DNA from: Thermoanaerobacterales bacterium
GTDB taxonomy: Bacteria; Bacillota; Thermoanaerobacteria; Thermoanaerobacterales; UBA4877
Assembly (NCBI GenBank): GCA_036752905.1
Contig: DAIORT010000007.1
Location: 27,105-91,104 of the forward strand
Direction of reading: 5' to 3'
Length of the DNA stretch: 64,000 nucleotides
Shown here: piece by piece, positions 1 to 64,000 of the stretch
Layout of the letters: every line of letters begins with the position of its first letter
How positions within the stretch are numbered: position 1 is the first letter of the stretch
Position numbers and translations under genes: made by a program
Notes under the pieces: model-generated
The model's input: the letters and a program-made list of their open reading frames with translations, nothing else
Database searches by the model: none
What the model was told of the DNA's origin: nothing

Positions 1-1378
1 ATGCCACCATGCACCACGCAAAACCGTATATACCCAAAAGTGCACTGACTATTAACACAGGATACGGCAAAAACCTCATCATGTAGGATGCAGTATAAGA
101 TGGGACCGCATAGGAGGCCAGTGTCGTAACTGAAATTATGATCACTACAAATGGGCTTACTAAGCCGGCACTGACGGCAGACTGTCCAACAGCCAGTGCC
201 CCGACAATACTTATAGTCTGGCCGATGGTACCGGGAAAGTGTATACCAGCCTCTCTAAGGATTTCAATGAGCACCATCATTAAAAACACCTCCGCAAAGG
301 GAGAAAAAGGTACAAACAATCGTCCGCTCATAAGGCTCAATATAAATCTCGTTGGTATCATCTCTTGATTAAATGAGACAATAGATATATAAAACCCCGG
401 CAGGAATACGGCAATAAAGAGAGAGAGCACTCTAAGTACCCTTACTCCGCTGGATATTATACTGTTCTCATAGTAATCGTCGGGTGACTGTATAAACTCC
501 CAAAAAAGAAACGGGGCCACAAGCACCACCGGGGTACTGTCGACAAATATTGCTACCTTTCCTTCTAAAATATTCGCAACAACCTTATCCGGACGCTCTG
601 TAGACTGTAAGGTTGCAAAAGGAGACAAAGGAGCATCACTTATTAATTCTGCTATATAACTGGAATCAATAACAGCGTCTATGTCTATCTGTTGTATTCT
701 CTTTTTTACCTCATTTACAATATTGTCATCTGCTATACCGTCGATAAAGGCTATAACAACATCGGTTTTACCAGATCTGCCGATAGTCATAGGTTCAAAA
801 TGTAAATTAGGGTCCCTTATGTACCTTCTTATCATGGTCACGTTGGTAAGCAGCGTCTCATTAAAACCCATATGAGGGCCCATTGCTATGGCCTCATTGC
901 CGGGTTCATCTATACTCCGTTCTTTCCAGCCCTTTGTATCACACACAAGAGCCTTATCACAACCGTCTACAAATACTATCGTACATCCGTTAAAGATATC
1001 GTCGATGCAGTCAGAAAATTTATCCACTTCGCTAACATCATTGGCTGTTATCATAAATTCTTCCACATATTGTAGGGGACCTACCTTGCGAAACTTTTCA
1101 TCATCCACCGGTTTTAAAACTATCGGCCTTAGAATACTCTGGTTTAACACAGTCTTATCCACCATACCGTCTAGATAAGCCAAAACCACATATTGATCGG
1201 TTTTCCCGCCCAACGAAACCTTTCGTGTTATGACGTCAAAATTTCCATTTAAAGTGGATTTTACATTATCAATATTTTTGTCAACCGATTTATCTATCTT
1301 TAATTTTTGCTCCTGCTGCTTTTTATCTTGTTTATTACCATTGTCTTTATTGCTAAATAATTTGTTAAAAAGAGACAT
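1..1378 (-). CDS. Spore germination protein, GerA/GerKA A-subunit family (partial; C-terminus runs off the window start)
   Basis: My own minus-strand translation starts at ATG 1378-1376, with GGAGGA 7 nt upstream. It reads MSLFNKLFSNKDNG...DVITRKVSLGGKTDQYVVLAYLDGMVDK...LQSTERPDKVVANILEGKVAIFVDSTPVVLVAPFLFWEFIQSPDDYYEN...LFIAVFLPGFYISIVSFNQEMIP. The frame stays open to position 1. It is absent from the ORF track because there is no stop in the window. Confidence 0.85.
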   Translation of the reverse strand, partial: MSLFNKLFSNKDNGNKQDKKQQEQKLKIDKSVDKNIDNVKSTLNGNFDVITRKVSLGGKTDQYVVLAYLDGMVDKTVLNQSILRPIVLKPVDDEKFRKVGPLQYVEEFMITANDVSEVDKFSDCIDDIFNGCTIVFVDGCDKALVCDTKGWKERSIDEPGNEAIAMGPHMGFNETLLTNVTMIRRYIRDPNLHFEPMTIGRSGKTDVVIAFIDGIADDNIVNEVKKRIQQIDIDAVIDSSYIAELISDAPLSPFATLQSTERPDKVVANILEGKVAIFVDSTPVVLVAPFLFWEFIQSPDDYYENSIISSGVRVLRVLSLFIAVFLPGFYISIVSFNQEMIPTRFILSLMSGRLFVPFSPFAEVFLMMVLIEILREAGIHFPGTIGQTISIVGALAVGQSAVSAGLVSPFVVIIISVTTLASYAVPSYTASYMMRFLPYPVLIVSALLGIYGFAWCMVA

Positions 1379-1541
1379 ACACGCATCCTCCGATTAATTT
1401 CGTATCTTATTTATTATCTTCAATATGGCATATTTTATTATTATTTATTCAGGACACTCATAATAATTAGTAAAGCCGCCAAAAGATATGGCAAATTAGC
1501 AATAAAGTATGGTAAAATATATCCAGAATGGGGGAAATACA

Positions 1542-2267
1542 ATGCCAACTTATATTCATAATTTACTATTTATTTTTTCCAAACTGCCATCATTTATAAG
1601 GACACCTATAATAAAATTGGTATTGAAGTACTACATGGGGAAATACATAAAGCTTAAAGTAAACAATAGGGAAAACTTAAAAGAAGTGGAAGGAAAGCCG
1701 ACATTATTTATATGTAATCATCTCAGTAATATGGATGCTCTTTTACTTAACAAGGTACTTGCAAAAAATAAAGTAGCTTTTATAGCAGGTGTTAAACTTA
1801 CTAAAAATATGGTGACCAAACAGGTAATGCAGACGGTCAGGATTATACAAATAACACCTAATACCGCTGATATAGGTGCCATAAAGATGGCTTTGAACTA
1901 CCTTAAAGAAGGCGGATCAATACTTCTTTTCCCAGAAGGCACAAGAAGCCGTTCACAGACAATGATAAAAGCTAAGCCCGGTTTTGTATTCCTTGCCAAT
2001 AAAGCCGGCGTACCGGTTGTTCCCATAGGAATAGAAGGGGTAGATGAAATATTTCCAGTAAATGACGCAGATATAGGAAACGAATTCTTTAAAAAGAAAG
2101 GTGTAGCAACAATAACCATAGGAAAGCCTTACTATGTAGAAAAGCAGTTAAAAGATGAAACTAGAGACCAGTGGCTAAAGCGTGCTACAGATAATGCAAT
2201 GTATGAAATAGCCGCACTGGTCTCTCCACGCTATCGTGGATATTATGGGAAAAAAGATGCTAATTAG
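1542..2267 (+). CDS. 1-acyl-sn-glycerol-3-phosphate acyltransferase (PlsC family)
   Basis: The HX4D motif is present as NHLSNMDA, and the FPEGTRS acyltransferase block is also present. I chose ATG 1542 (GGGGGA 7 nt upstream) over the track start at 1509. Confidence 0.8.
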   Translation: MPTYIHNLLFIFSKLPSFIRTPIIKLVLKYYMGKYIKLKVNNRENLKEVEGKPTLFICNHLSNMDALLLNKVLAKNKVAFIAGVKLTKNMVTKQVMQTVRIIQITPNTADIGAIKMALNYLKEGGSILLFPEGTRSRSQTMIKAKPGFVFLANKAGVPVVPIGIEGVDEIFPVNDADIGNEFFKKKGVATITIGKPYYVEKQLKDETRDQWLKRATDNAMYEIAALVSPRYRGYYGKKDAN

Positions 2268-3063
2268 AATAGAGAAGTTTTCCTTCAGGAGTTATAACAA
2301 AACTCCTGCTTTCTTTTAGCTTTGAATTACACTCAAAATGATCTTTCTTGTTACAGTCCGAGGGTGAGTAATCAGAATAAATCACATTTATTATCCATGC
2401 TTTTTCATTGTTGAACTTAGAATATATGCAGTATGCCGGCAGGTAGGGTTGCTTCATTTCCCGGGAAACCACATCAAATACCCTACCGGTATACAGCCCG
2501 GATTCTCCTGCCTCATGTATAGCTGCCTCTACATACTTATCATTTATCTCAGGTATGGCATCGGATATCGTGTAAATATCGGACGACACCCTGATCTCCT
2601 TGGGTGGATATGACTTCATGCTGTCTATATCATTTTTTGTATAGTTCCTAACTTCGGATTTTACTATCGGTGGATTTGTTTTTAATTTTTGTATGCCACT
2701 GCTTTTGAGTTCGGAAAAATACTTACCCAAAGTCTCGGACTTAAATGCTTTTCCATTCTGAAGCATAAACGTATCGGCTGACATTCTCTTAATTACAGTT
2801 TCCTTATCACTGAAACTGATATTCATCATCATATCATAGCTGCCGCTGTCGGCATCTTCTATCGTATCATCTATATCTTTGTCTATAATATCTAGTATTG
2901 AGGATATCCTCTCCCTGTCCGTCGTCTTTTCCAATAATATTCTATACGGTGAATTTAAACCGACGGCAATACTGTGTACCTTACCGGGGTCAATCCCCTT
3001 ATAATACATACAGGACGATAGAAAAACAGTCAAAAAGATTAAAGCCAAATACAATTTCCTCAT
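2260..3063 (-). CDS. Hypothetical lipoprotein
   Basis: The N-terminus MRKLYLALIFLTVFLSSCMYY looks like a signal peptide with a lipobox (LSSC). I recognise no catalytic motif. Confidence 0.6.
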   Translation of the reverse strand: MRKLYLALIFLTVFLSSCMYYKGIDPGKVHSIAVGLNSPYRILLEKTTDRERISSILDIIDKDIDDTIEDADSGSYDMMMNISFSDKETVIKRMSADTFMLQNGKAFKSETLGKYFSELKSSGIQKLKTNPPIVKSEVRNYTKNDIDSMKSYPPKEIRVSSDIYTISDAIPEINDKYVEAAIHEAGESGLYTGRVFDVVSREMKQPYLPAYCIYSKFNNEKAWIINVIYSDYSPSDCNKKDHFECNSKLKESRSFVITPEGKLLYSN

Positions 3064-3424
3064 ATCTGATCACCTACTATTATAATTAATTGCCCCAGAT
3101 TTCCCCTTATTTATATATGATCAAAAAACAATCTTGTTAACATATATAATCATTATGTCCAACATTTAGAGTATTAACCTTTGCTTACAGTACCAGCCTT
3201 GGCTACCTCCCGATAAATCAGTATGCCGGCCGGGGCCGTCCTATGATATATACTTTGTCAATCATCAACTTGTGGTTTATTCTTAAGTAATACATCGAGA
3301 ATAGGACCAGTAATTAATATTATACTGATACCAGAAATAACTTATTTTGTTTATTATACCATCTTGTTAAAAATATAAAAAGACTAAAAAACAGATAACT
3401 ATAAAATCAAATGTGGGGCTGGCT

Positions 3425-4177
3425 TTATAGCTTTAATTCACCTAAAAGTCTGTCAAACTGACCATAATCCAAGGACTGCCTGCCATCGGTAAAAGCGGCT
3501 TTAGGGTGTGGATGGACCTCAACCATAATTCCGTCTGCCCCGCAAGCCATAGCTGCTTTAGCCATGGGTATTATCATTTCTCTTCTGCCGGTACCGTGAC
3601 TGGGATCAACAATGACGGGGTAAGGAGAAAGCTGATGTATTGCTACAACAGCAGACAGATCTAATGTATTTCGCGTGTACGGCTCAAAGGTCCGGATTCC
3701 CCTTTCGCAGAGTATAATGTCATCGTTACCTTCACTTGATATATATTCGGCAGCAAGCATCCATTCTTTAATGGTAGCGGACATTCCTCTTTTGAGAAGT
3801 ACCGGTTTATCTTGCCTCCCTATATCCTTTAAAAGAGAATAGTTGGACATATTTCTTGAGCCTATTTGAAGTATGTCGCTGACATCATAAATCTTATCTA
3901 TATCCCGCTGGCTTAAAACTTCACTGGCCACACATATGTCATACATGCTTTTAGCTGTCTTTATTATATTAAGGCCCTTCTCACCCAATCCCTGAAATGT
4001 ATGAGGCGATGTTCTGGGTTTATACGCCTGACCTCTTATAATCCTTATGCCCTTGCCATATAAAAAAGCAACCTCGCTTATAAACTCTTTCTCACCTTCT
4101 ATGGAACAAGGGCCGGCTATTACTACCGGGCTCTTTCTGATTCGCGTATTTCCAACCTTAATTGCTTTTACATCCAT
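3425..4177 (-). CDS. 3-deoxy-7-phosphoheptulonate (DAHP) synthase, type I-beta (KDO8PS-like, no fused regulatory domain)
   Basis: The translation VVIAGPCSIEGEKEF...IIRGQAYKPRTSPHTFQGLGEKGL...VIVDPSHGTGRREM is typical of short DAHP synthases. Confidence 0.85.
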   Translation of the reverse strand: MDVKAIKVGNTRIRKSPVVIAGPCSIEGEKEFISEVAFLYGKGIRIIRGQAYKPRTSPHTFQGLGEKGLNIIKTAKSMYDICVASEVLSQRDIDKIYDVSDILQIGSRNMSNYSLLKDIGRQDKPVLLKRGMSATIKEWMLAAEYISSEGNDDIILCERGIRTFEPYTRNTLDLSAVVAIHQLSPYPVIVDPSHGTGRREMIIPMAKAAMACGADGIMVEVHPHPKAAFTDGRQSLDYGQFDRLLGELKL

Positions 4178-4298
4178 TGGATTTACCTTTCTTCGTTAAA
4201 CTTCGAATATTATTATATCATATTTGTAAAATTGCGCTCGTCTCGGCTGAGAATGATATGTTATAATATATTTATTAATGTTTTTGGAGGTAATACAC

Positions 4299-4862
4299 AT
4301 GGGAAAAATTACATTAGCACCTCAAAACTCACTGTATCCGATTTCTGCCGTAATGATAAGCTGCGGTGATATTGACGGTATACATGATATAATAACCGTG
4401 GCATGGGCGGGAACGGTATGCTCTAATCCACCGATGCTATCTATTTCCGTTAGGAAAGAAAGATACTCTTATAACATTATGAAAAAGACCGGGGAGTTTG
4501 CTGTAAATATCCCGGATGAAAACCTGCTATATGCCCTTGATTACTGTGGAAGCGTATCAGGTAAATCCCATGATAAATTTGCAGAAGTAGAACTTACTAT
4601 GGAAAAAGCAAAGGAAATAAAAGCTCCATTGATAGCCGAGTGTCCTTTAAATATTGAATGTAAGGTAAAAAATATTATACCTTTAGGTTCCCATGACATG
4701 TTTATGGGAGAAATCGTGTCTATAGGCGCCGACAGCAAGGCAGTCAATGGAAACAAAATAGACTTTGGCAATCTTGACCTTATTGCCTATGTCAAGAATG
4801 AATATTACTCAATCGGCAGGAAATTAAACAATCAGTATTTCAGCACTAAAAATAACAAATGA
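4299..4862 (+). CDS. Flavin reductase-like (FMN-binding split-barrel) domain protein
   Basis: The pattern ISAVMISCGD...ITVAWAGTVCSNPPMLSISVRKERYSYNIMKKTGEFAVNIP matches the flavin reductase domain. Start ATG 4299 is preceded by GGAGG. Confidence 0.75.
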   Translation: MGKITLAPQNSLYPISAVMISCGDIDGIHDIITVAWAGTVCSNPPMLSISVRKERYSYNIMKKTGEFAVNIPDENLLYALDYCGSVSGKSHDKFAEVELTMEKAKEIKAPLIAECPLNIECKVKNIIPLGSHDMFMGEIVSIGADSKAVNGNKIDFGNLDLIAYVKNEYYSIGRKLNNQYFSTKNNK

Positions 4863-5917
4863 AAACAGAGGCGATAAAATTAAAAAGGGTAAGAGAATTA
4901 GACGTTTTTAAGGGCCTGGCCATTGCAGCCGTAATAATGATACACACCACGGGCAGGGGTGTTACAGAACTTGATGTATCTTCATCTTCGTATCTTTTAC
5001 ACCTTATATTAAACAGGTTTTCTCAGTTTTCCGTACCTGCCTTTATATTTGCCAGCAGTATTTTACTATCATACATCTATAGAAATGAGTTCTGCACAAT
5101 CACTGCCGGCCAACTTAAAACCTTTTATGTTAAACGCTTTATTCGTATAATGCCTCCATATATGATATGGACTCTCATATATCTGCTTGCAAAACATACC
5201 ATATCGGGAAGTTTGTCAGATATTACGCTTAAAAGCTATTTAAGGTGTCTGTGCCTTGGTACGGGACATTTTCATTTATATTTTATAGTCATCATAATTC
5301 AACTATATATCTTCATGCCCTACTTAATATACTGTGTATCCAGATTGAACCTTAGATTCAATCAGATACTGCCCATTGCAGCAGCTTTACAGATAGTTTT
5401 TTATTATGTCCATAAAATGGTCATTGTAAAGTATATTAATCGCCCGGCCTCTTTGATGCCATGGTATCTAGTTTTAATATTGTTGGGAATCTGGATAGGT
5501 ATAAACTATGAAGAATATCATAAAAGAGTAAAATCTATGATTGCGTCTATTCCCATAGCCGCAGTATCAGGTATATTGTACACATACGCATACCACCTTA
5601 TAAACATAGGCCGGCCTGTTTCGACGTTATTATTTAATATTTTATGGTATGTCTATGTGACGGCTGCTTCGCTATCGCTCCTGTATATATCTGATAAAAT
5701 GAATAACCCATTCCTGGAGAAATCAGGACAGCTGTCATTCGGAATATACCTTATGCATCCAATGATACTGCTTTTTATGAATAATGCCTTCACAACGGGA
5801 AATGTATTAGCTTTTGATGTCTACACTTTATTAAAGTTTGTACTGGCATATTCGATATCCTATGTTATTACATTAGTCTTAGAAAAGACTACGGTTGGAA
5901 AATATATCGTAGGGTAA
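4859..5917 (+). CDS. Acyltransferase 3 family integral membrane O-acyltransferase
   Basis: The protein is polytopic, with the N-terminal RELDVFKGLAIAAVIMIHT motif typical of acyltransferase_3. Its start forms an ATGA overlap with the upstream gene. Confidence 0.75.
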   Translation: MKTEAIKLKRVRELDVFKGLAIAAVIMIHTTGRGVTELDVSSSSYLLHLILNRFSQFSVPAFIFASSILLSYIYRNEFCTITAGQLKTFYVKRFIRIMPPYMIWTLIYLLAKHTISGSLSDITLKSYLRCLCLGTGHFHLYFIVIIIQLYIFMPYLIYCVSRLNLRFNQILPIAAALQIVFYYVHKMVIVKYINRPASLMPWYLVLILLGIWIGINYEEYHKRVKSMIASIPIAAVSGILYTYAYHLINIGRPVSTLLFNILWYVYVTAASLSLLYISDKMNNPFLEKSGQLSFGIYLMHPMILLFMNNAFTTGNVLAFDVYTLLKFVLAYSISYVITLVLEKTTVGKYIVG

Positions 5918-5927
5918 ACATTATAAA

Positions 5928-5961
5928 ATAGAGAAGGCGGAAATCATTCCGTCTTCTCTAT
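5928..5961. terminator. Hairpin between convergent genes (candidate bidirectional terminator)
   Basis: ATAGAGAAGGCGG-aaatcatt-CCGTCTTCTCTAT forms an imperfect 13-bp stem. The U-tract is weak. Confidence 0.4.
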
Positions 5962-6004
5962 CAATTCTTTATGACCAATGATACACGTTTATGAAATGTA
6001 CATA

Positions 6005-6691
6005 TCATGCATCCTGCCCCTCCAACTGTAAAAGTTCTTGCTTCAAGCGCTTAAACACATCCTTCTTTTCCTCTTTAAATTTCTTATCATTGCCGAAATA
6101 TACTGCATCACCTTGTAAAACAGTATGGGAAGATCTGCTTATGTATAAAGGAGCAAAAGCCAGATGTTTGCCAGTCTCTTTTACATAATATCTCTCCAAA
6201 TCAAGAAACCCATCATACATCTCACCCATATACTGCCCCTTATCCTTATAGTCTACATCCGGGCAGATCAGCACACTTTGTCCGTTAACCAAGGTCTGTG
6301 TAGTTTCCCTGAAAGTCTTGATAATATTCCGCGAACCACGATAAACAGGAATCGCATGTATCACCCACATCAAAATCTGCGCAGCTAGTGATACAGGAAA
6401 AGCAACTATCGCAGCAATAAACTTCGGCATGCCGAATCGCTTCGTAAATGTATAATCGTAGTACTGGGAAAAGCAGGTCCTCCAGTTGCAAAATACACTG
6501 AGTACCCATAAGCGCATCGGCACATTAAACCAGGCCAGGCTGAAGGTTGGCCCGCTAAGATTCTGATGATGCACCACATAAACAGCGGGTCCTTCTATTT
6601 CATTTTTAGATTTAACACTATAACGTCCTATATAACACCTAACAAAAAAACGAAAAATCTTGAAAATAAAGTTTCTCATATTATGCTCCAA
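6005..6691 (-). CDS. Hypothetical protein, possibly a divergent PlsC-like acyltransferase
   Basis: The ORF is 228 aa and lies 8 nt downstream of the GT2 gene. VVHHQNLSGP sits where HX4D would be, but without the Asp. PVYRGSRN and LICPDVDY blocks are present. Function is uncertain. Confidence 0.4.
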   Translation of the reverse strand: MEHNMRNFIFKIFRFFVRCYIGRYSVKSKNEIEGPAVYVVHHQNLSGPTFSLAWFNVPMRLWVLSVFCNWRTCFSQYYDYTFTKRFGMPKFIAAIVAFPVSLAAQILMWVIHAIPVYRGSRNIIKTFRETTQTLVNGQSVLICPDVDYKDKGQYMGEMYDGFLDLERYYVKETGKHLAFAPLYISRSSHTVLQGDAVYFGNDKKFKEEKKDVFKRLKQELLQLEGQDA

Positions 6692-6698
6692 TTAATTT

Positions 6699-7868
6699 TT
6701 AATCAAAACCTATCTTATCCACATTCTTTGGAAAAACACAGTTATGAATATAATGAATAACAAACGATAATACAATATCAACTAAAAGCTTTATAATGGC
6801 CACATTGATCCTCCAAAAACGGCTGATACAATATACTAAACCAAATGAAACCATCATTAACGCAAACCAAAAAATATAGAATCGAGATGTAGGTCGTACA
6901 ATCTTTCCTGTGCTCCAAAAAGCCAAGCCCTTATTTATTGCGAAATTACATAAAGAAGATAAGGTACGTGCAGCCACAGCACTTACAAAAAACCTCATAT
7001 GTACAGCAAGAAAATCCAGAAAATAATTGTTTAATAAAATAAATATAAAAATATCTAAAATTCCTGTGATAATAGATGGGCCGGTATATTGCATCAGATT
7101 TGTGGCAAAACACAATGAAATACGGAATGAATCCACTACGGTATTGTAATTAGAACCTGAATTATCATTAAAGTACAACGTCTTTATAGGAACCATAGAG
7201 AGAGCTACACCGCGTTGTACCGCCTCAATCAGCATATTCATCTCATAATCAAAACGCTCACCCTTTAATTCGATCATCCAATCAAGCTCACCTTTTGGTA
7301 TACCCCTGAGGCCTGTCTGCGTATCATTTATATAACTTCCGTACAGAAACTGAAAAATACGGCTTGTAATAGTATTTCCTACATAACTCCTCTTCGGCAC
7401 ATTATGATCTTTAAAATTACGTACACCCAAAATTAGAGAATTGCACTTCCTTGATATCAATTTACAGATATTGCAGATATCATCTATTCCATGCTGACCA
7501 TCAGCATCTGCCGTGACAACACCATCTAAACCAGAATAATTGTTTATAAAATAAGAAAATGCAGTCTTGAGCGCTCTGCCCTTACCACGATTAACATCAT
7601 GAGACAGCACAGTACATTGCTTGATATGCTTTAATCTACTAAAAATATAATCTGAAGAAGCATCACTCCCGTCATTCACAACAATCACCCGCGGTATGCC
7701 GCGGCCTATAAGACCCTGTACAAATTCTACCAAATGAGGTATAGGGTTAAAGGCAGGTATCACAACGGCACTGTTAATACCTGTTCCGTAATCGGCGGGT
7801 ACTGATGTGTTGTTTATTTTATCAAAGTTTTTATACATCAACAACACCGTCACTATCGAATTTTTCAC
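6699..7868 (-). CDS. Family 2 glycosyltransferase fused to a C-terminal GtrA-like membrane domain
   Basis: The GT2 core is VVIPAFNP...VIVVNDGSDA...TADADGQH. The C-terminal roughly 130 aa contains four hydrophobic helices of GtrA type. Confidence 0.8.
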   Translation of the reverse strand: MKNSIVTVLLMYKNFDKINNTSVPADYGTGINSAVVIPAFNPIPHLVEFVQGLIGRGIPRVIVVNDGSDASSDYIFSRLKHIKQCTVLSHDVNRGKGRALKTAFSYFINNYSGLDGVVTADADGQHGIDDICNICKLISRKCNSLILGVRNFKDHNVPKRSYVGNTITSRIFQFLYGSYINDTQTGLRGIPKGELDWMIELKGERFDYEMNMLIEAVQRGVALSMVPIKTLYFNDNSGSNYNTVVDSFRISLCFATNLMQYTGPSIITGILDIFIFILLNNYFLDFLAVHMRFFVSAVAARTLSSLCNFAINKGLAFWSTGKIVRPTSRFYIFWFALMMVSFGLVYCISRFWRINVAIIKLLVDIVLSFVIHYIHNCVFPKNVDKIGFD

Positions 7869-8060
7869 TCCCAGTACATAGATAATTATATGGTAAGGAT
7901 ATAAATCATGTCAACTAAACAACAGTTTAGAAAATATTTAAATAGTAACGATAATATAATTAATTTTACACTTAATTCTATGCTGGAGTTCTATTGTATT
8001 ATAAATCGTTATAATGTTTTTTACAAAGCTATTCTTTTGGTGCTCCTATATTGTTAAGTG

Positions 8061-8100
8061 CAAAAATTTAAAATGGGAGCCGCAGATACATGCAGCCCCC
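8061..8100 (-). terminator. Rho-independent terminator of the ascorbate-type PTS operon
   Basis: On the minus strand GGGGGCTGCAtgtatCTGCGGCTCCC is followed by ATTTTAAATTTTT. Confidence 0.55.
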
Positions 8101-8123
8101 GAGGATAGGGTGATCATATTAAT

Positions 8124-8276
8124 TTAAACAAAAGCTACAGCATAGCTTTTCCCAAACAATACGTCTGCTCTTTTGGCATCATACGGCAATATCTCTCTGA
8201 CTTTTAAACCATCAATCACTATTTGCGCCCTCATAAACTGACCTGAAATAAAAACTTTGTTGCCTTGAATAATCAT
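8124..8276 (-). pseudogene. 50-aa remnant resembling the N-terminus of an amidohydrolase (NagA-like deacetylase fold)
   Basis: My own translation is MIIQGNKVFISGQFMRAQIVIDGLKVREILPYDAKRADVLFGKSYAVAFV*. The pattern resembles the N-terminal beta-sandwich of amidohydrolases. It stops just where the PGFxDxHxH metal motif would begin. It is below the ORF-track length cutoff. Confidence 0.3.
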
Positions 8277-8321
8277 TTATACACCTGCTTTCCACTAAAA
8301 ATTACTATATTGAATAGAATT

Positions 8322-9062
8322 CTATTTATAATGAATTTGGTTTTTATACTGTTCGAAAAATCTTCTTTTACGGTCGGGATCCTGCTTTCCATTAGCACTT
8401 TCAAAAACAGGCGGTTCAATACCATGTTTTACACAAAGTTCTGCAAAACCAACAACCATCATGTTTGCTATTACAGAGTCCACGGCAGTCGAAGTAGCAC
8501 CCACTTTTATACCCGAATCGTCAACGGCAATACCTGCATCACCATATTCACCACAATTATCAATCACAACATCCCCAAACTCATAGAGATTTTTACCTGA
8601 ACTGTGACGACTGGGAACTGCTTTTGAATAAGCTAAATTAGAGATTATTATAACTTTGGCTCCTAATTCTTTTGCCTTTATTGCCATATCAATGGTTACG
8701 CTATTCCGGCCCGACACCGAATGAATTATCAAAGTGTCCCCTTTTTTTAGCTCCGTATTCGAAATTATTATTTGTCCGAAACCTTCTAATCGCTCCATAC
8801 ATGATGTTACGTTAAATGGCATTGTATTGAGCATAAGTGTGGGATTGAATATAGGGTTAATAATCATAAGACCACCGGCCCGACAATAAAGCTCCTCAGT
8901 AATTATTCCTGCATGAGAGGCACCAAATGCATATATACTTCCTCCATCCTTAAATGTGGAAAAAAGTAATTCTGTTGCCTTTTGTATAGAATCCGCTTGC
9001 GTGTTTTCAACAATTTCTAACAAACTTGTAATATGTTTTATATACTCTATAGACTTTGTCAT
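8322..9062 (-). CDS. SIS (sugar isomerase) domain protein, UPF0309-like
   Basis: The translation GGSIYAFGASHAGIITEEL...IIHSVSGRNSVTIDMAIKAKELGAKVIIISN fits a SIS domain. I chose ATG 9062, which forms an ATGA overlap with the IIC stop. Confidence 0.8.
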   Translation of the reverse strand: MTKSIEYIKHITSLLEIVENTQADSIQKATELLFSTFKDGGSIYAFGASHAGIITEELYCRAGGLMIINPIFNPTLMLNTMPFNVTSCMERLEGFGQIIISNTELKKGDTLIIHSVSGRNSVTIDMAIKAKELGAKVIIISNLAYSKAVPSRHSSGKNLYEFGDVVIDNCGEYGDAGIAVDDSGIKVGATSTAVDSVIANMMVVGFAELCVKHGIEPPVFESANGKQDPDRKRRFFEQYKNQIHYK

Positions 9063-10345
9063 CTTGTAATTAGCCTCAATACGGAGCCTTCTATTATAGA
9101 CCATAGTGAAAAGTCTTGACCAGCATTGCTTATTAACCAACCGGCAATTGTGTTTTCGACAAACGGAAGTGACCAGCCCATCAAAAATACAAGGACTACT
9201 CCGCTGACTGCAGAAGAAATAATTGCACCTTTAAATCCGCCCCTTGCATTTCCGACTACTGCTGCAGTTCCACATTCAAAGAAACACGTCATAACAACCG
9301 GTACAACAGAGTATTTAAATACGTGAAAATAAGTACAAATAATAATTGTAATTACGGATGTAACCATTGAAGTCAGAAATCCTATTATAACTGCATTTGG
9401 AGCATATGGGAAAAGTAATGGACAATCATACGCAGGTATTGCATTAGGAATAAGCTTTTCTTGAATCCCCGTAAATGCGGGAACAATCTCTGCAATCATC
9501 ATACGTACCCCAAGCAAAAGAATTGTTAAACCAGCTCCAAACGTAAGTCCAGATGTCACTATAAATTTAAATAATCCGTTATCGGGTGTAAGACCATATA
9601 ATTTCACATAGTCAACCCCTACAATAGAAAAAATTATGGTGAGGACAACATATGTTAACATAATTACTAATGACCCTGTGATAGAAACTTCCTTTAAAAA
9701 TCCCAGATTTTTCGGAATTTCAATGTTCTCAGTTGATTTAGATTTGTCTCCAAATTTACCGGCTAAAAACCCCCCAATTAATACAAATATTGAACTGGGG
9801 TGACCAAGTGTAAATGAATTGTCCCCCGTAACATCCTTAATGTATGGACGTACAAGGTTTGGTGCTACAACATAATATATCGCGGTTGTCAAGCATGCAA
9901 CTACTAAAAGCGGGACACCTTTTAATCCTGCAGTTACAGCAGTTGCAACAAATACAAATGGAAACCAATACAACATATGTCCTGTCAAAAACACTGTTTT
10001 CCATCTTGTGAAACGAGCAACCAGTAAATTAAGTAAGAATCCAAATATCATTGCAAAGCCAATCTCAAAACCGTACTGTCCCATAAATTCTCCAACTTCC
10101 ATGGTTGGGGCAGCAGTGGTTGCAGGACTAAGTGCAGCCATTGCACTGGCCAAAGGTGAGAGACTACTCACCAAAACTGTTGTACCTTGCTGAAGTATGA
10201 CAACACCCAAAGCCGTCTTGATTGTTCCCGACATAATATCGGCTAATCCCTTTTTTTGCAGCAGCAAACCTAAAAACGCAATCAATGCCAGGAATATAGC
10301 TGCTACACCAAATACTTGGTTGATAAGGAAATTAAGAATAGTCAT
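9059..10345 (-). CDS. PTS ascorbate-family (SgaT/UlaA-like) EIIC permease
   Basis: The 428-aa protein is polytopic, and both length and sequence pattern are typical of the UlaA/SgaT family. It is adjacent to an EIIB. Confidence 0.85.
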   Translation of the reverse strand: MTILNFLINQVFGVAAIFLALIAFLGLLLQKKGLADIMSGTIKTALGVVILQQGTTVLVSSLSPLASAMAALSPATTAAPTMEVGEFMGQYGFEIGFAMIFGFLLNLLVARFTRWKTVFLTGHMLYWFPFVFVATAVTAGLKGVPLLVVACLTTAIYYVVAPNLVRPYIKDVTGDNSFTLGHPSSIFVLIGGFLAGKFGDKSKSTENIEIPKNLGFLKEVSITGSLVIMLTYVVLTIIFSIVGVDYVKLYGLTPDNGLFKFIVTSGLTFGAGLTILLLGVRMMIAEIVPAFTGIQEKLIPNAIPAYDCPLLFPYAPNAVIIGFLTSMVTSVITIIICTYFHVFKYSVVPVVMTCFFECGTAAVVGNARGGFKGAIISSAVSGVVLVFLMGWSLPFVENTIAGWLISNAGQDFSLWSIIEGSVLRLITR

Positions 10346-10350
10346 TTATT

Positions 10351-10641
10351 TTACCCCCTATATGTTTTGAGAAATTCCTCCAACTTTTCTTTTATTTCAT
10401 TTTTATTGACGAAATTATTAATAACAACCACAGGTGTTTTAGTTTTTCCTTTAAGGTTTTCCGCTAGCTCATTTGACGTAAAAATGACATCGCAATCAAC
10501 ACTTGAAGCCGATGTTATATCTCCTGTAAAAACATTTGCTTGAATACCCATTTCTTTTAAAATAGATTGTATTTTTATTCTGAGCAAAGTCGATGAGCCA
10601 ACTCCAAACCCGCAGACTGCCTGAATAGAAAGTTCATCCAT
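10351..10641 (-). CDS. PTS EIIB component (SgaB/lactose-type)
   Basis: MDELSIQAVCGFGVGSSTLL carries the phospho-Cys loop. Start ATG 10641 has GGAGGTG 8 nt upstream. Confidence 0.8.
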   Translation of the reverse strand: MDELSIQAVCGFGVGSSTLLRIKIQSILKEMGIQANVFTGDITSASSVDCDVIFTSNELAENLKGKTKTPVVVINNFVNKNEIKEKLEEFLKTYRG

Positions 10642-10657
10642 ATACAGTGCACCTCCA

Positions 10658-12790
10658 TTATTCATTTATGCTATCGAAATCTAAAATCATATTTTGTACC
10701 TCACTTACTTCCTTAGCATTTCTGATTTGCTTTACCATTTCATCATTCCCCAGCATCCCAACCAACTCCGTTAAGGCTTTTATATGGGTTGTGTGGTCAA
10801 TTGCGCAAAGACATACCACAATATCGACAGGGTCGTTTTCCTTATTCCCGAATTTAACAGGCTCGGATAGGGTTATAAGGCTCATACCTATCTTTTTTAC
10901 TCCTGATTCCGGCCGGGCATGAGGCATCGCTATTCCGGGAGCAATTACAATATATGGACCTATCTCTTTTACACTGTTGATCATTGCATCAACATACCTA
11001 TGTTCTATACATCCCTCCTTTTCTAAAAGGGCTCCCCCTGCGGACACTGCCTCTTCCCAAGTCTTTGCCTCGACATTGAGCTTAATGGTTTTTTGATTGA
11101 GCAATTCTTTTAGCACCGGTTGCTTTACCCCTTTCCTGTCCCCAATATTTTTTACGTTAAGAGTTCTTGATAGTTCTTTGGCCAGGCCATCATAATCCAT
11201 GATCATGCAGTGTCTTTTCACCGCACCCAAAATTTCATCCATAATAACGGTAGACCCTGTTCTTCCATGCTTTTTTATATACCTGTTTAACTTCAGTATG
11301 TCCTTTTCAGTAAGAAGTGGATTGACTTCAACACATGTCACACTATCTTCTTCCATGGGTACCGAGCTTATAATAAGGTCTATCTTATCTCCTTTGAGTG
11401 CCTTTTTTACCTGATGCCTTGCGACGGTTCCCACAATATTCACATTAAAAACAGACTGTATCCTTGATGAAAGCATTTCAGCAGTACCCATACCTGTGGC
11501 ACATACTACAAGTACATTCATCTTGGTGGTACTCGCATTCTTTATCCTTTCGATTGCCGCACCGAAATGCATGGCAAAATAGCCTACCTCCTCGTCGCTA
11601 ATCCTTTTGCCCGTAAAGTCTTCCACCGGCTTAAGACCTATCTTTACTGCTTTAAACAGTTCATTAAATCTTGACCTTATCTCATCCAAAATCGGGTTTT
11701 TAAGTGTAAGATCATGGTTCAACCTATATATTGTAGGTTTTAAATGTTCAAGTAGACCATTATAAAGCTGTCTGTCGCCTGTGAGATCTTCGCCTACTAT
11801 AGTACTGACCCTTTGTATCACATTATTAGCCAATATTTGAAGCTCCACCCAATTCTCACTCTCAGTCACTTTAGATGATGCACGGTTGCTTCCAAGTAGA
11901 TGAATCGTGATATATCCTATTTCATCTGTAGAAATCGTTATATTGAAACGTTGTTCAAGCATACGCGTAATATTAGATGCCACGGCAAATTCCTTTGTTA
12001 ATTCAAGAGATTTTAGCTCATCTTTGTTCATCGTTATCTCTTTTTTCGCTTTAATCCTTTTAATAGCTAAAGCTATGTGAATGGCCAGGCCTACAAATGC
12101 CTCATCAGAAAATATCGTATCCAGTTCCCTTTCTGCAACATTTATACATTCTTCAATATATTGGATGTCTATATCATCAAAAAATGATTTCAATGAACTG
12201 CTTGATTTAGTGTTTCTTATAGGTTTTGTTTTAAGTTCAGAAAGCGATTTTATCATGCCATTATTCTCGGTTAAGAGCTTAATCTGTGCACGCCGTAAAT
12301 TTTTTTCCTCTCCGGTTATCTTTATTCCGTGTTTTGGAACGGATTTGATAGACAGATCATATTCCTCAAGCCACTTCTTTACTCTTTTCAAATCCTTAAT
12401 AATTGTATTACGGCTTACACACAGCTCATCTGCTATACTGATTATTGTTATATAGTCTTGCTGGCTTATAAGCTCGTTTAATATTAGGCTTGCTCTATCC
12501 TCTTTAGAAAGTACGATGTAGTATGTATTAAGATTCGTTATAAAATCTATTACTCTGCGTTTTTCAGCTGAATCCTTCATAAACATAATTCCGCAGTTAG
12601 GCTTCCGGATAAGAAGTTTAAAGCCATTATCACGCAAAAATTCATCTATTATATCCAGATCATACCGTATCGTCCTGTTACTTACCTTATATCTCTCACC
12701 CAAGCTGTTTATTGTAACAGGTTTATTTAAATTGAGTAAATACAAAAGAACTTGAACACATCTGCTGTTTAGGGTTCCTATGTTCATCAC
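10658..12790 (-). CDS. PRD-domain transcriptional regulator (MtlR/LicR-type: HTH, 2x PRD, EIIB-like and EIIA-Mtl/Fru-like domains)
   Basis: The N-terminal wHTH is LGERYKVSNRTIRYDLDIIDEF. PRD histidine blocks (GLAIHIALAIKR, GYFAMHFGAAIER) are present. There is an EIIB-like VLVVCATGMGTAEML segment and a C-terminal EIIA segment GIAMPHARPE. Confidence 0.85.
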   Translation of the reverse strand: MMNIGTLNSRCVQVLLYLLNLNKPVTINSLGERYKVSNRTIRYDLDIIDEFLRDNGFKLLIRKPNCGIMFMKDSAEKRRVIDFITNLNTYYIVLSKEDRASLILNELISQQDYITIISIADELCVSRNTIIKDLKRVKKWLEEYDLSIKSVPKHGIKITGEEKNLRRAQIKLLTENNGMIKSLSELKTKPIRNTKSSSSLKSFFDDIDIQYIEECINVAERELDTIFSDEAFVGLAIHIALAIKRIKAKKEITMNKDELKSLELTKEFAVASNITRMLEQRFNITISTDEIGYITIHLLGSNRASSKVTESENWVELQILANNVIQRVSTIVGEDLTGDRQLYNGLLEHLKPTIYRLNHDLTLKNPILDEIRSRFNELFKAVKIGLKPVEDFTGKRISDEEVGYFAMHFGAAIERIKNASTTKMNVLVVCATGMGTAEMLSSRIQSVFNVNIVGTVARHQVKKALKGDKIDLIISSVPMEEDSVTCVEVNPLLTEKDILKLNRYIKKHGRTGSTVIMDEILGAVKRHCMIMDYDGLAKELSRTLNVKNIGDRKGVKQPVLKELLNQKTIKLNVEAKTWEEAVSAGGALLEKEGCIEHRYVDAMINSVKEIGPYIVIAPGIAMPHARPESGVKKIGMSLITLSEPVKFGNKENDPVDIVVCLCAIDHTTHIKALTELVGMLGNDEMVKQIRNAKEVSEVQNMILDFDSINE

Positions 12791-12897
12791 TTCCTTTGTT
12801 TAATTAAATTATACAGGCTGCAAGTAGTTCTGAAAAGTCAATAATATTTCAAAGCAATTGTGGCAAAAGTGAATTATATATCCGATATTCATGAAAG

Positions 12898-13134
12898 TTG
12901 GATTGGATGTGTAAATGCAGGCACTCTGCCTCGAATAGTTATGGAAAACCTATTTGGGTAGAAGATGATGAGAAGAATAACCCAGGTGATTTATGTTTAC
13001 ATGGCCATGTGATTATCGAAATAGGAGAGAAATTTTTGATTACCAGTAGAAGGGAAGGACATTGTTTAGCGGACATAAGTATAGACGGACTGCAGTCATG
13101 TACCGTATTCCAAATTTCAGATCAAAAAAGTTGA
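12898..13134 (+). CDS. Hypothetical small ORF (doubtful)
   Basis: The track ORF is 78 aa with a TTG start, no obvious RBS and no recognisable motif. It may be a gene remnant. Confidence 0.2.
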   Translation: MDWMCKCRHSASNSYGKPIWVEDDEKNNPGDLCLHGHVIIEIGEKFLITSRREGHCLADISIDGLQSCTVFQISDQKS

Positions 13135-13192
13135 ACACCCGACTGAAGCATGTTAAAATTAAAGAAATTTAAAACAGATGGAGGAAACACGT

Positions 13193-13924
13193 ATGCAAAT
13201 CGATAAGGTGAAGCGAATATTGACGACGCCGGTCAGCGATGAATTCGCGATGAGCACACCGGAGTTCCGAAACAGGGAATATATCAATATCACCTATAAA
13301 ACGGATTTCGACAAATTGAGAGAGCTTGTTCCGGAGCCGCTGGAGATCGACGAGCCTCTCGTGAAGTTTGAACTGATCAAAATGCCGGACTCGACGGGCC
13401 TGGGGGATTATCTGGAGAGCGGGCAGGTTATACCGGTTTCCTATAACGGCGTGCCCGGAGAGTTCTCCCTCGGGATGTATCTCAACAATTTCCCGGCTAT
13501 CGTGACAGGGCGAGAGTTCTCGACCTATCCAAAAAAATATGGCAATCCGTCGCTCTATGTGGATTCAGACACACTCGTCGGAAAGCTGTCCTACGGAACG
13601 CTGGACGTCGCCATCGCAACCATGCGCTATAAGTACAACAAAATTACACCGGAAGAGGCAGGAAAGATTATCGGCACGCCGCAGTACATGCTCAAAATCA
13701 TCCGCGATACCGATATGAAGTTGCTCGCTTGCAAGATGACGGTCTCCACGATCACCAAGTACGAAATTCTGGAGGCTTGGAGATCCCCGGCTAGGCTCCA
13801 GCTTTTTGAACATGTAAACGCACCGCTCGCAGACCTGCCGGTTAAACAGGTCGTGGACGCCACTCACATCATCGCGAACCTCATGCTCGGACGCCCGTCG
13901 GTCGTATACGATTATCTGAAATAA
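13193..13924 (+). CDS. adc: Acetoacetate decarboxylase
   Basis: The protein is near-colinear with my memory of Clostridium acetobutylicum Adc. Shared blocks are NREYxNIxYxTD, VPEPLEIDEPLV.FE, GQxIPVSxNGV, YLxNxPAIxxGRExSxYPKK, LxVDSDTLVG, YMLKII, RLQLFxHxxAPLxDLPVK and VxYDYLK. Start ATG 13193 has GGAGGA 7 nt upstream. Confidence 0.9.
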   Translation: MQIDKVKRILTTPVSDEFAMSTPEFRNREYINITYKTDFDKLRELVPEPLEIDEPLVKFELIKMPDSTGLGDYLESGQVIPVSYNGVPGEFSLGMYLNNFPAIVTGREFSTYPKKYGNPSLYVDSDTLVGKLSYGTLDVAIATMRYKYNKITPEEAGKIIGTPQYMLKIIRDTDMKLLACKMTVSTITKYEILEAWRSPARLQLFEHVNAPLADLPVKQVVDATHIIANLMLGRPSVVYDYLK

Positions 13925-14109
13925 CTGAGAATTTACCTCACCTCACGTAAAAAATACGTCCTGACGAACTTCGTCGAAGCCACGTCAGGGCGCATCAAAA
14001 CTAAGCGTCCCGTCTTTCTCCAGCATGTAATCACCGATGCTGCAGGTAAGCGAGGCGCTCCATTATACCTTTCGGGCTGGTTGAGAATCTCGGAAATGGC
14101 GGGTTTTAT

Positions 14110-14604
14110 TTATTCCTTAATATTCTTGATGTCTTCATCTGTCAGATTCTCTTCATGTTGTATTTGTTTTATCTCATCTTCCTTTTGAGATATCTTTACT
14201 TCCATCTCATCTATTTCTTTTATAATGTCAATAATCTTAGAGGAATTTGATTCGTCCTCGAAGTCCGACCTATATACCAGCAGAAATACTTCGCCTAATT
14301 CGGTTATCTTTGTCTTCCTTTGTCCAGACAGATTTACAATATCTGTTTTAATTGCAGCTATCTTAGCAATTTTACTGGTTTTCTTACCGAGCCTTTTGGC
14401 AAAACCTGCGATGGTACTGCCTGCAGACTTTGCCGCGGATCCGATATTGTCTCCTGTTTTTTTCATCGAAGAATCTTCATCATTGATTGCATCCTTTGCC
14501 TTATCAGAAGCATTATCAATACCGCTTTTGATATCCTTCAATTTAGACTTTGCAAAGTTCACAATGTCATCCGCTTTGCCCTCATTTTTCTTATCGTCAC
14601 CCAT
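14110..14604 (-). CDS. Hypothetical charged/coiled-coil protein
   Basis: The ORF is 164 aa with a good RBS (GGAGGCGA). It is K/D/E-rich with a C-terminal heptad-like segment. I recognise no family. Confidence 0.5.
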   Translation of the reverse strand: MGDDKKNEGKADDIVNFAKSKLKDIKSGIDNASDKAKDAINDEDSSMKKTGDNIGSAAKSAGSTIAGFAKRLGKKTSKIAKIAAIKTDIVNLSGQRKTKITELGEVFLLVYRSDFEDESNSSKIIDIIKEIDEMEVKISQKEDEIKQIQHEENLTDEDIKNIKE

Positions 14605-14696
14605 AGTATCGCCTCCTTTTTGGTATTATATCATCATCTCTATAATTATCATAATAAAGTAATCTATGGGTTTATTAGAAGACATTAAAAGTATTG

Positions 14697-15341
14697 TTAA
14701 GTTCTTATAATATTTTTCTTAAGACTCTCAACTGCGTTATAAAACTGTGGAACCATTGTTATGGCAAGACAGATTGCTACTTCTGAACCAACCACTAGCA
14801 AATTAACCGCAAGAGAATAGATTATCGTATTCATACCCGTGGGCGCATACGATCCAAAGAAAATAACTCCGGACAAAAATTGGAAGAAAAATCTGCCGCA
14901 ACCTCCTACTACAATACCCAGTCTGAAATTTTTGGAAAAGAAACCAGCCAGGCCGATAGCCGCAAAAGGCAGCGGATAATCTAACAGCACCTGTGCCCAA
15001 TGTATTATAAATGGATCCTGAATAAGCTGCAGTATCCCGTATGCCGCACCCGCCGTGATTCCGGCAACGGGGCCGAAATAGTAGGCATAAATAAACATTG
15101 GGAGCATACTCCCCGGGGTTATGGAACCGCCCTGCGGCCAATGGAAAAAACGGATATACGATAGCAGAAATGATATTGCTATACAAATCCCACCATACAC
15201 AACGGACTGCGTATCAAACTTAAATTTGTTCTTTCCATAGTGTAGCGCTAAAGATGCAATCACCACCACGGCTAATACCGCGACAGTAATCGAGTGTATC
15301 TCGGTAAAATCACCAAACACGTTAGTTAAATAATTTAACAT
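14697..15341 (-). CDS. thiT: Thiamine transporter ThiT (ECF S-component)
   Basis: The six-TM protein has WPQGGSITPGSMLPMF and YGILQL blocks typical of ThiT. It lies directly downstream of a TPP riboswitch. Start ATG 15341 follows AGGAGG. The track start at 15419 would run through the riboswitch terminator. Confidence 0.8.
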   Translation of the reverse strand: MLNYLTNVFGDFTEIHSITVAVLAVVVIASLALHYGKNKFKFDTQSVVYGGICIAISFLLSYIRFFHWPQGGSITPGSMLPMFIYAYYFGPVAGITAGAAYGILQLIQDPFIIHWAQVLLDYPLPFAAIGLAGFFSKNFRLGIVVGGCGRFFFQFLSGVIFFGSYAPTGMNTIIYSLAVNLLVVGSEVAICLAITMVPQFYNAVESLKKNIIRT

Positions 15342-15375
15342 AAAAAGCCTCCTATAATAATGGAGCCGTGCCGCC

Positions 15376-15407
15376 ATATAAAAAGCCGCAACCATGTAGG
15401 TTGCGGC
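15376..15407 (-). terminator. Riboswitch expression-platform terminator
   Basis: On the minus strand GCCGCAACCtacatGGTTGCGGC is followed by TTTTTATAT. Confidence 0.65.
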
Positions 15408-15411
15408 GGAA

Positions 15412-15500
15412 ACCCGCATTCCCTACGCCAGTATTAACTGAACAGGTTCAAGGGGTCCACAGTATTCTGCGGTCTCAGCTTTTAGCTCCCCCAGCGGACA
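15412..15500 (-). promoter_or_regulatory. TPP (THI-box) riboswitch
   Basis: The minus strand reads CTGGGGGAGCTAAAAGCTGAGACCGCAGAATACTGTGGACCCCTTGAACCTGTTCAGTTAATACTGGCGTAGGGAA. It contains the conserved CUGAGA, ACCUGA-type and GCGUAGGGAA cores. Confidence 0.9.
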
Positions 15501-15732
15501 CAGTCTCTTAAATTGTACATATACATTATATACCAAACACATAGGTCATTCAACTAAGGATTTTGTTTTTGAAGCACAGATATCTCCTTTTGCTCTATTG
15601 TGGCCTTTTTTGTCCCTTCTGTCAAATAATGGTGCAAGCTGATATCCTCGCATGCCGCCACATAATCCGATAAACTTGCGCTACCAGACCCCAGCGGTAC
15701 TAACCTCGGCAATAGCCATTGCCCATCACCTC

Positions 15733-16923
15733 TTAGGAATCTTTAAATGTTCCAAATACCTTAAGATCCTTATCACGCATCATAACCTGTCCTTTCGCTA
15801 TGACTGAATCAATTGATAAGTCCTGTTCATTTAGCAATACTATATCGGCATCCAAACCCTTTTCTATCCTTCCTTTATTCTTTAGCTTCAGCATATCGGC
15901 AGGATTTGAGGTTATTACCTTTATGGCCGTCTCCAGCGGCACGCCGTCCGTTAAAACGGCATCCTTCACTTCTCCATACAACGATTTAGCTTTTCCCATC
16001 TTTAATCCTATAGTCTCTTTCTTCTCATTGAATATCGGCATACTTCCCTGACCGTCTGAGGAAAATGTGATTCTACTCTCATCTACGCCTTGATCTAAAC
16101 ATATTTTTAGAGCCTTGCTGCACTTCGTCTCTCCTTCTTCCCAAAACACTGGGTCGGAGCTTGTGGTAAAGTCTATATGTCCGCCTTCTTTAGCATATTT
16201 TATTGCTTCTTTAAAAAGGTAGGGATTTCTGTTTGTGTGGGTAGGCAGTAACTGTGTGAATGGCACCTCTGTCTCTTTAACAACCTTCCAGATAAGGTCA
16301 AGCATCCCTTTGCCGTCCCCTACATGAACATTCACAATGCCTGCTTTACCCGAAAGCATGCCCGCTACCCGTGCATCTGCCGCTAATCTTTTGAATTCAT
16401 CAACTGTAGGCTGGGAGGAGCGGTGATCGGAAATAGCGATCTCGCCTATCCCTATGACCTTGTCAATGGCTATGATATCTTTCATAGCCTCTCCCGTAAT
16501 CGTAACCACGGGAACATGATAGGAGCCGGTATATATGTAGCTTGTTATTCCTTCCTCTTCAAGCCCCCTGGCCTTAGCTAATAGAGACAGTACGTCCCTG
16601 GCTATGCCATCCGTTCCCAGGCATCCTACCACCGTAGTGACACCCGCAATGATGAGATCTTCTAATTTCACTTCCGGGGTCCTCGTTTTAAAACCGCCTT
16701 CACCGCCACCGCCCAGAATGTGCTCATGGGAATCTATAAAACCGGGAGTCAAGACCTTGTTCGCACCATCTATGATCTCGGTATCTATACAGCCTAAGCC
16801 CTCAAGCGAAAGGTCATCGCCTATGGCTCCAATTTTATCGCCGATTATCATTACATCTTTTTTACCTATATACTGCGGACTGTATACATTGGCATCCTTT
16901 ATCAATTTTATCATATCATTCAC
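15733..16923 (-). CDS. iadA: Isoaspartyl dipeptidase (beta-aspartyl peptidase)
   Basis: GFIDSHEHILGGGGEGGFKTRTPE and the downstream amidohydrolase blocks are characteristic of IadA. Confidence 0.85.
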   Translation of the reverse strand: MNDMIKLIKDANVYSPQYIGKKDVMIIGDKIGAIGDDLSLEGLGCIDTEIIDGANKVLTPGFIDSHEHILGGGGEGGFKTRTPEVKLEDLIIAGVTTVVGCLGTDGIARDVLSLLAKARGLEEEGITSYIYTGSYHVPVVTITGEAMKDIIAIDKVIGIGEIAISDHRSSQPTVDEFKRLAADARVAGMLSGKAGIVNVHVGDGKGMLDLIWKVVKETEVPFTQLLPTHTNRNPYLFKEAIKYAKEGGHIDFTTSSDPVFWEEGETKCSKALKICLDQGVDESRITFSSDGQGSMPIFNEKKETIGLKMGKAKSLYGEVKDAVLTDGVPLETAIKVITSNPADMLKLKNKGRIEKGLDADIVLLNEQDLSIDSVIAKGQVMMRDKDLKVFGTFKDS

Positions 16924-16960
16924 TCCGTCTTCTTTATAGTCTTACTCACTACATAATTAT

Positions 16961-18700
16961 TTAAGCAAAACCTATCATTGTTGCAATGATAATAAATGCA
17001 GTGCCCATTATCAAGAAAAATCCCTGCATCTTAACATGCCATTTTGCCCACTTAAGCCAATCTATCCTGGCAACTGCAAGAACACCTATAAGGCTGGCCG
17101 ATGTGGGGGATATGGCGTCTATAAAACCGGAACCAAGCTGGTACGCAAGGCAGGCTATCTGCCGTGATACGCCAACAATATCCGCAAGCGGTGCCATTAT
17201 AGGCATTGTCAGCGCGGCCTGGCCAGAATTAGATGTAACAAAGAAATCAAAAATACTTTGGAAATAATACATAAATACGCCTGTTACCATTGAAGGCAAT
17301 CCTTTAAGTGCTTGCCCAAAACCATGAAGCACGGTATTTAAAACCGTAGGCGTCGTAGGATCGGAACCACCGAGAACAAGGAGAATTCCCTTTGCCATAC
17401 CTACCACAATAGCCGTGGGTGCCAAATCAGCTGCACCCTTGCCAAATGATTCCGCTATATCATTCCACGTCATATCATTGAGCTTAAAGATCGCACCTAT
17501 AATTCCCGAAACAAGACCCATTACAAAAAACTGAGATGCTATCTCAGGAATATAATACTGCCGCGCAACCACTCCCCAAATAATCCATATAACACCCAGA
17601 AGCATGGTCAGGAGTATCAACACATGCCCTATACTCAACTTGCCGCTGGCATCACTATCATTTGCTTCCATAGATTCGATAAAATGCTTGTCCTCTTCAT
17701 GAGTAACAGATTTCTCCGGATTTTGCTTTATCTTTTTAGCATAAAAATAAACATAAGCTGCACTTGCTCCGGTGATCACGACCCACATAATCAGCCTGAA
17801 CTTTGCCCCGGATAATACCGGTATGCCGGCTATACCTTGAGCTATAGCTATCCCAAAAGGATTCATCCAAGAGCTGGCATTGCCAACCTGGGAAGCAACA
17901 AATGTCACGCATATGGCAGTTATTGAATCATACCCCAACGCAATTACAAAAGGAATCATTATCATAGCCAACGGTATGCATTCTTCTGACATGCCAAAAA
18001 CAGCTCCGCCCAAGGAAAATATAAAAAACAGTATGGGAATAGCCATTTCCTGGAAGCCGCCCATATGAGCTACAGCTGCATGAATCCCGGCATCTATGGC
18101 ACCGGTCTTCATTATTACTCCGAAGGCCCCTCCTACTACAAGAAGCAAAGCAACAATACCGACTGCGGCACCATACTTGTCACCTGTCACAAGGCCCTCA
18201 AACACATAGTTTAATACTCCGAATCCCCCGGTATCGTCGGTGCCCCATAACTTTGCATGTTTATAGACCTTATGGCTTGTGTCATATACAGATTCATTAA
18301 ATTGTTTATATATCACATCGTCGGTAAGACCAAGTGAATCCAGTTTTTCTTGATCCCAAGTCTTTGGATCGGTTTCTAGAAAACTACTAAGTTTATCTCC
18401 ATCAATCCCAAGCTCATCCATTTTTGCCTCATCACTACTTAGGCTTTTTAAATTTACCTGAAGTTTGTCCATATCAAGATCATATTTATACCTAAATGTC
18501 TCCGGCATAAGGACAGTCCTGGTATCTGTCTGCCCGTCCGCCTTCTTATACTCAATATCGTGAGTACTATAAAGCCCTGCGGGAACAACAAAAGTCATCA
18601 TCCAAAGTACAAACACTACAAAAAAAATAATTATGTATGTATGCGGTGTTTTGATTTTTGTCAGGTCCCTTTTACCCTGCGAACCATTATTTTTATTCAT
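16961..18700 (-). CDS. YfcC/DcuC-type (C4-dicarboxylate anaerobic carrier family) transporter
   Basis: The 579-aa protein is polytopic with a long extracytoplasmic loop after TM1. A YfcC-like gene is commonly paired with iadA. Confidence 0.75.
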   Translation of the reverse strand: MNKNNGSQGKRDLTKIKTPHTYIIIFFVVFVLWMMTFVVPAGLYSTHDIEYKKADGQTDTRTVLMPETFRYKYDLDMDKLQVNLKSLSSDEAKMDELGIDGDKLSSFLETDPKTWDQEKLDSLGLTDDVIYKQFNESVYDTSHKVYKHAKLWGTDDTGGFGVLNYVFEGLVTGDKYGAAVGIVALLLVVGGAFGVIMKTGAIDAGIHAAVAHMGGFQEMAIPILFFIFSLGGAVFGMSEECIPLAMIMIPFVIALGYDSITAICVTFVASQVGNASSWMNPFGIAIAQGIAGIPVLSGAKFRLIMWVVITGASAAYVYFYAKKIKQNPEKSVTHEEDKHFIESMEANDSDASGKLSIGHVLILLTMLLGVIWIIWGVVARQYYIPEIASQFFVMGLVSGIIGAIFKLNDMTWNDIAESFGKGAADLAPTAIVVGMAKGILLVLGGSDPTTPTVLNTVLHGFGQALKGLPSMVTGVFMYYFQSIFDFFVTSNSGQAALTMPIMAPLADIVGVSRQIACLAYQLGSGFIDAISPTSASLIGVLAVARIDWLKWAKWHVKMQGFFLIMGTAFIIIATMIGFA

Positions 18701-18889
18701 AAAAAACCTCCTATTTTATAGCGTGGTATATTTAAAAACTTGGTATGGAGAAAAACCATTTATTATTAAGATTCTCTAATATGAGTACCTTTTATCCATT
18801 ATTTTACCACAAAAAAATAATGAATAAAATAAGTTTATTATTTCAATCCAGTTTATATACAAACCCTTTTAATGTTTATTTATAATATA

Positions 18890-18923
18890 GAAAAATGCAG
18901 ACCTTTCAAAGGAAAGATCTGCA
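18890..18923 (-). terminator. Rho-independent terminator after the sigma-54 activator gene
   Basis: On the minus strand TGCAGATCTTTCCtttGAAAGGTCTGCA is followed by TTTTT. Confidence 0.65.
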
Positions 18924-18950
18924 TTATATAACAAAATTTTTCGGATCGTC

Positions 18951-20348
18951 TTAATCTATTTTTTCGTTAATGGAACGTTTTAATTTATTGTAAAGAGTAG
19001 CACGAGAGATTCCAAGCATCTTAGCAGCCTTCGTCTTATTACCCCCGCAGCTTTTTATCGCAGCCTTGATTTGTTCTGCAGTAAGCTCTGAGTACCCGGG
19101 TATGACGGCCTGCCTTACCGGATTATAAACATTATCTGGGTGATAATCAAAGGAATCAAAAGGTACCAGGTTCTCTATCTTAAGTCTGTGCCCGTCGGAG
19201 CGGTCTATTGAGGCTTCCAATATATTCTGCAATTCACGTATGTTTCCCGGCCAATGATAATCCTTGAGTCTCGTTATTACTTCCGCATCAATATCGTGAA
19301 TATTAGTGCCCAAACGTCGGTTAAGCCTGGCCACCAGTGTTGATATCAGTTCCGGTATATCGCTCTTTCGATCCCTAAGCGGCGGTACATGGATATGAAA
19401 AACATTTAAGCGGTAATACAAATCCAACCGGAATTTCCCATCGCTTACCATCTGCCGAAGGGGAACATTTGTTGCTGTTATTATACGGGCATCAATGGAA
19501 ATTTCATAGGTACCGCCTACCCTGGTTACTTCATGATCCTGGAGGACACGCAGTAATTTTGGCTGCGTGGTGAGCGGCAGTTGGCCGATTTCATCTAAAA
19601 AAAGGCTTCCCTTATCAGCCAGCTCAAATTTGCCCGGTTTCCCGTTCTTGCTTGCCCCGGTAAATGCCCCTGATTCGTAACCAAAGAGTTCGGACTCCGC
19701 CAGGGATTCAGGTATTGCCGAACAGTTAACCCTAATAAAACGGTTGTCCTTCCTTACGCTCAAACCATGTATGGCATTGGCTACCAGTTCTTTACCACTG
19801 CCACTCTCTCCTTCTATGAGTACATTTGAGTTGTTCTTGGCCGCCAGCCGTATCTCCTCTTTGAGGGTTTTTATACACTCACTTCTGCCAGTGATTTGAT
19901 CTATGGAGTATTTCTCCATTTCCAAATCCTTTATATATTTTTGGGCAGTTTTAAGCTGACCAGAAATGTTCTCCACCTTTTTTGAAAGTTCCATGGCTAC
20001 CCGCTGCTCATTGAGGAAGGTTAATACCATTGCTCCAAGAAGCTTGTGATCCTCTCCGAAAAGAGGATAGTAATTGGCATAAACAACACCCCCTGTGTCA
20101 GGTGTCATCAGTGGCTGGCCAAACAACGGTTTCTTTGTACGCAGAACCTCATCAAAGTAAGAGCCAGGTATCATATGATAAGTAAAAAGTTTGTGAAAAA
20201 TAATATCTGATGACTTGATGCCGGTCATTTCCATCCAGTATGGACTAACATACAGGTAGTGTCCTGTAGTATCGACAATTGCGATGGATAACTTATCGGC
20301 ACTGAAACATGCGGAAATAATCTCCGGATTCAGGTTATTTTCCATCAT
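18951..20348 (-). CDS. Sigma-54-dependent transcriptional activator (PAS sensor, AAA+ domain, Fis-type HTH)
   Basis: Walker A GESGSGKE is present, along with the sigma-54 contact loop ESELFGYESGAFTGA, an RLNV block and the C-terminal HTH NKTKAAKMLGISRATLYNKLK. The N-terminal roughly 130 aa is PAS-like. Confidence 0.9.
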   Translation of the reverse strand: MMENNLNPEIISACFSADKLSIAIVDTTGHYLYVSPYWMEMTGIKSSDIIFHKLFTYHMIPGSYFDEVLRTKKPLFGQPLMTPDTGGVVYANYYPLFGEDHKLLGAMVLTFLNEQRVAMELSKKVENISGQLKTAQKYIKDLEMEKYSIDQITGRSECIKTLKEEIRLAAKNNSNVLIEGESGSGKELVANAIHGLSVRKDNRFIRVNCSAIPESLAESELFGYESGAFTGASKNGKPGKFELADKGSLFLDEIGQLPLTTQPKLLRVLQDHEVTRVGGTYEISIDARIITATNVPLRQMVSDGKFRLDLYYRLNVFHIHVPPLRDRKSDIPELISTLVARLNRRLGTNIHDIDAEVITRLKDYHWPGNIRELQNILEASIDRSDGHRLKIENLVPFDSFDYHPDNVYNPVRQAVIPGYSELTAEQIKAAIKSCGGNKTKAAKMLGISRATLYNKLKRSINEKID

Positions 20349-20390
20349 TTAATTGATCTTCCCTTCACATGAAGTAACACATTATGCAAG

Positions 20391-20452
20391 GTGTCTAATG
20401 GTAGACAATATTTATACGATTATTTTGAGTCTATACAACTCTTTATACAATA
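20391..20452 (+). promoter_or_regulatory. Candidate upstream activator sequences (UAS) for the sigma-54 activator
   Basis: GTGTCTAATGGTAGACAATATTTATAC and TATACAACTCTTTATACAATA lie 40-100 bp upstream of the -24/-12 promoter. Both recur upstream of the second sigma-54 promoter at 57884-57932. Confidence 0.55.
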
Positions 20453-20492
20453 GTTTACCGTACTATTCACCACTTTTCAAGCATTTTCGACT

Positions 20493-20508
20493 TGGCATAT
20501 AAATTGCT
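20493..20508 (+). promoter_or_regulatory. Sigma-54 (-24/-12) promoter
   Basis: TGGCATATAAATTGCT matches the consensus TGGCAC-N5-TTGCW with correct spacing. It lies 84 nt upstream of ATG 20592 and is divergent from an activator gene. Confidence 0.8.
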
Positions 20509-20591
20509 TATATATTAGGTGCAGCAGTAAGGGCAAATAAATTTTTTCTAGCTGTAAAACTATCTTAAATACTTTAAAGGAGTGATTTGAA

Positions 20592-21368
20592 ATGAAGTTA
20601 GTAGATCTAAGTTGTACATGGACACCGGATTTACCGGTCGAGCCAAAGGAATCAATCCCGAAGATGATCTATTGGGATCATAAAAGCAAGGTATCTATTG
20701 ACTCGTATCTTGGTACATTCCCTGGGCTAAAGGAAGAAGACCTGCCGGACGGCGAGGCTTGGGCAATTGAAGGAATGCAGACCGGGACTCATACCGGCAC
20801 ACACATGGACGCTCCATATCATTTTGCTTCAACCATGAACAATGGAGAACGTGCCTGGACAATTGATGAAGTTCCTCTGGATTGGTGCATGGGAGACGGA
20901 GTAGTAATCGATGCCACAGACAGACCCGATGGCTATGTACTAACTGCTAAAGATCTTGACGAGTACTTTAAGAAAATAAATTACACTCTAAAACCTGGCG
21001 ATGTAGTTTTACTTCATACAACAGCTCAAACGCAGTGGGGAAATGAAAAATACCTGGTAACAGGCTGCGGTGTTGGCAGAGAAGGAACCTTATGGCTATT
21101 AAATCATGGTGTACATGCAGTCGGGACCGACGCTTGGAGCTGGGATGCACCCCTGCCACTTGTAGCTAAACAATATGCGAAAGATAAAGATCCGTCCATC
21201 ATCTGGGAAGGACATAAAGCAGGCAGAGAGAAAGCCTATGTTCAGATGGAAAAATTGCAACATCTTGAAAAACTTCCGCACTATGGATTCACTGTTATCG
21301 CTTTCCCTATAAAAATCAAAGCTGCCAGTGCTGGATGGGTTCGCCCCGTGGCAATATTTAACGATTAG
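20592..21368 (+). CDS. Cyclase-family metal-dependent hydrolase (kynurenine formamidase / putative cyclase fold)
   Basis: The HxGTHxDxPxH motif is present as HTGTHMDAPYHF. Length is 258 aa and the RBS is AAAGGAG. Confidence 0.8.
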   Translation: MKLVDLSCTWTPDLPVEPKESIPKMIYWDHKSKVSIDSYLGTFPGLKEEDLPDGEAWAIEGMQTGTHTGTHMDAPYHFASTMNNGERAWTIDEVPLDWCMGDGVVIDATDRPDGYVLTAKDLDEYFKKINYTLKPGDVVLLHTTAQTQWGNEKYLVTGCGVGREGTLWLLNHGVHAVGTDAWSWDAPLPLVAKQYAKDKDPSIIWEGHKAGREKAYVQMEKLQHLEKLPHYGFTVIAFPIKIKAASAGWVRPVAIFND

Positions 21369-21383
21369 AGGGGGAGAATAATT

Positions 21384-22652
21384 ATGGCTGAGAATCAAGA
21401 GGGTAAATTTTATTATGGTTGGTATGTTGTTGTTGTTGCATTTGTATTGTTGGCATTTGTCGGCGCGCCTGGTATTTCCATGTCTGGCCTGCCGGTTGTG
21501 TCTATTGTAAAAGATTTTAATGTAAGTGTCACCAATGTAATGCTTATGGGTGCATTAAGTATGATGGGTGCTATGGTAGGCACTCTCTTTGCTGGCAAAG
21601 TTTTTATGCGTTTTGGTCTACGTAAGACTGTCTCCTGTGGGCTTATTTTAAGCGGAACATTTTGGATGATTATTTCGACCGTAAAGAACTTTAAGTTTAT
21701 GATTGTTCTAGCTTTCTTAGCAGGTGTTATCGGTACATTTACAACTACCCTCCCTGCTTCCATTGTGATAAACAACTGGTTCGGCCCTAAGCTTAGGGGA
21801 AAAGCAATGGGTATAACAATGATCGGTCTCAGTGCTGGTGCGGTTGTACTCAGTCCTATTGTAGCAAATATCATCACTTCTGCAACATGGAGAGGAGCAT
21901 ACCGGCTATATGGAATTTTAGCCTGGGTAATGATTCCGTTTGTACTATTAACGTTCTATGATACACCCGCTGCAAAGAGCATAAAACGCCAGGGAGACGT
22001 ACCGGGGGAAAAGGCTGCAGAAAAAGCTGCAGGTGTAGACCCGGCAGGTATGACGGCAGGTGAAGCTCTGCACACTCCTATATTTTGGACATTAGTTGTT
22101 GCCCTGTTTATTATCAATGGTTTGGGCGCAGCATGGAACGGCAACGGCCCTACCTTCCTTACCACTATAGGTTATACTCCGGTAAAGGCATCATTCCTTG
22201 TATCATTATGTTCTTTAGCTGCTATTATAGCTAAGGTATTATATGGAATATACAATGACATAAATGGCTCAAGAAAAACATTTAACCTATTCCTTATGCC
22301 AGTAATAGCTGCAAGTATTTGTCTTATACTTTCACCTAAGATGCCGGCTCTGGCCTATGCGGCAGCAATACTGTATGGTCTTTCTTTTCCAAATGCGACC
22401 GTTGGTTCCCCGCTTATTACTGGTGAGCTGTTCGGGCCAAAGAACTATAGCATATTGGTAGGCTATACACAATTTGTAGCCTCTTTAGGCTCGGCTATTT
22501 TCCCAATGATTGTTTCATCAATATATGGAGCAACCGGTGATTACGTTTATTCGTGGGTTTCTGTATTAGTACTTTCATTATTAGCTTTAGTATTAATCAA
22601 TCTAACTTATGTTGCCAAGAAAAATTATATTTCCAAAAAAAGTACCATTTAG
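21384..22652 (+). CDS. MFS transporter (oxalate/formate-antiporter-like subfamily)
   Basis: There are 12 predicted TM segments with a central loop. The RBS is AGGGGGAG. Confidence 0.8.
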   Translation: MAENQEGKFYYGWYVVVVAFVLLAFVGAPGISMSGLPVVSIVKDFNVSVTNVMLMGALSMMGAMVGTLFAGKVFMRFGLRKTVSCGLILSGTFWMIISTVKNFKFMIVLAFLAGVIGTFTTTLPASIVINNWFGPKLRGKAMGITMIGLSAGAVVLSPIVANIITSATWRGAYRLYGILAWVMIPFVLLTFYDTPAAKSIKRQGDVPGEKAAEKAAGVDPAGMTAGEALHTPIFWTLVVALFIINGLGAAWNGNGPTFLTTIGYTPVKASFLVSLCSLAAIIAKVLYGIYNDINGSRKTFNLFLMPVIAASICLILSPKMPALAYAAAILYGLSFPNATVGSPLITGELFGPKNYSILVGYTQFVASLGSAIFPMIVSSIYGATGDYVYSWVSVLVLSLLALVLINLTYVAKKNYISKKSTI

Positions 22653-22741
22653 AATGGCTGCTTAGATATAAAAAAAAGTACCAAGTACTTGTTCTAAAAA
22701 ACAAGGTACGATGGCAACATAATTATGGAGGTATATCAGCT

Positions 22742-23659
22742 TTGGATATCGTCCAACCTTTTTTAGAACATGTCAAGGGGAATACCTGGTGTATAGTAAC
22801 AAAACGTTCACGTATCCCTTTATTCAAACTGGAAGGCGGCAGGGTAGTCCTCATTGACTCCGGTATTTCTACAACGGATCGTGGAGGGATCTTTTCCCTG
22901 CTGGCACAAAATGCCCTTACCGTAGCTGCAGTCTTGACCAGCCATGCCCATGTTGATCATATAGGTAATCACAAGGCCCTGCAGAAAGAGCAGGGATCAA
23001 AATTATATATGACGCTGTTTGATGCGGCGATTAGTGAAAATCCCTTGTATGCGCAGGCCTATTTCTATGGAATTAACTATCGAAATGTTATTAAGTATAC
23101 GGCCACTTATCTTTGTCATGCCGACTACTTAATCAGGCCGGAGGATGAGTTCATTGATATTGAAGGTGCCCGGTTTAAAATATTACGGCTTCCCGGACAT
23201 ACGGCAGAACATCTTGGATTCGTCACTCCTGATTCGGTAGCCTATTTGGCTGATGCTCTTTTAAGCGATCATGTGCTGGAATCAGTACGAATTCCATACT
23301 GCATAAGCTGTGCTTTGGATCTTGATACCAAAAACCGCATTGGCAAAATGAAATATGATCGTTATATTGTAGCCCACAACGGAGTTTATGAAAATATCAG
23401 TACTCTTGTTAAACGGAACATAGATAATATACTCAGTAAAGTAGATATAATCTACAAAATAGCAGATCATTATATGTCAATGGAACAGATTTTAGCTAAA
23501 ACATGCGCAGCCTTGGGCATACGTACGGATAGCATTTATAAAATCAGTTCTTCAGAACAAAGCGTCAGAGTCTACATGGAATATCTGATTGAAGAAGGCC
23601 GGCTGGTACAGCGGGCCAACGACGGAATTATCGAGTATATTCGAACTGACTGCACTTAA
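22742..23659 (+). CDS. MBL-fold metallo-hydrolase
   Basis: The HxHxDH motif is present as SHAHVDHIG, followed by LPGHTAEH. I chose in-frame TTG 22742 (GGAGG 10 nt upstream). The track start at 22553 overlaps the MFS gene by 100 nt. Confidence 0.7.
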   Translation: MDIVQPFLEHVKGNTWCIVTKRSRIPLFKLEGGRVVLIDSGISTTDRGGIFSLLAQNALTVAAVLTSHAHVDHIGNHKALQKEQGSKLYMTLFDAAISENPLYAQAYFYGINYRNVIKYTATYLCHADYLIRPEDEFIDIEGARFKILRLPGHTAEHLGFVTPDSVAYLADALLSDHVLESVRIPYCISCALDLDTKNRIGKMKYDRYIVAHNGVYENISTLVKRNIDNILSKVDIIYKIADHYMSMEQILAKTCAALGIRTDSIYKISSSEQSVRVYMEYLIEEGRLVQRANDGIIEYIRTDCT

Positions 23660-23702
23660 CAATCAATTTATAAATAAACTTTATGATACAAGGAGGATTA
23701 TT

Positions 23703-24566
23703 ATGGACAAGGTTTTTATTACTGCTGCATTAACAGGAACCTCAATAAGCCGGGAAGCCGCACCAACTGTTCCAATATTTCCTGAGGAAATCGCCGAGCA
23801 GGTTGTAGATGTAGCAAAGGCAGGAGCTGCCATGGCACATATCCATGTAAGAGATGACAAAGGATGGCCGACTATAGACGTTGAAAAGTTTACAAAAACA
23901 TTTGAAGCCATCCAGCTGGCTACAAAGGCGGCAGGGGTTGATATAATTGTAAATCTCACCACCTCCGGATCCGTTAAACTGGAGAAGAATGAGACACGTT
24001 TGGCCCACGTTAAGAAACTGCGCCCCGATATGTGCTCTTTTGACTCAGGTACATTCAACTGGAATTACGGCGGTGTTTTCGTAAATGCTCCCGACTTTCT
24101 TGAGGATCTATCCAAATGTGTAATTGAAAACAATGTAAAACCTGAGTTTGAAATCTTTGACAACGGCATGCTTGGAAATGCAATTTATTGCATAAATAAA
24201 TTTAATATACCCCAGCCATGTCATTTCCAGTTCGTACTGGGCGTGGGCGGTGCTGCCAGCGCTACCACACGCAATCTGGTATTCCTGCAGGAAATGCTGC
24301 CGAAGGGATCAACCTGGTCGGTAACCGGCATAGGCAAAGCACATATACCGATGATGCTCGCTGGTTTATCATTAGGCTGCAATGGTCTTCGTGTAGGATT
24401 GGAAGACAATGTCTATATGTCAAAGGGTGTAAAAGCCACTAACGTCAAGCTGGTAGAGCGCGCCGCAGAGTTGATTGAACTGACCGGCCATGAGGTTGCT
24501 ACTACGGACGAGACCAGAGAAATATTAGGTCTAAAGCGTCATTCTCTTGAAGAATATCATGCATAA
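23703..24566 (+). CDS. Beta-keto acid cleavage enzyme (BKACE/DUF849 family; 3-keto-5-aminohexanoate cleavage enzyme-like)
   Basis: MDKVFITAALTGT...AAMAHIHVRDDKG is the BKACE N-terminus, including the Zn-binding HxH. Start ATG 23703 has AGGAGG upstream. Confidence 0.85.
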   Translation: MDKVFITAALTGTSISREAAPTVPIFPEEIAEQVVDVAKAGAAMAHIHVRDDKGWPTIDVEKFTKTFEAIQLATKAAGVDIIVNLTTSGSVKLEKNETRLAHVKKLRPDMCSFDSGTFNWNYGGVFVNAPDFLEDLSKCVIENNVKPEFEIFDNGMLGNAIYCINKFNIPQPCHFQFVLGVGGAASATTRNLVFLQEMLPKGSTWSVTGIGKAHIPMMLAGLSLGCNGLRVGLEDNVYMSKGVKATNVKLVERAAELIELTGHEVATTDETREILGLKRHSLEEYHA

Positions 24567-24677
24567 AAAATGACACTTTAAAATTTTAATATTTAAGCGC
24601 CCTGTCACAACTATTGGGAGGGCGCATCAGCAACTCATTATGATTTTAATAATGCTTATAACAAGGAGGAAATGTAT

Positions 24678-25901
24678 ATGCGAGAAGTAGTATTTGTGGA
24701 TGGAGCTCGTTCCGCCTTCTGTAACTTAGGCGGCGGATTTAGAGATCTGTCTTCTACAGAAATCGCTGGTCACGTTTTAAAGGGTCTTATAGAACGGACT
24801 GGTATATTAGAGCGCAGTAAAGTAGACGGCTTGTTCTGCGGAAATGCGCTGCGGGACATGCGTTGCAATGATATAGCCCGTGATGCGGCACTCAGGGGCG
24901 GATTACCACCGGAGACTGAAGCGCACTATGTAGAAATGCAGTGCGGCTCGGCAATAACATGTGTAAATCACGCTGCAGCTATGATTGGTTTAGGCTATGC
25001 AGACGTACTTTTAGTTGGCGGCATGGAATCTTATTCGACAATGAACATCGATTTTTCCATGAACGACAGACCATATAGACTTGTTCCTCCCATTCCATTG
25101 GCACCCCACCTGGCACCTCAAAAAAATGAGGATATAACCATGATCCAGGTTAGTGACGAAATGGCAGAAAACTGGGATATATCCAGAGAACAGGCAGATG
25201 AATATGCAGCCAGAAGTCAGCAGAGATTGGCTCAGGCGTACAAAAAGGGTATAACCGGTGATGAAATCATCCCGATTACCATACCGGCAACACCTGATTC
25301 TCCTGAAGTTGTTATAGACAAAGATGAATTCCCACGTCCTAACACCACACCGGAGATCCTGGCAAAACTGCGTCCTGTTAATAAAGGTGGAATAACTACG
25401 GCAGGTAATGCTTCCGGTCAGAATGACGGCGCCGCTTTTCTGTTGATGATGTCGGCAGACAAGGCAAAAGAATTGGGATACAAGCCTATTGCCCGCTGGA
25501 TTATCGGAGCAGATATAGGCGTTCGTCCTGCACACATGGGTATCGGCCCTGCTTTTTCAAATCTTAAGGCTATGAAATTGGCCGGTTTGCAGTTATCCGA
25601 TCTTGAAGTAATTGAATGTAATGAGGCATTTGCTGCTCAGAACCTGTCCGTAATCAAAGAGATGGAGTCCCGGACCGGTGAAAAGATTGATCAGTCTAAA
25701 TGGAATCCTAACGGAGGGGCTGTCGCCATTGGACACCCTAACGGTGCTTCCGGTGCTCGTGTCGCTATGTTTGCAATGCGTCAATTAGAGCAAACCGGCG
25801 GACGGTATGGTTTGTTTTCATCCTGTTGCGGCGGCGGACACGGAACCACCACCATCATTGAAAACCTGAGACGTGAAAAAGGAGGAAACAAGAATGCGTG
25901 A
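24678..25901 (+). CDS. Thiolase (acetyl-CoA C-acyltransferase family), catalytic residues intact
   Basis: The nucleophile Cys is in VEMQCGSA, the His in NGGAVAIGHPNGASGAR and the C-terminal Cys in SSCCGGGHG. The RBS is GGAGG. Confidence 0.85.
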   Translation: MREVVFVDGARSAFCNLGGGFRDLSSTEIAGHVLKGLIERTGILERSKVDGLFCGNALRDMRCNDIARDAALRGGLPPETEAHYVEMQCGSAITCVNHAAAMIGLGYADVLLVGGMESYSTMNIDFSMNDRPYRLVPPIPLAPHLAPQKNEDITMIQVSDEMAENWDISREQADEYAARSQQRLAQAYKKGITGDEIIPITIPATPDSPEVVIDKDEFPRPNTTPEILAKLRPVNKGGITTAGNASGQNDGAAFLLMMSADKAKELGYKPIARWIIGADIGVRPAHMGIGPAFSNLKAMKLAGLQLSDLEVIECNEAFAAQNLSVIKEMESRTGEKIDQSKWNPNGGAVAIGHPNGASGARVAMFAMRQLEQTGGRYGLFSSCCGGGHGTTTIIENLRREKGGNKNA

Positions 25902-27093
25902 TGTTGTTATCGTAGACGGAGCACGTTCCGCTTTTACAAAATTCGGAGGATCACTTAAGGCTTATGCATCAGTGGATATCGCAACACTGGTGGTTAATGA
26001 TCTGTTAAAGCGCACCGGTATACTGGACAAGGGTAAAGTAGACAGCCTTATGGCCGGCTGTGCCCTCGGAGATATGAAAACAAAAGACATAGCAAGATAC
26101 ATCGTTTTACAATCAAAATTGCCGATGGAAACCTCTGGCACTTTTGTCGAAATGCAAGGCGGTTCGGCCATTGCAGGGCTCAATCATGCCGCATGGAAAA
26201 TTAAAGCCGGCATGTCTGAGGTTGCTATAGTCGGTGGCATGGAGTCTTACTCCACCTTTACGGCTAAATTCCCAATGTGCCGTCCACAGTATAAATTTAT
26301 CGCTCCATATGCCTTAAAACCAGAGCATACTCCTAATAAAGAGCGTGACCTCGACAGGGCATCTTTGGATGATAAGATGGCCGCTGAATGGGGGATCACC
26401 CGTGAGCAGGCCGATACGTATGCAGCCAGGAGCCAAGAACGCCTAGCCCAAGCTTATAAGAAGGGAATTACCGGAGATGAAATCGTCCCGATTGTAATCC
26501 CTGCCACACGCAAGGCACCGGAAATTGTTATAAATAAAGATGATTCTCCATGTCCTGACATAACGGCTGAGGAACTTTCAAAACTGCAACCGGTAAACCA
26601 GAGCGGCATTACTACAGCGGGTAACTCCACCGGTTTGAATGACGGTGCAGCCTTTATGCTGATAATGACTGCTGAGAAAGCACAGGAACTCGGTTATAGG
26701 CCTATAGCCCGTTGGGTAACCGGAGCTCACTGCGGCGTACGTGAAGATTATACAGGCATAGCACCTGCATACTCTAACCTCAAAGCCATAAAGCAAGCCG
26801 GCCTCAAACTGGAGGATATCGACGTGATTGAGTGCAATGAGGTATCTGCTGCAGAGAACCTGGCTGTCATAAGCGAGATGGAAAAACAGACCGGCAAAAA
26901 GATTGATAAAGAAAAATGGAATCCAAACGGAGGTGCTATTGCCATAGGGAACCCTAACGCAGCCTCAGGTGCCCGTATGACCATGTTTGCTATGCGTCAA
27001 CTTGAACAAACATCAGGTAAATATGGCATGGCCTCTACTTGCTGTGCAGGTGGCCAGGGAGCTACTGTAATCATCGAGAATCTCAGACACTAA
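25894..27093 (+). CDS. Thiolase-like paralog lacking the nucleophilic Cys and the catalytic His (probable non-catalytic partner subunit)
   Basis: It is colinear with the upstream thiolase, but reads VEMQGGSA (GGC at 26158-26160) and NGGAIAIGNPNAASGAR (AAC at 26950-26952). Its start overlaps the upstream gene by 8 nt. Confidence 0.8.
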   Translation: MRDVVIVDGARSAFTKFGGSLKAYASVDIATLVVNDLLKRTGILDKGKVDSLMAGCALGDMKTKDIARYIVLQSKLPMETSGTFVEMQGGSAIAGLNHAAWKIKAGMSEVAIVGGMESYSTFTAKFPMCRPQYKFIAPYALKPEHTPNKERDLDRASLDDKMAAEWGITREQADTYAARSQERLAQAYKKGITGDEIVPIVIPATRKAPEIVINKDDSPCPDITAEELSKLQPVNQSGITTAGNSTGLNDGAAFMLIMTAEKAQELGYRPIARWVTGAHCGVREDYTGIAPAYSNLKAIKQAGLKLEDIDVIECNEVSAAENLAVISEMEKQTGKKIDKEKWNPNGGAIAIGNPNAASGARMTMFAMRQLEQTSGKYGMASTCCAGGQGATVIIENLRH

Positions 27094-27122
27094 TATTACT
27101 TGTGAAGAAAGGACGGATTAAC

Positions 27123-27986
27123 ATGGAAATAAAGAAGGTATTTGTAATCGGAGGCGGCGTTATGGGCAGACAGATCGCCCTGAACTCCGCTATATACGGC
27201 TATCAAGTCAAGATCTATGACAAGATTCCCGCAGTATGTGATAAAGTGCAGGCATGGGAAGTTGAGTATCTCGCAGGCCGTATTAAAAAAGGCCGTATGA
27301 CGGAGGACCAGGTCAAGCAGGCCAAGGATCACTTTACTATAGTACGTGATGCACAAGAGGCTGCTGATGCAGATCTGGTCATTGAGGCTGTTGTTGAAAG
27401 ACAAGATGTAAAGGCCGATGTCTTCAAGGAGTTTAGCGGTATCGTACAACCGGATACAATCCTGGCAACAAACTCAAGCTACATGGTTTCTTCCATGTTC
27501 AAGGATTGTGTCTCTCATCCAGAGCGGCTGTTAAACTGCCATTATTATAATCCGGCACTGGTAATGAAATTCGTGGAGGTTGTCCAGGGTGAACATACCA
27601 ATCCCAAGGTAGCGGATGCGGTTATGGAATTCTGTCGCAGCACAGGAAAAGATCCTATTTGTATGAAAAAGGAGCTCCCCGGTTTCGCAGCCAACCGTAT
27701 AGTAAGTGTCATTAATGCCGAGGCACGTTTCCTGGTACAGAATGGATATCTGACATATCAGGAAGTTGATAAAGCATGTGAAGAGGGACTGGGACATCCT
27801 ATGGGGCCCTTCCGTCTTATGGATATGACAGGCATTGATTTATCATACGATCTGATGAAGGCCGGCATGGCTATGGATGGCAAAAAACCGGATTGCTATG
27901 ATATGGTTGAGAAAATGGTTAAAGAAGGAAACCTGGGCCGTAAAACAGGTAAGGGCTTCTATGACTATACAAAAGAAAATAAGTAA
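27123..27986 (+). CDS. 3-hydroxyacyl-CoA dehydrogenase family oxidoreductase (Hbd / L-carnitine-dehydrogenase-like)
   Basis: The Rossmann motif is VFVIGGGVMGRQIA. Also present are ATNSS, the CHYYNPALVMKFVEVV catalytic-His block, ELPGFAANRI and GRKTGKGFYDY. Confidence 0.85.
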   Translation: MEIKKVFVIGGGVMGRQIALNSAIYGYQVKIYDKIPAVCDKVQAWEVEYLAGRIKKGRMTEDQVKQAKDHFTIVRDAQEAADADLVIEAVVERQDVKADVFKEFSGIVQPDTILATNSSYMVSSMFKDCVSHPERLLNCHYYNPALVMKFVEVVQGEHTNPKVADAVMEFCRSTGKDPICMKKELPGFAANRIVSVINAEARFLVQNGYLTYQEVDKACEEGLGHPMGPFRLMDMTGIDLSYDLMKAGMAMDGKKPDCYDMVEKMVKEGNLGRKTGKGFYDYTKENK

Positions 27987-28003
27987 AAAAAGATGCAATC
28001 TGT

Positions 28004-28028
28004 CCCGGGCAATAGGCCCGGGTTTTTT
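28004..28028. terminator. Rho-independent terminator (end of the sigma-54 operon; abuts the convergent gene)
   Basis: CCCGGGCaatagGCCCGGG is followed by TTTTTT. Confidence 0.75.
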
Positions 28029-29205
28029 AATCTCCGCTTACAAATTCTCCTATGCGCTTAAACGCTTCCTCTATATTTTTTAGCTGTGTTCCCAGATTGA
28101 TGCGGATATATCCTTCCCCGTTGCCTATAAATTCATTCCCGCTTTCCACCAACACACCTTTCTCCTTTGCAAGACGGTGGGTAAAGGTATCACTGTCCAT
28201 CTTGGTACTTTTTATATTAACCCACAGCAGATAAGAGGATTCCATTTCCATGTAAGAGAGCTGTGGAATATGGGTATCAATATAACGGCAAGCACAGCGG
28301 TAATTCTTTTTTAGGTAGTCTTTAAGTTCCTGTGTATATTCCTCCCCCTCATTGTAACATGCGACCAGTGCAATAATGCCGAATACCGTGGGTGAAGTAA
28401 TAGAATTTTTGGTTAGCCGGTCTCGGAAGGTCTTACGCAAATCATCATTTTCTATTATTGCATAAGAGGTTTTAAGGCCGCCTAAATTATACTGTTTATT
28501 TGGTGAAGACAGCAGAATTACATTGTGGAAAAGGGCTCCGGTCTCAATGGAGGATGTATATGTCCCGTCAAAGATGAGCCCGCTGTGGACCTCATCGGAA
28601 ATGACGATAGTCTCATACTTTTGGCACAGGGAAAGCAACGTATTAAGTTCCTCCCTGCTCCATATCCTTCCGGACGGATTGTGTGGGTTACAGAGCATAT
28701 AAAGCTTTGGCCGATATCTTTTTAACTGTTCTTCCATCTTGTTGAAATCTATATAATAGCGATTGTTTTTCACGATTAATTCATTTTCTATCACCTTTAC
28801 ACCATGGGCCTTAGCCGCCCTTTCAAAAGGCTGATATACCGGTGTACTCAGCATTACATAGTCATCTTTTTTGCAAAATGCCTGTACCGTATAATGAAGT
28901 GTTGAAACCGTGCCATAACACAATGTAAGCCATTCTCTTTTAGGTGATGTGTTATGATGCCGCTTGAAATAATTCATTACTGCTTCATAAAAGTCATCAT
29001 AGACATAGGTGTAGCCAAACACCCCGATATCCACGGCCTGATGCAGCTTATCAAGCAGCTCTTGCGGTGCACGGAAATCCATATCTGCAATCCACATGGG
29101 GATATAGTCATCTATCACCTCGCCGTATTGTTGTTCTATTATTTTTTTATCCCATTTGCGGCACTTCTCTGCAAAGCGGTCGGGGAAAACATCAAAATCA
29201 TTCAT
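28027..29205 (-). CDS. PatB/MalY-type PLP-dependent C-S lyase / class I-II aminotransferase
   Basis: The translation DRFAEKCRKWD...IPMWIADMDFRAP...NPHNPSGRIW...SPNKQYNLGGLK includes the PLP Lys context. Start ATG 29205 has GGGAGGAAGG upstream. Confidence 0.8.
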   Translation of the reverse strand: MNDFDVFPDRFAEKCRKWDKKIIEQQYGEVIDDYIPMWIADMDFRAPQELLDKLHQAVDIGVFGYTYVYDDFYEAVMNYFKRHHNTSPKREWLTLCYGTVSTLHYTVQAFCKKDDYVMLSTPVYQPFERAAKAHGVKVIENELIVKNNRYYIDFNKMEEQLKRYRPKLYMLCNPHNPSGRIWSREELNTLLSLCQKYETIVISDEVHSGLIFDGTYTSSIETGALFHNVILLSSPNKQYNLGGLKTSYAIIENDDLRKTFRDRLTKNSITSPTVFGIIALVACYNEGEEYTQELKDYLKKNYRCACRYIDTHIPQLSYMEMESSYLLWVNIKSTKMDSDTFTHRLAKEKGVLVESGNEFIGNGEGYIRINLGTQLKNIEEAFKRIGEFVSGD

Positions 29206-30262
29206 GTTCCTTCCTCCCGTGTGCAAAATCAACGGCAGACAGGAAAAATTCCTTATCCAGGCTTTTTATCAATTGTGTCATCAGCAATACAGCATTGTCC
29301 GCATCCAAAGAGCTGCCGATAGACCATGGGCTATGGCCGTACCGCAGCGGGATACCGATAACGGCACACACCGCGCCTTCGCGGGTCAGATGGGCCTGGC
29401 CGCCATCCGTACCGCCGTTACTGAACATATCCTGCTGCAGTGTTATAGCATTCTCATCAGCTATCCGCTGAATATGATCCAAAAAACGGGAAGACGGCAC
29501 CATGGTCTTATCATAATGCAAAAGCATTGGGCCGTGCCCTATCTGCCTGTTATTTGTGTGATTCCTTACAAGTTCATTTCTCCAGCAACCGACGTCAAGC
29601 ACAATTACAATGTCCGGTCTTACCTTGAATGCCGATGTTTTACCACCTCTCAGGCCAACCTCTTCGCTGGAGGTACCCACCATATATAGCGCATTGGGAA
29701 GCTTGTCTTTGTCCAGGCCTTTTAATGTCTCCGCCATCACATAGCATCCCATCCTGTCATCCAGGGCCTTGCCAGCAAATGTACCGTCTATACCATAGGC
29801 CTGGCATTCACTGCTGAATGTCACCATGTCACCTACCCTTATGCCGAGCGAATAAACCTGTTCATCGGAAACAGCCCCGATATCGGTTACCAGGTCCTTG
29901 ACATCGCCGTCATCATATACGGAATTTAAAACCCCGGGTATCTTTTGCCCAGACCTCGTCGTGACTCGTACTCCCTGCATAAACTTGGAGAATGTACGAA
30001 CACTTCCAACAGGGATGACATGCAGCATGCCGATCTCGCTGATGCTCCTTACCAGGAAACCCACTTCGTCCATATGGGCACATACCATTACCCGCGGGCC
30101 TCTATCGTCTCCATTCTTATGAAAGATGACAGAACCCAGCCTGTCAAAATCCATTTCATCCGAGAAATCCTTCATCTCGTCTATAAGTATGCCTCTTACC
30201 TCATCCTCATGCGATGCAACTGCATCTGCATCGCTTAACCTCTTTATCAAATCTATATTCAT
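29198..30262 (-). CDS. M42 family metallo-aminopeptidase (FrvX/CelM-like)
   Basis: The translation LSDADAVASHEDEVR...VMVCAHMDEVGFLV...GKALDDRMGC...SSEEVGLRGG matches M42 motifs. Confidence 0.85.
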   Translation of the reverse strand: MNIDLIKRLSDADAVASHEDEVRGILIDEMKDFSDEMDFDRLGSVIFHKNGDDRGPRVMVCAHMDEVGFLVRSISEIGMLHVIPVGSVRTFSKFMQGVRVTTRSGQKIPGVLNSVYDDGDVKDLVTDIGAVSDEQVYSLGIRVGDMVTFSSECQAYGIDGTFAGKALDDRMGCYVMAETLKGLDKDKLPNALYMVGTSSEEVGLRGGKTSAFKVRPDIVIVLDVGCWRNELVRNHTNNRQIGHGPMLLHYDKTMVPSSRFLDHIQRIADENAITLQQDMFSNGGTDGGQAHLTREGAVCAVIGIPLRYGHSPWSIGSSLDADNAVLLMTQLIKSLDKEFFLSAVDFAHGRKEHE

Positions 30263-30269
30263 AAATGGA

Positions 30270-31343
30270 TTACTCCTTATCTGTAATGATTAACTGCTTG
30301 GGTGAGTGGGTGAGTACCGAACGGCCGTCCTCTGTAACAAGCACGTCATCCTCAATCCTTACGCCGCCCAATCCCGGTATATATATGCCCGGCTCTACGG
30401 TAACAACCATACCGGCTAACATCCGCGACTGCTCGGTGGGAGATAGCCGTGGGTCTTCATGATCGCTTATTCCAAGGGAATGACCGAGGTTATGCCCGAA
30501 ATACTCTCCGTATCCGGCTTTTTCTATAACCGAACGGGCCGCACGGTCCACATCGCAAAAACGCTCGCCGGCACGTATAGCCTCAATTCCCTTTTGCTGA
30601 GCCTCCCTGACGGTTTCATAGACCTCTGCAAGTTTCCGGCCAGGCCGCTTGCCCACTGCAAAGCTACGCGTGATATCGGAACAGTACTGGCCCACCTTCG
30701 CGCCAAAATCCATGGTAACAAGATCACCGATCTCGATACGCTTTGTACCCGCCTTGGCATGCGGCATAGCACCTCTAATGCCACTGGCGACTATAGTGTC
30801 AAAAGACTCCTTCATCGCACCGTTTTTCTTCATAAAGTAAACCAGCTCGTTTGCAACCTCATCCTCCTGCATACCCGGCCTTACAAAATCCAGTATGTGC
30901 AAATAGGCCTGGTCAGCAATTTCACAAGCCGACCGTATCTTTTCAATCTCCCTCTCATCCTTTACCTCCCGGATAGGATTGATATTAACGGAAACCAACG
31001 AAGCGTGAAGCTTGCCTTTTAAGGTAATATACCGGTCATATGAAATATCATCCCCCTCAACACCTATGGTATGTATATCCTCCCTATCTATAATTTCATT
31101 TACGATCATATCATAGGTGTTTTCGGCAGTCATAAGTAAAACATGTCCTTCCCGGTTGTTTTGACGAACCTGCTCATAATAGCGCGAATCCACAATGACA
31201 TATTTCGCTTGCTGTGTAACCAACACATATCCTGAGTGGCTGTATAGGCCGGAAAGATAAAACTTATTATGATAAGATGTACACAGCATTGCCTGTACAT
31301 TAGATTCCGATAAAATCTTATGGCACTTTTCTAATCTGTTCAT
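30270..31343 (-). CDS. M24B Xaa-Pro aminopeptidase/dipeptidase
   Basis: The pita-bread fold motifs are [47 protein letters not shown]. Confidence 0.85.
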
Positions 31344-31400
31344 AATTTCCTCCTAAAATTAAGGAAGGGCAATATGCCCCTCCTTGTATATTCTTATATA

Positions 31401-32648
31401 TCAGTCGTTTGAGTCTACTTCCAGTTTTCCCTCTTTGATCTGCTTATTTCTCGCAAAGATAACTATAAGAGCTGTGATCAATGAACCGATGGCAATACCG
31501 GCAATATAGGCACCTATATTGGATATAAGCGGCCAGGCCCATATGGCGGATTCAGGGAACCACTGAACCGCGCCCAGGGCAACCCCTGCTGTCCCTCCGA
31601 CTATAGCACCTATCATATAGGCCGGCACGGCAATGGATGGCTTTTCCAGTGCAAAGGGTATGGAGCCCTCGCTGATACCCATGAATGCAAGAAATATAGC
31701 GGTCTTGCCCTGCGGATAAAACTGCCTGTCAAAAACATGCCTTCCCACTATATATTTATCTATCAGTGTAGCAAGACCAAGACCGATAGGAGGGATAACT
31801 ATAGCAATGCTGCGGGCCGTAATCGGCAGCAGCTTATCTGTTGTAAAGCTCAAAGCCACAAATCCTGCAGCCTTGTTGATAGGACCACCCAGGTCGATAG
31901 CCGTTGCTGCGGCAAGCACAATAGCATACCCATATTCTCCTGCGGCACCGGCTGCACTCAGAGCCACCTTTATCCAAGAATTTATTACCCCGCCAATAGG
32001 TGTAACAACATATTGCATACCAAGCATAACACTGACAGCAGCAATAATAGGAATAAGAAATGTTGTTTTAAAAGCAAGCATATTATGACTTAACTTAATA
32101 GTCTTATTCATCCATTTCACAAAATAACCAACTGCAATAGCAATAATGGTCGCTCCTAAAAACGTGGAAGCGACCGGAGTATTTGCCGCCCACTTGCCGT
32201 CCACAATGCTTAAGACAGAGGTCGGCTGCGTAGCTACCAGGCCTCCGATAAATCCGGCCGGGAATGCCATCTTACCGCCGATCGAATTCGCCATGAATGC
32301 TGCAAACATCGGTATGGCAAAGCTAAATAATGTCCCTCCGAATTCAGAAGCCAGATTGGCGAATTTCAGCCAGCCCAGCGCGGAACCGGTATAATTTCCG
32401 GAATTCATCGCATCTAATATTCCCATAGACGGATCGACACCCAGTATAACATAGGGTATAATCTGAGAAAATGCCAAAATCAATCCGCCCATAATCAGGA
32501 AAGGAATCATGTTGGAAATACCGGTCATTATATGCTTGGAAAATTCATCCCAAGTGCTTTTCTCTCCTGATGAAGGGTTAGTAGAACCAATATTAAGCTT
32601 TGTCTTATTGGCTCCGCCGTTTATTGCACTTCTTTTATGAACTGCCAT
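31401..32648 (-). CDS. PTS fructose-family EIIC permease
   Basis: The polytopic protein has GGPINKAA and ISEGSIPFA blocks typical of Fru-family EIIC. Confidence 0.85.
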   Translation of the reverse strand: MAVHKRSAINGGANKTKLNIGSTNPSSGEKSTWDEFSKHIMTGISNMIPFLIMGGLILAFSQIIPYVILGVDPSMGILDAMNSGNYTGSALGWLKFANLASEFGGTLFSFAIPMFAAFMANSIGGKMAFPAGFIGGLVATQPTSVLSIVDGKWAANTPVASTFLGATIIAIAVGYFVKWMNKTIKLSHNMLAFKTTFLIPIIAAVSVMLGMQYVVTPIGGVINSWIKVALSAAGAAGEYGYAIVLAAATAIDLGGPINKAAGFVALSFTTDKLLPITARSIAIVIPPIGLGLATLIDKYIVGRHVFDRQFYPQGKTAIFLAFMGISEGSIPFALEKPSIAVPAYMIGAIVGGTAGVALGAVQWFPESAIWAWPLISNIGAYIAGIAIGSLITALIVIFARNKQIKEGKLEVDSND

Positions 32649-32679
32649 TCTAACTCCTCCTTAAGGTACTAATTTTATA

Positions 32680-33009
32680 CTACTTCTCCGAGGCAATCAT
32701 TTCCTCAATCTCCTTAATTGTGCCCTTGGCGTTTTTAATAGCATCCTGCAGGCTGATTTCATACACATCGTAGTTATCAAAACGCTCATTATTCTCAGGT
32801 GTGATCGCCACAGCCTGGATGATAATGTCCGCCTCCGCCAGATCCTGCGGGGTAAGCTCGTTTTGAATACCATCCGCCCCCTGCGTTTCAATCTTCACAT
32901 CATACCCAAGCTCCTTTGCCGCTTCCTCCAGTGACTGTGCAGCCATAAAGGTATGGGCCAGGCCCATTGTGCATGCACACAGAGCCACTAATTTTTTCTT
33001 TTTTGTCAT
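32680..33009 (-). CDS. PTS fructose-family EIIB
   Basis: LVALCACTMGLAHTFMAAQSLEEAAKELG carries the active-site Cys loop of the Fru-type (CPTGIAHTYMA). Confidence 0.85.
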   Translation of the reverse strand: MTKKKKLVALCACTMGLAHTFMAAQSLEEAAKELGYDVKIETQGADGIQNELTPQDLAEADIIIQAVAITPENNERFDNYDVYEISLQDAIKNAKGTIKEIEEMIASEK

Positions 33010-33024
33010 AACCTGCGCCTCCTT

Positions 33025-33486
33025 TTAATTATTTAGTGCCTTTTCTACAATACCGAATATCTCATCGGGATCGCCTGAATTCAGCATGGTGCTTTGAAAA
33101 TCAGCGCTAACCAGTTTGCGCGCCAGTGAAGATATAAGCTTTAAGTGCACCGTACTCTCCACTTCTTTTGGAACCAGCAGCGCAAAAACCACCACTATCG
33201 GCTTCCCATCCATAGATGGCCAGTCTATACCATTCTTTGTTTTAACCACCATCACCGAAGGTCTTATGACATCCTCACAACGTGTATGCGGAATAGCAAA
33301 ACCGTCATCGAAGCCGGTACTCCCTTCATTCTCCCGCTCCATAAAACCATCGATTGTCCCCTTCTCACTTGTGCTTATACCCAGCTTCACCGCTTTTTTT
33401 GCAATAAAGGCCAGGCATTCCTCCTTTGTAGAAACATCCACATCCAAAAAAACATACTCCCTCTTAAAAACGCTATCTTTCTGCAT
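33025..33486 (-). CDS. PTS EIIA (fructose/mannitol type)
   Basis: GFAIPHTRCE is the phospho-His loop. I chose ATG 33486 (GAAGGTGA upstream). It overlaps the regulator stop. Confidence 0.8.
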   Translation of the reverse strand: MQKDSVFKREYVFLDVDVSTKEECLAFIAKKAVKLGISTSEKGTIDGFMERENEGSTGFDDGFAIPHTRCEDVIRPSVMVVKTKNGIDWPSMDGKPIVVVFALLVPKEVESTVHLKLISSLARKLVSADFQSTMLNSGDPDEIFGIVEKALNN

Positions 33487-35353
33487 ATGTGTCATCACCT
33501 TCAAAAGAAAATTTTTTTATAAATTCGTCATAAGATGAGGAATCAATCAGTTTGTTCACCTGCTTTATATCCTTTATGTGTCCGTACAACTGACGGAACA
33601 TAGATGCATTGGCACTTTCAGCACCATTAAAGCTGATAAAGAAGAGCAGCTGAACGTTTTCTTCCCCCCATTTAATTGGCTGTCTTAAAATACCTATCCC
33701 TATCACAGAAGGCAGATCCCCTTGAAAGATAGCATGAGGAACAGCCACCAAATTCCCAATGTCGGTAGAGGATTTCTCCTCCCTCATTTTTACCGCTTCC
33801 AATGTATCTTTTTGAATGAGGCCTTTAGACTTCATTCTCTCCCCAATCTCTTCAATTGCCTCATCCCGTGTTTGCGCCGTCAAGTGAAAAAATGCCTTCC
33901 GGCGAAATAAGGAAGTAAGATTGGGTTTTTTGTTCCCGCCATGGTATAAAGCATTCTTTATACGTACAATACAATCACTGCCCAAAAAATCCTCGATAAC
34001 CACCAGCGGAATATTACTATGATAATCATCTATATCAACGGTGGAAATAATAATATCAGGATCCTGAACAAGGGCGCTTTCAAGATAATGAATAGGATAA
34101 ACACCCACAATCTCAATCTCCGGTATTTCCCTGCTGATTCGCTCAGTAATAATCTGGCTTGTTCCCAATCCGTAGCTGCACAAAACAACGGCTTTCTTGC
34201 GGCTATTCATCCTCTCGTGGGATGCCCCGAAATGCATGGCGAGATACCCCAGCTCATCTTCGCTTATCTTAACGTCATAATCTTCTTCAATCTTCTGCGC
34301 CAAAAAAATCGCATAATTCATCTCCACAGGATATCTCTTTTTAATATGACCTAGCAAGGGATTCTTCACAGGTATACTCCCCTGCATCCGTTCCAACAGG
34401 ATTTTTATGTGCAAAGATAATGATTCAATAAGCTTTTTATCTGCGGAATAGTCACAACCTGAAATAAGTGAAATCTGTTTGACCTGATCAAGTACAAAGG
34501 CACGCAGGTTTTTTTCCACATCCAGTTTATCCGCCTCAAAACTCTGAATCACCGGTCCGGATAGCGCCGCAATATATTTAAACTCTTCATCACTCAGCCT
34601 AATATCAAAGGACTTAGCCAAGGGATCCATAATCCGGTGAATCTCCTCAAGATGATTTAAGTGACCGCCCTTAGGAAGAGTAATATGTGTCAAACGAAAA
34701 CCCTGCCTCACCCGTGAAAAGCAAACGGCAATACGCATAGAAAGATTACGGATATCCCTATCTGCCGCAACAACATGATCCTGCTTTAAGTTTTTAAAAA
34801 CGGTTTCATCTATCTGTTTGTACTCCTCTTCACTTATATAAGAAAGCTTAACCCGGAAATCACCTTGCCCGCTATAAAAACCTATATCAGTAAGCAGTGT
34901 GCGTATATTAGTCTCCTCACCCTCTATAAAAAGCCCGTAATATGGCTTTGAAGATAAAATAAGACCGTATTTATGAAGATAATCTCTAATGGAGGGCATA
35001 AGCTTATTTATAGTTGAAGTACTTAAGTATACATATTCAGAAAGCGTTTCTACAGTAACGGGCTGAAACCTAATGATCTCCAAAAGTATGCTAGTCACAC
35101 GTCCTGCATCATCATCGTAATATTCACTACGTAAAAGCTTCTTAATCGCTCTTATGTCACCCTTTAGCTCATAACCCACGTTGCTTGGAACAATCCCAAA
35201 TCCATACCTTTTTATCTCATTATTAATACTTTTGACATATCGTTTGACAGTTCGTGATGAAATGTCCATCAGCTTGGCAATGTCCTCTGCCGTCAGCGGG
35301 GACTGCGTATTACTGAGATGCTGTATCAGCTTAATCTGTGTATTTGTCAGCAT
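33473..35353 (-). CDS. PRD-domain transcriptional regulator (FrvR/LicR-like: HTH, PRD, EIIB-like and EIIA-like domains)
   Basis: The HTH is AEDIAKLMDISSRTVKRYVKSI. The PRD block is GYLAMHFGASHER. There is an EIIB-like VVLCSYGLGTSQII segment and a C-terminal EIIA-like LVAVPHAIF segment. Confidence 0.85.
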   Translation of the reverse strand: MLTNTQIKLIQHLSNTQSPLTAEDIAKLMDISSRTVKRYVKSINNEIKRYGFGIVPSNVGYELKGDIRAIKKLLRSEYYDDDAGRVTSILLEIIRFQPVTVETLSEYVYLSTSTINKLMPSIRDYLHKYGLILSSKPYYGLFIEGEETNIRTLLTDIGFYSGQGDFRVKLSYISEEEYKQIDETVFKNLKQDHVVAADRDIRNLSMRIAVCFSRVRQGFRLTHITLPKGGHLNHLEEIHRIMDPLAKSFDIRLSDEEFKYIAALSGPVIQSFEADKLDVEKNLRAFVLDQVKQISLISGCDYSADKKLIESLSLHIKILLERMQGSIPVKNPLLGHIKKRYPVEMNYAIFLAQKIEEDYDVKISEDELGYLAMHFGASHERMNSRKKAVVLCSYGLGTSQIITERISREIPEIEIVGVYPIHYLESALVQDPDIIISTVDIDDYHSNIPLVVIEDFLGSDCIVRIKNALYHGGNKKPNLTSLFRRKAFFHLTAQTRDEAIEEIGERMKSKGLIQKDTLEAVKMREEKSSTDIGNLVAVPHAIFQGDLPSVIGIGILRQPIKWGEENVQLLFFISFNGAESANASMFRQLYGHIKDIKQVNKLIDSSSYDEFIKKFSFEGDDTYAER

Positions 35354-35598
35354 CTAATCACCTCACCTGATTAATTCTCACCGTTAACTTTATTATAACT
35401 TTCTGTTCGGAAATTTCATTATAATCTTTGACATGGACCAGGGACAGCAAATATGGATCAACAAATCTGTTATTTATTTAAATCGGTTTAGCAAAAACTG
35501 TGCATCCTATATTACTATTTACCATTTCATATTTCTCATGCCTGTCTGTTCTATATTTATTATTTAATATAAAATCATGCTGGAAAATGCACAGTGGG

Positions 35599-35992
35599 CT
35601 AAAGATATAAATATGCCCGTATCCTGGCATAAGCTATTCCTTTAATAAAAATTAGGTAAGGCTGCCTCTCGTCGCCTACCGAATATATATCGCCCAAAGA
35701 CGGCATTACCTCAAGAGCTTTTTTCTGTGTCTCCTCGGAAGTTGCAAAAACAGCCTTGCCACAGATACGGAGCGTATTGCCCTTACCGTCATAGCAGGCT
35801 ATCTCAACTTTGGGATTAGCCACAAGTTGTTTTATACATGGCTTTATAGTTATCGGTGCAAAATGCCAGTTTGCCACCGCAATCCATAAAAAAACCAATA
35901 GGCCGCACGTGAGGCTGATCGCCATCCGTCGTTGCCAAATAGTATACCCCTGCCTTGTTTAAAAAGTCCAATACTTTTTTAAAAGCTTGTAT
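35599..35992 (-). pseudogene. Pyridoxamine 5'-phosphate oxidase-like (FMN-binding split barrel) gene, frameshifted
   Basis: The N-terminal frame reads ...FLNKAGVYYLATTDGDQPHVRPIGFFMDCGGKLAFCTDNYKAMYK. The continuation QLVANPKVEIACYDGKGNTLRICGKAVF... is in another frame. The shift falls in the A4 run (plus-strand T-run 35830-35833). No ATG opens the N-terminal frame. Confidence 0.55.
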
Positions 35993-36095
35993 TCAGGTTT
36001 ATACTATAATATGGTTATACGACTAAGTAAATATAATTTAAGAACGCAGATTATTATTACTTAGTATGTAAAAACATACTATTGAGATTTGAGGG

Positions 36096-36496
36096 ATGAG
36101 TAATGGATGCAAAAATAAAAAAGTGAGTGCAAGGTTAGCTGAACAATCAAATAAAGACTTGCTTTGTCCGATACGTTATATGTTGAATTTGCTTGGTGGA
36201 AAGTGGAAACTTCCTATTATATGTATGTTATCAGGCGGAACTCCATTAAGATTCAGCTCAATCAAAAGAAAATTGGGTGATATTTCAAACGTTATGTTGG
36301 CTCAGTCCTTGAAGGAGCTGGAATCATCCGGCATGATCCATCGCAAGCAATACCGCCAAGAGTGGAATATACCCTGACCAAGAAAGGCAAAAGCATACTG
36401 CCTGCATTTTCAAAACTTGCGGAATGGGCGGCAATCGATATGCAGCATGAAACCGCTTGTGGACCTTCGTGCGGCCAATGTCAGGCAACACTGTGA
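36096..36496 (+). pseudogene. HxlR-family winged-helix regulator, frameshifted
   Basis: CPIRYMLNLLGGKWKLPIICML...SLKELESSGMIHRKQY ends prematurely at 36377. The expected continuation (I)PPRVEYTLTKKGKSILPAFSKLAEWAA runs in another frame from about 36350 to the stop at 36494-36496. Confidence 0.55.
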
Positions 36497-36630
36497 TAAT
36501 ATTTGAAGGAAGCAGCCGTATAATTTGGCTACTCCCTTTAATTCCTGTTGACATCTCATAAACATATATTATCTTAACCGAAACGGCTTTACTGAAATTG
36601 TTTATTATCTGTCTGCAATGGCCCAAATAT

Positions 36631-37515
36631 CTATTCCTCAAATGTGAGATTAACCGGCCCTTCGGGAAGTCCGCTGCTTATATCCACGTCTGTCGTCGGA
36701 ACACTGTCGTCTACCAATTCAAAACGGACATTATCCAGCCACAGCTTTCCTTTGCCGCTTAAAAGCATACCCATGCTGACAACCGCGCTATTCTCCGGTA
36801 CATCAAGCACGACGAAATAATAATTCCAATCGGTACTTCCCTTTATCGCACGGCTTTGCATATTATCAAACTTTAATATATTGGTGTTTACACCATCAAT
36901 GCGTACCCAAAGACCGCCCCAGCCCTCTACATCAGCTGCTTTGACAAAACCTGAAAACCGGATTCTTTTCCCCAGATAGTTTGCAGCTTTAAACTGTTGC
37001 ATAACCGTTCCAAAGTCATCCTCTTCCATTTTCACTTCACGGCTCTTCAGAGAAACACTTTTTGCTCCTTTAAATAACATCTCTTTATCCAGTCCGTATT
37101 CATACTTTTTAGGTGTGCTTCCCGTCATGAACCATCCGGGAATAACCTTATTATTATCCATATTAATAACCTCCTCATCAATAATCAATCTGTGCATCAC
37201 TCTGCGGTATTTACCGGGAGGAAGAGTATATATTTTTTTGAACGCACGAGTAAATGCCTCCTGGGAATTAAACCGGCAAATCATAGTAATCTCCATAATA
37301 GACATATCAGTCGACATAAGCAGCCTTGCCGCTTTCGCCATTCTACGGCTTTTTATATATTCCCACATGTTCATTCCCGTCTCCCGCTTAAATATGCGTG
37401 CAAAATGATATTTAGAAAAACCCGCTTGCCCAGCAAGTATATCCAATGCTAAATCATCAAAAAGATGCCGCTCTATATGTGTAATCGTACCTTGAATATA
37501 TTTAGAGTAATCCAT
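36631..37515 (-). CDS. AraC-family transcriptional regulator with an uncharacterised C-terminal beta-rich domain
   Basis: The AraC HTH pair is LAGQAGFSKYHFARIFKRETG...MEITMICRFNSQEAFTRAFKKIY. Start ATG 37515 follows AGGAGG. Confidence 0.8.
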   Translation of the reverse strand: MDYSKYIQGTITHIERHLFDDLALDILAGQAGFSKYHFARIFKRETGMNMWEYIKSRRMAKAARLLMSTDMSIMEITMICRFNSQEAFTRAFKKIYTLPPGKYRRVMHRLIIDEEVINMDNNKVIPGWFMTGSTPKKYEYGLDKEMLFKGAKSVSLKSREVKMEEDDFGTVMQQFKAANYLGKRIRFSGFVKAADVEGWGGLWVRIDGVNTNILKFDNMQSRAIKGSTDWNYYFVVLDVPENSAVVSMGMLLSGKGKLWLDNVRFELVDDSVPTTDVDISSGLPEGPVNLTFEE

Positions 37516-37695
37516 GGGTTTTTCCTCCTGATTATCAGTATAACGCATAACCATCTACATTGTCTTGATTTAAATTGCGGTTTTGATATCTTGTATAAAA
37601 GGCGGGATAACTCCATGCGAATATGATACATTATACCATGCTCTGTATACTTCAACTATCGGTAGATATAAAAAAACGCTCATGATGACGAGCGT

Positions 37696-38145
37696 TTATT
37701 TATCTTCATCCTTATTATTTTTTTCTTGCTTTTCGTCCACGGCCTCCTCAAGTGTCTTCCAAGGCAGGAGAGCGCACTTCACACGGGCCGGGAAATCGGA
37801 AACCCCCGCCAGGGCCTGTGCATCTCCCAGGTCATCCAGATCAACATCTTTTTTGTATATCATATCTGTAAATTCCTGCACGAGCTTTTTGGCTTCATCA
37901 ATCTTCTTGCCCCTTATAAGGTCAATAAGCATAGACGTGGAGGCCTGGCTTATGGCACATCCTTGTCCAGTAAATGATGCATCTGTGATGATGTCTCCGT
38001 CTGTTTTGATATATAAGGTTATGACATCTCCGCACAGGGGATTGTGTCCCTTTTCTTCTATGTTAGCACCATCAATCTTCTTTTTATTTGGAGACTTCTG
38101 TGAGTGCTCCAGTATTATTTCCGAATAAAGCTGGTTAAGGTTCAT
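37696..38145 (-). CDS. sufU: Fe-S cluster assembly scaffold SufU
   Basis: NPLCGD...GQGCAISQAS...ARVKCALL are the three Cys ligand blocks. The gene is last in the suf operon. Confidence 0.9.
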   Translation of the reverse strand: MNLNQLYSEIILEHSQKSPNKKKIDGANIEEKGHNPLCGDVITLYIKTDGDIITDASFTGQGCAISQASTSMLIDLIRGKKIDEAKKLVQEFTDMIYKKDVDLDDLGDAQALAGVSDFPARVKCALLPWKTLEEAVDEKQEKNNKDEDK

Positions 38146-39365
38146 TTAAACCACTTCCTTATGCCTTTAAGGCTTTCTACAAATTCATCGACCTCTTCAT
38201 GGGTATTGTATATATAGAAACTTGCCCTGCATGTTGCCGTCACCTTAAGATACCTCATGAGAGGCTGGGCACAGTGATGTCCGCTTCTTATAGCCACGCC
38301 GTCCTGGTCTAATATAGTGGCAACGTCATGGGGATGTATATCAGCCGCATTAAATGATATCACTCCCATCCTATCCTTCATATCTAATGGGCCGTATATT
38401 TTAACAAAGTCAATTTCCTTAAGCTTCTTCAAAGCATATTCAGTGAGGTCAACCTCGGCTTTATGGATGTTATCCATGCCTATGCCGTCCAAATAATCTA
38501 TGGCGGCGGCCAGGCCAATGGCTCCCTCCACATTCGGCGTGCCCGCCTCATACTTGAGCGGCGGATCGGCGAAAGTCGCCCTGTCCTCATACACCTCGTC
38601 TATCATCTCGCCGCCTCTCATAAACGCCGGCACCTCATCTAAAAGATCTTTTTTTATATACAGCACTCCAATACCCATGGGGCCCAGCATCTTATGACCG
38701 GAAAATGCGAAAAAGTCACATCCGATATCTCTCACATCCACCTTCATATGAGGCACACTCTGCGCACCGTCTACCAGCACCTTGGCACCGACCTTATGCG
38801 CCTCTTCAGTCATCTCGCGGACAGGGTTTATGATTCCCAGCACATTAGAAACCTGCTGCAACGCAACCAGCTTAACCCTGCTGCTCAGCATATTTCTGTA
38901 AGAATCCATATCCAGCCTGCTGTCCTCATTAAGATAGACATACCGAAGCTTGGCGCCCTTTTTCTCGGCAATCAACTGCCAGGGGAGCATATTGCTGTGA
39001 TGCTCGGCCACGGTAAGGATTATCTCATCACCCTTATTTATATTTTCCATAGCCCAGGCATATGCCACGAGGTTTATGGATTCGGTGGTGTTACGCGTAA
39101 ATATAATGGTTTCTTCACTGCCGGCATTTATAAACTCTGCAACCTTGTTCCTGGCCTTCTCGTATGCATTAGTAGCTACGCCGCTTAAGTAGTGGGCGCT
39201 TCTGTAAACATTGGCATTCATTCCAGTATAATAATCGTCTATTGACTTTATTACGCTAAGAGGCTTCTGTGTAGTGGCTGCATTATCAAGGTATATCAGG
39301 TCTTTGCCGTATGGCCTGGCCTTTAATATTGGGAAATCTTCTCTTATACTTTTAACATCAATCAT
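38142..39365 (-). CDS. sufS: Cysteine desulfurase SufS
   Basis: FSGHKMLGPMGIGVLY carries the PLP Lys, and RSGHHCAQPL carries the catalytic Cys loop. Confidence 0.9.
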   Translation of the reverse strand: MIDVKSIREDFPILKARPYGKDLIYLDNAATTQKPLSVIKSIDDYYTGMNANVYRSAHYLSGVATNAYEKARNKVAEFINAGSEETIIFTRNTTESINLVAYAWAMENINKGDEIILTVAEHHSNMLPWQLIAEKKGAKLRYVYLNEDSRLDMDSYRNMLSSRVKLVALQQVSNVLGIINPVREMTEEAHKVGAKVLVDGAQSVPHMKVDVRDIGCDFFAFSGHKMLGPMGIGVLYIKKDLLDEVPAFMRGGEMIDEVYEDRATFADPPLKYEAGTPNVEGAIGLAAAIDYLDGIGMDNIHKAEVDLTEYALKKLKEIDFVKIYGPLDMKDRMGVISFNAADIHPHDVATILDQDGVAIRSGHHCAQPLMRYLKVTATCRASFYIYNTHEEVDEFVESLKGIRKWFK

Positions 39366-40512
39366 TTTCGCTACCGATAAGCCTCCTTTTTATTATATCT
39401 CGCATGTCGTTCTTTAATCCATCATCAGGCAAGGCATCTATAACAGGGTTAAACCCGGCTTCCACCAGCATCATCCTGGCATCATCGTAGCTTAAGCCTC
39501 TGCTCATCATATAAAACAAAACATTTTTATCCAGCTCGCCGCAACTGGCGGCATGCCCCGCTTCCACATCATCATCTGCGCATTTAAGAGCAGGTATGGC
39601 ATCCGACCTTACGGTTTTGTCCAGCAATGTTACGCTCTCACTCTCATTGCCCTTTGCCCCTTTGGCACCATGCTTCATATCAAGGTCACCCCTGAATATC
39701 GAGTATGAATTATCCTTGAGTGCTCCCCTTATATCGATATCACTTGTTGTATGAGGTGCAAGATGATTTACCTTAAAGGAGAGGTCAAGCCTTCTATCTC
39801 CATCTAAAAGGAATGCGCCTTTGGCCCTGTTCTCACTGCCTTGTCCACGCATATACGTAGTATAGTTTACTGCACTGTTTCTACTGCCCATCTCGATTAC
39901 TGACCAATTTATAACAGCATCGTCTTCTAATATGCCCAGTACGGAGTTAAAATTATACGAGCTGTCCGACAGCCTCTGCAGTACGGTGAGCTCAACCCTG
40001 GAGCCCTCCTTTGCCAAAACCCTGGTCACGCCGTCATGAAATGAATTTTTACTAGAAAGGGTGTCATAATCTATAACAATGCGCGCCGTAGTAAAAGGTT
40101 CGGCTATGATGACGTTCTGGTCCAATATGAGGTCCCCATCCGAAGGATAGCGAATAATTACGGGAGACTTGCCTTCCTTATCCTTCTTAGGCCTTATTAC
40201 CACACCTGTATTAAAAAATGAATCGACCATGGATACAAACTTATCATCGACCCCAAAGGCCAGGCCGCTATCTATAATGTCCTTCACATCATCCTGCATG
40301 CCCGTATCCATAATATCCTTGACATCGGCATTACCGGGAGTAATGGAAAGCCTGCTGTATCCTTTATAATCCGGCAGTGTAAAGTCTTTCAAAGACAGCC
40401 TCTTCCACTTGGGCACATCCGATCCCTTATACCGCTTGTATCCTGACTCCCTGCCTTGTTTTATCCAGCCCGTGCTCTTGCTGCTCAACTTTTTTACCAA
40501 AGTTTCATCCAT
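39358..40512 (-). CDS. sufD: Fe-S cluster assembly protein SufD
   Basis: The beta-helix repeat region is SufB/D-like, and the C-terminal LFYMMSRGLSYDDARMMLVEAF is diagnostic. The position between sufB and sufS also fits. Confidence 0.85.
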   Translation of the reverse strand: MDETLVKKLSSKSTGWIKQGRESGYKRYKGSDVPKWKRLSLKDFTLPDYKGYSRLSITPGNADVKDIMDTGMQDDVKDIIDSGLAFGVDDKFVSMVDSFFNTGVVIRPKKDKEGKSPVIIRYPSDGDLILDQNVIIAEPFTTARIVIDYDTLSSKNSFHDGVTRVLAKEGSRVELTVLQRLSDSSYNFNSVLGILEDDAVINWSVIEMGSRNSAVNYTTYMRGQGSENRAKGAFLLDGDRRLDLSFKVNHLAPHTTSDIDIRGALKDNSYSIFRGDLDMKHGAKGAKGNESESVTLLDKTVRSDAIPALKCADDDVEAGHAASCGELDKNVLFYMMSRGLSYDDARMMLVEAGFNPVIDALPDDGLKNDMRDIIKRRLIGSEND

Positions 40513-40524
40513 TAATTTAACCTC

Positions 40525-41925
40525 CTACCCTATACTGCCATCCATTTCTATATTTATAAGCCTGCTCATTTCCACTGCATACTCCAGCGGCAGCGAACCT
40601 GATATCGGCTCCACAAATCCTTTCACTATCAAGGCTTTAGCATCATCTTCAGAAAGTCCCCTGCTCATCAGGTAATATATCTTTTCCTCGCTGATCTTGC
40701 CTACCTTAGCCTCATAACCCATATCCACCTGGTCATTTTGTATCTCTATTATCGGCAATGTATCATTCCTGGATTTATCATCCAGCATAAGACCCTCGCA
40801 CTGGACGGTGGTCTTAACTCCCGTCGCCTTGGGACCTACCTTGAGAAGCCCTCTGAAATTAGCTATGCCTCCATTTTTAGATATACTCTTGGACAGAACC
40901 TTAGAGGATGTGTCCGGCGCCAGATGCACCATCTTTGCGCCTGTATCCAGATGCTGACCGTGACCGGCAAACGTCACACTGGTGAAATCCGATGTAGCGC
41001 CTTTCCCTCTCAGTACCGACTCTGGATAGAGCATGGTCTTCTTGCTTCCAAAAGAGCCTGAAACCCATATCATGCTGCCTCCCTCATCCACAAGAGCCCT
41101 CTTGGTATTGAGGTTATAGGTGTTCCTGCTCCAGTTTTCTATGGTGGAATAACGGAGCTTGGCACCTTTCTTTACATAAAGCTCAACACAGCCAGCATGC
41201 AGATTGGATACCGCATACTGAGGTGCGGAGCATCCTTCGATATAATGAACATCCGCTCCTTCGTCCACTATGATTAGCGTATGCTCAAACTGCCCGCTTC
41301 CCGGCGCATTCATTCTAAAATAAGCCTGCAGTGGCGTATCCACCTTTACTCCCTTGGGCACATACACAAAACTACCGCCACTCCATATGGCACCATGCAG
41401 AGCAGCAAATTTGTGGTCCGTAGGAGGGACACACTTCATAAAATATTTTTTTATGACATCGGGGTATTTCTGAAGAGCCGTATCAAAGTCTTCAAATATT
41501 ACACCCTGCTTTGACAATTTTTCCTTTATATTATGATATATAATCTCGGAATCGAACTGAGCACCCACTCCGGCAAGATACTCCTTCTCCGCTTCTGGAA
41601 TGCCCAATCTGTCAAAAGTGTCCTTTATATCCTTGGGCACATCATCCCATGTCTTGGACTTTCTTGCATCGGGACTGATATAGGCAACGATATCGTCTAT
41701 GTTCAGTCCGCTTAAATCTACGCCCCACTCAGGCATGGGTTTACTATTATATATCTCCAGAGACTTTAAGCGAAACTCCCTCATCCAGTCAGGCTCATGC
41801 TTTAGGTGGGATATTTCCTCCACAGTCTCCGGTGTAAGACCCTTGGCTGTCTTGTGTTTATACTTTACCTTCGCCTTCATGTTATATCTGGAAAAATCTA
41901 TATCATTTATAACAGTCTTTGACAT
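40525..41925 (-). CDS. sufB: Fe-S cluster assembly protein SufB
   Basis: The translation EPDWMREFRLKSLE...FEHTLIIVDEGADVHYIEGCSAP...IYYLMSRGLSEDDAKALIVKGF is typical of SufB. Confidence 0.9.
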   Translation of the reverse strand: MSKTVINDIDFSRYNMKAKVKYKHKTAKGLTPETVEEISHLKHEPDWMREFRLKSLEIYNSKPMPEWGVDLSGLNIDDIVAYISPDARKSKTWDDVPKDIKDTFDRLGIPEAEKEYLAGVGAQFDSEIIYHNIKEKLSKQGVIFEDFDTALQKYPDVIKKYFMKCVPPTDHKFAALHGAIWSGGSFVYVPKGVKVDTPLQAYFRMNAPGSGQFEHTLIIVDEGADVHYIEGCSAPQYAVSNLHAGCVELYVKKGAKLRYSTIENWSRNTYNLNTKRALVDEGGSMIWVSGSFGSKKTMLYPESVLRGKGATSDFTSVTFAGHGQHLDTGAKMVHLAPDTSSKVLSKSISKNGGIANFRGLLKVGPKATGVKTTVQCEGLMLDDKSRNDTLPIIEIQNDQVDMGYEAKVGKISEEKIYYLMSRGLSEDDAKALIVKGFVEPISGSLPLEYAVEMSRLINIEMDGSIG

Positions 41926-41937
41926 TCTCTCACTCTC

Positions 41938-42690
41938 CTATATAAGCTCCTCTTCCTTTATAGATTCGTAGCCCGTCTTCTCCAGCTCTTTGGCCAGGCC
42001 GCTGTCGCCGACCTTCACAATGCGTCCGTTCATAAGTACATGCACCACGTCGGGCTTCAAATAATCCAGCAGGCGGTTGTGATGGGTAATTATTAGTAAA
42101 GACATGTCCCTTGTCCTAACCTTGTTTATAGACTCTGCCACTATCCTCAATGCGTCTATATCAAGACCGGAATCTATCTCATCAAGCATCACAAGCTTAG
42201 GATTGAGTACGGCCATCTGCAGCACTTCAGCCTTCTTCTTCTCTCCGCCGGAAAATCCCACATTGAGGTACCTCTCTGCGTACTCTTCCTTCATCTCCAA
42301 AAGCTGCATCTTTTCCTTAAGCAGTTTTTTAAATGCCAGTATAGAATGATTTTTACCCGTCACTGTATTTAAAGAAGTCCGGAGGAAATTCTCCAGGGTT
42401 ATGCCCTCTATCTCTTCGGGATATTGGAAAGACAGGAATATACCCTTCCGTGCCCTCTCATCTACCTTCATGCCGGCAATATCCTCGCCCTCAAACAGGA
42501 TTTTGCCTCCATCCACACGGTAAATAGGACTGCCCATTATGCTATTGCAAAGGGTGCTCTTGCCCCCGCCATTAGGTCCCATTATAGCGTGGACCTCTCC
42601 ATCTCCTATGGATAGGTTTATACCTTTGAGTATCTCCTTATCCTCTACACTTACCTTTAGATCTTTTATATCCAATAGTGCTTTGCCCAT
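41938..42690 (-). CDS. sufC: Fe-S cluster assembly ATPase SufC
   Basis: Walker A is GPNGGGKST, the ABC signature is FSGGEKKK, and Walker B is VMLDEIDSGLD. Confidence 0.9.
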   Translation of the reverse strand: MGKALLDIKDLKVSVEDKEILKGINLSIGDGEVHAIMGPNGGGKSTLCNSIMGSPIYRVDGGKILFEGEDIAGMKVDERARKGIFLSFQYPEEIEGITLENFLRTSLNTVTGKNHSILAFKKLLKEKMQLLEMKEEYAERYLNVGFSGGEKKKAEVLQMAVLNPKLVMLDEIDSGLDIDALRIVAESINKVRTRDMSLLIITHHNRLLDYLKPDVVHVLMNGRIVKVGDSGLAKELEKTGYESIKEEELI

Positions 42691-42913
42691 ATGTTTCTCC
42701 TTTCAAATCTAATTCCAAGTGTTTTACTATGAATTCTATTTAATTTATATCATAATAATGAAATAAATACAAGTATCTCAAGATTATATTTTACCCAGAG
42801 TTACGACTTGAAATACAGCTAACAATTAACAAGCTTAACTCGGAATTGTTACTAGGAAAATATGATTATATGTGATATAATATTTGTACAATATACCGAA
42901 AGGAGGAAATAAT

Positions 42914-43714
42914 ATGGCTGATTATTTATCCAGAGGAGATTCACCATTCTCCACAGAAAAATGGGCCGACATCGATGATGCTGTTGTTAATGCCGCTAAA
43001 TCGACACTTATCGGCAGGAAATTTATACCGCTTTACGGTCCTGTAGGACCCGGCACCTTTGTAGTAGCAAAAGACAAACTTGTTGAAGGTGAGGGTAATA
43101 TAGTAGGAAGCAGCGGTAAAACATTCATTCCGCTAAATACACTTTATCGTGATTTTATTTATCCTTGGAGAGACATAGAATATTTTGAGGAAAATAACCT
43201 TCCTTTGGACCTCTCCAGAGTCTCGTACGCAGCACGGCTTCTATCTTTAGAGGAGGACAAGCTGCTGTTTTACGGTGACAGCGAAAGAGGTATCGAAGGT
43301 ATACTTAATGCGGAAGGCCGGCAGGAATACACCACAGGTGACTGGGAAGAAGGAAGCGCCTATGATGACGTCACAAAGATACTCTCTCTCCTTAGAAGCA
43401 AGAATATGCTTGATCCATATGTGTTGGTGGTAAGCCCGGATATATATGCCGAGCTCAATAAAGTTTACAAGGATACACCATATTTGGACTCCGAAAGAAT
43501 AGAGAAACTAGGTGTTAAAATATACAGCTCACCGGCGCTAAAGGAAAACGACGGATTTATGGTGTCCGTAAGCAAAGATCATATGGACCTGGCCATAGGT
43601 CAGGATATCATCACAACATTCCTTGAGACAACGGATATGAACCATTACTTCAGGATAATGGAAATACTTGGTCTCAGGGTAAAGAATGCCGAGAGCATCG
43701 TTACTCTTAAGTAA
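42914..43714 (+). CDS. Family 1 encapsulin nanocompartment shell protein (Linocin_M18 / HK97 fold)
   Basis: The 266-aa protein is colinear in pattern with Thermotoga-type encapsulins. The N-terminus reads LSRGDSPFSTEKWADIDDAVVNAAKSTLIGRKF, compared with [22 protein letters not shown]...LYGRKF. The segments PYVLVVSPDIYAEL and DLAIGQDI also match. The RBS is AGGAGG. Confidence 0.85.
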   Translation: MADYLSRGDSPFSTEKWADIDDAVVNAAKSTLIGRKFIPLYGPVGPGTFVVAKDKLVEGEGNIVGSSGKTFIPLNTLYRDFIYPWRDIEYFEENNLPLDLSRVSYAARLLSLEEDKLLFYGDSERGIEGILNAEGRQEYTTGDWEEGSAYDDVTKILSLLRSKNMLDPYVLVVSPDIYAELNKVYKDTPYLDSERIEKLGVKIYSSPALKENDGFMVSVSKDHMDLAIGQDIITTFLETTDMNHYFRIMEILGLRVKNAESIVTLK

Positions 43715-43730
43715 AAGGAGGAATAAATAA

Positions 43731-44039
43731 ATGGCAGACGTAGGAAGCAGCTATAAAACAGAGGGATTGGAACAGTTTCTGATCTGGCTGAGGGAAGACA
43801 TAGCGGGAGAGATTGATGCTATGGACGACTATCAGTATCATATAGACTCCATAGACATACCCGAGATGAAAGAGATATTATCCCACATAAGGGATGAGGA
43901 GAAAGAACATCTGGCGGAGCTTACCGATCTCCTGCGCAGGTATGACAATGTGCAAAACGTTAAATTCGAAGAGGATGACTTCGCAGGTGGAACAAAATCT
44001 GACGAGGCATCTGACGGATTCACAGTAGGACAAGCTTAA
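43731..44039 (+). CDS. Encapsulated ferritin-like protein (EncFtn-type candidate cargo)
   Basis: The 102-aa protein has a Glu/Asp-Tyr block (GEIDAMDDYQYH) and an ExxH block (RDEEKEHLAEL) as in EncFtn di-iron sites. A disordered acidic linker leads to the C-terminal DGFTVGQA, which resembles T/I-V/I-G-S-L type targeting peptides. The gene is 16 nt downstream of the shell gene. Confidence 0.65.
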   Translation: MADVGSSYKTEGLEQFLIWLREDIAGEIDAMDDYQYHIDSIDIPEMKEILSHIRDEEKEHLAELTDLLRRYDNVQNVKFEEDDFAGGTKSDEASDGFTVGQA

Positions 44040-44063
44040 GTATAGTTAAATAAGACATGACAG

Positions 44064-44095
44064 CGCACCCTTGATATATCAGGGTGCGTTTTTTT
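44064..44095 (+). terminator. Rho-independent terminator of the encapsulin operon
   Basis: CGCACCCTtgatatatcAGGGTGCG is followed by TTTTTTT. Confidence 0.8.
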
Positions 44096-44171
44096 ATGAC
44101 GGTAACTATATCAAAGTGCAGCAAGACCATTAGTTTGATATAATATATATAGATAAATTTGTACAACCGAG

Positions 44172-46130
44172 GTGACACAATTGACTCCGCTACTGATAAA
44201 AGGCCGGGCCGCAAGCGGCTTAACCACCTGTCTCATAGATAAACTAAAAGACCTCGCCGGAAGGTGCCCGCGTACAGACGGCATACTTTTCCTTACACTT
44301 AATAAACCCAATATGAACTATATAAAGGAAAATATAAACCTCCAGGCGGATACCGGCATAAACATAACAACCTTTCCCCGGTTTATAACCGATGAACTCG
44401 TACTTTTCTGGCCGCTGGTGATTCAAAGTTGCAAGGACATACCCGGGGGGCGGTCCACACCCGTACTGATAGACTCCCTTACCTCCCACGATATTATGAG
44501 ACGCATAGTGGAAAAGCTTCAGCTAGGCGGCGCCTTTGCAGACGTAAAGTCAACATCGGACAGTATATCCCTTGAGATAATGCATAACTTATCCCGGGCG
44601 GTTTTCTCCCTCAGGGATTATCATGACATCTCAGGCGTGCTCTCCAAAGCAAACCCCAACAGGGATAAGTCGATATACGAGGACATGCAGAAGGCCCTCG
44701 ATAAATACATAGATATCCTTAAGAAAAGTGGGTTTATAGACTACGGCCTGGCCATGCATCTCTATGGCAAATGCCTCCTGAATAATGATATTTACCGTAG
44801 GTATTTTAAAAATACATACAGGTACCTGTTTGCAGACAATCTGGAAGAGTCCGTTCCCGCGATGGTGCACTTCATCTCCATCTTCCTGGATGATTTCGAC
44901 GAGGCCTGCCTGACCTTTTCCACAGATGGAGGATATACGACCGTCCTGGGAGCCTCGCCGGACTACGCCTTAAAACAGCTTGAAGGCAGATGTGAGGTTA
45001 AACAGATGGGAAATGCATATAACTGCCCTAATGATATAAAAGATCTGGCGGATACGCTGGAGAAGAACATATGCGGCGCTACCGATGCGTCCTGCTCCAC
45101 TTTTGTCCGCCTTATAGAGTGTGAATACAAAAGCGACATGATGACTGCAGCCGTGGGCGAAGTGAGAAAGCTGGTATCATCCGGATTAAAACCGGGGGAG
45201 ATATCTCTCATAGCCCCTTACCTGGATCCGGTCACAGAGGAGCTGCTACTATCCGGGCTTAAGTCGCAGGGCATTCCCGGCCTGGCCCTGACCAATACAG
45301 GCAGACTGATAGACCAGCCTTTCATAGGTATAGTCGTGACTCTAACCATGCTGGCGCACCCCTGGTGGGGCATACACCCTAGCCACAGCGAGCTGGCGGA
45401 GACATTCAGGGTTTGTTTTAATATGGACCCGGTCAGAGCATCCATACTGGCGGATGTTGCACAAAACAAAAAATCACTTTCCCACCTCAGCTGTCAGGAC
45501 TTGATGCGTGTTGGATTCGCCACTAATGCGAAATATGAATCCCTGCTGGACTGGCTGGGCAGCTATACTCAGGAGATTCCCATAGACGAGTTTCTGGAAA
45601 AACTACTTTGGGATTATCTCATACCCCTTCCGGCGGCACAGGACAATATACTGGCCACCCGGCGGCTCATTGATATGGCCGCTAGCTATAAAAAGACAAT
45701 GGAGATAATGCAGCCGGACAAAATGTATGATGCAGACTTTATTAAATCGGTAAAACGCGGAATAAAGGGAATGGAGATACTCGGCGAAAAGCCGAGAGAT
45801 GCTGTGGTCATAGCAACACCCTATTCATATCTTATGAATCCCATCATTTCTGCAGCACAGATATGGCTGGACGTCTCCGACAAGGATTGGGAAGACAGCG
45901 GGGTAAGGTCTCTATCCAACCCATATCTTTTCCATCCGGGATACGGCGGTATATGGGACACCTGCCAAGAAGAGCAATGCTCCCGCAAGATGCTATGCTG
46001 CCGCGTGGTAAATCTCACGAAGCACTGCACCGGCAGTCTTACGGTGATAAACTGCCGGCTCACAGCCGGTTTTTCCGAGCAGAACGGCATGCTGGTAGAC
46101 TACCTTAAAAATGCATGCAATATGACATAG
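44172..46130 (+). CDS. AddB-like inactivated SF1 helicase-fold protein (degenerate Walker A, no nuclease domain)
   Basis: The N-terminus LLIKGRAASGLTTCLIDKL aligns with AddB FLVGRSGSGKTKLI, but the Walker Lys is replaced by Leu. ITTFPRF and YLFADNLEES sit at the positions of motifs III and II without catalytic residues. The C-terminal tail is Cys-rich. The start is either GTG 44172 or TTG 44181 (after GAGGTG). Confidence 0.6.
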   Translation: MTQLTPLLIKGRAASGLTTCLIDKLKDLAGRCPRTDGILFLTLNKPNMNYIKENINLQADTGINITTFPRFITDELVLFWPLVIQSCKDIPGGRSTPVLIDSLTSHDIMRRIVEKLQLGGAFADVKSTSDSISLEIMHNLSRAVFSLRDYHDISGVLSKANPNRDKSIYEDMQKALDKYIDILKKSGFIDYGLAMHLYGKCLLNNDIYRRYFKNTYRYLFADNLEESVPAMVHFISIFLDDFDEACLTFSTDGGYTTVLGASPDYALKQLEGRCEVKQMGNAYNCPNDIKDLADTLEKNICGATDASCSTFVRLIECEYKSDMMTAAVGEVRKLVSSGLKPGEISLIAPYLDPVTEELLLSGLKSQGIPGLALTNTGRLIDQPFIGIVVTLTMLAHPWWGIHPSHSELAETFRVCFNMDPVRASILADVAQNKKSLSHLSCQDLMRVGFATNAKYESLLDWLGSYTQEIPIDEFLEKLLWDYLIPLPAAQDNILATRRLIDMAASYKKTMEIMQPDKMYDADFIKSVKRGIKGMEILGEKPRDAVVIATPYSYLMNPIISAAQIWLDVSDKDWEDSGVRSLSNPYLFHPGYGGIWDTCQEEQCSRKMLCCRVVNLTKHCTGSLTVINCRLTAGFSEQNGMLVDYLKNACNMT

Positions 46131-46157
46131 TGGCACAATATATCAGGGGGATTTAAT

Positions 46158-48311
46158 ATGAAGCTACGAAAAGACATAAGTGACTTAATAGATTTATACA
46201 ACGGAGGCTGCCTGGCCGTGCCGTCCGTTCCCGGAGCAGGCAAGACCACTCTTCTGACTCATTTAACCTTCCATATACTGAAGACACAGCCGAACTCGCG
46301 AATATTGATTGTTACGTACATGAACTCCGCGGTGGCCAACTTCAAGCAGAGGATAAACGATCTTCTTAAAGGTGGCGGAATACACTCATCAAATTACGAT
46401 GTGATGACTCTGCATGCCCTGGCCTCATCCGTCATAGGCAGCAATCCTGCCGTGCTTGGCCTGGCCAAGGACTATGAGATACTGAGTGAAACGGATACCG
46501 CCGAAATACTCAAAGAATCTATTAAGGCCTGGCTCTCGACCAATACCGACCTTTTCTACTCTAAATTGTTCATAAAGGAGAGCACCCCTCCTTCCCGGGT
46601 TGAGAAAAATAAGGTCCGGTATCTAAAAGAATTTACCTCGGATGTAAGCAAGGCCATCTCCATGTTTAAGGGCGATAACATTACTCCTTCCGAGCTGCTC
46701 GCCTATACAGGCAGCCTGCCCGAAGATTCCTATCTCCGCTGGGCGGCAGATATATACGATATATATGAAGACAGGCTGAGGCTGCGCGGTGCAATAGACT
46801 TCGGTGATCTTCTCATGCTGGCTTACCGCTTGCTTACATCAGACCGTGAAATACTCTCACAGTTCCAGGATAAATGGGACTATGTTTTTGAGGATGAAGC
46901 GCAGGACTCTAATAAATTGCAAAACGAGATAATGAATCTTATATCAAACTACGGCAATCTCGTACGTGTAGGAGACCCCAACCAGGCCATCCTTTCCACA
47001 TTCACCATAGCGGACCCTAAACAATTCACCGACTTCATCATGTACAATAAGACCAAAGAGATAAAGACATCAGGCAGAAGCTCGCTGGAAATAATCAGGC
47101 TGGCCAACCATCTTGTAGAAAGCAGCTTATCCATGGCGGAGCTCTCCCCTGTTAAAGGTGCATTGGAAAACCAAATGATAAAGCCCGCGGGATGTGAAAA
47201 CCCCCAGAACCCCAAATACGGCGTAGGATACTATGAACCGGAAAACTTGGACAAAGAATATGAATATATCGCTGTCCTTACAAAAAAGTATTTAGAACTT
47301 CACCCTGATAAAACTTGTGCCATATTGCTCCGGACAAACAACCAGGTGAAAAACATGATGGAGGTACTACAAGACAGGGGGATTGAGTCCTTGGAGGTAT
47401 CCAACTACTCCTCAATAAACACAGTAACCAAACAGATAAACTGCTGCCTTAAGTTTATAAACAGACCGGAGGTCTCCGACAACCTGATAGATGTCCTCAG
47501 GTATGTGCTGGCCCCAGAAATAAAATCTGTCCACACTATAAACCTATTTATGCACGACTGTCGCACGGAAGATTTGCTCTACCCCATGGACAAGGTGCCG
47601 TCTTTACCGGATGGCGTTACAAAACAAGAGGGGAATTATTTCTACGGTGCATTAACCAAGGCAAGGGAACTATTATCTGCGGGAAATATGAGGATAGACA
47701 AATTAATCATATATATACTGGACCTCATTAAGGCGGACGGCGATGACCGGGCCATAGGCGAAGCTATAGCCGAGGAGGCCCGCAGGAGGTTATATGACCC
47801 CGGCTGGAAGATTGAGAATGTTATAGATGAGCTCAGCTCTTCGCAAAACAGGTACAGCGACCTGGTTAACATATTTTATCAGAGGAAGGGCTTTACGGCC
47901 CGGCCAGGCCAGGCCATGGTACTCACCTATCACAAAGCCAAGGGCCTGGAATGGGATAATGTCTTTATGGGGTGCGTAGAGGCCGCGGACTTTCCCCTGC
48001 TCCTCTCCCACAGCTTCATGGGTGAAACATGGTACCTTAAGGATGAATGGCGTAATCCCTCTGCACTCATAGAAGCGGAATATAAAAACCTGACAGGCAA
48101 AAAGTTAGATCCGGACTTCAAGAAGCAGGCCAAGCTCAATATAATAGCGGAAAATCTGCGCCTGCTGTATGTGGGCATCACACGGGCAAAACAAACCCTG
48201 ATAATAACCGGCCACAAAAACGGCTTCTACGACCGGCCATTGGATAACCGTATCTTCGAAAAGATTTTCGGTGACTTTATAAATAAGGAGAGATCCTCAT
48301 GGATGATATAA
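46158..48311 (+). CDS. UvrD/Rep/AddA-type SF1A DNA helicase (all motifs intact, no nuclease domain)
   Basis: Walker A is PGAGKTT, motif Ia TYMNSAVANF, motif II FEDEAQDS and motif III GDPNQAI. Motif V is TYHKAKGLEWDNVF and motif VI is YVGITRAKQTLIITG. Confidence 0.85.
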   Translation: MKLRKDISDLIDLYNGGCLAVPSVPGAGKTTLLTHLTFHILKTQPNSRILIVTYMNSAVANFKQRINDLLKGGGIHSSNYDVMTLHALASSVIGSNPAVLGLAKDYEILSETDTAEILKESIKAWLSTNTDLFYSKLFIKESTPPSRVEKNKVRYLKEFTSDVSKAISMFKGDNITPSELLAYTGSLPEDSYLRWAADIYDIYEDRLRLRGAIDFGDLLMLAYRLLTSDREILSQFQDKWDYVFEDEAQDSNKLQNEIMNLISNYGNLVRVGDPNQAILSTFTIADPKQFTDFIMYNKTKEIKTSGRSSLEIIRLANHLVESSLSMAELSPVKGALENQMIKPAGCENPQNPKYGVGYYEPENLDKEYEYIAVLTKKYLELHPDKTCAILLRTNNQVKNMMEVLQDRGIESLEVSNYSSINTVTKQINCCLKFINRPEVSDNLIDVLRYVLAPEIKSVHTINLFMHDCRTEDLLYPMDKVPSLPDGVTKQEGNYFYGALTKARELLSAGNMRIDKLIIYILDLIKADGDDRAIGEAIAEEARRRLYDPGWKIENVIDELSSSQNRYSDLVNIFYQRKGFTARPGQAMVLTYHKAKGLEWDNVFMGCVEAADFPLLLSHSFMGETWYLKDEWRNPSALIEAEYKNLTGKKLDPDFKKQAKLNIIAENLRLLYVGITRAKQTLIITGHKNGFYDRPLDNRIFEKIFGDFINKERSSWMI

Positions 48312-49036
48312 AAGAAATGTACTTCAGCCAGACAGCGCTTCGGACTTACCTCAGCTGTCCATACAGATTTAAAAAAAGATATATAGACGGACTTTATTGG
48401 AGATATGAATCAGACTCAATACAACTGGGTAGTGAGTTCCACCTGGATATGAAGAGGCACTTTCTCGGCCTCCCTCTTTCAGGCAAAAACAGCAATCTCG
48501 TGTCGGCTGCCACGATGTTTCTGCCCATGGAGGCCGGTAAAAAATACCTGCCCGAGTACACCCTCAGATATAACGATAACTCGGTAAAAATCACTGTAAG
48601 ATATGATCTGCTTGTCATAGGAGATACAATTGAGATATATGACTGGAAGGTGGGAAAATCCAAGCTCAATGCATCCAAACTCGCAACCGACATCCAGACG
48701 CAGCTCTATCTCTATACTATGGCATCGGCTGGTCAAATAATAAAAAAGGATATGGAACCGGCAGATATATCCATCACCTACTTCAATCCCTTCCATCCTT
48801 CCTCTCCCGTCCATATAAACTACGACTCATACAAATTAGATAAGAATCGCATCTATATATCCGGCCTGGTTAGCCGCATACTTAAGGACAGCGAATACGC
48901 ACTCACCACAGACAAACGGAAGTGTATTCACTGTGAATACAACAGGTTATGTAACGGCAAGTCCGTATCCGCCCGCAGCATCAATGGCCAGGACAGCGAT
49001 CTAAGCTGGGATGACATTGAAGAAATAAGCTTTTAA
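48299..49036 (+). CDS. PD-(D/E)XK nuclease with Cas4/AddB-type 4-Cys (Fe-S) signature
   Basis: There is an N-terminal Cys (YLSCPYRFKKRY). The nuclease core is RYDLLV...IEIYDWKVGK, followed by QTQLYLY (QxxxY). The C-terminus carries CIHCEYNRLC (C-x2-C-x5-C). The gene overlaps the helicase gene by 13 nt. Confidence 0.75.
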   Translation: MDDIKEMYFSQTALRTYLSCPYRFKKRYIDGLYWRYESDSIQLGSEFHLDMKRHFLGLPLSGKNSNLVSAATMFLPMEAGKKYLPEYTLRYNDNSVKITVRYDLLVIGDTIEIYDWKVGKSKLNASKLATDIQTQLYLYTMASAGQIIKKDMEPADISITYFNPFHPSSPVHINYDSYKLDKNRIYISGLVSRILKDSEYALTTDKRKCIHCEYNRLCNGKSVSARSINGQDSDLSWDDIEEISF

Positions 49037-49056
49037 CCATATAAACGCTTTCATTT

Positions 49057-50415
49057 TTATAAACTCTCCTGTTCGGCAGTAACAATCTTATCCTGTATAA
49101 CCTTTTCACCACTTGTAAACTTTTTCGGCCATCTTATTATAATAAATAAAGTAGCAAAGAAGAACATCAAATAACAATACCACACATAAGGTGAAATAGA
49201 TATGGGCGGAATCCCTGCGATACTGCCCGCTATAAGCAGCTGGCTGGCATAAGGAAGAGTACCATTAAACACACATGAGTAAATATCCACAATGCTGGCC
49301 ACCCTTCGCCGGTCAATGCCCAGGTCATCTGCAATCTTGCATGAAATAGGTGTCGTAGTGATAATGGATATGGTGTTGTTTGCCGTGGCAATATCCACCA
49401 AGCTGGCAAGAGCAGCAATACTCAGCTCACCGCCACGCGCCGTCTTTGCTTTCTTAGTCAGTTTAGCCAACAGATAATCAATTCCCCCAAAGTACTTCAT
49501 GAGTGCGACCATCCCGCCGACAAGAACAGCAACAAGAGCAATATCTTCCATGCTAATCATGCCTTCATGCATGATTTTCAAAGCAGAAAAGAAAGTAAAG
49601 TCATGATGTGCTATCCCGATAAACGTACCGCTTAAAATTCCCAAAACCATTATAGGCAGTACATTCATACCCGTAAAAGACAAGACAATGATAACTAAAT
49701 AAGGAATGAGATTAACAAGATTAAAACCTTGAGCCAGTGACTGGCTTGCAACATTTATCGGTTGAAAAGCTAATAAAATAACGGTTGCTATGCAAGCAGG
49801 CATTACCATAGGAAGATTTGCCCTGAATTTGTCTCTGTTCTCTATACCCGCCAATTTTGTCGCAGCTATGGTCGTGTCGGAAATAAAAGAAAGCTCGTCG
49901 CCAAACATAGCTCCACCCACAACAATTCCACAGACCAGCGCTAGATTGCTGTTGGTTTTAGCAGCCATATCCATTCCGATGGGAATTAAGGCTGCAATGG
50001 TCCCCATCGAGGTTCCCATGGCAAAGCTGATGATGCAGGATATAATGAACAAACCTGGCAGAACAAACCGCGCAGGTAATATAGTAAGCCCCAGATTTAC
50101 AAAGGTATCTACGGCATGCATCTTACTTGTTATACCAAAAAAAGCACCCGCCAGCAGGAAAATGAGCACCATGAGGATAAGTGTGTCATCACCGCCGCCC
50201 TTACAAAAAATCGTTACCCTTTCCTCAAAGTCAGTGTGCTCACCCTCTCTGTCCGGTAAGAAAAACGCTATTATACAGGCTATGGTTATCCCTATCATTA
50301 AAGGCATATTATCAAAGCTACCAGAGATAAAACCCGATAGTAGATAGAGCACCAGGAAAACAACTAACGGTAATAACCCCCAAATGCTCCCTTCATTATG
50401 CTTTTCATTCTTCAC
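49057..50415 (-). CDS. nhaC: Na+/H+ antiporter, NhaC family
   Basis: The 452-aa polytopic protein has the pattern and length typical of the NhaC family. Confidence 0.75.
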   Translation of the reverse strand: MKNEKHNEGSIWGLLPLVVFLVLYLLSGFISGSFDNMPLMIGITIACIIAFFLPDREGEHTDFEERVTIFCKGGGDDTLILMVLIFLLAGAFFGITSKMHAVDTFVNLGLTILPARFVLPGLFIISCIISFAMGTSMGTIAALIPIGMDMAAKTNSNLALVCGIVVGGAMFGDELSFISDTTIAATKLAGIENRDKFRANLPMVMPACIATVILLAFQPINVASQSLAQGFNLVNLIPYLVIIVLSFTGMNVLPIMVLGILSGTFIGIAHHDFTFFSALKIMHEGMISMEDIALVAVLVGGMVALMKYFGGIDYLLAKLTKKAKTARGGELSIAALASLVDIATANNTISIITTTPISCKIADDLGIDRRRVASIVDIYSCVFNGTLPYASQLLIAGSIAGIPPISISPYVWYCYLMFFFATLFIIIRWPKKFTSGEKVIQDKIVTAEQESL

Positions 50416-50749
50416 CTAAAACCATCTCCTTAAAATTATAGTATATGTATACTTTTCTCTCCTTTCCCAACCCAATGAAAAGGTAAAATTTACGACAACA
50501 TTTACCAAAATACAATAGCAGAAAACGCTTGTCAAACCCTCCCCAGGCTACTTACCTCACGCTCCCTCAATAATAATCATAAAAGCGGCTGATTATCCTC
50601 TATTTTAAACATAGTTAAAGTTCAGCAAAACTCAATACTTTCTATTTTGCCTTATTTTACGCTTTACTATAATCGGTGAATAGTGACATCCTTGAATCGT
50701 TTATTTACGACAATAAATGAAAAATTATATTAAATTTCGTGTCATGCTA

Positions 50750-50776
50750 TAAACTTCCACCCTTTATTTCCGATAT
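50750..50776 (+). promoter_or_regulatory. SigD/FliA (sigma-28)-type promoter
   Basis: TAAA-N15-TCCGATAT compares well with the consensus TAAA-N15-GCCGATAA. It is about 90 nt upstream of the flagellin ATG. Confidence 0.65.
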
Positions 50777-50863
50777 ATATAAACGTAAGAAGGAAACAGC
50801 ACAAGAAGGCTGTTTACCAATATGGCATGGATGCCAAATATAATATTTCAAGGAGGAAGTAGA

Positions 50864-51745
50864 ATGATAATAAACCACAATATAGCTGCCTTAAACACAT
50901 ACAGACAGTTATCAGTAAACAACTCAACAACACAGAAGTCGTTAGAAAAGCTTTCATCCGGTTTAAGGATAAACCGCGCAGGCGATGACGCCGCAGGCTT
51001 AGCTATATCCGAGAAAATGAGAGGACAGGTAAGAGGCCTGGACCAGGCCACAAGGAATGCGCAGGACGGCATATCTCTGATACAAACCGCCGAGGGCGCG
51101 TTAAATGAGACGCACAGTATACTGCAGAGGATGAGGGAGCTGGTAGACCAGGCAGCCACTGAAACAAACGGCACTGATGACAGAGCCAATATACAGAAGG
51201 AAATTGATCAATTAAGTAAAGAAATCGACAGAATTTCTACAGACACTGAATTCAACAAAAAAACTTTGTTAGATGGAAGTTTCTCCGATAAAGAATTAAA
51301 CTTCCAAATAGGCGCTAATGCTAAGCAGTTTATAGGCCTGAACATTGGCAATATGGACGCAACATCACTCAGTGTAGACGGTATAAAAGTCACTGATACC
51401 ATTGAAGAAGTAGACGATACGGATCCTGATAATCCAGTTACGACAGAAGTTGATATTACCTCAGATGAAATATCAGAACAACTTGATACAATCGATGCTG
51501 CAATCAATAAAGTATCCGAGCAAAGGGCAAACCTAGGTGCTGTACAAAACAGGTTGGAGCACACCATAAACAACCTGGGTACATCATCCGAAAACCTCAC
51601 GGCTGCAGAGTCACGTATAAGGGATGTGGACATGGCTAAAGAGATGATGACATTCACGAAGAACAACATACTCCAGCAGGCAGCCACGGCCATGCTGGCA
51701 CAGGCCAATGCACAGCCTCAGACAGTGCTTCAGCTTTTAAGATAG
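50864..51745 (+). CDS. fliC: Flagellin
   Basis: The N-terminus is MIINHNIAALNTYRQL...LSSGLRINRAGDDAAGLAISEKMRGQVRGL. The C-terminus is RLEHTINNL...AMLAQANAQPQTVLQLLR. Start ATG 50864 follows AAGGAGGA. Confidence 0.95.
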   Translation: MIINHNIAALNTYRQLSVNNSTTQKSLEKLSSGLRINRAGDDAAGLAISEKMRGQVRGLDQATRNAQDGISLIQTAEGALNETHSILQRMRELVDQAATETNGTDDRANIQKEIDQLSKEIDRISTDTEFNKKTLLDGSFSDKELNFQIGANAKQFIGLNIGNMDATSLSVDGIKVTDTIEEVDDTDPDNPVTTEVDITSDEISEQLDTIDAAINKVSEQRANLGAVQNRLEHTINNLGTSSENLTAAESRIRDVDMAKEMMTFTKNNILQQAATAMLAQANAQPQTVLQLLR

Positions 51746-51770
51746 TTCTTATAGCAAATACAGAATATAA

Positions 51771-51797
51771 AAAGGAGGGGCAAGCCCTCCTTTTTTA
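51771..51797. terminator. Bidirectional Rho-independent terminator
   Basis: AAGGAGGGgcaaGCCCTCCTT is flanked by an A-run and a T-run. It lies between convergent fliC and the thi operon. Confidence 0.75.
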
Positions 51798-52436
51798 TTG
51801 CATCATTTCAGTAAAATCAAAAATATATCTCTTAGATAGTTTACGAATTGCTGCCTTATCGCATTCCCAGTAGCGGTCATACACACCGCATGCTGTCATT
51901 CCGGCTGCAACAATGGCTTTTATACTAAACAAAGCATCATCAAAGGCAATACAGTCTTCGGGAGCCACACCGAGTTTTTGCGCAGCCAGCAGATAAAATT
52001 CAGCACAATCCTTGTTACATCTCACATCCTCAGTTGATAAAAATGATTCAAACAAATCGTATACCTCATTATTTTTAAGTGCTGGTTCGTATAGCACCCG
52101 CGGAAGGGCGGTCGCTATGCCCAGCTTTACCCCCTGCTTCTTCAAAAACAACAGGTATTCCCTGGCATGCGGCTTTAAAGATATATGATGGGCATATTCA
52201 CATGCGGCCATGTCATACCATTCCGCAGTCAGTTCATCCGCTGTATGCTTAAGGCCAAACCGTTTAATTGTATAAACAGCCGCCTCTGCAAAATCCATAT
52301 CGCTTATTCTCTGTATATAATCATCGGGCACAGGTAGCCTATGCTTTACAAGAAAATTAATATCGATCCTGTCCCACACGTCATTGGAATCGGCTAGAGT
52401 ACCATCTATGTCAAAAATTGCAGCTTTAAAATCCAT
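51795..52436 (-). CDS. HAD-superfamily hydrolase/phosphatase (subfamily IA), last gene of the thiM-thiE operon
   Basis: DxDGT is present as FDIDGTLADS, and a late DD motif as AFDDALFS. The start codon shares one nt with the thiE stop (TAATG). Confidence 0.8.
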   Translation of the reverse strand: MDFKAAIFDIDGTLADSNDVWDRIDINFLVKHRLPVPDDYIQRISDMDFAEAAVYTIKRFGLKHTADELTAEWYDMAACEYAHHISLKPHAREYLLFLKKQGVKLGIATALPRVLYEPALKNNEVYDLFESFLSTEDVRCNKDCAEFYLLAAQKLGVAPEDCIAFDDALFSIKAIVAAGMTACGVYDRYWECDKAAIRKLSKRYIFDFTEMMQ

Positions 52437-53140
52437 TATGCTTGTCGGTACTTCTTCCATGCCGCAGCCAGTTCACCAGCCGCCTGTCCCGGGTCATCCG
52501 CTCCCGCCACGGCAGACACGACAAAAAACCCATCGGCTCCGGTAGCGGCAAGCTGTGGGATATCGGCCAGCTTAACCCCTCCTCCGACCACAACGGGTAT
52601 CGGACTTATCTTGGCGAGTTTCGTAAGATCGTTAAAGCTCCTGGTGATCACCTTGCCGTCCATGTCCAGACCGCAATCCGGCTTGGTAGAGGTTTCATGC
52701 AGCGGACCGGCGCCAAAATAGTCAATCTGGCTGACATCCGCCGTCTTAATATAATCAAATAATTCATGGGCCCGGGCAGACAGGCCTATAATAGAATCAT
52801 CACCTAAGTATTCCCGGCAGACATCCACCGGAATATCCGACTGCCCGACATGGATGCCATCAACCTTTATCCCCTGCTTACGCGCCGCCAGCACCACATC
52901 GAGACGGTCATCCACAAGCAGGGCCACCTCATCCGATTTACCTGCCTGTGCAATCACATCGGCGGCGGCGCGGGTCAGCTCAATGAGCTCGCGGGCGGAT
53001 GCGACCTTGGAACGAATCTGTACACATGAAAAGCCAGCGTCAATCACATCTTTTATAATAGGCAGGACCGTCCGTCCCTTTGTGTTCTCCGGACCAACCA
53101 CAAAATATGCCGAGATATCAAAATTCTCCCTTATACTCAT
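52436..53140 (-). CDS. thiE: Thiamine-phosphate synthase
   Basis: The translation YFVVGP...VQIRSK...GIHVGQSD...GAGPLHETSTK...PVVVGGGV matches ThiE. Confidence 0.9.
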   Translation of the reverse strand: MSIRENFDISAYFVVGPENTKGRTVLPIIKDVIDAGFSCVQIRSKVASARELIELTRAAADVIAQAGKSDEVALLVDDRLDVVLAARKQGIKVDGIHVGQSDIPVDVCREYLGDDSIIGLSARAHELFDYIKTADVSQIDYFGAGPLHETSTKPDCGLDMDGKVITRSFNDLTKLAKISPIPVVVGGGVKLADIPQLAATGADGFFVVSAVAGADDPGQAAGELAAAWKKYRQA

Positions 53141-53442
53141 TTTTCCTCCTTCAAAATACCATTGACCTTATCAACCTTGGTGGTCATTGTATTATTAAAA
53201 CCGGGACGTATATCGGCCTTGAGGACAACCTCCGTACGTATGCCCTTCTCTGCTAGGACAGCAGTTGCATCCTTCACAACCTTCATCACGTCATCCCACT
53301 CTCCCTCAATCTCTGTAAACATGGAATTGGTGCGGTTGGGCAAACCCGACTTCCTAATGACATTTACCACCTCGGCCACCTGCGGTGCCATTTCGTCCCC
53401 TACACCACAGGGAGCTATAGCCACAGCAATTAATGTATTCAT
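53137..53442 (-). CDS. MTH1187/YkoF-family (UPF0045) thiamine/HMP-binding protein
   Basis: The 101-aa ferredoxin-like protein starts IAVAIAPCGVGDEM. It is embedded in the thi operon with an ATGA overlap to thiE. Confidence 0.7.
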   Translation of the reverse strand: MNTLIAVAIAPCGVGDEMAPQVAEVVNVIRKSGLPNRTNSMFTEIEGEWDDVMKVVKDATAVLAEKGIRTEVVLKADIRPGFNNTMTTKVDKVNGILKEEK

Positions 53443-53445
53443 TCT

Positions 53446-54282
53446 TTATACCTCCTCAATTTTAAATGGATTACCGGCGATATCTTCTCCACCGGCTTTA
53501 TACAGCTCATCAAGAAACGCAGTTTGAAAACTTCCGGGGCCGTCCGACTTACTTTCCGCACGGCTGCCCGCCAGATTATAAACAGCGGTGGCTGTAAGTG
53601 CCGCTATAAAAGGAGAGGCGGCAGCCGCATAGACGGCATTGACCCCGCCCAGGGAACATCCGGAGCCTGTAATTCTCTTCATGAAATAGGAACCTCCCTC
53701 GGATAGCGCCGCAGTATGACCGTCCGTGACGAAATCCGCCTTGCCGGACACGGCCACCGCCCCGCCTGTCCACCCGGCCAGAGCTACAGCTGCGTCCTTC
53801 GCACTGGTTACAGAATCCATAGAATCCACCCCGCGGACATTGGACTCGCTGCTTCCCCCGGCCAGGCCCCAAAGACCGGCCAATGCGATAATCTCCGATG
53901 CATTACCCCGTATGATGCTGGGTTTATATTCTTTCAGCTGCTCTAACAATTTACTCCTAAGTGCACCTATACCCACCGCCACCGGGTCCAATACCCACGG
54001 CCTGCCTATTTCATGCAGAACCTTGGCAACGTGAGGCAGTGTCTGCTCATAAACCGGCAGTAGTGTCCCCACATTTATGTACATGGCACCTGCAGTTTTA
54101 GCTAACACCTCGCCTTCATCAGGCAAATAGACCATGGCGGCAGATCCACCGACGGCAAGCTGTGCATTGGCCACGAGATTAATGGTAACCGTGTTCGTTA
54201 TTGAGCCCACCATGGGATTTGTCTCTCTTACCGTCCGGACCGCCCCCATCATCTGCTCTTGAATTTCTTCTTTTCCCATCAT
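53446..54282 (-). CDS. thiM: Hydroxyethylthiazole kinase
   Basis: The translation NPMVGSITNTVTINLVANAQLAVGGSAAM...IIRGNASEI...TGSGCSLGG is typical of ThiM. Confidence 0.9.
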   Translation of the reverse strand: MMGKEEIQEQMMGAVRTVRETNPMVGSITNTVTINLVANAQLAVGGSAAMVYLPDEGEVLAKTAGAMYINVGTLLPVYEQTLPHVAKVLHEIGRPWVLDPVAVGIGALRSKLLEQLKEYKPSIIRGNASEIIALAGLWGLAGGSSESNVRGVDSMDSVTSAKDAAVALAGWTGGAVAVSGKADFVTDGHTAALSEGGSYFMKRITGSGCSLGGVNAVYAAAASPFIAALTATAVYNLAGSRAESKSDGPGSFQTAFLDELYKAGGEDIAGNPFKIEEV

Positions 54283-54363
54283 TCATTCTCCTCCTTTTTT
54301 GTCAGTAACCCGGCTCACTTTGCAATCTGTAAATATTCAGCGAAGACGCTATTCTTTCTATAA

Positions 54364-54397
54364 ACAACAAAAAATGCTTACTGATATCAGCAAGCAT
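54364..54397 (-). terminator. Riboswitch expression-platform terminator
   Basis: On the minus strand ATGCTTGCTGATATCAGTAAGCAT is followed by TTTTTTGTTG. Confidence 0.65.
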
Positions 54398-54412
54398 CTG
54401 CATACTTCGTTA

Positions 54413-54508
54413 TTTGCTTCCCTACGCCAGTATTAACTAACAGGTTCAAAGGGTCAGGTTTTACCTTCTCAACTCATAAGGGCCGCAGCCCAAGGGAGTT
54501 CCCCCACA
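54413..54508 (-). promoter_or_regulatory. TPP (THI-box) riboswitch
   Basis: The minus strand reads GTGGGGGAACTCCCTTGGGCTGCGGCCCTTATGAGTTGAGAAGGTAAAACCTGACCCTTTGAACCTGTTAGTTAATACTGGCGTAGGGAAGC. It shares the AACCTGTT.AGTTAATACTGGCGTAGGGAA core with the thiT riboswitch. Confidence 0.9.
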
Positions 54509-54530
54509 ATAAATATTTTATTTATTTTAT

Positions 54531-54740
54531 GGTAGCACTCATTGGCGTATGTGTCAAATATATATCACTGGCTGCTCCATAACGAACGCCCCTGTCGGGG
54601 CGTGTGTATCATTGTTTGGATGGCAGCACTCATTGGCATATGTATCAAATATATATCACTGACTGCTCCATAACGAACGCCCCTGTCGGGGCGTGTGTAT
54701 CATTGTTTGGATGGCAGCACTCATTGGCATATGTATCAAA
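54531..54740. repeat. Tandem direct repeat, 91-bp unit, 2.3 copies
   Basis: Copies start at 54531, 54622 and 54713. Copy 1 differs from copy 2 at 4 positions. Copy 3 matches copy 2 for 28 nt and then diverges. Each full unit contains the hairpin CGCCCCtgtcGGGGCG and a minus-strand TTGACA/TTGATA-N17-T(A/G)CCAT promoter-like element. Confidence 0.9.
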
Positions 54741-54919
54741 CATGAATATCCTTATAGTTTATTAGCATGCCCTGCCGGACGCGTACATCACTATATCATA
54801 TTCACTTTATCATTTTTGAGGCTACTTAGGGTTTATAATAAATCGTACAACAGTTTCGCTTAGCTTGGTTACCTACACCTGCATATTTCTGCTAAAAGTG
54901 TTAAATATACATATTCGGT

Positions 54920-54945
54920 AATATGTATTGCCCCCTTCCGGGGGC
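54920..54945 (-). terminator. Candidate terminator after the enoate-reductase-like gene
   Basis: On the minus strand GCCCCCggaaGGGGGC is followed by AATACATATT, a weak U-tract. Confidence 0.45.
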
Positions 54946-54958
54946 GAATATATATTAT

Positions 54959-56899
54959 TTAGATTACACGAGCCTTGTCGTTGCCCTCACGTACAGCATC
55001 GGCAATCTGTGCCGGTTTACTGACATCGCCCACACGGGTAACGTGCGGAAAAACCGTTTCAAACTCCTCGGCCAGGCCACTGTCTGGGCGGACGCCCATG
55101 GCCAGCACAACCGTATCAGCCTTTAATTCCTTAGTTTCATCGGAAGATACGTCGTTCAAGAGAATGCAGTCTTTCTTGACCTCCGCCAGCTTTTGGCTGG
55201 TCATAATCCTGACTCCGGCTGATTTTAATGCATTCAGCAGCATCATTTTCACGGTTATATACAGCGTATCCCCTACATCCTTTTTCATTTCCACTATTGT
55301 GACCTTGTTATCTTCAGAGAGAACCTCGGCAGTTTCCAGACCGGTCACACCGCCGCCGATAACCGCAATCTTCTTTCCGGAAAGCTTAACATCACCGGCG
55401 AGAACCTGCTCCGCCGTACAAACATGAGAAGAATCAATTCCGGGAATAGCCGGGACGATAGGTAATCCTCCTACGGCGAGTATTACTCCGTAAGGATCTA
55501 AAGCCTTAACCTTGTCCACTGTAGCTTCGGTGTCAAGCACAATCTTGACGCCGGCACGCTTAAGTTCACCCTCCATGGTCTTTATAAGTTCGGCAATCAT
55601 TTCCTTGCGTGGCGGCTTTGCCGCCAGCTGCATGGTTCCGCCCAAAGCGACGCTCTTTTCATAGAGTGTAACAATATAGCCTCTCTTTGCACATATAATG
55701 GCAGCCTGCATTCCTCCCGGACCACCGCCAATAACGGCTATAGTCCTACCGGCTCCATCTCTCGCGAGATTGTCGTCATTTAAGATGTACTCCCGTCCCA
55801 AATACGGGTTAACAGTACACTCTATAGGGCGCTGAAGTCCAAGGGTACGGAAACAATACATGCATCCCAGACATTTACGGATCTCATCTTCTTTTCCCTC
55901 TTTTGCCTTGTTGCCCCACTGTGGATCGCTAAGCTGTCCCCGCCCGATAGCTACAAAATCACTTATTCCCTCCTCCAGGTATTTCTCCGCGGTGGATGGG
56001 TATTTGATGTTGTTTACCGCTATGACCGGAATAGAAACATTTCGTTTAATCTCAGCAGCCAGATGCTTCTTCCAGCCCTCAGGGAAACCCTGTGGCTCAA
56101 TGATTGCATATCCAGATTCATAGACACCGGCGCTAACATTAATGGATGATACGCCCAGCTTCTCCAAAGCCTTGGCAATCTTAACGCTGTCTTCCAGCTT
56201 CAAACCGCCATCGACATATTCGTCACAGCTGAGACGTACAGACATAGGGAATTTCGGCCCGCATTTCTTTCGGATACCCGTTACGATTTCAGCCAAGAAC
56301 GTAAGCCGCCCTTCAAAACTGCCGCCATATTTATCGGTACGTTTATTGCTATATGGGCTCAAGAATTCATCAATGAGATACCCATGAGCGCCATGAAGTT
56401 CTACACCGTCCATTCCTGCAAGCTTGGCATACGAAGCCGCTCGGACAAACCTTCTGACCAGTTTACCACATTCTTCGGTGGTAAGCTCACGGGGGGTCTC
56501 ACCTATGGCCTTACATGGAATAGCGCTGGGAGCTACCGGCTGAATGCCACCTAGCTGATAACTCGATATCTCTCTACCGGGATGATGAAGCTGGAGAAAA
56601 ATCTTCGTATCATACTTATGAACGGCATCGGCCAGCCTTTCCAGTCCACGGATGTACTTGGGAGAAGTAGCGGAGAGCTGATGGAGCATACCTGCCCCCG
56701 CGCCCTCGTCAACCCTGCAGATCTCGGTTATAATAAGGCCGCATCCGCCCTTGGCACGTTCTTCATAAAAATCTATGATTTCATCTGAAGCCTCACCGTC
56801 AAAGGCAGCCATGTTGGTACCCATAGGCGGCATAACAATCCGGTTGCGTAGCTCAAGAGAACCTATTTTCCCTTTGGTAAACAGTAATTTATTGCTCAT
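54959..56899 (-). CDS. OYE-like FMN oxidoreductase fused to an FAD/NAD(P)-binding domain (2-enoate reductase / 2,4-dienoyl-CoA reductase family)
   Basis: The TIM-barrel blocks are IVMPPMGTN and HGAHGYLIDEFLSP. The Fe-S Cys cluster is CLGCMYCFRTLGLQRPIECTVNP. There are two Rossmann motifs, VIGGGPGGMQAA and VIGGGVTGLETA. Confidence 0.85.
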   Translation of the reverse strand: MSNKLLFTKGKIGSLELRNRIVMPPMGTNMAAFDGEASDEIIDFYEERAKGGCGLIITEICRVDEGAGAGMLHQLSATSPKYIRGLERLADAVHKYDTKIFLQLHHPGREISSYQLGGIQPVAPSAIPCKAIGETPRELTTEECGKLVRRFVRAASYAKLAGMDGVELHGAHGYLIDEFLSPYSNKRTDKYGGSFEGRLTFLAEIVTGIRKKCGPKFPMSVRLSCDEYVDGGLKLEDSVKIAKALEKLGVSSINVSAGVYESGYAIIEPQGFPEGWKKHLAAEIKRNVSIPVIAVNNIKYPSTAEKYLEEGISDFVAIGRGQLSDPQWGNKAKEGKEDEIRKCLGCMYCFRTLGLQRPIECTVNPYLGREYILNDDNLARDGAGRTIAVIGGGPGGMQAAIICAKRGYIVTLYEKSVALGGTMQLAAKPPRKEMIAELIKTMEGELKRAGVKIVLDTEATVDKVKALDPYGVILAVGGLPIVPAIPGIDSSHVCTAEQVLAGDVKLSGKKIAVIGGGVTGLETAEVLSEDNKVTIVEMKKDVGDTLYITVKMMLLNALKSAGVRIMTSQKLAEVKKDCILLNDVSSDETKELKADTVVLAMGVRPDSGLAEEFETVFPHVTRVGDVSKPAQIADAVREGNDKARVI

Positions 56900-56919
56900 G
56901 ATACTTTTGCTCCTCTCTA

Positions 56920-57732
56920 CTATTTCAACAGATCCTGTACTTTATCCGGGTCAATGAGAATGTTGCGCCATTCACCTACGACCTGGCCACGCGGATCCTG
57001 TGTATAGGTCATGAGAGCAGGCTTCTGGCCTGGTTTAAGATCCATCTTTCCCAGAGCATACGGCGGAAGGCCCAGTTCTGATAACCTATAAAAACGGTTA
57101 GGGTTGAGAACACTGCCCTTTTCTTCAGGAGTCTTTAGGGCTAGCCATGTCTGATAGTGCTTATGGCCCATGCGCTTCGTGATACGGCCCTCTCTGGTGT
57201 GATGTCCAAGATACCAGTCTTCACCTTCCTCCGTAGTAAACTTAGGTGCATAGTTAAACATATAAACATCCATTATGACATCGTCTGCATCATCATCCAT
57301 CATTTTGCCATGGGTATAACGGCCGGGATAGTTGATGTATTTGTACTGCTGAACAGGAATGTCCTTGAGAAGATCATACTGCGGCTCCTCATCCAAAAGA
57401 ACACATTCCAGCTCGCGGAAACCAGGATGGCCTTCTGTACCGCTTGCCCACAGCTCAGGATTCCTAATGGTACCGTTCAGACATGATTCCATATCTTCAA
57501 AAACTAGTTCGGTTAAACGGGTAAACCGGTCGTATGGATCAAAAGTCCACATTTTGATTGGTGGTAAAGCCTCCCACGAATTGTAGCGGACAACTCCGGG
57601 AAGAGCTTTCACCTTGGGAACATGCTCCTCCATATACCAGCGGTCTCCCTCTTCTTTTGATATGCCCTCAGGGTAGTTGAACATGTGTACAAAGCGGACA
57701 ACACCTCTGCCGGCTTTAAATGAAAACTTCAT
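56920..57732 (-). CDS. Tandem-duplicated EthD-like (dimeric alpha/beta-barrel) domain protein, function unknown
   Basis: An internal repeat is visible: VRFVHMFNYPEGISKEEGDRWYMEEHVPKV versus IMDVYMFNYAPKFTTEEGEDWYLGHHTREG. The pattern resembles EthD-family N-termini, but the family assignment comes from memory of that pattern only. Confidence 0.5.
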   Translation of the reverse strand: MKFSFKAGRGVVRFVHMFNYPEGISKEEGDRWYMEEHVPKVKALPGVVRYNSWEALPPIKMWTFDPYDRFTRLTELVFEDMESCLNGTIRNPELWASGTEGHPGFRELECVLLDEEPQYDLLKDIPVQQYKYINYPGRYTHGKMMDDDADDVIMDVYMFNYAPKFTTEEGEDWYLGHHTREGRITKRMGHKHYQTWLALKTPEEKGSVLNPNRFYRLSELGLPPYALGKMDLKPGQKPALMTYTQDPRGQVVGEWRNILIDPDKVQDLLK

Positions 57733-57805
57733 GACATTTCCTCCTCATGCAATAAATTACGGCTTAAGGTAAAAACTCCGTCTCCTCACCGTTGTATTAT
57801 TATAA

Positions 57806-57821
57806 AGCAATTTGCGTGCCA
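57806..57821 (-). promoter_or_regulatory. Sigma-54 (-24/-12) promoter
   Basis: The minus strand reads TGGCACGCAAATTGCT, a perfect TGGCAC-N5-TTGC. It is 74 nt upstream of ATG 57732. Confidence 0.85.
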
Positions 57822-57883
57822 AGTCGTAATACCTGAAAAACAAGGGCTATACAGGCATACATCCATTAAATAAACACAAACTC

Positions 57884-57932
57884 TTATACAATATTGTATA
57901 AAGTTGTACAAACACTGTCTACCATTAAACAC
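57884..57932 (-). promoter_or_regulatory. Candidate UAS for a sigma-54 activator (18-bp perfect palindrome plus a conserved distal box)
   Basis: TTATACAATATTGTATAA at 57884-57901 is a perfect palindrome. The minus strand reads GTGTTTAATGGTAGACAGTGTTTGTACAACTTTATACAATA, matching 20391-20452 (23 of 27 positions in the distal box). Confidence 0.55.
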
Positions 57933-59853
57933 AGCTTATGGTATCTATAGGCAGGAGCTCCGGGCAAAATTCTCCCACAGCCGCCTTTACAGCTTCTTTA
58001 AACTCCTCATTCTTACTGACCCGGCCTACTTTAAGCAGAATTCTGTAGTTATCGGCATTATATCCGTCCAGGTTTGCTGCAGTCAGTGCAAAACTTGCCG
58101 CATCCTCCGCCATATTGCCCTCTATGCAGTATTCGGCAAGGCTCCTGTAAACCCCGCTTTCCTTGCTGTTAAGTCGGGCTGCTTCTATAAATGCATTGAC
58201 ATATGCCTCACCAAAACCATTCTCCTTGAAGATATTCCCCAGCCTCTCATAATCCCGGCAATAAAACTCCGGCTGATACATGGCAACAACCCGGTTAAAA
58301 ATCCCCAGCCCTCCATATCTGCAAAGCTCGTTTAATATCGAAAAAAGGTCATTCCTTATTCTTTTGATATCCTTATACGGCCTGCAGTCCACTATCGATT
58401 GCAAAACAAGCCGGGCAGGTGATAGATTCATTCTGCCGATAATCTCTTGCACGCGGACGGTATCACCCATAAGAAAACAGCATAATACTTCATGCCGGAG
58501 CGCATCCTGCTCATTGCTTTTATCATCTACCAAGTCAAATAGTTCTATTGCTTTACCGTAGTTCTTCCTTTCCATCTCTATAAGGCCGCTGAGCATATTG
58601 AGTCCGGGAAGGTCGTACTCAATACTGTCTAAATATTTCTCCGCCATATCCGGCATGCCGCAGTCTATATATAGTTTACACATTATGAGATTATTGTTGG
58701 GCAGGGTATAATCCACATATTCCTTGAAGAATCGTTCAACTTCATCCGGTTTTTCATTCTTCACCAAAATATTCATAAGTTTGATAAAAGCATCGCCAAA
58801 ATCCCTGTTGGACTTGATGGCCTCGATGTATCCCTGCACGGCACCCTCGAGATCTCCCAGCTTTTCGCTGCACAAAGCGCCATAAAACTGCGCCCTGTAA
58901 CTGCCCGTACCGCCCATACCGACATATATGTCTTCACTGTGCTCGCCCATTTGAGTGCACCTTGCAAAGGTCTCAGCCGCCTTTTCATACCTATGTTCAC
59001 AAAAATAGAGTTTACCTTCCAGGTATACAAAATCAGGCATGTCCTTATATAGCTTCTGCGCACCCTTTATGTATTTATAGGCCTCGTCATATCTCTTTAA
59101 TTCCATATAACAATCCGCCATGTATCTAAGTATTCTTGTAGAATAATTGATATCCACCGCCACGTGCTTTGACGCCATCTTGAATATCTTTAAGGCCTTC
59201 TTGTATTCACCTCCGTTATAAAGCTCCACCGCCATATTTACCTGCTGAAACACGTTATTGGGATGGGACTCAAGATATTTGGCCAGCAGTTTCCTGTTTC
59301 TCTGCGTTTTATTTTTCTCGAGTCTTATTTCATTTAAATATCCATAATGAAGCACCCTGATATCGGTAACCTCCGTATGCAGGCTGTTACCCGTATTAAT
59401 GTCCACCACCTGCTCATGGATAGGGCACTTATACCTGAATGATTTTTTATTTCTATATAGGCGTGTGCTGAAATGGGTCTCTGTAACGACATTAAGCGTA
59501 CTCCCTGCAAAATTAATCATTTTTAATAGATATGCATCGCTTTTACCACTGTCTATTGCCTCTTTTATCTTGACCGCATCATCCTTCGCTATCTCTTCAT
59601 CTGCATCCAGAAACAAGATCCAATCAGATTTAGCATTATCCAGCGCCACATTTCTTGCCTTGCTAAAATCATCCTGCCATTTTGTCTCGATGATCCGCGC
59701 TCCGCATTCTTTGGCAAACTCCATAGTCCTGTCTTTAGAGCCGGTGTCAACGACAAGCACCTCATCTGCAATATCTTTTACACTGTTTATACAACGCTTT
59801 ATATTTTTCTCTTCATCCTTAGTAATTAGGCAGAGTGAGAGACTTATTCCCAT
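57925..59853 (-). CDS. Family 2 glycosyltransferase fused to TPR repeats
   Basis: The GT2 core is LSLCLITKDEEKNIKRCINS...VVDTGSKDRT...FLDADEEI, followed by about 400 aa of TPR-like repeats. Start ATG 59853 follows GGGGGAA. Confidence 0.8.
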   Translation of the reverse strand: MGISLSLCLITKDEEKNIKRCINSVKDIADEVLVVDTGSKDRTMEFAKECGARIIETKWQDDFSKARNVALDNAKSDWILFLDADEEIAKDDAVKIKEAIDSGKSDAYLLKMINFAGSTLNVVTETHFSTRLYRNKKSFRYKCPIHEQVVDINTGNSLHTEVTDIRVLHYGYLNEIRLEKNKTQRNRKLLAKYLESHPNNVFQQVNMAVELYNGGEYKKALKIFKMASKHVAVDINYSTRILRYMADCYMELKRYDEAYKYIKGAQKLYKDMPDFVYLEGKLYFCEHRYEKAAETFARCTQMGEHSEDIYVGMGGTGSYRAQFYGALCSEKLGDLEGAVQGYIEAIKSNRDFGDAFIKLMNILVKNEKPDEVERFFKEYVDYTLPNNNLIMCKLYIDCGMPDMAEKYLDSIEYDLPGLNMLSGLIEMERKNYGKAIELFDLVDDKSNEQDALRHEVLCCFLMGDTVRVQEIIGRMNLSPARLVLQSIVDCRPYKDIKRIRNDLFSILNELCRYGGLGIFNRVVAMYQPEFYCRDYERLGNIFKENGFGEAYVNAFIEAARLNSKESGVYRSLAEYCIEGNMAEDAASFALTAANLDGYNADNYRILLKVGRVSKNEEFKEAVKAAVGEFCPELLPIDTISCV

Positions 59854-59969
59854 ATTTATTCCCCCTGTAATCGGCCTTCTTATTATCAAAGATAGTCCAT
59901 ATATAACTTATCGGCAATCTTGCAGGATTTTTTATTTCTATATAGAAATATATACTTTGGTGATATAAC

Positions 59970-60377
59970 ATGAAAATAATCAATGTTAATACTCATGTAA
60001 GAAATGAATTTGTAGATATTACCCGGGAAATAGAAAAAATTGTCACATCATCAGGTTTAAGTGAGGGTGCTTGCTTAGTATATGTACCCCATACCACGGC
60101 GGGCGTTATGATTAATGAGAATGCAGACCCTGATGTGATGCATGACATAGATGATTTTCTGAGGAGAATGGTGCCGAAAAGCTCGAATTTCGCGCACATG
60201 GAGGGTAATTCGGATGCACATATAAAATCAGGCCTTGCCGGCCCATCCATATTGGTGCCGATAAGTAAGAGCAGCCTGGCCCTTGGCAGGTGGCAGGGGA
60301 TATATTTTGCCGAGTTTGACGGTCCGAGGCACAGGAACGTTTACATAACCATGCTGAGGGGTGCAGTCAATGACTGA
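59970..60377 (+). CDS. yjbQ: YjbQ/UPF0047 family protein (secondary thiamine-phosphate synthase)
   Basis: The translation FVDITREIEKIV...VYVPHTTAGVMINENADPDV..DI...HMEGNSDAHIKS...GRWQGIYFAEFDGPR is the canonical UPF0047 pattern. Confidence 0.85.
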   Translation: MKIINVNTHVRNEFVDITREIEKIVTSSGLSEGACLVYVPHTTAGVMINENADPDVMHDIDDFLRRMVPKSSNFAHMEGNSDAHIKSGLAGPSILVPISKSSLALGRWQGIYFAEFDGPRHRNVYITMLRGAVND

Positions 60378-62586
60378 TGCAGCTGCTAGCATACCCTATG
60401 AGGTTCTGCAGGCCTGCGGTTTTAATGAGCTGGCTGCTTATATTTTGTACAAACGCGGGTTTAAAGACGGTGAGGTTATAAGGGAGTTTCTCAATCCCAA
60501 CGAATACCGGCCGACAGACCCCTTCGAATTTGAAGACATGAATTTAGTCATCAAAAGGATTCACAATGCGATAGCTGGAAAAGAAAGAATCCTTGTATAC
60601 GGTGATTATGATGTGGATGGAATAACATCGGCTGCCATACTTTGCTTGACATTAAAATCCATGGGAGCGGATGTGACATACCATCTTCCGGACAGATTTT
60701 CCGAAGGATACGGGATGAGCATGGATGTCATCGGCAATATGCCACATCAGGGCATAAAGCTCATATTAACCTGTGACTGCGGCATCAGCAACCTTAAGGA
60801 GATAGAGTATGCAAATTCCCTAGGGATTGAGACCATAGTGACCGACCACCATACCCCGCCCGACGTCCTGCCTCCCGCCCTGTATATTTTAAACCCCAAA
60901 TTTTTCCCCGAGGATCATCCCGCGAGGAACATAGCAGGCGTAGGGATGGCTTATTTCCTATCCAAAGCCCTTATCGGTGATGCGGCCGATGATTTTCTGG
61001 ACCTGGCAGTTTTGGGGACCATTGCGGACTCTGTTCCTTTAAACCGCGAAAACCGTTATATACTGCAGAAGGGATGGGACGGCCTTATCTCCGGCAGGCG
61101 GCCTGGCCTGGCCGCACTATTTAATATAGCACATCTCAAGGAAAACATCACGGAGGAGGACATAGCCTTCCAGATAGTACCCCGGCTGAATTCCGCGGGT
61201 AGGATGAACACGGCCGTGCTCTCATTAAAGCTGCTCACCGAGGACAACCCACGTTTATGTTTAGGCCTGGCTAAAACACTGAACAAACTGAACTCCAACA
61301 GAAAAAAGATTCAAAAGCAGATATTAGAAGAAGCAGAGGAAAAAATAGAAAAAGAAAAACTATATGAAAACGGCATAATCGGGCTGTATAGTCCACAATG
61401 GCATCAAGGTATTATAGGCATTGCAGCCGGCAGGATAACGGAACATTACGGGTTGCCTTGCCTACTCATGGCAAAAAGCAAAGACGGCCGAATTATAGGT
61501 TCTGCCCGTTCTATAGAGGGCGTGTCCATATATGATATACTATCAGGCTGTTCGGACTGCCTTGCAGGTTTCGGCGGGCATGCCATGGCTGCCGGTTTTT
61601 CACTGGAGGAGGAACAGCTGGACAGTTTCCTGCAAAAACTCTTAACATTCGGCAAAGATGTACAGCGGACGGCAACAGGAGCATCGGTAGAACCCGAACT
61701 GGAACTTTTACCAGAACAGATAAACCGGGATACCTACCACACGGTAAGAGGCCTGGCCCCTTTTGGCGAGGACTTCCCTGCTCCAGTCTTCATGACCCGA
61801 TGCATGGAGGTTATAGAAGATCAGTACCGGGGATTTCACCGCATGATAATAGGACTGGACGGAAGGAGGCTTCATGCCTTATGGTGGGACGGGCCAAAAA
61901 AGGAAATCACGCCCGGCTACTATGATGTAACATACGCCATCAACATGGATAAATACAGGGATGTGATCTCCATTACCATTGCAGATATGGCCAAGGTAAT
62001 GTCCCCGGCCAGGCCGATGCCTGTCCCTGTGGTCACGGACTTAAGGGACAAAAATATTGACGAGATAGCAAAACAGGACGGCTGCATTTATTATGAAGGC
62101 CTGGCCGATTTTGGCCTGCAAGTATTCACCCGGGACACACTCCCCCAGTGTGACAGGCTTATCATGCTGTCCACCCCTCCTTCACCCGGCGTGCTTCGGG
62201 ATGTAGTGTTCATAGCAAACCCAAAAGAGGTTCTCCTGTACTTTGCCGCACAAAACCCGCCAAATCCCGATATGTTAAAAAATCTAATGGGAATTATAAA
62301 GTATGCGCAGGCAAATGATAAGACCACGGATATCCGCTTCCTTGCCTCCCAGCTGGGAATCACGGAGATGGCAACCCTGCAGAGCCTCAAATATCTCGAG
62401 TCAACCGGCCTTGTGGAACTGGAGGAAATAAACCGCCAAACATACTATGTAGTCATAAAGGGAGACCGAAAGAGAGAAGATCTTCAGCTTAAAAACAGAC
62501 TTACATCCTTATTTAATGAAATTAACAGCTTTAAATCATGGCTAAGGGCAGCCGATACAGAACAAATAAAAGACCTGCTCAAATAA
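60370..62586 (+). CDS. recJ: Single-stranded-DNA-specific exonuclease RecJ (DHH/DHHA1) with a long C-terminal extension
   Basis: The DHH motifs are VYGDYDVDGITS, LTCDCG, IVTDHH and AGVGMAYF. The DHHA1 motif is GGHAMAAG. I chose ATG 60370 (GAGGGG 9 nt upstream). It overlaps the yjbQ stop. Confidence 0.85.
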   Translation: MTDAAASIPYEVLQACGFNELAAYILYKRGFKDGEVIREFLNPNEYRPTDPFEFEDMNLVIKRIHNAIAGKERILVYGDYDVDGITSAAILCLTLKSMGADVTYHLPDRFSEGYGMSMDVIGNMPHQGIKLILTCDCGISNLKEIEYANSLGIETIVTDHHTPPDVLPPALYILNPKFFPEDHPARNIAGVGMAYFLSKALIGDAADDFLDLAVLGTIADSVPLNRENRYILQKGWDGLISGRRPGLAALFNIAHLKENITEEDIAFQIVPRLNSAGRMNTAVLSLKLLTEDNPRLCLGLAKTLNKLNSNRKKIQKQILEEAEEKIEKEKLYENGIIGLYSPQWHQGIIGIAAGRITEHYGLPCLLMAKSKDGRIIGSARSIEGVSIYDILSGCSDCLAGFGGHAMAAGFSLEEEQLDSFLQKLLTFGKDVQRTATGASVEPELELLPEQINRDTYHTVRGLAPFGEDFPAPVFMTRCMEVIEDQYRGFHRMIIGLDGRRLHALWWDGPKKEITPGYYDVTYAINMDKYRDVISITIADMAKVMSPARPMPVPVVTDLRDKNIDEIAKQDGCIYYEGLADFGLQVFTRDTLPQCDRLIMLSTPPSPGVLRDVVFIANPKEVLLYFAAQNPPNPDMLKNLMGIIKYAQANDKTTDIRFLASQLGITEMATLQSLKYLESTGLVELEEINRQTYYVVIKGDRKREDLQLKNRLTSLFNEINSFKSWLRAADTEQIKDLLK

Positions 62587-62630
62587 GCAGATCTTTTATC
62601 CACACAATTCACATAAACCGGCGCGTATCT

Positions 62631-63434
62631 TTATCTATCAGCAAGCCCGTTTTTGTAAAGATCGTAAAAGTGATGGGTAGGTCCGCAGCCCTTTCCTATA
62701 GGAAGTGAATGCCGGATAGCTGTGGTAACATAGTCTTTAGCCTTATCTACCGCATCATTTAAATCCATCCCCTGGGCCAGATTGGAAGCAATAGCCGAGG
62801 AATATGTGCAGCCTGTCCCATGTGTGTTCTTTGTGTTAATACGCTGCGCAGTGAAATGAGTACATTTATCCCCGTCAAATAACACGTCAACAGCCTCCCC
62901 TACCGCATGTCCGCCTTTAACCAACACATTTTTCGCCCCTAACTCCGCGATTTTTTTCGCAGCGTTCTCCATATCCGAAGTAGAAAAAATCCTCATTCCG
63001 GCTATCTTCTCCGCCTCGGGTATATTAGGAGTCAGGACATCGGCCAGCGGCAATACCTCCTTAATTAAAGTTTCCATAGAGTCCGGCTGCATGAGTGGGC
63101 ATCCGTTTTTCGCCACCATTACCGGATCAATAACAACATTCCCAGGTTTATATTCCTTAAGCTTGCTTGCCACGGCCTCCATACTGACAGACTGCGACAG
63201 CATGCCAACTTTTACCGCATCTGTGCCAATATCTTCAAACACAGCGTCGATCTGCTTTTTAATCATATCAGGAGTGACATCCTGTATATCAATAACCCGT
63301 GACGTGTTCTCAGCTACTACAGAGACAATCACGCTCATGCCAAAAACACCATGTGCTGCAAAGGTCTTCAGATCGGCCTGTACTCCCGCCCCACCGCTGC
63401 AATCAGATCCCGCAATTGATAAAACTCTTTTCAT
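62631..63434 (-). CDS. thiD: Hydroxymethylpyrimidine/phosphomethylpyrimidine kinase
   Basis: The translation VLSIAGSDCSGGAGVQADLKT...VKVGML...VKGGH...NTHGTGCTYSSAIA matches ThiD. Confidence 0.9.
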   Translation of the reverse strand: MKRVLSIAGSDCSGGAGVQADLKTFAAHGVFGMSVIVSVVAENTSRVIDIQDVTPDMIKKQIDAVFEDIGTDAVKVGMLSQSVSMEAVASKLKEYKPGNVVIDPVMVAKNGCPLMQPDSMETLIKEVLPLADVLTPNIPEAEKIAGMRIFSTSDMENAAKKIAELGAKNVLVKGGHAVGEAVDVLFDGDKCTHFTAQRINTKNTHGTGCTYSSAIASNLAQGMDLNDAVDKAKDYVTTAIRHSLPIGKGCGPTHHFYDLYKNGLADR

Positions 63435-63457
63435 TATAAATTTCCTCCTTTAAGTCA

Positions 63458-64000
63458 TTAATAAGTAATCGTACCATGCTGTCTGTAAGACATATCCCAA
63501 AAACCCAGCTCCAGACGGCTAGCTTTTTCAAAAATCTCTGCCAATTCTTCTCTTTCGCAATCACACAAACCGGAACATTTTTCTTCTGCAAAACCACTCC
63601 ATATCTTGCAATTCTCCAAATAGTCTTCATTCGCATAGTCCTCAATAAGATCACAATACCACGATTTTTTTGTTTGAGGATCAGAAGCTACACTTCGGAA
63701 TATATAGCAATAACTCAGCATACATGGAAGTACCGCCATCAACATTTCGCAAGTATTACCCTTCTCTGCAATATCCAGCATATAAACAATGTAGTTTTTA
63801 TTCTCAGGAAGAGGAGCAATACTCTCTATATCATCATCTGTTAATCCAAACTGCTTTAAATAATTTAATCGGACGGCAGATTCTTTATCTGTCACAAAAC
63901 AAAGTGCTGAATAAAACATTTGAATATCCTTTAATGTCGTAGAATGATATATAGCCTTACCGTAAATACGAGCATAGTGTTTTAAGTAAATGCTGTCCTG
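63458..64000 (-). CDS. tenA: TenA-family aminopyrimidine aminohydrolase (thiaminase II), partial (N-terminus beyond the window end)
   Basis: The frame is open to the window edge. It reads QDSIYLKHYARIYGKAIY...AVLPCMLSYCYIF...ELGFWDMSY, with the catalytic Cys context PCxxxY. It lies upstream of thiD. Confidence 0.8.
   Translation of the reverse strand, partial: QDSIYLKHYARIYGKAIYHSTTLKDIQMFYSALCFVTDKESAVRLNYLKQFGLTDDDIESIAPLPENKNYIVYMLDIAEKGNTCEMLMAVLPCMLSYCYIFRSVASDPQTKKSWYCDLIEDYANEDYLENCKIWSGFAEEKCSGLCDCEREELAEIFEKASRLELGFWDMSYRQHGTITY

Follow-up and report, generated by a model that had tools for sequence, protein, structure and literature searches.

Do two sigma-54 promoters that lie 37 kb apart answer to one activator, and do the genes behind them serve one pathway? 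The initial annotation of the 64-kb stretch of DNA analysed here (the window) had proposed both, on the grounds that the two promoters have common upstream boxes and that only one activator gene lies in the window. We located both promoters and the boxes, tested how far their likeness exceeds chance, and followed the boxes, the activator and the two operons into related sequences. The two promoters and both boxes are at the places given. The boxes are probably UAS of the activator encoded at 18951-20348, which would switch on both operons of a single catabolic pathway.

Two sigma-54 promoters and their operons

Sigma-54 (-24/-12) promoters are marked by GG and GC doublets placed exactly one helical turn apart. 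Both P1 (TGGCAT-ATAAA-TTGC, 20493-20507 on the plus strand; TGGCATATAAATTGC) and P2 (TGGCAC-GCAAA-TTGC, 57821-57807 on the minus strand; TGGCACGCAAATTGC) show this arrangement. The pattern TGGCAY-N5-TTGCW has just these 2 matches in 64 kb versus 0.25 expected by chance, and in the TGGCAC-N5-TTGCW test the two promoters read TGGCATATAAATTGCT and TGGCACGCAAATTGCT, respectively. Relaxed -24/-12 matches elsewhere in the window are intragenic and occur at a frequency not above chance. P1 is intergenic, ~85 bp 5' of the ATG at 20592, and points to operon 1; P2, likewise intergenic, lies ~75 bp 5' of the ATG at 57732 and points to operon 2. Each promoter is preceded by a conserved element, TTTTCAAG at P1 (20474-20507 together with the promoter, plus strand) and TTTTCAGG at P2 (57839-57807 together with the promoter, minus strand). 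RNAalifold yielded no consensus leader structure common to the two promoters, the single folds having z-scores of -0.8 to +1.25, and Rfam returned just two TPP riboswitches in the window, neither of them at P1 or P2. Among the 20 runs found to contain the locus none was RNA; they were metagenomic DNA, one being of unstated type.

Operon 1 (20592..27986, plus strand) comprises seven genes, which were assigned with Pfam and whose starts were refined against ortholog lengths. They encode a cyclase-family hydrolase (PF04199; 20592-21368), an MFS transporter (21384-22652), an MBL-fold hydrolase (likely start 22742, end 23659), a BKACE protein (PF05853; likely start 23703, end 24566), a first thiolase (thiolase Pfam PF00108/PF02803; 24672-25901), a second thiolase (likely start 25894, end 27093), and a member of the 3-hydroxyacyl-CoA dehydrogenase family (3HCDH, PF02737/PF00725; likely start 27123, end 27986). 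The operon is closed by an intrinsic terminator, read from the sequence as CCCGGGCAATAGGCCCGGG and then TTTTTT (28004..28028, plus strand). An acetoacetate decarboxylase gene (13178-13924) is found nearby.

Operon 2 (54959..57732, minus strand) was analysed by Pfam, PDB searches and a structure model. Its two genes encode an EthD-like protein of 270 aa with two tandem ferredoxin-like domains (56920-57732) and an FMN / Fe-S / FAD ene-reductase of 646 aa (54959-56899), which is of the 2,4-dienoyl-CoA reductase / 2-naphthoyl-CoA reductase type. A GC-rich hairpin (54930-54945) ends the operon, and downstream of it a TPP riboswitch opens a thiamine unit. The best solved relative of the ene-reductase in the PDB search was the dearomatising 2-naphthoyl-CoA reductase (2.4e-88). 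The structure model of the EthD-like protein (pLDDT 88.8) consists of two ferredoxin-like domains; about 110 homologs of this protein were found, few with any Pfam match and none with a functional name. No protein of the predicted regulon reached an NCBIfam equivalog cut-off.

A single enhancer-binding protein gene in the window

Divergent from operon 1 lies a gene for a sigma-54 enhancer-binding protein of 465 aa (18951..20348, minus strand), identified by Pfam and by its motifs. The protein has a weak PAS-like N-terminal sensor, an AAA+ domain (Sigma54_activat, PF00158, 3.4e-67, with AAA_lid_14) and a C-terminal Fis-type HTH (HTH_8, PF02954, 2.7e-14, residues 425-458). Walker A (GESGSGKE, residues 180-187) and GAFTGA (at residue 227) are present in the AAA+ domain, and this combination with the Fis-type HTH places the protein among the bEBPs of the NtrC/NifA class. 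Consistent with the initial annotation, Pfam and a tblastn search with the AAA+ domain identified it as the sole sigma-54 activator in the window. Named NCBIfam equivalogs all scored well below cut-off; the best was PrdR, at 389 bits versus 795. Downstream of the activator gene, a terminator is followed by a separate DcuC-amidohydrolase unit, for which the window scan found no -24/-12 element.

Organisation of the shared upstream boxes

The P1 distal box (GTGTCTAATGGTAGACAATATTTATAC, 20391-20417, plus strand) and the P2 distal box (GTGTTTAATGGTAGACAGTGTTTGTAC, 57932-57906, minus strand) are identical at 23 of 27 positions, exactly the figure originally reported. The core of the former, TGTCTA-N4-TAGACA (20392-20407), is a perfect TGT-N10-ACA inverted repeat situated 101 bp upstream of TGGCA. 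At P2 the core TGTTTA-N4-TAGACA (57931-57916) is likewise a TGT-N10-ACA repeat, 110 bp upstream of TGGCA, and the stop codon (57925-57927) of the GT2/TPR gene upstream of P2 falls inside this distal box. ACAACTTTATACAATA follows directly 3' of the P2 distal box on the minus strand. A second exact TGT-N10-ACA at P2 (TGTACAACTTTATACA, 57910-57895) lies at -89 and overlaps a palindrome (TATACAATATTGTATA, 57900-57885), the two together forming the P2 proximal sites (57910-57885, minus strand). With P1 at -101 and P2 at -110 and -89, all these repeats are situated within the ~80-250 bp upstream of the -24 element that is typical of TGT-N10-ACA UAS. The letters of the P2 upstream string quoted in the initial annotation are correct, but its end is not: the quoted 41 nt stop at 57892, and extension to 57884, the end given there, adds the second half of the 16-nt palindrome.

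Beyond the inverted repeat, each promoter has two to three additional hexamers fitting T(A/G)(T/G)ACA, spaced by 10-12 bp and hence on one face of the helix. At P1 the palindrome is followed by the hexamer TATACG, then a gap, and then the proximal box (TATACAACTCTTTATACAATA, 20432-20452, plus strand), which consists of two direct TATACA hexamers 12 bp apart. The P2 array, the distal box included, has five hexamers at distances of 10, 11, 10 and 10 bp. A point against reading them as activator sites is that the gap within the proximal hexamer pair is not constant but ranges between 4 and 6 bp, a variability unusual in a rigid dimer site. Because related T(A/G)(T/G)ACA hexamers run on from the palindrome, the distal and proximal boxes are better seen as parts of one array, that is, one palindrome plus related half-sites on the same helix face. 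The coordinates at both promoters give the order distal box, proximal box and -24/-12 element, as had been described.

Several tests speak to whether this likeness could arise by chance. The proximal motif ACAACT-N0-2-TTATACA, claimed as common to both regions, occurs at the two promoters only, with a mean of 0.02 in shuffles. The 12-mer TAATGGTAGACA has exact matches at these two sites alone, on both strands of the 64 kb, and local alignment of the P1 and P2 upstream regions scores 19 versus a maximum of 16 in 2000 shuffles. The possibility raised at the outset that the boxes are common AT-rich words is thereby ruled out within the 64-kb window.

The shared words could instead belong to tandem housekeeping promoters read by sigma-70, with TAGACA in the role of the -35 element and TACAAT in that of the -10. 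Such a pair, TAGACA-17-TACAAT, does occur in the P2 boxes, agreeing with the consensus at 10 of 12 positions and directed toward operon 2; the minus strand of the P1 distal box carries TTGTCT-16-CATAAT, a possible sigma-70 promoter facing the activator gene. However, the operon strand of P1 is without an equivalent pair, and matches this close to the consensus are about as common as in shuffles for the P1 region, although for the P2 region they exceed the mean of the shuffles. Sigma-70 elements would also leave unexplained the palindromic symmetry, the conserved upstream half TGTYTA and the association with activator orthologs described below, and we regard this explanation as very unlikely. 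At P1, moreover, both functions can coexist in the form of autoregulation: since the P1 palindrome overlaps the sigma-70-like TTGTCT-16-CATAAT facing the activator gene, its position suggests autorepression of that gene.

The boxes in relatives with an activator ortholog

Orthologs of the activator are rare. Five sequences have at least 67% identity and the next fall below 50%, as judged from a protein search that scored 8000 candidates together with the L006/L007 ortholog, which was recognised from gene context, the search not having listed it. Identity to the window activator is 94-96% in L001 and L027, 72% in L003, 68% in L005, 72% in L006/L007, and <50% in the others. Related boxes are present upstream of sigma-54 promoters in every ortholog lineage examined (L001, L027, L003, L005 and L006/L007), a comparison base of three or four diverged lineages. 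Members of the ortholog group share the HTH segment CGGNKTKAAKMLGISRATLYNK; in homologs of ~47% identity this segment is different.

The divergent arrangement of the activator and cyclase genes recurs in L001/L002 and L003. Between the two genes, L001 and L003 have retained palindrome, hexamers and promoter but differ in the spacers. In L005 the palindrome is kept, within the 100 bp of sequence at hand. The L003 site is imperfect (TGC-N10-ACA) and is accompanied by a second, exact TGT-N10-ACA. Hexamer pairs related to the P1 proximal box are found in L003 (TGTACAAACGTATACA) and in L006 (TATACAACTTTTATACA). L006 has sites at two promoters, L006_PE and L006_Pc, and in L006_Pc the TGT-N10-ACA lies 30 bp closer to the promoter. 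Conservation of the predicted UAS is thus seen in L001, L003, L005, L006_PE and L006_Pc. Within the species, ten contigs covering P2 are nearly identical and hence uninformative on variation.

This pattern bears on a further possibility, that the similarity of the two upstream regions is a functionless remnant of common descent, as might be left by a duplicated or translocated promoter cassette. The two promoters may indeed share ancestry, since relatives point to an earlier single cluster for both units (see below). The likeness is nonetheless limited to blocks (distal box, hexamers, TTTTCARG and -24/-12), between which the spacers are unalignable, and the blocks persist across lineages with 68-72%-identical activators, where unconstrained intergenic DNA should have been randomised. 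A mere remnant is therefore extremely improbable.

Weight matrices gave a more stringent comparison. A two-site matrix built solely from sites of other species (L003_P1 and L006_PE) was run over the ~128,000 positions of the window, and it ranked 20391(+) first and 57932(-) second, with 28.6 and 22.3 bits versus 14.3 bits for the next position. These are the P1 and P2 distal boxes. With a five-site matrix, scores of at least 12 bits were restricted to loci with an activator ortholog, and a site outside its training set, in front of the second sigma-54 promoter of L006, reached 24.6 bits. The same matrix had no match in AraC-type or other contexts (L008-L013, L025 and L026), and where AraC-type regulators control clusters of these genes, the boxes and sigma-54 promoters are both absent. 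The half-sites seem, from one more distant case, to be a property of the wider activator family: in L030 a 46%-identical activator paralog is next to a cyclase-family gene, which a sigma-54 promoter of its own precedes, and an inverted repeat rich in TGTACA is located 135 bp upstream of that promoter.

Another protein might bind the boxes. It could be an enhancer-binding paralog of the activator whose gene lies beyond the 64 kb, or else a repressor or global regulator with control over both promoters. The window covers 64 kb of the genome, and when a genome collection that lacks the source genome was scanned with GTGYYYAWTGKTAGACARTRTTT, a single contig matched, that of L003 (a Thermoanaerobacterales MAG); a metagenome scan with the activator sensor domain gave one further near-identical contig in addition to the L003 contig. 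Paralogs could also have been missed among the 8000 scored candidates, given that the L006 ortholog was unlisted there. On the other side, in all lineages compared the boxes follow the activator orthologs and disappear when an AraC regulator stands in for the activator, and both boxed promoters of L006 have the same lone activator gene next to them. By eye, the palindrome looks unlike the cre and Rex consensus sequences. Position, TGT-N10-ACA symmetry and multiplicity of the sites are typical of bEBP sites (PMC6615313). Because the boxes co-occur with orthologs of the window activator, binding by another protein is disfavoured, and we consider it unlikely.

Assignment of the boxes to the 18951-20348 activator, as first proposed, is thus supported by their tracking of activator orthologs, their absence under AraC-type control, the top two ranks obtained with a matrix from other species, and their TGT-N10-ACA geometry, and on these comparisons we continue to treat them as predicted UAS of this protein.

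The two operons in relatives

In L006/L007 the 72%-identical activator is divergent from one cluster, which encodes in order the EthD-like protein, the ene-reductase, the cyclase, the MFS transporter, the MBL-fold protein, BKACE, and two thiolases. Within this cluster, the EthD-like gene and the cyclase gene each follow a sigma-54 promoter of their own, and related boxes lie ahead of both promoters. From this arrangement it follows that the two operons of the window form a single cluster elsewhere, under an orthologous activator.

The association extends beyond the activator orthologs. The same genes are divergent neighbours in L008/L009 and L010, next to an AraC-type regulator. In L012/L013, L025 and L026 the EthD-like gene stands beside BKACE, 3HCDH, thiolase or CoA-transferase genes, and in L025 and L026 the ene-reductase accompanies it. 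The gene order of operon 1 is identical in L003. P0124 is a homolog of the EthD-like protein with 77% identity, in a surrounding sequence too short for context. The claim that the two operons are parts of one pathway is borne out by their contiguity in L006/L007 with an orthologous activator and by their position as divergent neighbours in L008-L010.

Comparison with known regulons and pathways

Enhancer-binding-protein regulons have been reconstructed across the Clostridiales, where 15 EBP groups use TGT-N10-12-ACA (Nie, Dong and Yang 2019, PMC6615313). Examples of such regulons are those of PrdR, CrbR and AdhR, with NifA and FhlA as prototypes; most targets of clostridial EBPs have several UAS ~100-250 bp upstream, and 35% of the EBPs control 2-6 operons (PMC6615313). 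The window shares features with these systems (PMC6615313). Its activator has a PAS-type sensor, AAA+ and a Fis-type HTH; TGT-N10-ACA occurs at several sites per promoter, ~100 bp upstream of TTGGCAY-N5-TTGCT; and the activator gene adjoins one target operon of a regulon predicted here to exceed one operon. It differs in that its target genes are absent from the 39 published groups, and in that the site is extended by direct hexamers on the same helix face with variable spacing. The predicted regulatory design is one already known, following the textbook logic of one EBP, TGT-N10-ACA sites and two sigma-54 operons.

For the pathway itself, the nearest known system is the phloroglucinol cluster of Clostridium scatologenes, an inducible, anaerobic system with PGR, DPGC, TfD, TAL, a thiolase, an MFS transporter and a regulator (PMC10470551). 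The window has family-level counterparts, namely the cyclase family (cf. DPGC), BKACE (cf. TAL), the 3HCDH family (cf. TfD), thiolase, MFS transporter and regulator, and the cyclase, 3HCDH, BKACE and thiolase families occur together in operon 1 at the level of Pfam family. The nearby acetoacetate decarboxylase gene is counted as a further likeness. Unlike the C. scatologenes cluster, both window operons lack a phloroglucinol reductase of the SDR type: Pfam gave no adh_short match in any ORF scanned, a set that comprised the two operons and the majority of the window's larger ORFs. The window has, in addition, a conserved MBL-fold hydrolase, a tandem alpha+beta-barrel protein and an Fe-S flavoenzyme ene-reductase that the C. 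scatologenes cluster does not have. We considered whether BKACE acts as a triacetate (3,5-dioxohexanoate) acetoacetate-lyase and rejected this assignment, as its score against NF053538 was 176.9 bits versus a cut-off of 430; the best NCBIfam model was Kce, also below its cut-off (276.8 versus 382 bits). With no SDR reductase, a BKACE nearer to Kce and the extra partners, the substrate probably differs from phloroglucinol. By its gene content the pathway appears phloroglucinol-like in design, and its assignment to the phloroglucinol cluster fails.

The EthD-like/ene-reductase pair is reminiscent of the chalcone isomerase and enoate reductase of Eubacterium ramulus (PDB 3ZPH, 4C9S, 4D06), in which a protein of ~270-280 aa with two ferredoxin-like domains likewise adjoins a large FMN / Fe-S / FAD ene-reductase. 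In a PDB phmmer search the sole match of the EthD-like protein was chalcone isomerase (E = 0.012 over 37 residues), a match not borne out by a profile search (E = 0.2). Foldseek placed it among the best fold matches of the model, at TM 0.46-0.50 (E ~2e-5), with chlorite dismutase and anthrone-oxidase-like folds scoring equally. Sequence identity between the EthD-like protein and the E. ramulus chalcone isomerase is just 11-13%. We hypothesise that the ene-reductase pair supplies the reductive step of the pathway.

Taking regulator and enzymes jointly, a tentative possibility is that the locus encodes an undescribed anaerobic route of ring reduction and ring cleavage for a polyphenol-derived or related cyclic compound. 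The dearomatising 2-naphthoyl-CoA-reductase-type ene-reductase and the tandem ferredoxin-like protein might there replace the SDR phloroglucinol reductase, the MBL-fold hydrolase might add a step absent from the published pathway, and the PAS-domain activator might be the specific sensor of the substrate.

Proposed model and significance

Since both promoters share the predicted site array and relatives cluster both operons, the locus is best described as an ordinary two-operon regulon, as predicted from sequence, for an anaerobic breakdown pathway. Based on what is known of the protein family, we propose a plausible mechanism for its induction. First, a small-molecule inducer would be bound by the N-terminal sensor domain of the activator, and activator dimers on the array would then assemble into an active AAA+ ring. 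The ring would reach sigma-54 RNA polymerase at TGGCAY-N5-TTGC via DNA looping, and ATP hydrolysis would open the promoter, such that both operons would be co-induced by the ligand-activated protein. The present distance between the operons probably reflects a rearrangement that split the pathway in this lineage, with each part retaining its own enhancer and promoter.

The interest of the finding, which we judge to be moderate, is mainly that it links uncharacterised enzymes into one pathway. The shared enhancer and the clustering in relatives put a widespread, unannotated EthD-like/ene-reductase pair in a phloroglucinol-like pathway alongside cyclase, BKACE, thiolase and dehydrogenase. The activator and its two promoters are a candidate ligand-responsive set that would be useful in a search for the inducer, and through the regulon as a whole an anaerobic catabolic route that is so far uncharacterised, in bacteria of fermentation and gut habitats, becomes open to concrete tests.

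Sequence elements flanking the sigma-54 promoters

An additional element, TTTTCA(A/G)G, lies 11–12 nt upstream of TGGCA at P1 and P2, the predicted sigma-54 promoters of operons 1 and 2 (20474–20481, plus strand, and 57839–57832, minus strand, respectively). A near-identical form is also present in L001 and L003, two related loci carrying an ortholog of the activator, and at L006_PE, the promoter preceding the EthD-like gene in a third such locus; at L006_Pc, which precedes the cyclase gene of the latter, the counterpart is CTCAAAG. A search of the window with the pattern TTTTCA[AG]G-N8-10-CTTGGCA returned P1 and P2 only. Possible roles are contact with the promoter complex from upstream, or binding by a protein that bends DNA.

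Downstream of the promoters, the predicted transcribed leaders (window 20518–20591, plus strand, and 57796–57733, minus strand; L003 9772–9840; L006 7935–8003 and 10924–10994) share blocks of the approximate form ACGGYRAGGRG ... CCTYARGCYGTAAAAYTTAT at all five promoters, and folding predicts a similarly shaped hairpin directly past the putative start in each of them. RNAalifold gave no consensus RNA structure for the five leaders, and their folding energies were unremarkable (z from −0.8 to +1.25).

A sigma-70-like pair, TAGACA-17-TACAAT, matching at 10 of 12 positions, sits inside the P2 box array (57893–57921, minus strand) and points toward operon 2. It is a possible basal housekeeping promoter.

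Variation among strains

The P1 intergenic region carries several substitutions between the window and the L001/L027 strains, for which the activator proteins are 94–96% identical. In the P2 region, ten contigs drawn from different samples (L015–L024) differ at no more than 3 of 233 bases, and one of these samples carries the divergent P1 type too.

Gene starts and neighbours of operon 1

The longest-ORF starts are too far upstream for four operon 1 genes (22553–27986, plus strand). Based on ortholog lengths and Shine-Dalgarno sequences, the likely plus-strand starts are 22742 (TTG) for the MBL gene, 23703 for the BKACE gene, 25894 for the second thiolase gene, and 27123 for the dehydrogenase gene. 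In the stretch 28027–31343 (minus strand), aminotransferase and M42 peptidase genes converge on the end of the operon, a placement kept in L003 (1–2227), and an M24 peptidase gene lies past them in the window.

Genes around the activator and operon 2

An acetoacetate decarboxylase gene (13178–13924, plus strand) is located 5 kb from the activator and is kept in this neighbourhood in L001. Because acetoacetate is the expected product of a BKACE reaction, the decarboxylase may serve the operon 1/2 pathway. Neither a sigma-54 promoter nor a box was found for this gene in the window. Downstream of the activator, past a terminator, lies a unit encoding a DcuC-family carrier and an amidohydrolase (15733–18700, minus strand); both genes adjoin the activator in L001 and are 7 kb away in L003. 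A separate promoter of the sigma-70 type, bearing an extended -10 (TGGTAAAAT), seems to serve this unit, for which a search of the window revealed no -24/-12 element.

The window contains two TPP riboswitches, both on the minus strand. One (15402–15502) precedes a YuaJ-type thiamine transporter gene, and the other (54401–54515) precedes a thiM/thiamine-binding/thiE/HAD unit that begins immediately after operon 2.

A paralogous activator

At another locus, L030, the gene for a paralogous activator with 46% identity precedes two others, encoding a cyclase-family protein and an amino-acid permease. This cyclase-permease unit has a sigma-54 promoter, CTGGCACAGAAATTGCT (region 10480–10645), with an inverted repeat, TGTACACATGTG-N10-CACATGTGTACA, 135 bp upstream. 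The paralog, its cyclase gene, and the accompanying promoter and repeat therefore point to what seems to be a wider activator family dedicated to cyclase-family hydrolases, with related half-sites.

What the first reader, a model, noticed from the sequence alone, without database searches (positions are those of the whole stretch)
44172..49036. Three-gene helicase-nuclease module that looks like a split, rearranged AddAB
Seen in sequence:
- Three co-directional genes have their own promoter region, downstream of a strong terminator at 44064-44095. The A/B gap is 27 nt and B/C overlap by 13 nt.
- Gene A (652 aa) has an AddB-like N-terminus, but the Walker A is degenerate (GRAASGLT instead of GRSGSGKT). 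Its helicase motifs are decayed (ITTFPRF, ADNLEES) and it has no nuclease domain.
- Gene B (717 aa) is a complete SF1A UvrD/AddA-type helicase, with PGAGKTT, DEAQD, GDPNQAI, KGLEWDNVF and ITRAKQTL, but it lacks the C-terminal RecB nuclease of AddA.
- Gene C (245 aa) is a stand-alone PD-(D/E)XK nuclease. It has the QxxxY motif and the C...C-x2-C-x5-C Fe-S signature shared by AddB nuclease domains and Cas4.

Established knowledge: canonical Firmicute AddAB is two roughly 1150-1250-aa proteins, each carrying its own C-terminal nuclease.

Inference: this is a single-motor, single-nuclease, three-subunit variant in which the AddB nuclease has been split off and placed after the motor gene. It could be a minimal end-resection machine or a helicase-nuclease immunity/anti-plasmid module. 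I do not recognise this architecture as a named system.
Basis: partly seen in the sequence, partly recalled or inferred. Interest (0 to 1): 0.75.

Follow-up and report, generated by a model that had tools for sequence, protein, structure and literature searches.

The report
Split helicase-nuclease repair operon, RecJ-linked
These three genes are real and are the local copy of a widespread, uncharacterised operon (dead helicase, live helicase, iron-sulfur nuclease, usually followed by RecJ) that most likely builds a DNA-break-resecting machine which works like AddAB/AdnAB but is made of separate proteins.

Summary
A probably starts 9 nt later, at TTG 44181.

- **A** is a full-length UvrD-fold protein with no nuclease domain. 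Its family keeps the Walker A motif and the motif II Asp but never the catalytic Glu, which is the same decay pattern as AddB's inactivated helicase domain.
- **B** is an intact SF1A UvrD/PcrA-type motor.
- **C** is a Cas4-family PD-(D/E)XK nuclease with an invariant D-DxK, QxxxY and four Cys.

The trio is not a local oddity. The order A-B-C recurs in Bacillota, Chloroflexota, Rhodothermota and other phyla. In two MAGs A and B are fused into one protein. In 14 of 25 complete loci RecJ follows C directly, and once an SbcC/Rad50-like gene follows RecJ. The window itself has a RecJ 11 kb downstream.

Contexts are mostly housekeeping. I found no phage copies and no match to a known defence system. 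In close relatives the trio sits at the same syntenic position.

Best reading: an AddAB/AdnAB-like end-resection complex built from separate subunits, with RecJ as the 5'-strand nuclease. It is not an AddAB family member by sequence. I found no paper that characterises it. I could not test whether host genomes also carry canonical addAB.

The parts
44064..44095 (+). Intrinsic terminator ending the upstream encapsulin/EncFtn operon. It separates that operon from the trio.
   Evidence: Stem C44064-G44088 (about 10 bp, one bulge, loop TATA) followed by a T-run at 44089-44095. Read from the sequence. The scan found the inner stem at 44069-44084.
44136..44144 (+). Candidate extended -10 promoter element (TGATATAAT) for the A-B-C transcript. 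The -35 element is weak.
   Evidence: Read from the sequence. The consensus scanner did not list it because the -35 is poor. This is inference only.
44181..46130 (+). Gene A. Nuclease-less, catalytically dead SF1A (UvrD-fold) subunit of 649 aa counted from TTG 44181. Predicted role: AddB/RecC-like lagging domain or scaffold.
   Evidence: - ORF; RBS and start codon.
- AlphaFold model with pLDDT 89.7.
- Foldseek hits to UvrD (5e-21), AddB 4cej_B (2e-19, TM 0.63-0.65) and AdnAB chain B (TM 0.69).
- Motif II is D222-N223 where PcrA and B have D-E, and the motif III Gln is lost.
- Across the family, 0 of 117 matched motif II sequences read 'DE'.
46158..48311 (+). Gene B. Intact SF1A UvrD/PcrA-type helicase (717 aa) with no nuclease domain. 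Predicted lead 3'-to-5' motor.
   Evidence: - Pfam UvrD-helicase 2e-43, UvrD_C 3e-24.
- Best PDB sequence hits are PcrA (8e-24) and UvrD.
- Motifs I, II, III, V and VI are intact.
- Always found directly after A, and fused to A in L040 and L041.
48299..49036 (+). Gene C. Cas4-family PD-(D/E)XK nuclease (245 aa) with a four-Cys Fe-S 'iron staple' and a conserved acidic C-terminal tail. Overlaps B by 13 nt.
   Evidence: - Pfam PDDEXK_1 4e-23.
- A 21-sequence alignment has invariant C20, H48, E86, D103, D115, W116, K117, Q133, Y137, C209, C212 and C218.
- Profile hits to ACE1 9iac_A (3e-6) and the AdnB nuclease domain (3e-4).
60361..62586 (+). RecJ (741 aa; DHH + DHHA1 + RecJ_OB). Probable detached fourth member of the module. 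In many other genomes RecJ immediately follows C.
   Evidence: - Pfam domains.
- 34-37% identity over the full length to the operon-linked RecJ of L047 and L011 (E 1e-122 and 6e-109), and 28-29% to those of L044 and L042.
- Best PDB match is RecJ 8y30_A (3e-87).
- The functional link to the trio in this genome is inferred from the operons elsewhere.

Best explanation
A, B and C encode the subunits of one helicase-nuclease that processes DNA ends. It is a functional analogue of AddAB/AdnAB assembled from separate polypeptides, and in most lineages it is co-transcribed with the 5'-to-3' ssDNA exonuclease RecJ.

**Proposed mechanism (inferred from AddAB and AdnAB)**
- The complex binds a duplex end.
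- B, the only competent SF1A motor, translocates 3'-to-5' on the 3'-ended strand and unwinds the duplex.
- A is a UvrD-fold domain that in most family members can still bind nucleotide but cannot hydrolyse it. It sits behind B as the lagging domain or strand channel, the position taken by the AddB and RecC inactivated helicase domains. It could act as a scaffold or as a sequence scanner.
- C, a Cas4/AdnB-type Fe-S nuclease that is translationally coupled to B, cuts one unwound strand.
- RecJ degrades the 5' strand. It thereby supplies the nuclease activity that AddB and AdnA carry as a fused C-terminal domain.
- The product is a 3' ssDNA tail for RecA loading. Degradation of linear foreign DNA would be a by-product, as it is with RecBCD.

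**In this genome**
- The trio is inherited vertically.
- A has additionally lost its Walker A lysine.
- RecJ lies 11 kb away rather than adjacent.

**Shown:** domain identities, the motif states, conservation of gene order, the fusions, the RecJ linkage and the synteny.
**Inferred:** complex formation, strand assignment, and the role in double-strand-break repair.
For: **The three genes form a unit**
- Among 33 non-redundant loci that have at least 3 kb of sequence after A, B directly follows A or is fused to it in 29.
- Among those 29, a PDDEXK_1 gene follows B in 25.
- These loci span Bacillota (Calorimonas group, Symbiobacteriaceae, Clostridium estertheticum/frigoriphilum), Chloroflexota, a Salinibacter plasmid, and Gammaproteobacteria and Vampirovibrionales MAGs.
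- A and B form one ORF of about 1375 aa, followed by an overlapping nuclease gene, in L040 and L041.
- Start and stop codons overlap in L044, L045 and L047, and B and C overlap by 13 nt in the window.

**Link to DNA repair**
- RecJ follows C within 1.3 kb in 14 of the 25 complete loci. In 13 of them it follows directly; in L046 a methyltransferase gene lies between C and RecJ.
- In L044 an SbcC/Rad50-like ATPase with a zinc hook follows RecJ.
- The window has its own RecJ at 60361-62586.

**A resembles an inactivated helicase domain**
- A's model is a full SF1A fold. It matches AddB, AdnAB chain B and RecC with lower rmsd (7-9 A) than UvrD (about 12 A).
- The family keeps the Walker A Lys in 116 of 141 members and keeps the motif II Asp, but never the catalytic Glu (0 'DE' among 117 matched).
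- AddB is described in the same terms in PMC3321194.

**B and C look catalytically competent**
- B has all the helicase motifs.
- C has an invariant catalytic set and four invariant Cys.

**Context and inheritance**
- Neighbouring genes are mostly housekeeping: tRNA synthetases, smpB, parAB/yidC.
- In the Calorimonas clade the trio sits at the same position (suf operon, encapsulin, trio, flagellin). Its divergence follows the same ranking across relatives as the flanking core genes.

**Precedent for the strand assignment**
Against: - No experiment and no multimer model supports the complex. Which strand C cuts is unknown.
- I could not search any host genome for canonical addAB/recBCD/adnAB, so redundancy versus replacement is open. 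Clostridium species generally carry AddAB (my own knowledge, untested here). If C. estertheticum does too, the module is an accessory system there.
- The distribution looks patchy. One copy is on a 56-kb plasmid.
- Some loci have A alone (L006, L038, L043) or with only RecJ nearby (L029). Others lack C next to B (L031, L032, L039), and 11 of 25 complete loci lack an adjacent RecJ.
- The window's A has lost the Walker A Lys. If nucleotide binding matters for the family, it has been dispensed with here.
- The window's RecJ may simply be the ordinary housekeeping RecJ.
- The model of C failed (pLDDT 35), so there is no structural evidence for the nuclease.
Confidence: 0.6

Rival explanations
1. 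A dedicated anti-plasmid or anti-phage immunity module. A helicase-nuclease would recognise and destroy invading DNA, in the manner of Gabija, the UvrD-Cas4 fusions, or Argonaute-associated Cas4 nucleases.
For: - C's closest solved relatives are Argonaute-associated ACE1 nucleases, whose identity comes from PMC12094033.
- PADLOC gives GajB-like hits for B and Cas4-like hits for C.
- One copy lies on Salinibacter plasmid pSR56.
- Defence-type genes sit next to the trio in some loci: AbiEii in L003, type III CRISPR-Cas in L008, Mrr in L047, and a methyltransferase inside the operon in L046.
- In S. elongatus, loss of uvrD, recJcy, cas4 or the 665-aa COG0210 protein Synpcc7942_0992 improves plasmid maintenance and transformation (PMC10653904). 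Homology of those genes to A, B, C and RecJ was not tested.
Against: - The PADLOC hits are generic domain hits. No GajA or other system partner is present.
- There are no relatives in 50,697 phage records or in IMG/VR, and only 2 of 72,556 plasmids carry an A homologue.
- Most neighbourhoods are housekeeping.
- In the window's clade the position is stable and divergence follows the flanking core genes, while the defence genes nearby are the variable insertions.
- The linkage to RecJ and SbcC points to repair. RecBCD-type enzymes restrict foreign DNA as a by-product anyway.
Confidence: 0.15
2. A helicase-nuclease-RecJ set that acts on some DNA transaction other than double-strand-break resection. 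Examples are processing of stalled or reversed replication forks, gap repair, handling of incoming transforming DNA, or production of small DNA fragments (for instance Argonaute guides or CRISPR prespacers).
For: - UvrD/PcrA-type helicases and RecJ act at forks and gaps in model bacteria (as discussed in PMC10653904).
- Cas4-family enzymes trim ssDNA (PMC12094033).
- The cyanobacterial screen links uvrD, recJcy and cas4 to Argonaute-dependent interference.
- A type III CRISPR locus is adjacent in Calorimonas.
Against: - The combination of a dead helicase domain, a live SF1A motor and an Fe-S RecB-type nuclease is, among characterised systems, specific to the end-resection enzymes AddAB, AdnAB and RecBCD.
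- No Argonaute or CRISPR adaptation genes are linked in the loci examined.
Confidence: 0.17
3. Three unrelated DNA-metabolism genes that happen to be adjacent, with A a decaying pseudo-helicase that has no function.
For: - A's Walker A motif is degenerate in this genome.
- One metagenomic contig has A split into two ORFs.
Against: - The gene order is conserved across several phyla, A::B fusions exist, and the genes are translationally coupled.
- The A family has about 450 clusters (at 50% identity) of mostly full-length proteins at E<1e-30, with many conserved positions outside the ATP site.
- The AlphaFold model of A is confident.
Confidence: 0.03

Closest known systems
AddAB (RexAB) helicase-nuclease of Bacillota, e.g. 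B. subtilis (PDB 3U44, 4CEJ)
   Same: - One active SF1A motor plus one inactivated UvrD-fold domain that keeps only Walker A and the motif II Asp.
- A RecB-type nuclease stapled by a 4-Cys Fe-S cluster.
- The gene for the inactive subunit precedes the motor gene.
- A's model superposes on AddB with TM 0.63-0.65.
   Different: - Three polypeptides instead of two.
- One nuclease instead of two, and no nuclease fused to either helicase-like subunit.
- RecJ is co-encoded.
- No detectable sequence relationship of A to AddB or of C to the AddB nuclease in profile searches.
- B scores 90 bits against an AddA cut-off of 708.
- Whether any Chi-like sequence is recognised is unknown.
AdnAB of mycobacteria (PDB 6PPR, 6PPU)
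   Same: - The order 'lagging subunit then lead motor subunit'.
- The C profile matches the AdnB nuclease domain (E 3e-4), and B's C-terminal region matches AdnB (7e-11).
- A's best TM-score (0.69) is to AdnAB chain B.
- Splitting adnB and removing the nuclease from adnA would give the order A-B-C.
   Different: - AdnA keeps Walker A and Walker B and hydrolyses ATP, and both subunits carry nucleases (PMC3321194 and PMC5314763).
- A lacks the catalytic Glu and has no nuclease.
- RecJ is linked here, whereas no RecJ-like 5'-3' exonuclease has been characterised in mycobacteria.
RecBCD
   Same: - A heterotrimer in which an inactivated helicase-fold subunit (RecC) accompanies an SF1A motor-nuclease.
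- A's model matches RecC with TM 0.55-0.56.
- RecJ can stand in for the RecBCD nuclease in some mutant backgrounds.
   Different: - There is no RecD-type SF1B second motor.
- The nuclease is a separate Fe-S protein.
- RecC has no nucleotide-binding site, whereas most A proteins keep Walker A.
Unfused UvrD + Cas4-like operon noted by Hudaiberdiev et al. 2017 (PMC5704561)
   Same: They describe a UvrD gene and a PF12705 Cas4-like gene in a predicted operon, 'mostly Clostridiales', in non-defence contexts, and suggest DNA repair. This is probably the B-C pair of this module.
   Different: - In the passages I read, that paper mentions neither the A subunit nor the RecJ linkage, and it offers no experiment or mechanism.
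- I could not see its Figure 6, so identity with this family is not verified.
UvrD + RecJ end resection in RecBCD/AddAB-less bacteria (Deinococcus RecFOR/ESDSA pathway) and the RecJ avenue in B. subtilis
   Same: A UvrD-family or other helicase unwinds while RecJ degrades the 5' strand. This is my own knowledge for Deinococcus. The B. subtilis 'AddAB or RecJ' avenues are stated in the abstract of PMC4499154.
   Different: In those systems the helicase and RecJ are encoded separately, and there is no dedicated dead-helicase subunit or Fe-S nuclease.

Membership tests
AddAB | Two subunits of about 1150-1250 aa, each with a C-terminal RecB-type nuclease domain | tested here: not met
   A (649-652 aa) and B (717 aa) consist of the helicase fold only. 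The nuclease is a separate 245-aa protein.
AddAB | AddB-type inactivated SF1A domain that keeps motif I (Walker A) and the motif II Asp but lacks the other helicase motifs | tested here: met
   The A family keeps the Walker A Lys in 116 of 141 members, keeps the motif II Asp, and never has the catalytic Glu. Motif III is degenerate. The AddB description is in PMC3321194. In the window's own A the Walker A Lys is replaced by Leu.
AddAB | Sequence membership in the addA/addB equivalog models | tested here: not met
   B scores 90.4 bits against TIGR02785 (cut-off 707.65). A matches no NCBIfam model. The A and C profiles hit no AddA or AddB chain in the PDB at E<=10 and E<=1 respectively.
AddAB | Fe-S cluster nuclease with one N-terminal and three C-terminal Cys | tested here: met
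   C20, C209, C212 and C218 are invariant in 21 C-family sequences. Cluster binding itself was not tested.
AddAB | Chi-regulated resection of double-strand-break ends | not testable with these tools
   This needs biochemistry or genetics.
AdnAB | Two tandem SF1A domains that both hydrolyse ATP, and two nucleases | tested here: not met
   A lacks the catalytic Glu of motif II and the Gln of motif III. Only one nuclease gene is present.
RecBCD | RecD-type SF1B second motor, and a RecC subunit with no nucleotide site | tested here: not met
   No RecD-like gene occurs in the operon or its relatives. The only RecD hits are marginal matches of B's motif VI (E 0.01). Most A proteins keep Walker A.
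Cas4 family / PF12705 PD-(D/E)XK nucleases (gene C) | D...DxK catalytic core, QxxxY motif and a four-Cys iron staple | tested here: met
   D103, D115-W-K117, Q133...Y137 and the four Cys are invariant. PDDEXK_1 scores 82.9 bits against a cut-off of 22.
CRISPR-associated Cas4 proper | Match to the Cas4 models above threshold, and linkage to cas1/cas2 | tested here: not met
   PF01930 scores 16.6 bits (cut-off 22.7) and TIGR00372 scores 19.6 (cut-off 65). No cas1 or cas2 is adjacent in the window or in most loci.
Gabija (GajA/GajB) | UvrD-like GajB paired with an OLD-family ATPase-nuclease GajA | tested here: not met
   Only GajB-type helicase models hit A and B. No GajA-like protein is in the operon. 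The partner genes are a PDDEXK_1 nuclease and RecJ.
PcrA/UvrD/Rep housekeeping helicases (gene B) | Equivalog-level similarity to PcrA, UvrD or Rep | tested here: not met
   B scores 144 bits against a PcrA cut-off of 911 and 107 bits against a UvrD cut-off of 1144. It is a distinct SF1A paralogue.

The most novel reading that the evidence does not exclude
A-B-C-RecJ is a fourth architectural class of bacterial double-strand-break resection machine, alongside RecBCD, AddAB and AdnAB. In it the dead-helicase subunit, the motor and the Fe-S nuclease are separate proteins, and RecJ is the integral 5'-strand nuclease. It would serve as the main or sole end-resection enzyme in lineages such as Chloroflexota, Symbiobacteriaceae and the Calorimonas group. 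Dispersed versions of it (uvrD, cas4-like, recJcy, Synpcc7942_0992) might explain the plasmid-interference and transformation phenotypes seen in cyanobacteria, most of which lack RecBCD and AddAB.
Probability: 0.35. Interest if true: 0.85.

Novelty: new variant of a known kind. Interest (0 to 1): 0.68.

Why it matters
Bacterial recombinational repair is taught around three end-resection machines: RecBCD, AddAB and AdnAB. The RecJ-plus-helicase route is treated as a loose back-up. This operon physically links the two ideas. It encodes an AddB-like dead helicase, a UvrD-type motor, an Fe-S nuclease and RecJ together.

The A family alone has about 450 sequence clusters (at 50% identity) across several phyla, and almost all are annotated 'hypothetical protein'.

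If the operon is a resection complex, three things follow:
- It would fill a gap for phyla whose end-processing enzyme is unclear.
- It would give a natural 'exploded' version of AddAB in which each activity can be deleted or purified on its own.
- It would show a second, independent conversion of a UvrD-like motor into a non-hydrolysing strand-handling domain.

It may also bear on how Argonaute guides and anti-plasmid effects arise in bacteria without RecBCD or AddAB.

Tried and rejected
- **Word-indexed homologue searches.** Searching with A, C and the A-family alignment returned only the close Calorimonas-group relatives. The third search was effectively wasted, because Walker A words swamped the candidate list.
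- **Genome scan with the 27-sequence alignment.** A smaller alignment worked.
- **Structure of C.** The shallow six-sequence alignment gave an unusable model (pLDDT 35.5), so I ran no fold search for C. I used a profile-versus-PDB search instead.
- **Known defence systems.** PADLOC gave only generic GajB and Cas4 domain hits, so I rejected membership of any catalogued system.
- **Phage or mobile-element origin.** There was no hit in INPHARED phages or IMG/VR, and only two plasmid hits.
- **SOS regulation.** No Cheo/LexA box (GAAC-N4-GTTC) occurs anywhere in the window.
- **Horizontal-transfer signal.** The trio's G+C (0.47-0.48) is within the window's range of 0.36-0.51.
- **Literature.** Searches on AddAB/Cas4/UvrD, on RecJ/UvrD-like/Cas4-like, on helicase-nuclease/RecJ/AdnAB and on COG2887 found no paper characterising this operon.
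- **Cyanobacterial link.** I tried to establish whether Synpcc7942_0992 is an A-family protein. I obtained only its length (665 aa) and its COG0210 label from the supplement. No sequence was obtainable, so this stays a lead.
- **Names for family members.** Cluster look-ups of ten A-family representatives gave only 'hypothetical protein'.
- **Canonical addAB/recBCD in the host genome.** This could not be checked. The window itself has no ORF over 741 aa.

Full report
**1. Observation**

A is 44172-46130, B is 46158-48311 and C is 48299-49036, all on the + strand. The A/B gap is 27 nt and B and C overlap by 13 nt.

Upstream, a stem-loop with a T-run at 44064-44095 ends the encapsulin/EncFtn operon. 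An extended -10 element, TGATATAAT, lies at 44136-44144.

One correction: GAGGTG at 44169-44174 followed by TTG at 44181 is the more likely ribosome-binding site and start. This gives the 649-aa product that gene callers report, and the orthologue N-termini align there.

**2. What the three proteins are**

*B* is an intact SF1A helicase.
- It matches Pfam UvrD-helicase (2e-43) and UvrD_C (3e-24).
- Its best solved relatives by sequence are PcrA and UvrD.
- It is not an equivalog of PcrA, UvrD, Rep or AddA.

*C* is a PDDEXK_1/Cas4-family nuclease.
- In a 21-sequence alignment of orthologues from several phyla, the catalytic D103, D115-x-K117 and Q133-xxx-Y137 are invariant.
- The four Cys (C20, C209, C212, C218) are also invariant.
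- Its profile finds Argonaute-associated ACE1 (3e-6), the AdnB nuclease domain (3e-4) and Cas4 (0.08) in the PDB, but no AddA, AddB or RecB chain.

*A* is barely recognisable by sequence (UvrD-helicase E 0.013, no NCBIfam model).
- An exhaustive profile search shows a large family: 450 cluster representatives at E<1e-30, mostly full-length proteins of 650-750 aa.
- With a 27-sequence alignment, AlphaFold gives a confident model (pLDDT 89.7, pTM 0.87).
- The model is a complete four-subdomain SF1A fold with no extra domain.
- It matches UvrD/PcrA/Rep (E about 1e-20), AddB (2e-19, TM 0.63-0.65, rmsd 7.3-7.6 A), AdnAB chain B (TM 0.69) and RecC (TM 0.55-0.56).
- Alignments to PcrA and to its own partner B place A's D222-N223 on the D-E of motif II, and a degenerate 'TDGG' on motif III 'GDxxQ'.
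- Across 141 full-length family members, 116 keep the Walker A lysine. The residue after the motif II Asp is N in 96 and is never E (0 of 117 matched).
- So the family looks able to bind nucleotide but unable to hydrolyse it.
- That is how the AddAB structure paper describes AddB's inactivated helicase domain: only motif I and a Mg-coordinating Asp survive (PMC3321194).
- The K-to-L change in the window's A is shared only with its closest relative.

**3. The trio is one module, and it is widespread**

A scan of one genome per species found 32 loci. Targeted look-ups and a plasmid search added more.

| Criterion | Count |
|---|---|
| Non-redundant loci with at least 3 kb after A | 33 |
| B follows A directly or is fused to it | 29 of 33 |
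| A PDDEXK_1 gene follows B | 25 of 29 |
| RecJ follows C within 1.3 kb | 14 of 25 |

- The hosts include the Calorimonas/Thermoanaerobacteraceae group, Symbiobacteriaceae, Clostridium estertheticum and C. frigoriphilum, other Bacillota MAGs, Anaerolineae, Chloroflexia and Caldilineae.
- They also include a Gemmatimonadota MAG, Salinibacter ruber plasmid pSR56 and an Ilyobacter megaplasmid (A alone).
- In a Gammaproteobacteria MAG and a Vampirovibrionales MAG, A and B are a single ORF of about 1375 aa followed by an overlapping nuclease gene. Such a fusion argues for physical association of A and B.
- Start and stop codons overlap in several operons.

**4. The missed clue: RecJ**

- A full-length RecJ (DHH + DHHA1 + RecJ_OB, about 750-790 aa) follows C within 1.3 kb in 14 of the 25 complete loci, including the Salinibacter plasmid. 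In 13 it follows directly.
- In L046 a DNA methyltransferase gene is inserted between C and RecJ. In L044 an SbcC/Rad50-like ATPase with a zinc hook follows RecJ.
- The window has its own RecJ at 60361-62586 on the same strand. It is 28-37% identical over its full length to the four operon-linked RecJ proteins tested, 34-37% for the two closest.
- It is separated from C by 11 kb that holds an NhaC antiporter, flagellin, thiamine genes, an oxidoreductase and a glycosyltransferase.
- In relatives this stretch is variable. It holds a flagellin-glycosylation island in L003 and type III CRISPR-Cas in Calorimonas adulescens L008. A formerly contiguous A-B-C-RecJ operon split by insertions is therefore plausible, but not shown.

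**5. Repair or defence?**

Evidence for repair:
- The module is linked to RecJ and SbcC.
- Neighbouring genes are housekeeping: tRNA synthetases, smpB, parAB-yidC-jag.
- There are no relatives in phage collections, and only two plasmid hits.
- No catalogued defence system matches.
- In the window's clade the position is strictly syntenic: suf operon, encapsulin-EncFtn, trio, flagellin. Divergence follows the same ranking across relatives as the flanking core genes, and A, B and C are about as divergent as SufD.

Evidence for defence:
- There is a plasmid copy.
- Defence genes are occasionally adjacent (AbiE, CRISPR, Mrr, a methyltransferase).
- C is similar to ACE1.
- A published cyanobacterial screen found that loss of uvrD, recJcy, cas4 and a 665-aa COG0210 'hypothetical' protein raises plasmid maintenance and transformation (PMC10653904).
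- I could not obtain those sequences, so their homology to A, B, C and RecJ is only a lead.
- An end-resection nuclease would restrict linear foreign DNA as a side effect, so these observations do not contradict the repair reading.

**6. Mechanism (inferred)**

This follows AddAB and AdnAB (PMC3321194 and PMC5314763).
- B is the lead 3'-to-5' motor on the 3' strand.
- A is the lagging, non-hydrolysing domain through which that strand passes. It may be a scaffold or a sequence scanner.
- C is the Fe-S nuclease.
- RecJ removes the 5' strand, replacing the nuclease domain that AddB and AdnA carry.
- If B-C is a split AdnB/AddA-type subunit, C would act on the 3' strand. The B/C overlap and the AdnB similarity suggest this.
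- If C is functionally AddB-like, it would act on the 5' strand together with RecJ.
- This point is unresolved.

**7. Comparison and membership**

- The system works like AddAB/AdnAB/RecBCD but fails membership of each.
- It has no fused nucleases, and only one nuclease.
- It shows no equivalog-level or even profile-level sequence link of A to AddB or of C to the AddB nuclease.
- It has no RecD.
- A is not an active second motor as AdnA is.
- Hudaiberdiev et al. 2017 noted an unfused UvrD plus Cas4-like operon 'mostly in Clostridiales' in non-defence contexts and suggested repair. That is probably the B-C pair.
- In the passages I read, they describe neither the A subunit nor the RecJ linkage.
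- I found no characterisation elsewhere.

**8. Limits**

- There is no multimer prediction and no usable model of C.
- I had no access to whole genomes to test co-occurrence with addAB/recBCD.
- The pattern-based locus scan samples the family unevenly.
- Counts come from tblastn and Pfam on flanks of 10 kb or less.

**9. Verdict**

This is a new architectural variant of a known kind of machine, and the family is essentially unannotated. Interest 0.68.

Noticed in passing
window 42884-44039 (+) and 37583-42690 (-): An encapsulin (Linocin_M18) gene and an encapsulated-ferritin (EncFtn) cargo gene sit next to the divergently transcribed sufCBDS-nifU Fe-S assembly operon. The arrangement is conserved in all close relatives.
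   Followed up: partly
L003 7188-9874; L008 11053-20494; window 49057-50415: The flanks of the trio are a hot spot for variable genes in relatives. L003 has AAA_14/DUF4143 + DUF6088 + AbiEii between EncFtn and A. Calorimonas adulescens has a type III CRISPR-Cas locus with Card1 after C. The window has an NhaC antiporter there.
   Followed up: partly
window 49001-49033 (C residues 235-245) and alignment A4: C-family proteins end in a conserved acidic-aromatic tail. It reads LSWDDIEEISF here, and the consensus is W-D-D-[IVL]-x-E-[IL]-[SP]-[FY]. It recalls the C-terminal tip of SSB (DDDIPF, my own knowledge) and may be a docking peptide. The Clostridium estertheticum and C. frigoriphilum copies lack it.
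   Followed up: no
L040 9455-13582; L041 228-4349: In a Gammaproteobacteria MAG and a Vampirovibrionales MAG, A and B are fused into one protein of about 1375 aa, followed by an overlapping PDDEXK_1 gene. L040 also has a DUF2779/Cas4-like gene downstream.
   Followed up: yes
L044 17494-20061: In one genome (a 1.5-Mb contig, near parAB/yidC/jag) the operon continues after RecJ with an SbcC/Rad50-like ATPase that carries a zinc hook. No SbcD was seen in the 22-kb stretch.
   Followed up: partly
L046 14238-15347; L047 7905-8900: An N6/N4 DNA methyltransferase gene is inserted between C and RecJ in L046. An Mrr-type restriction nuclease gene lies just upstream of A in L047.
   Followed up: no
L009 5849-7583; L033 9989-14583: In a JGI metagenome contig of the Calorimonas type, A is broken into two ORFs (440 + 136 aa). 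In one Chloroflexia MAG the whole operon is fragmented. These are either pseudogenes or sequencing frameshifts.
   Followed up: no
L006, L029, L038, L043: Some genomes carry an A-family gene without B or C beside it. In L029 a RecJ lies 4 kb downstream, behind unrelated genes. So the module can be dispersed, or A may have a function of its own.
   Followed up: partly
literature: S. elongatus Synpcc7942_0992, _0517: In a published RB-TnSeq screen, loss of ago, cas4, uvrD, recJcy (0517, about 775 aa from the gene length) or 0992 (665 aa, COG0210, 'hypothetical') improves RSF1010 maintenance and natural transformation. These may be a dispersed cyanobacterial counterpart of A/B/C/RecJ (PMC10653904). 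Homology was not tested.
   Followed up: partly
window 50822-51745 and 57925-59889: A flagellin gene and a GT2-TPR glycosyltransferase lie between the trio and RecJ. In the relative L003 the same position holds a flagellin-glycosylation-type gene set (MptE-like, sugar epimerases, an aminotransferase).
   Followed up: no
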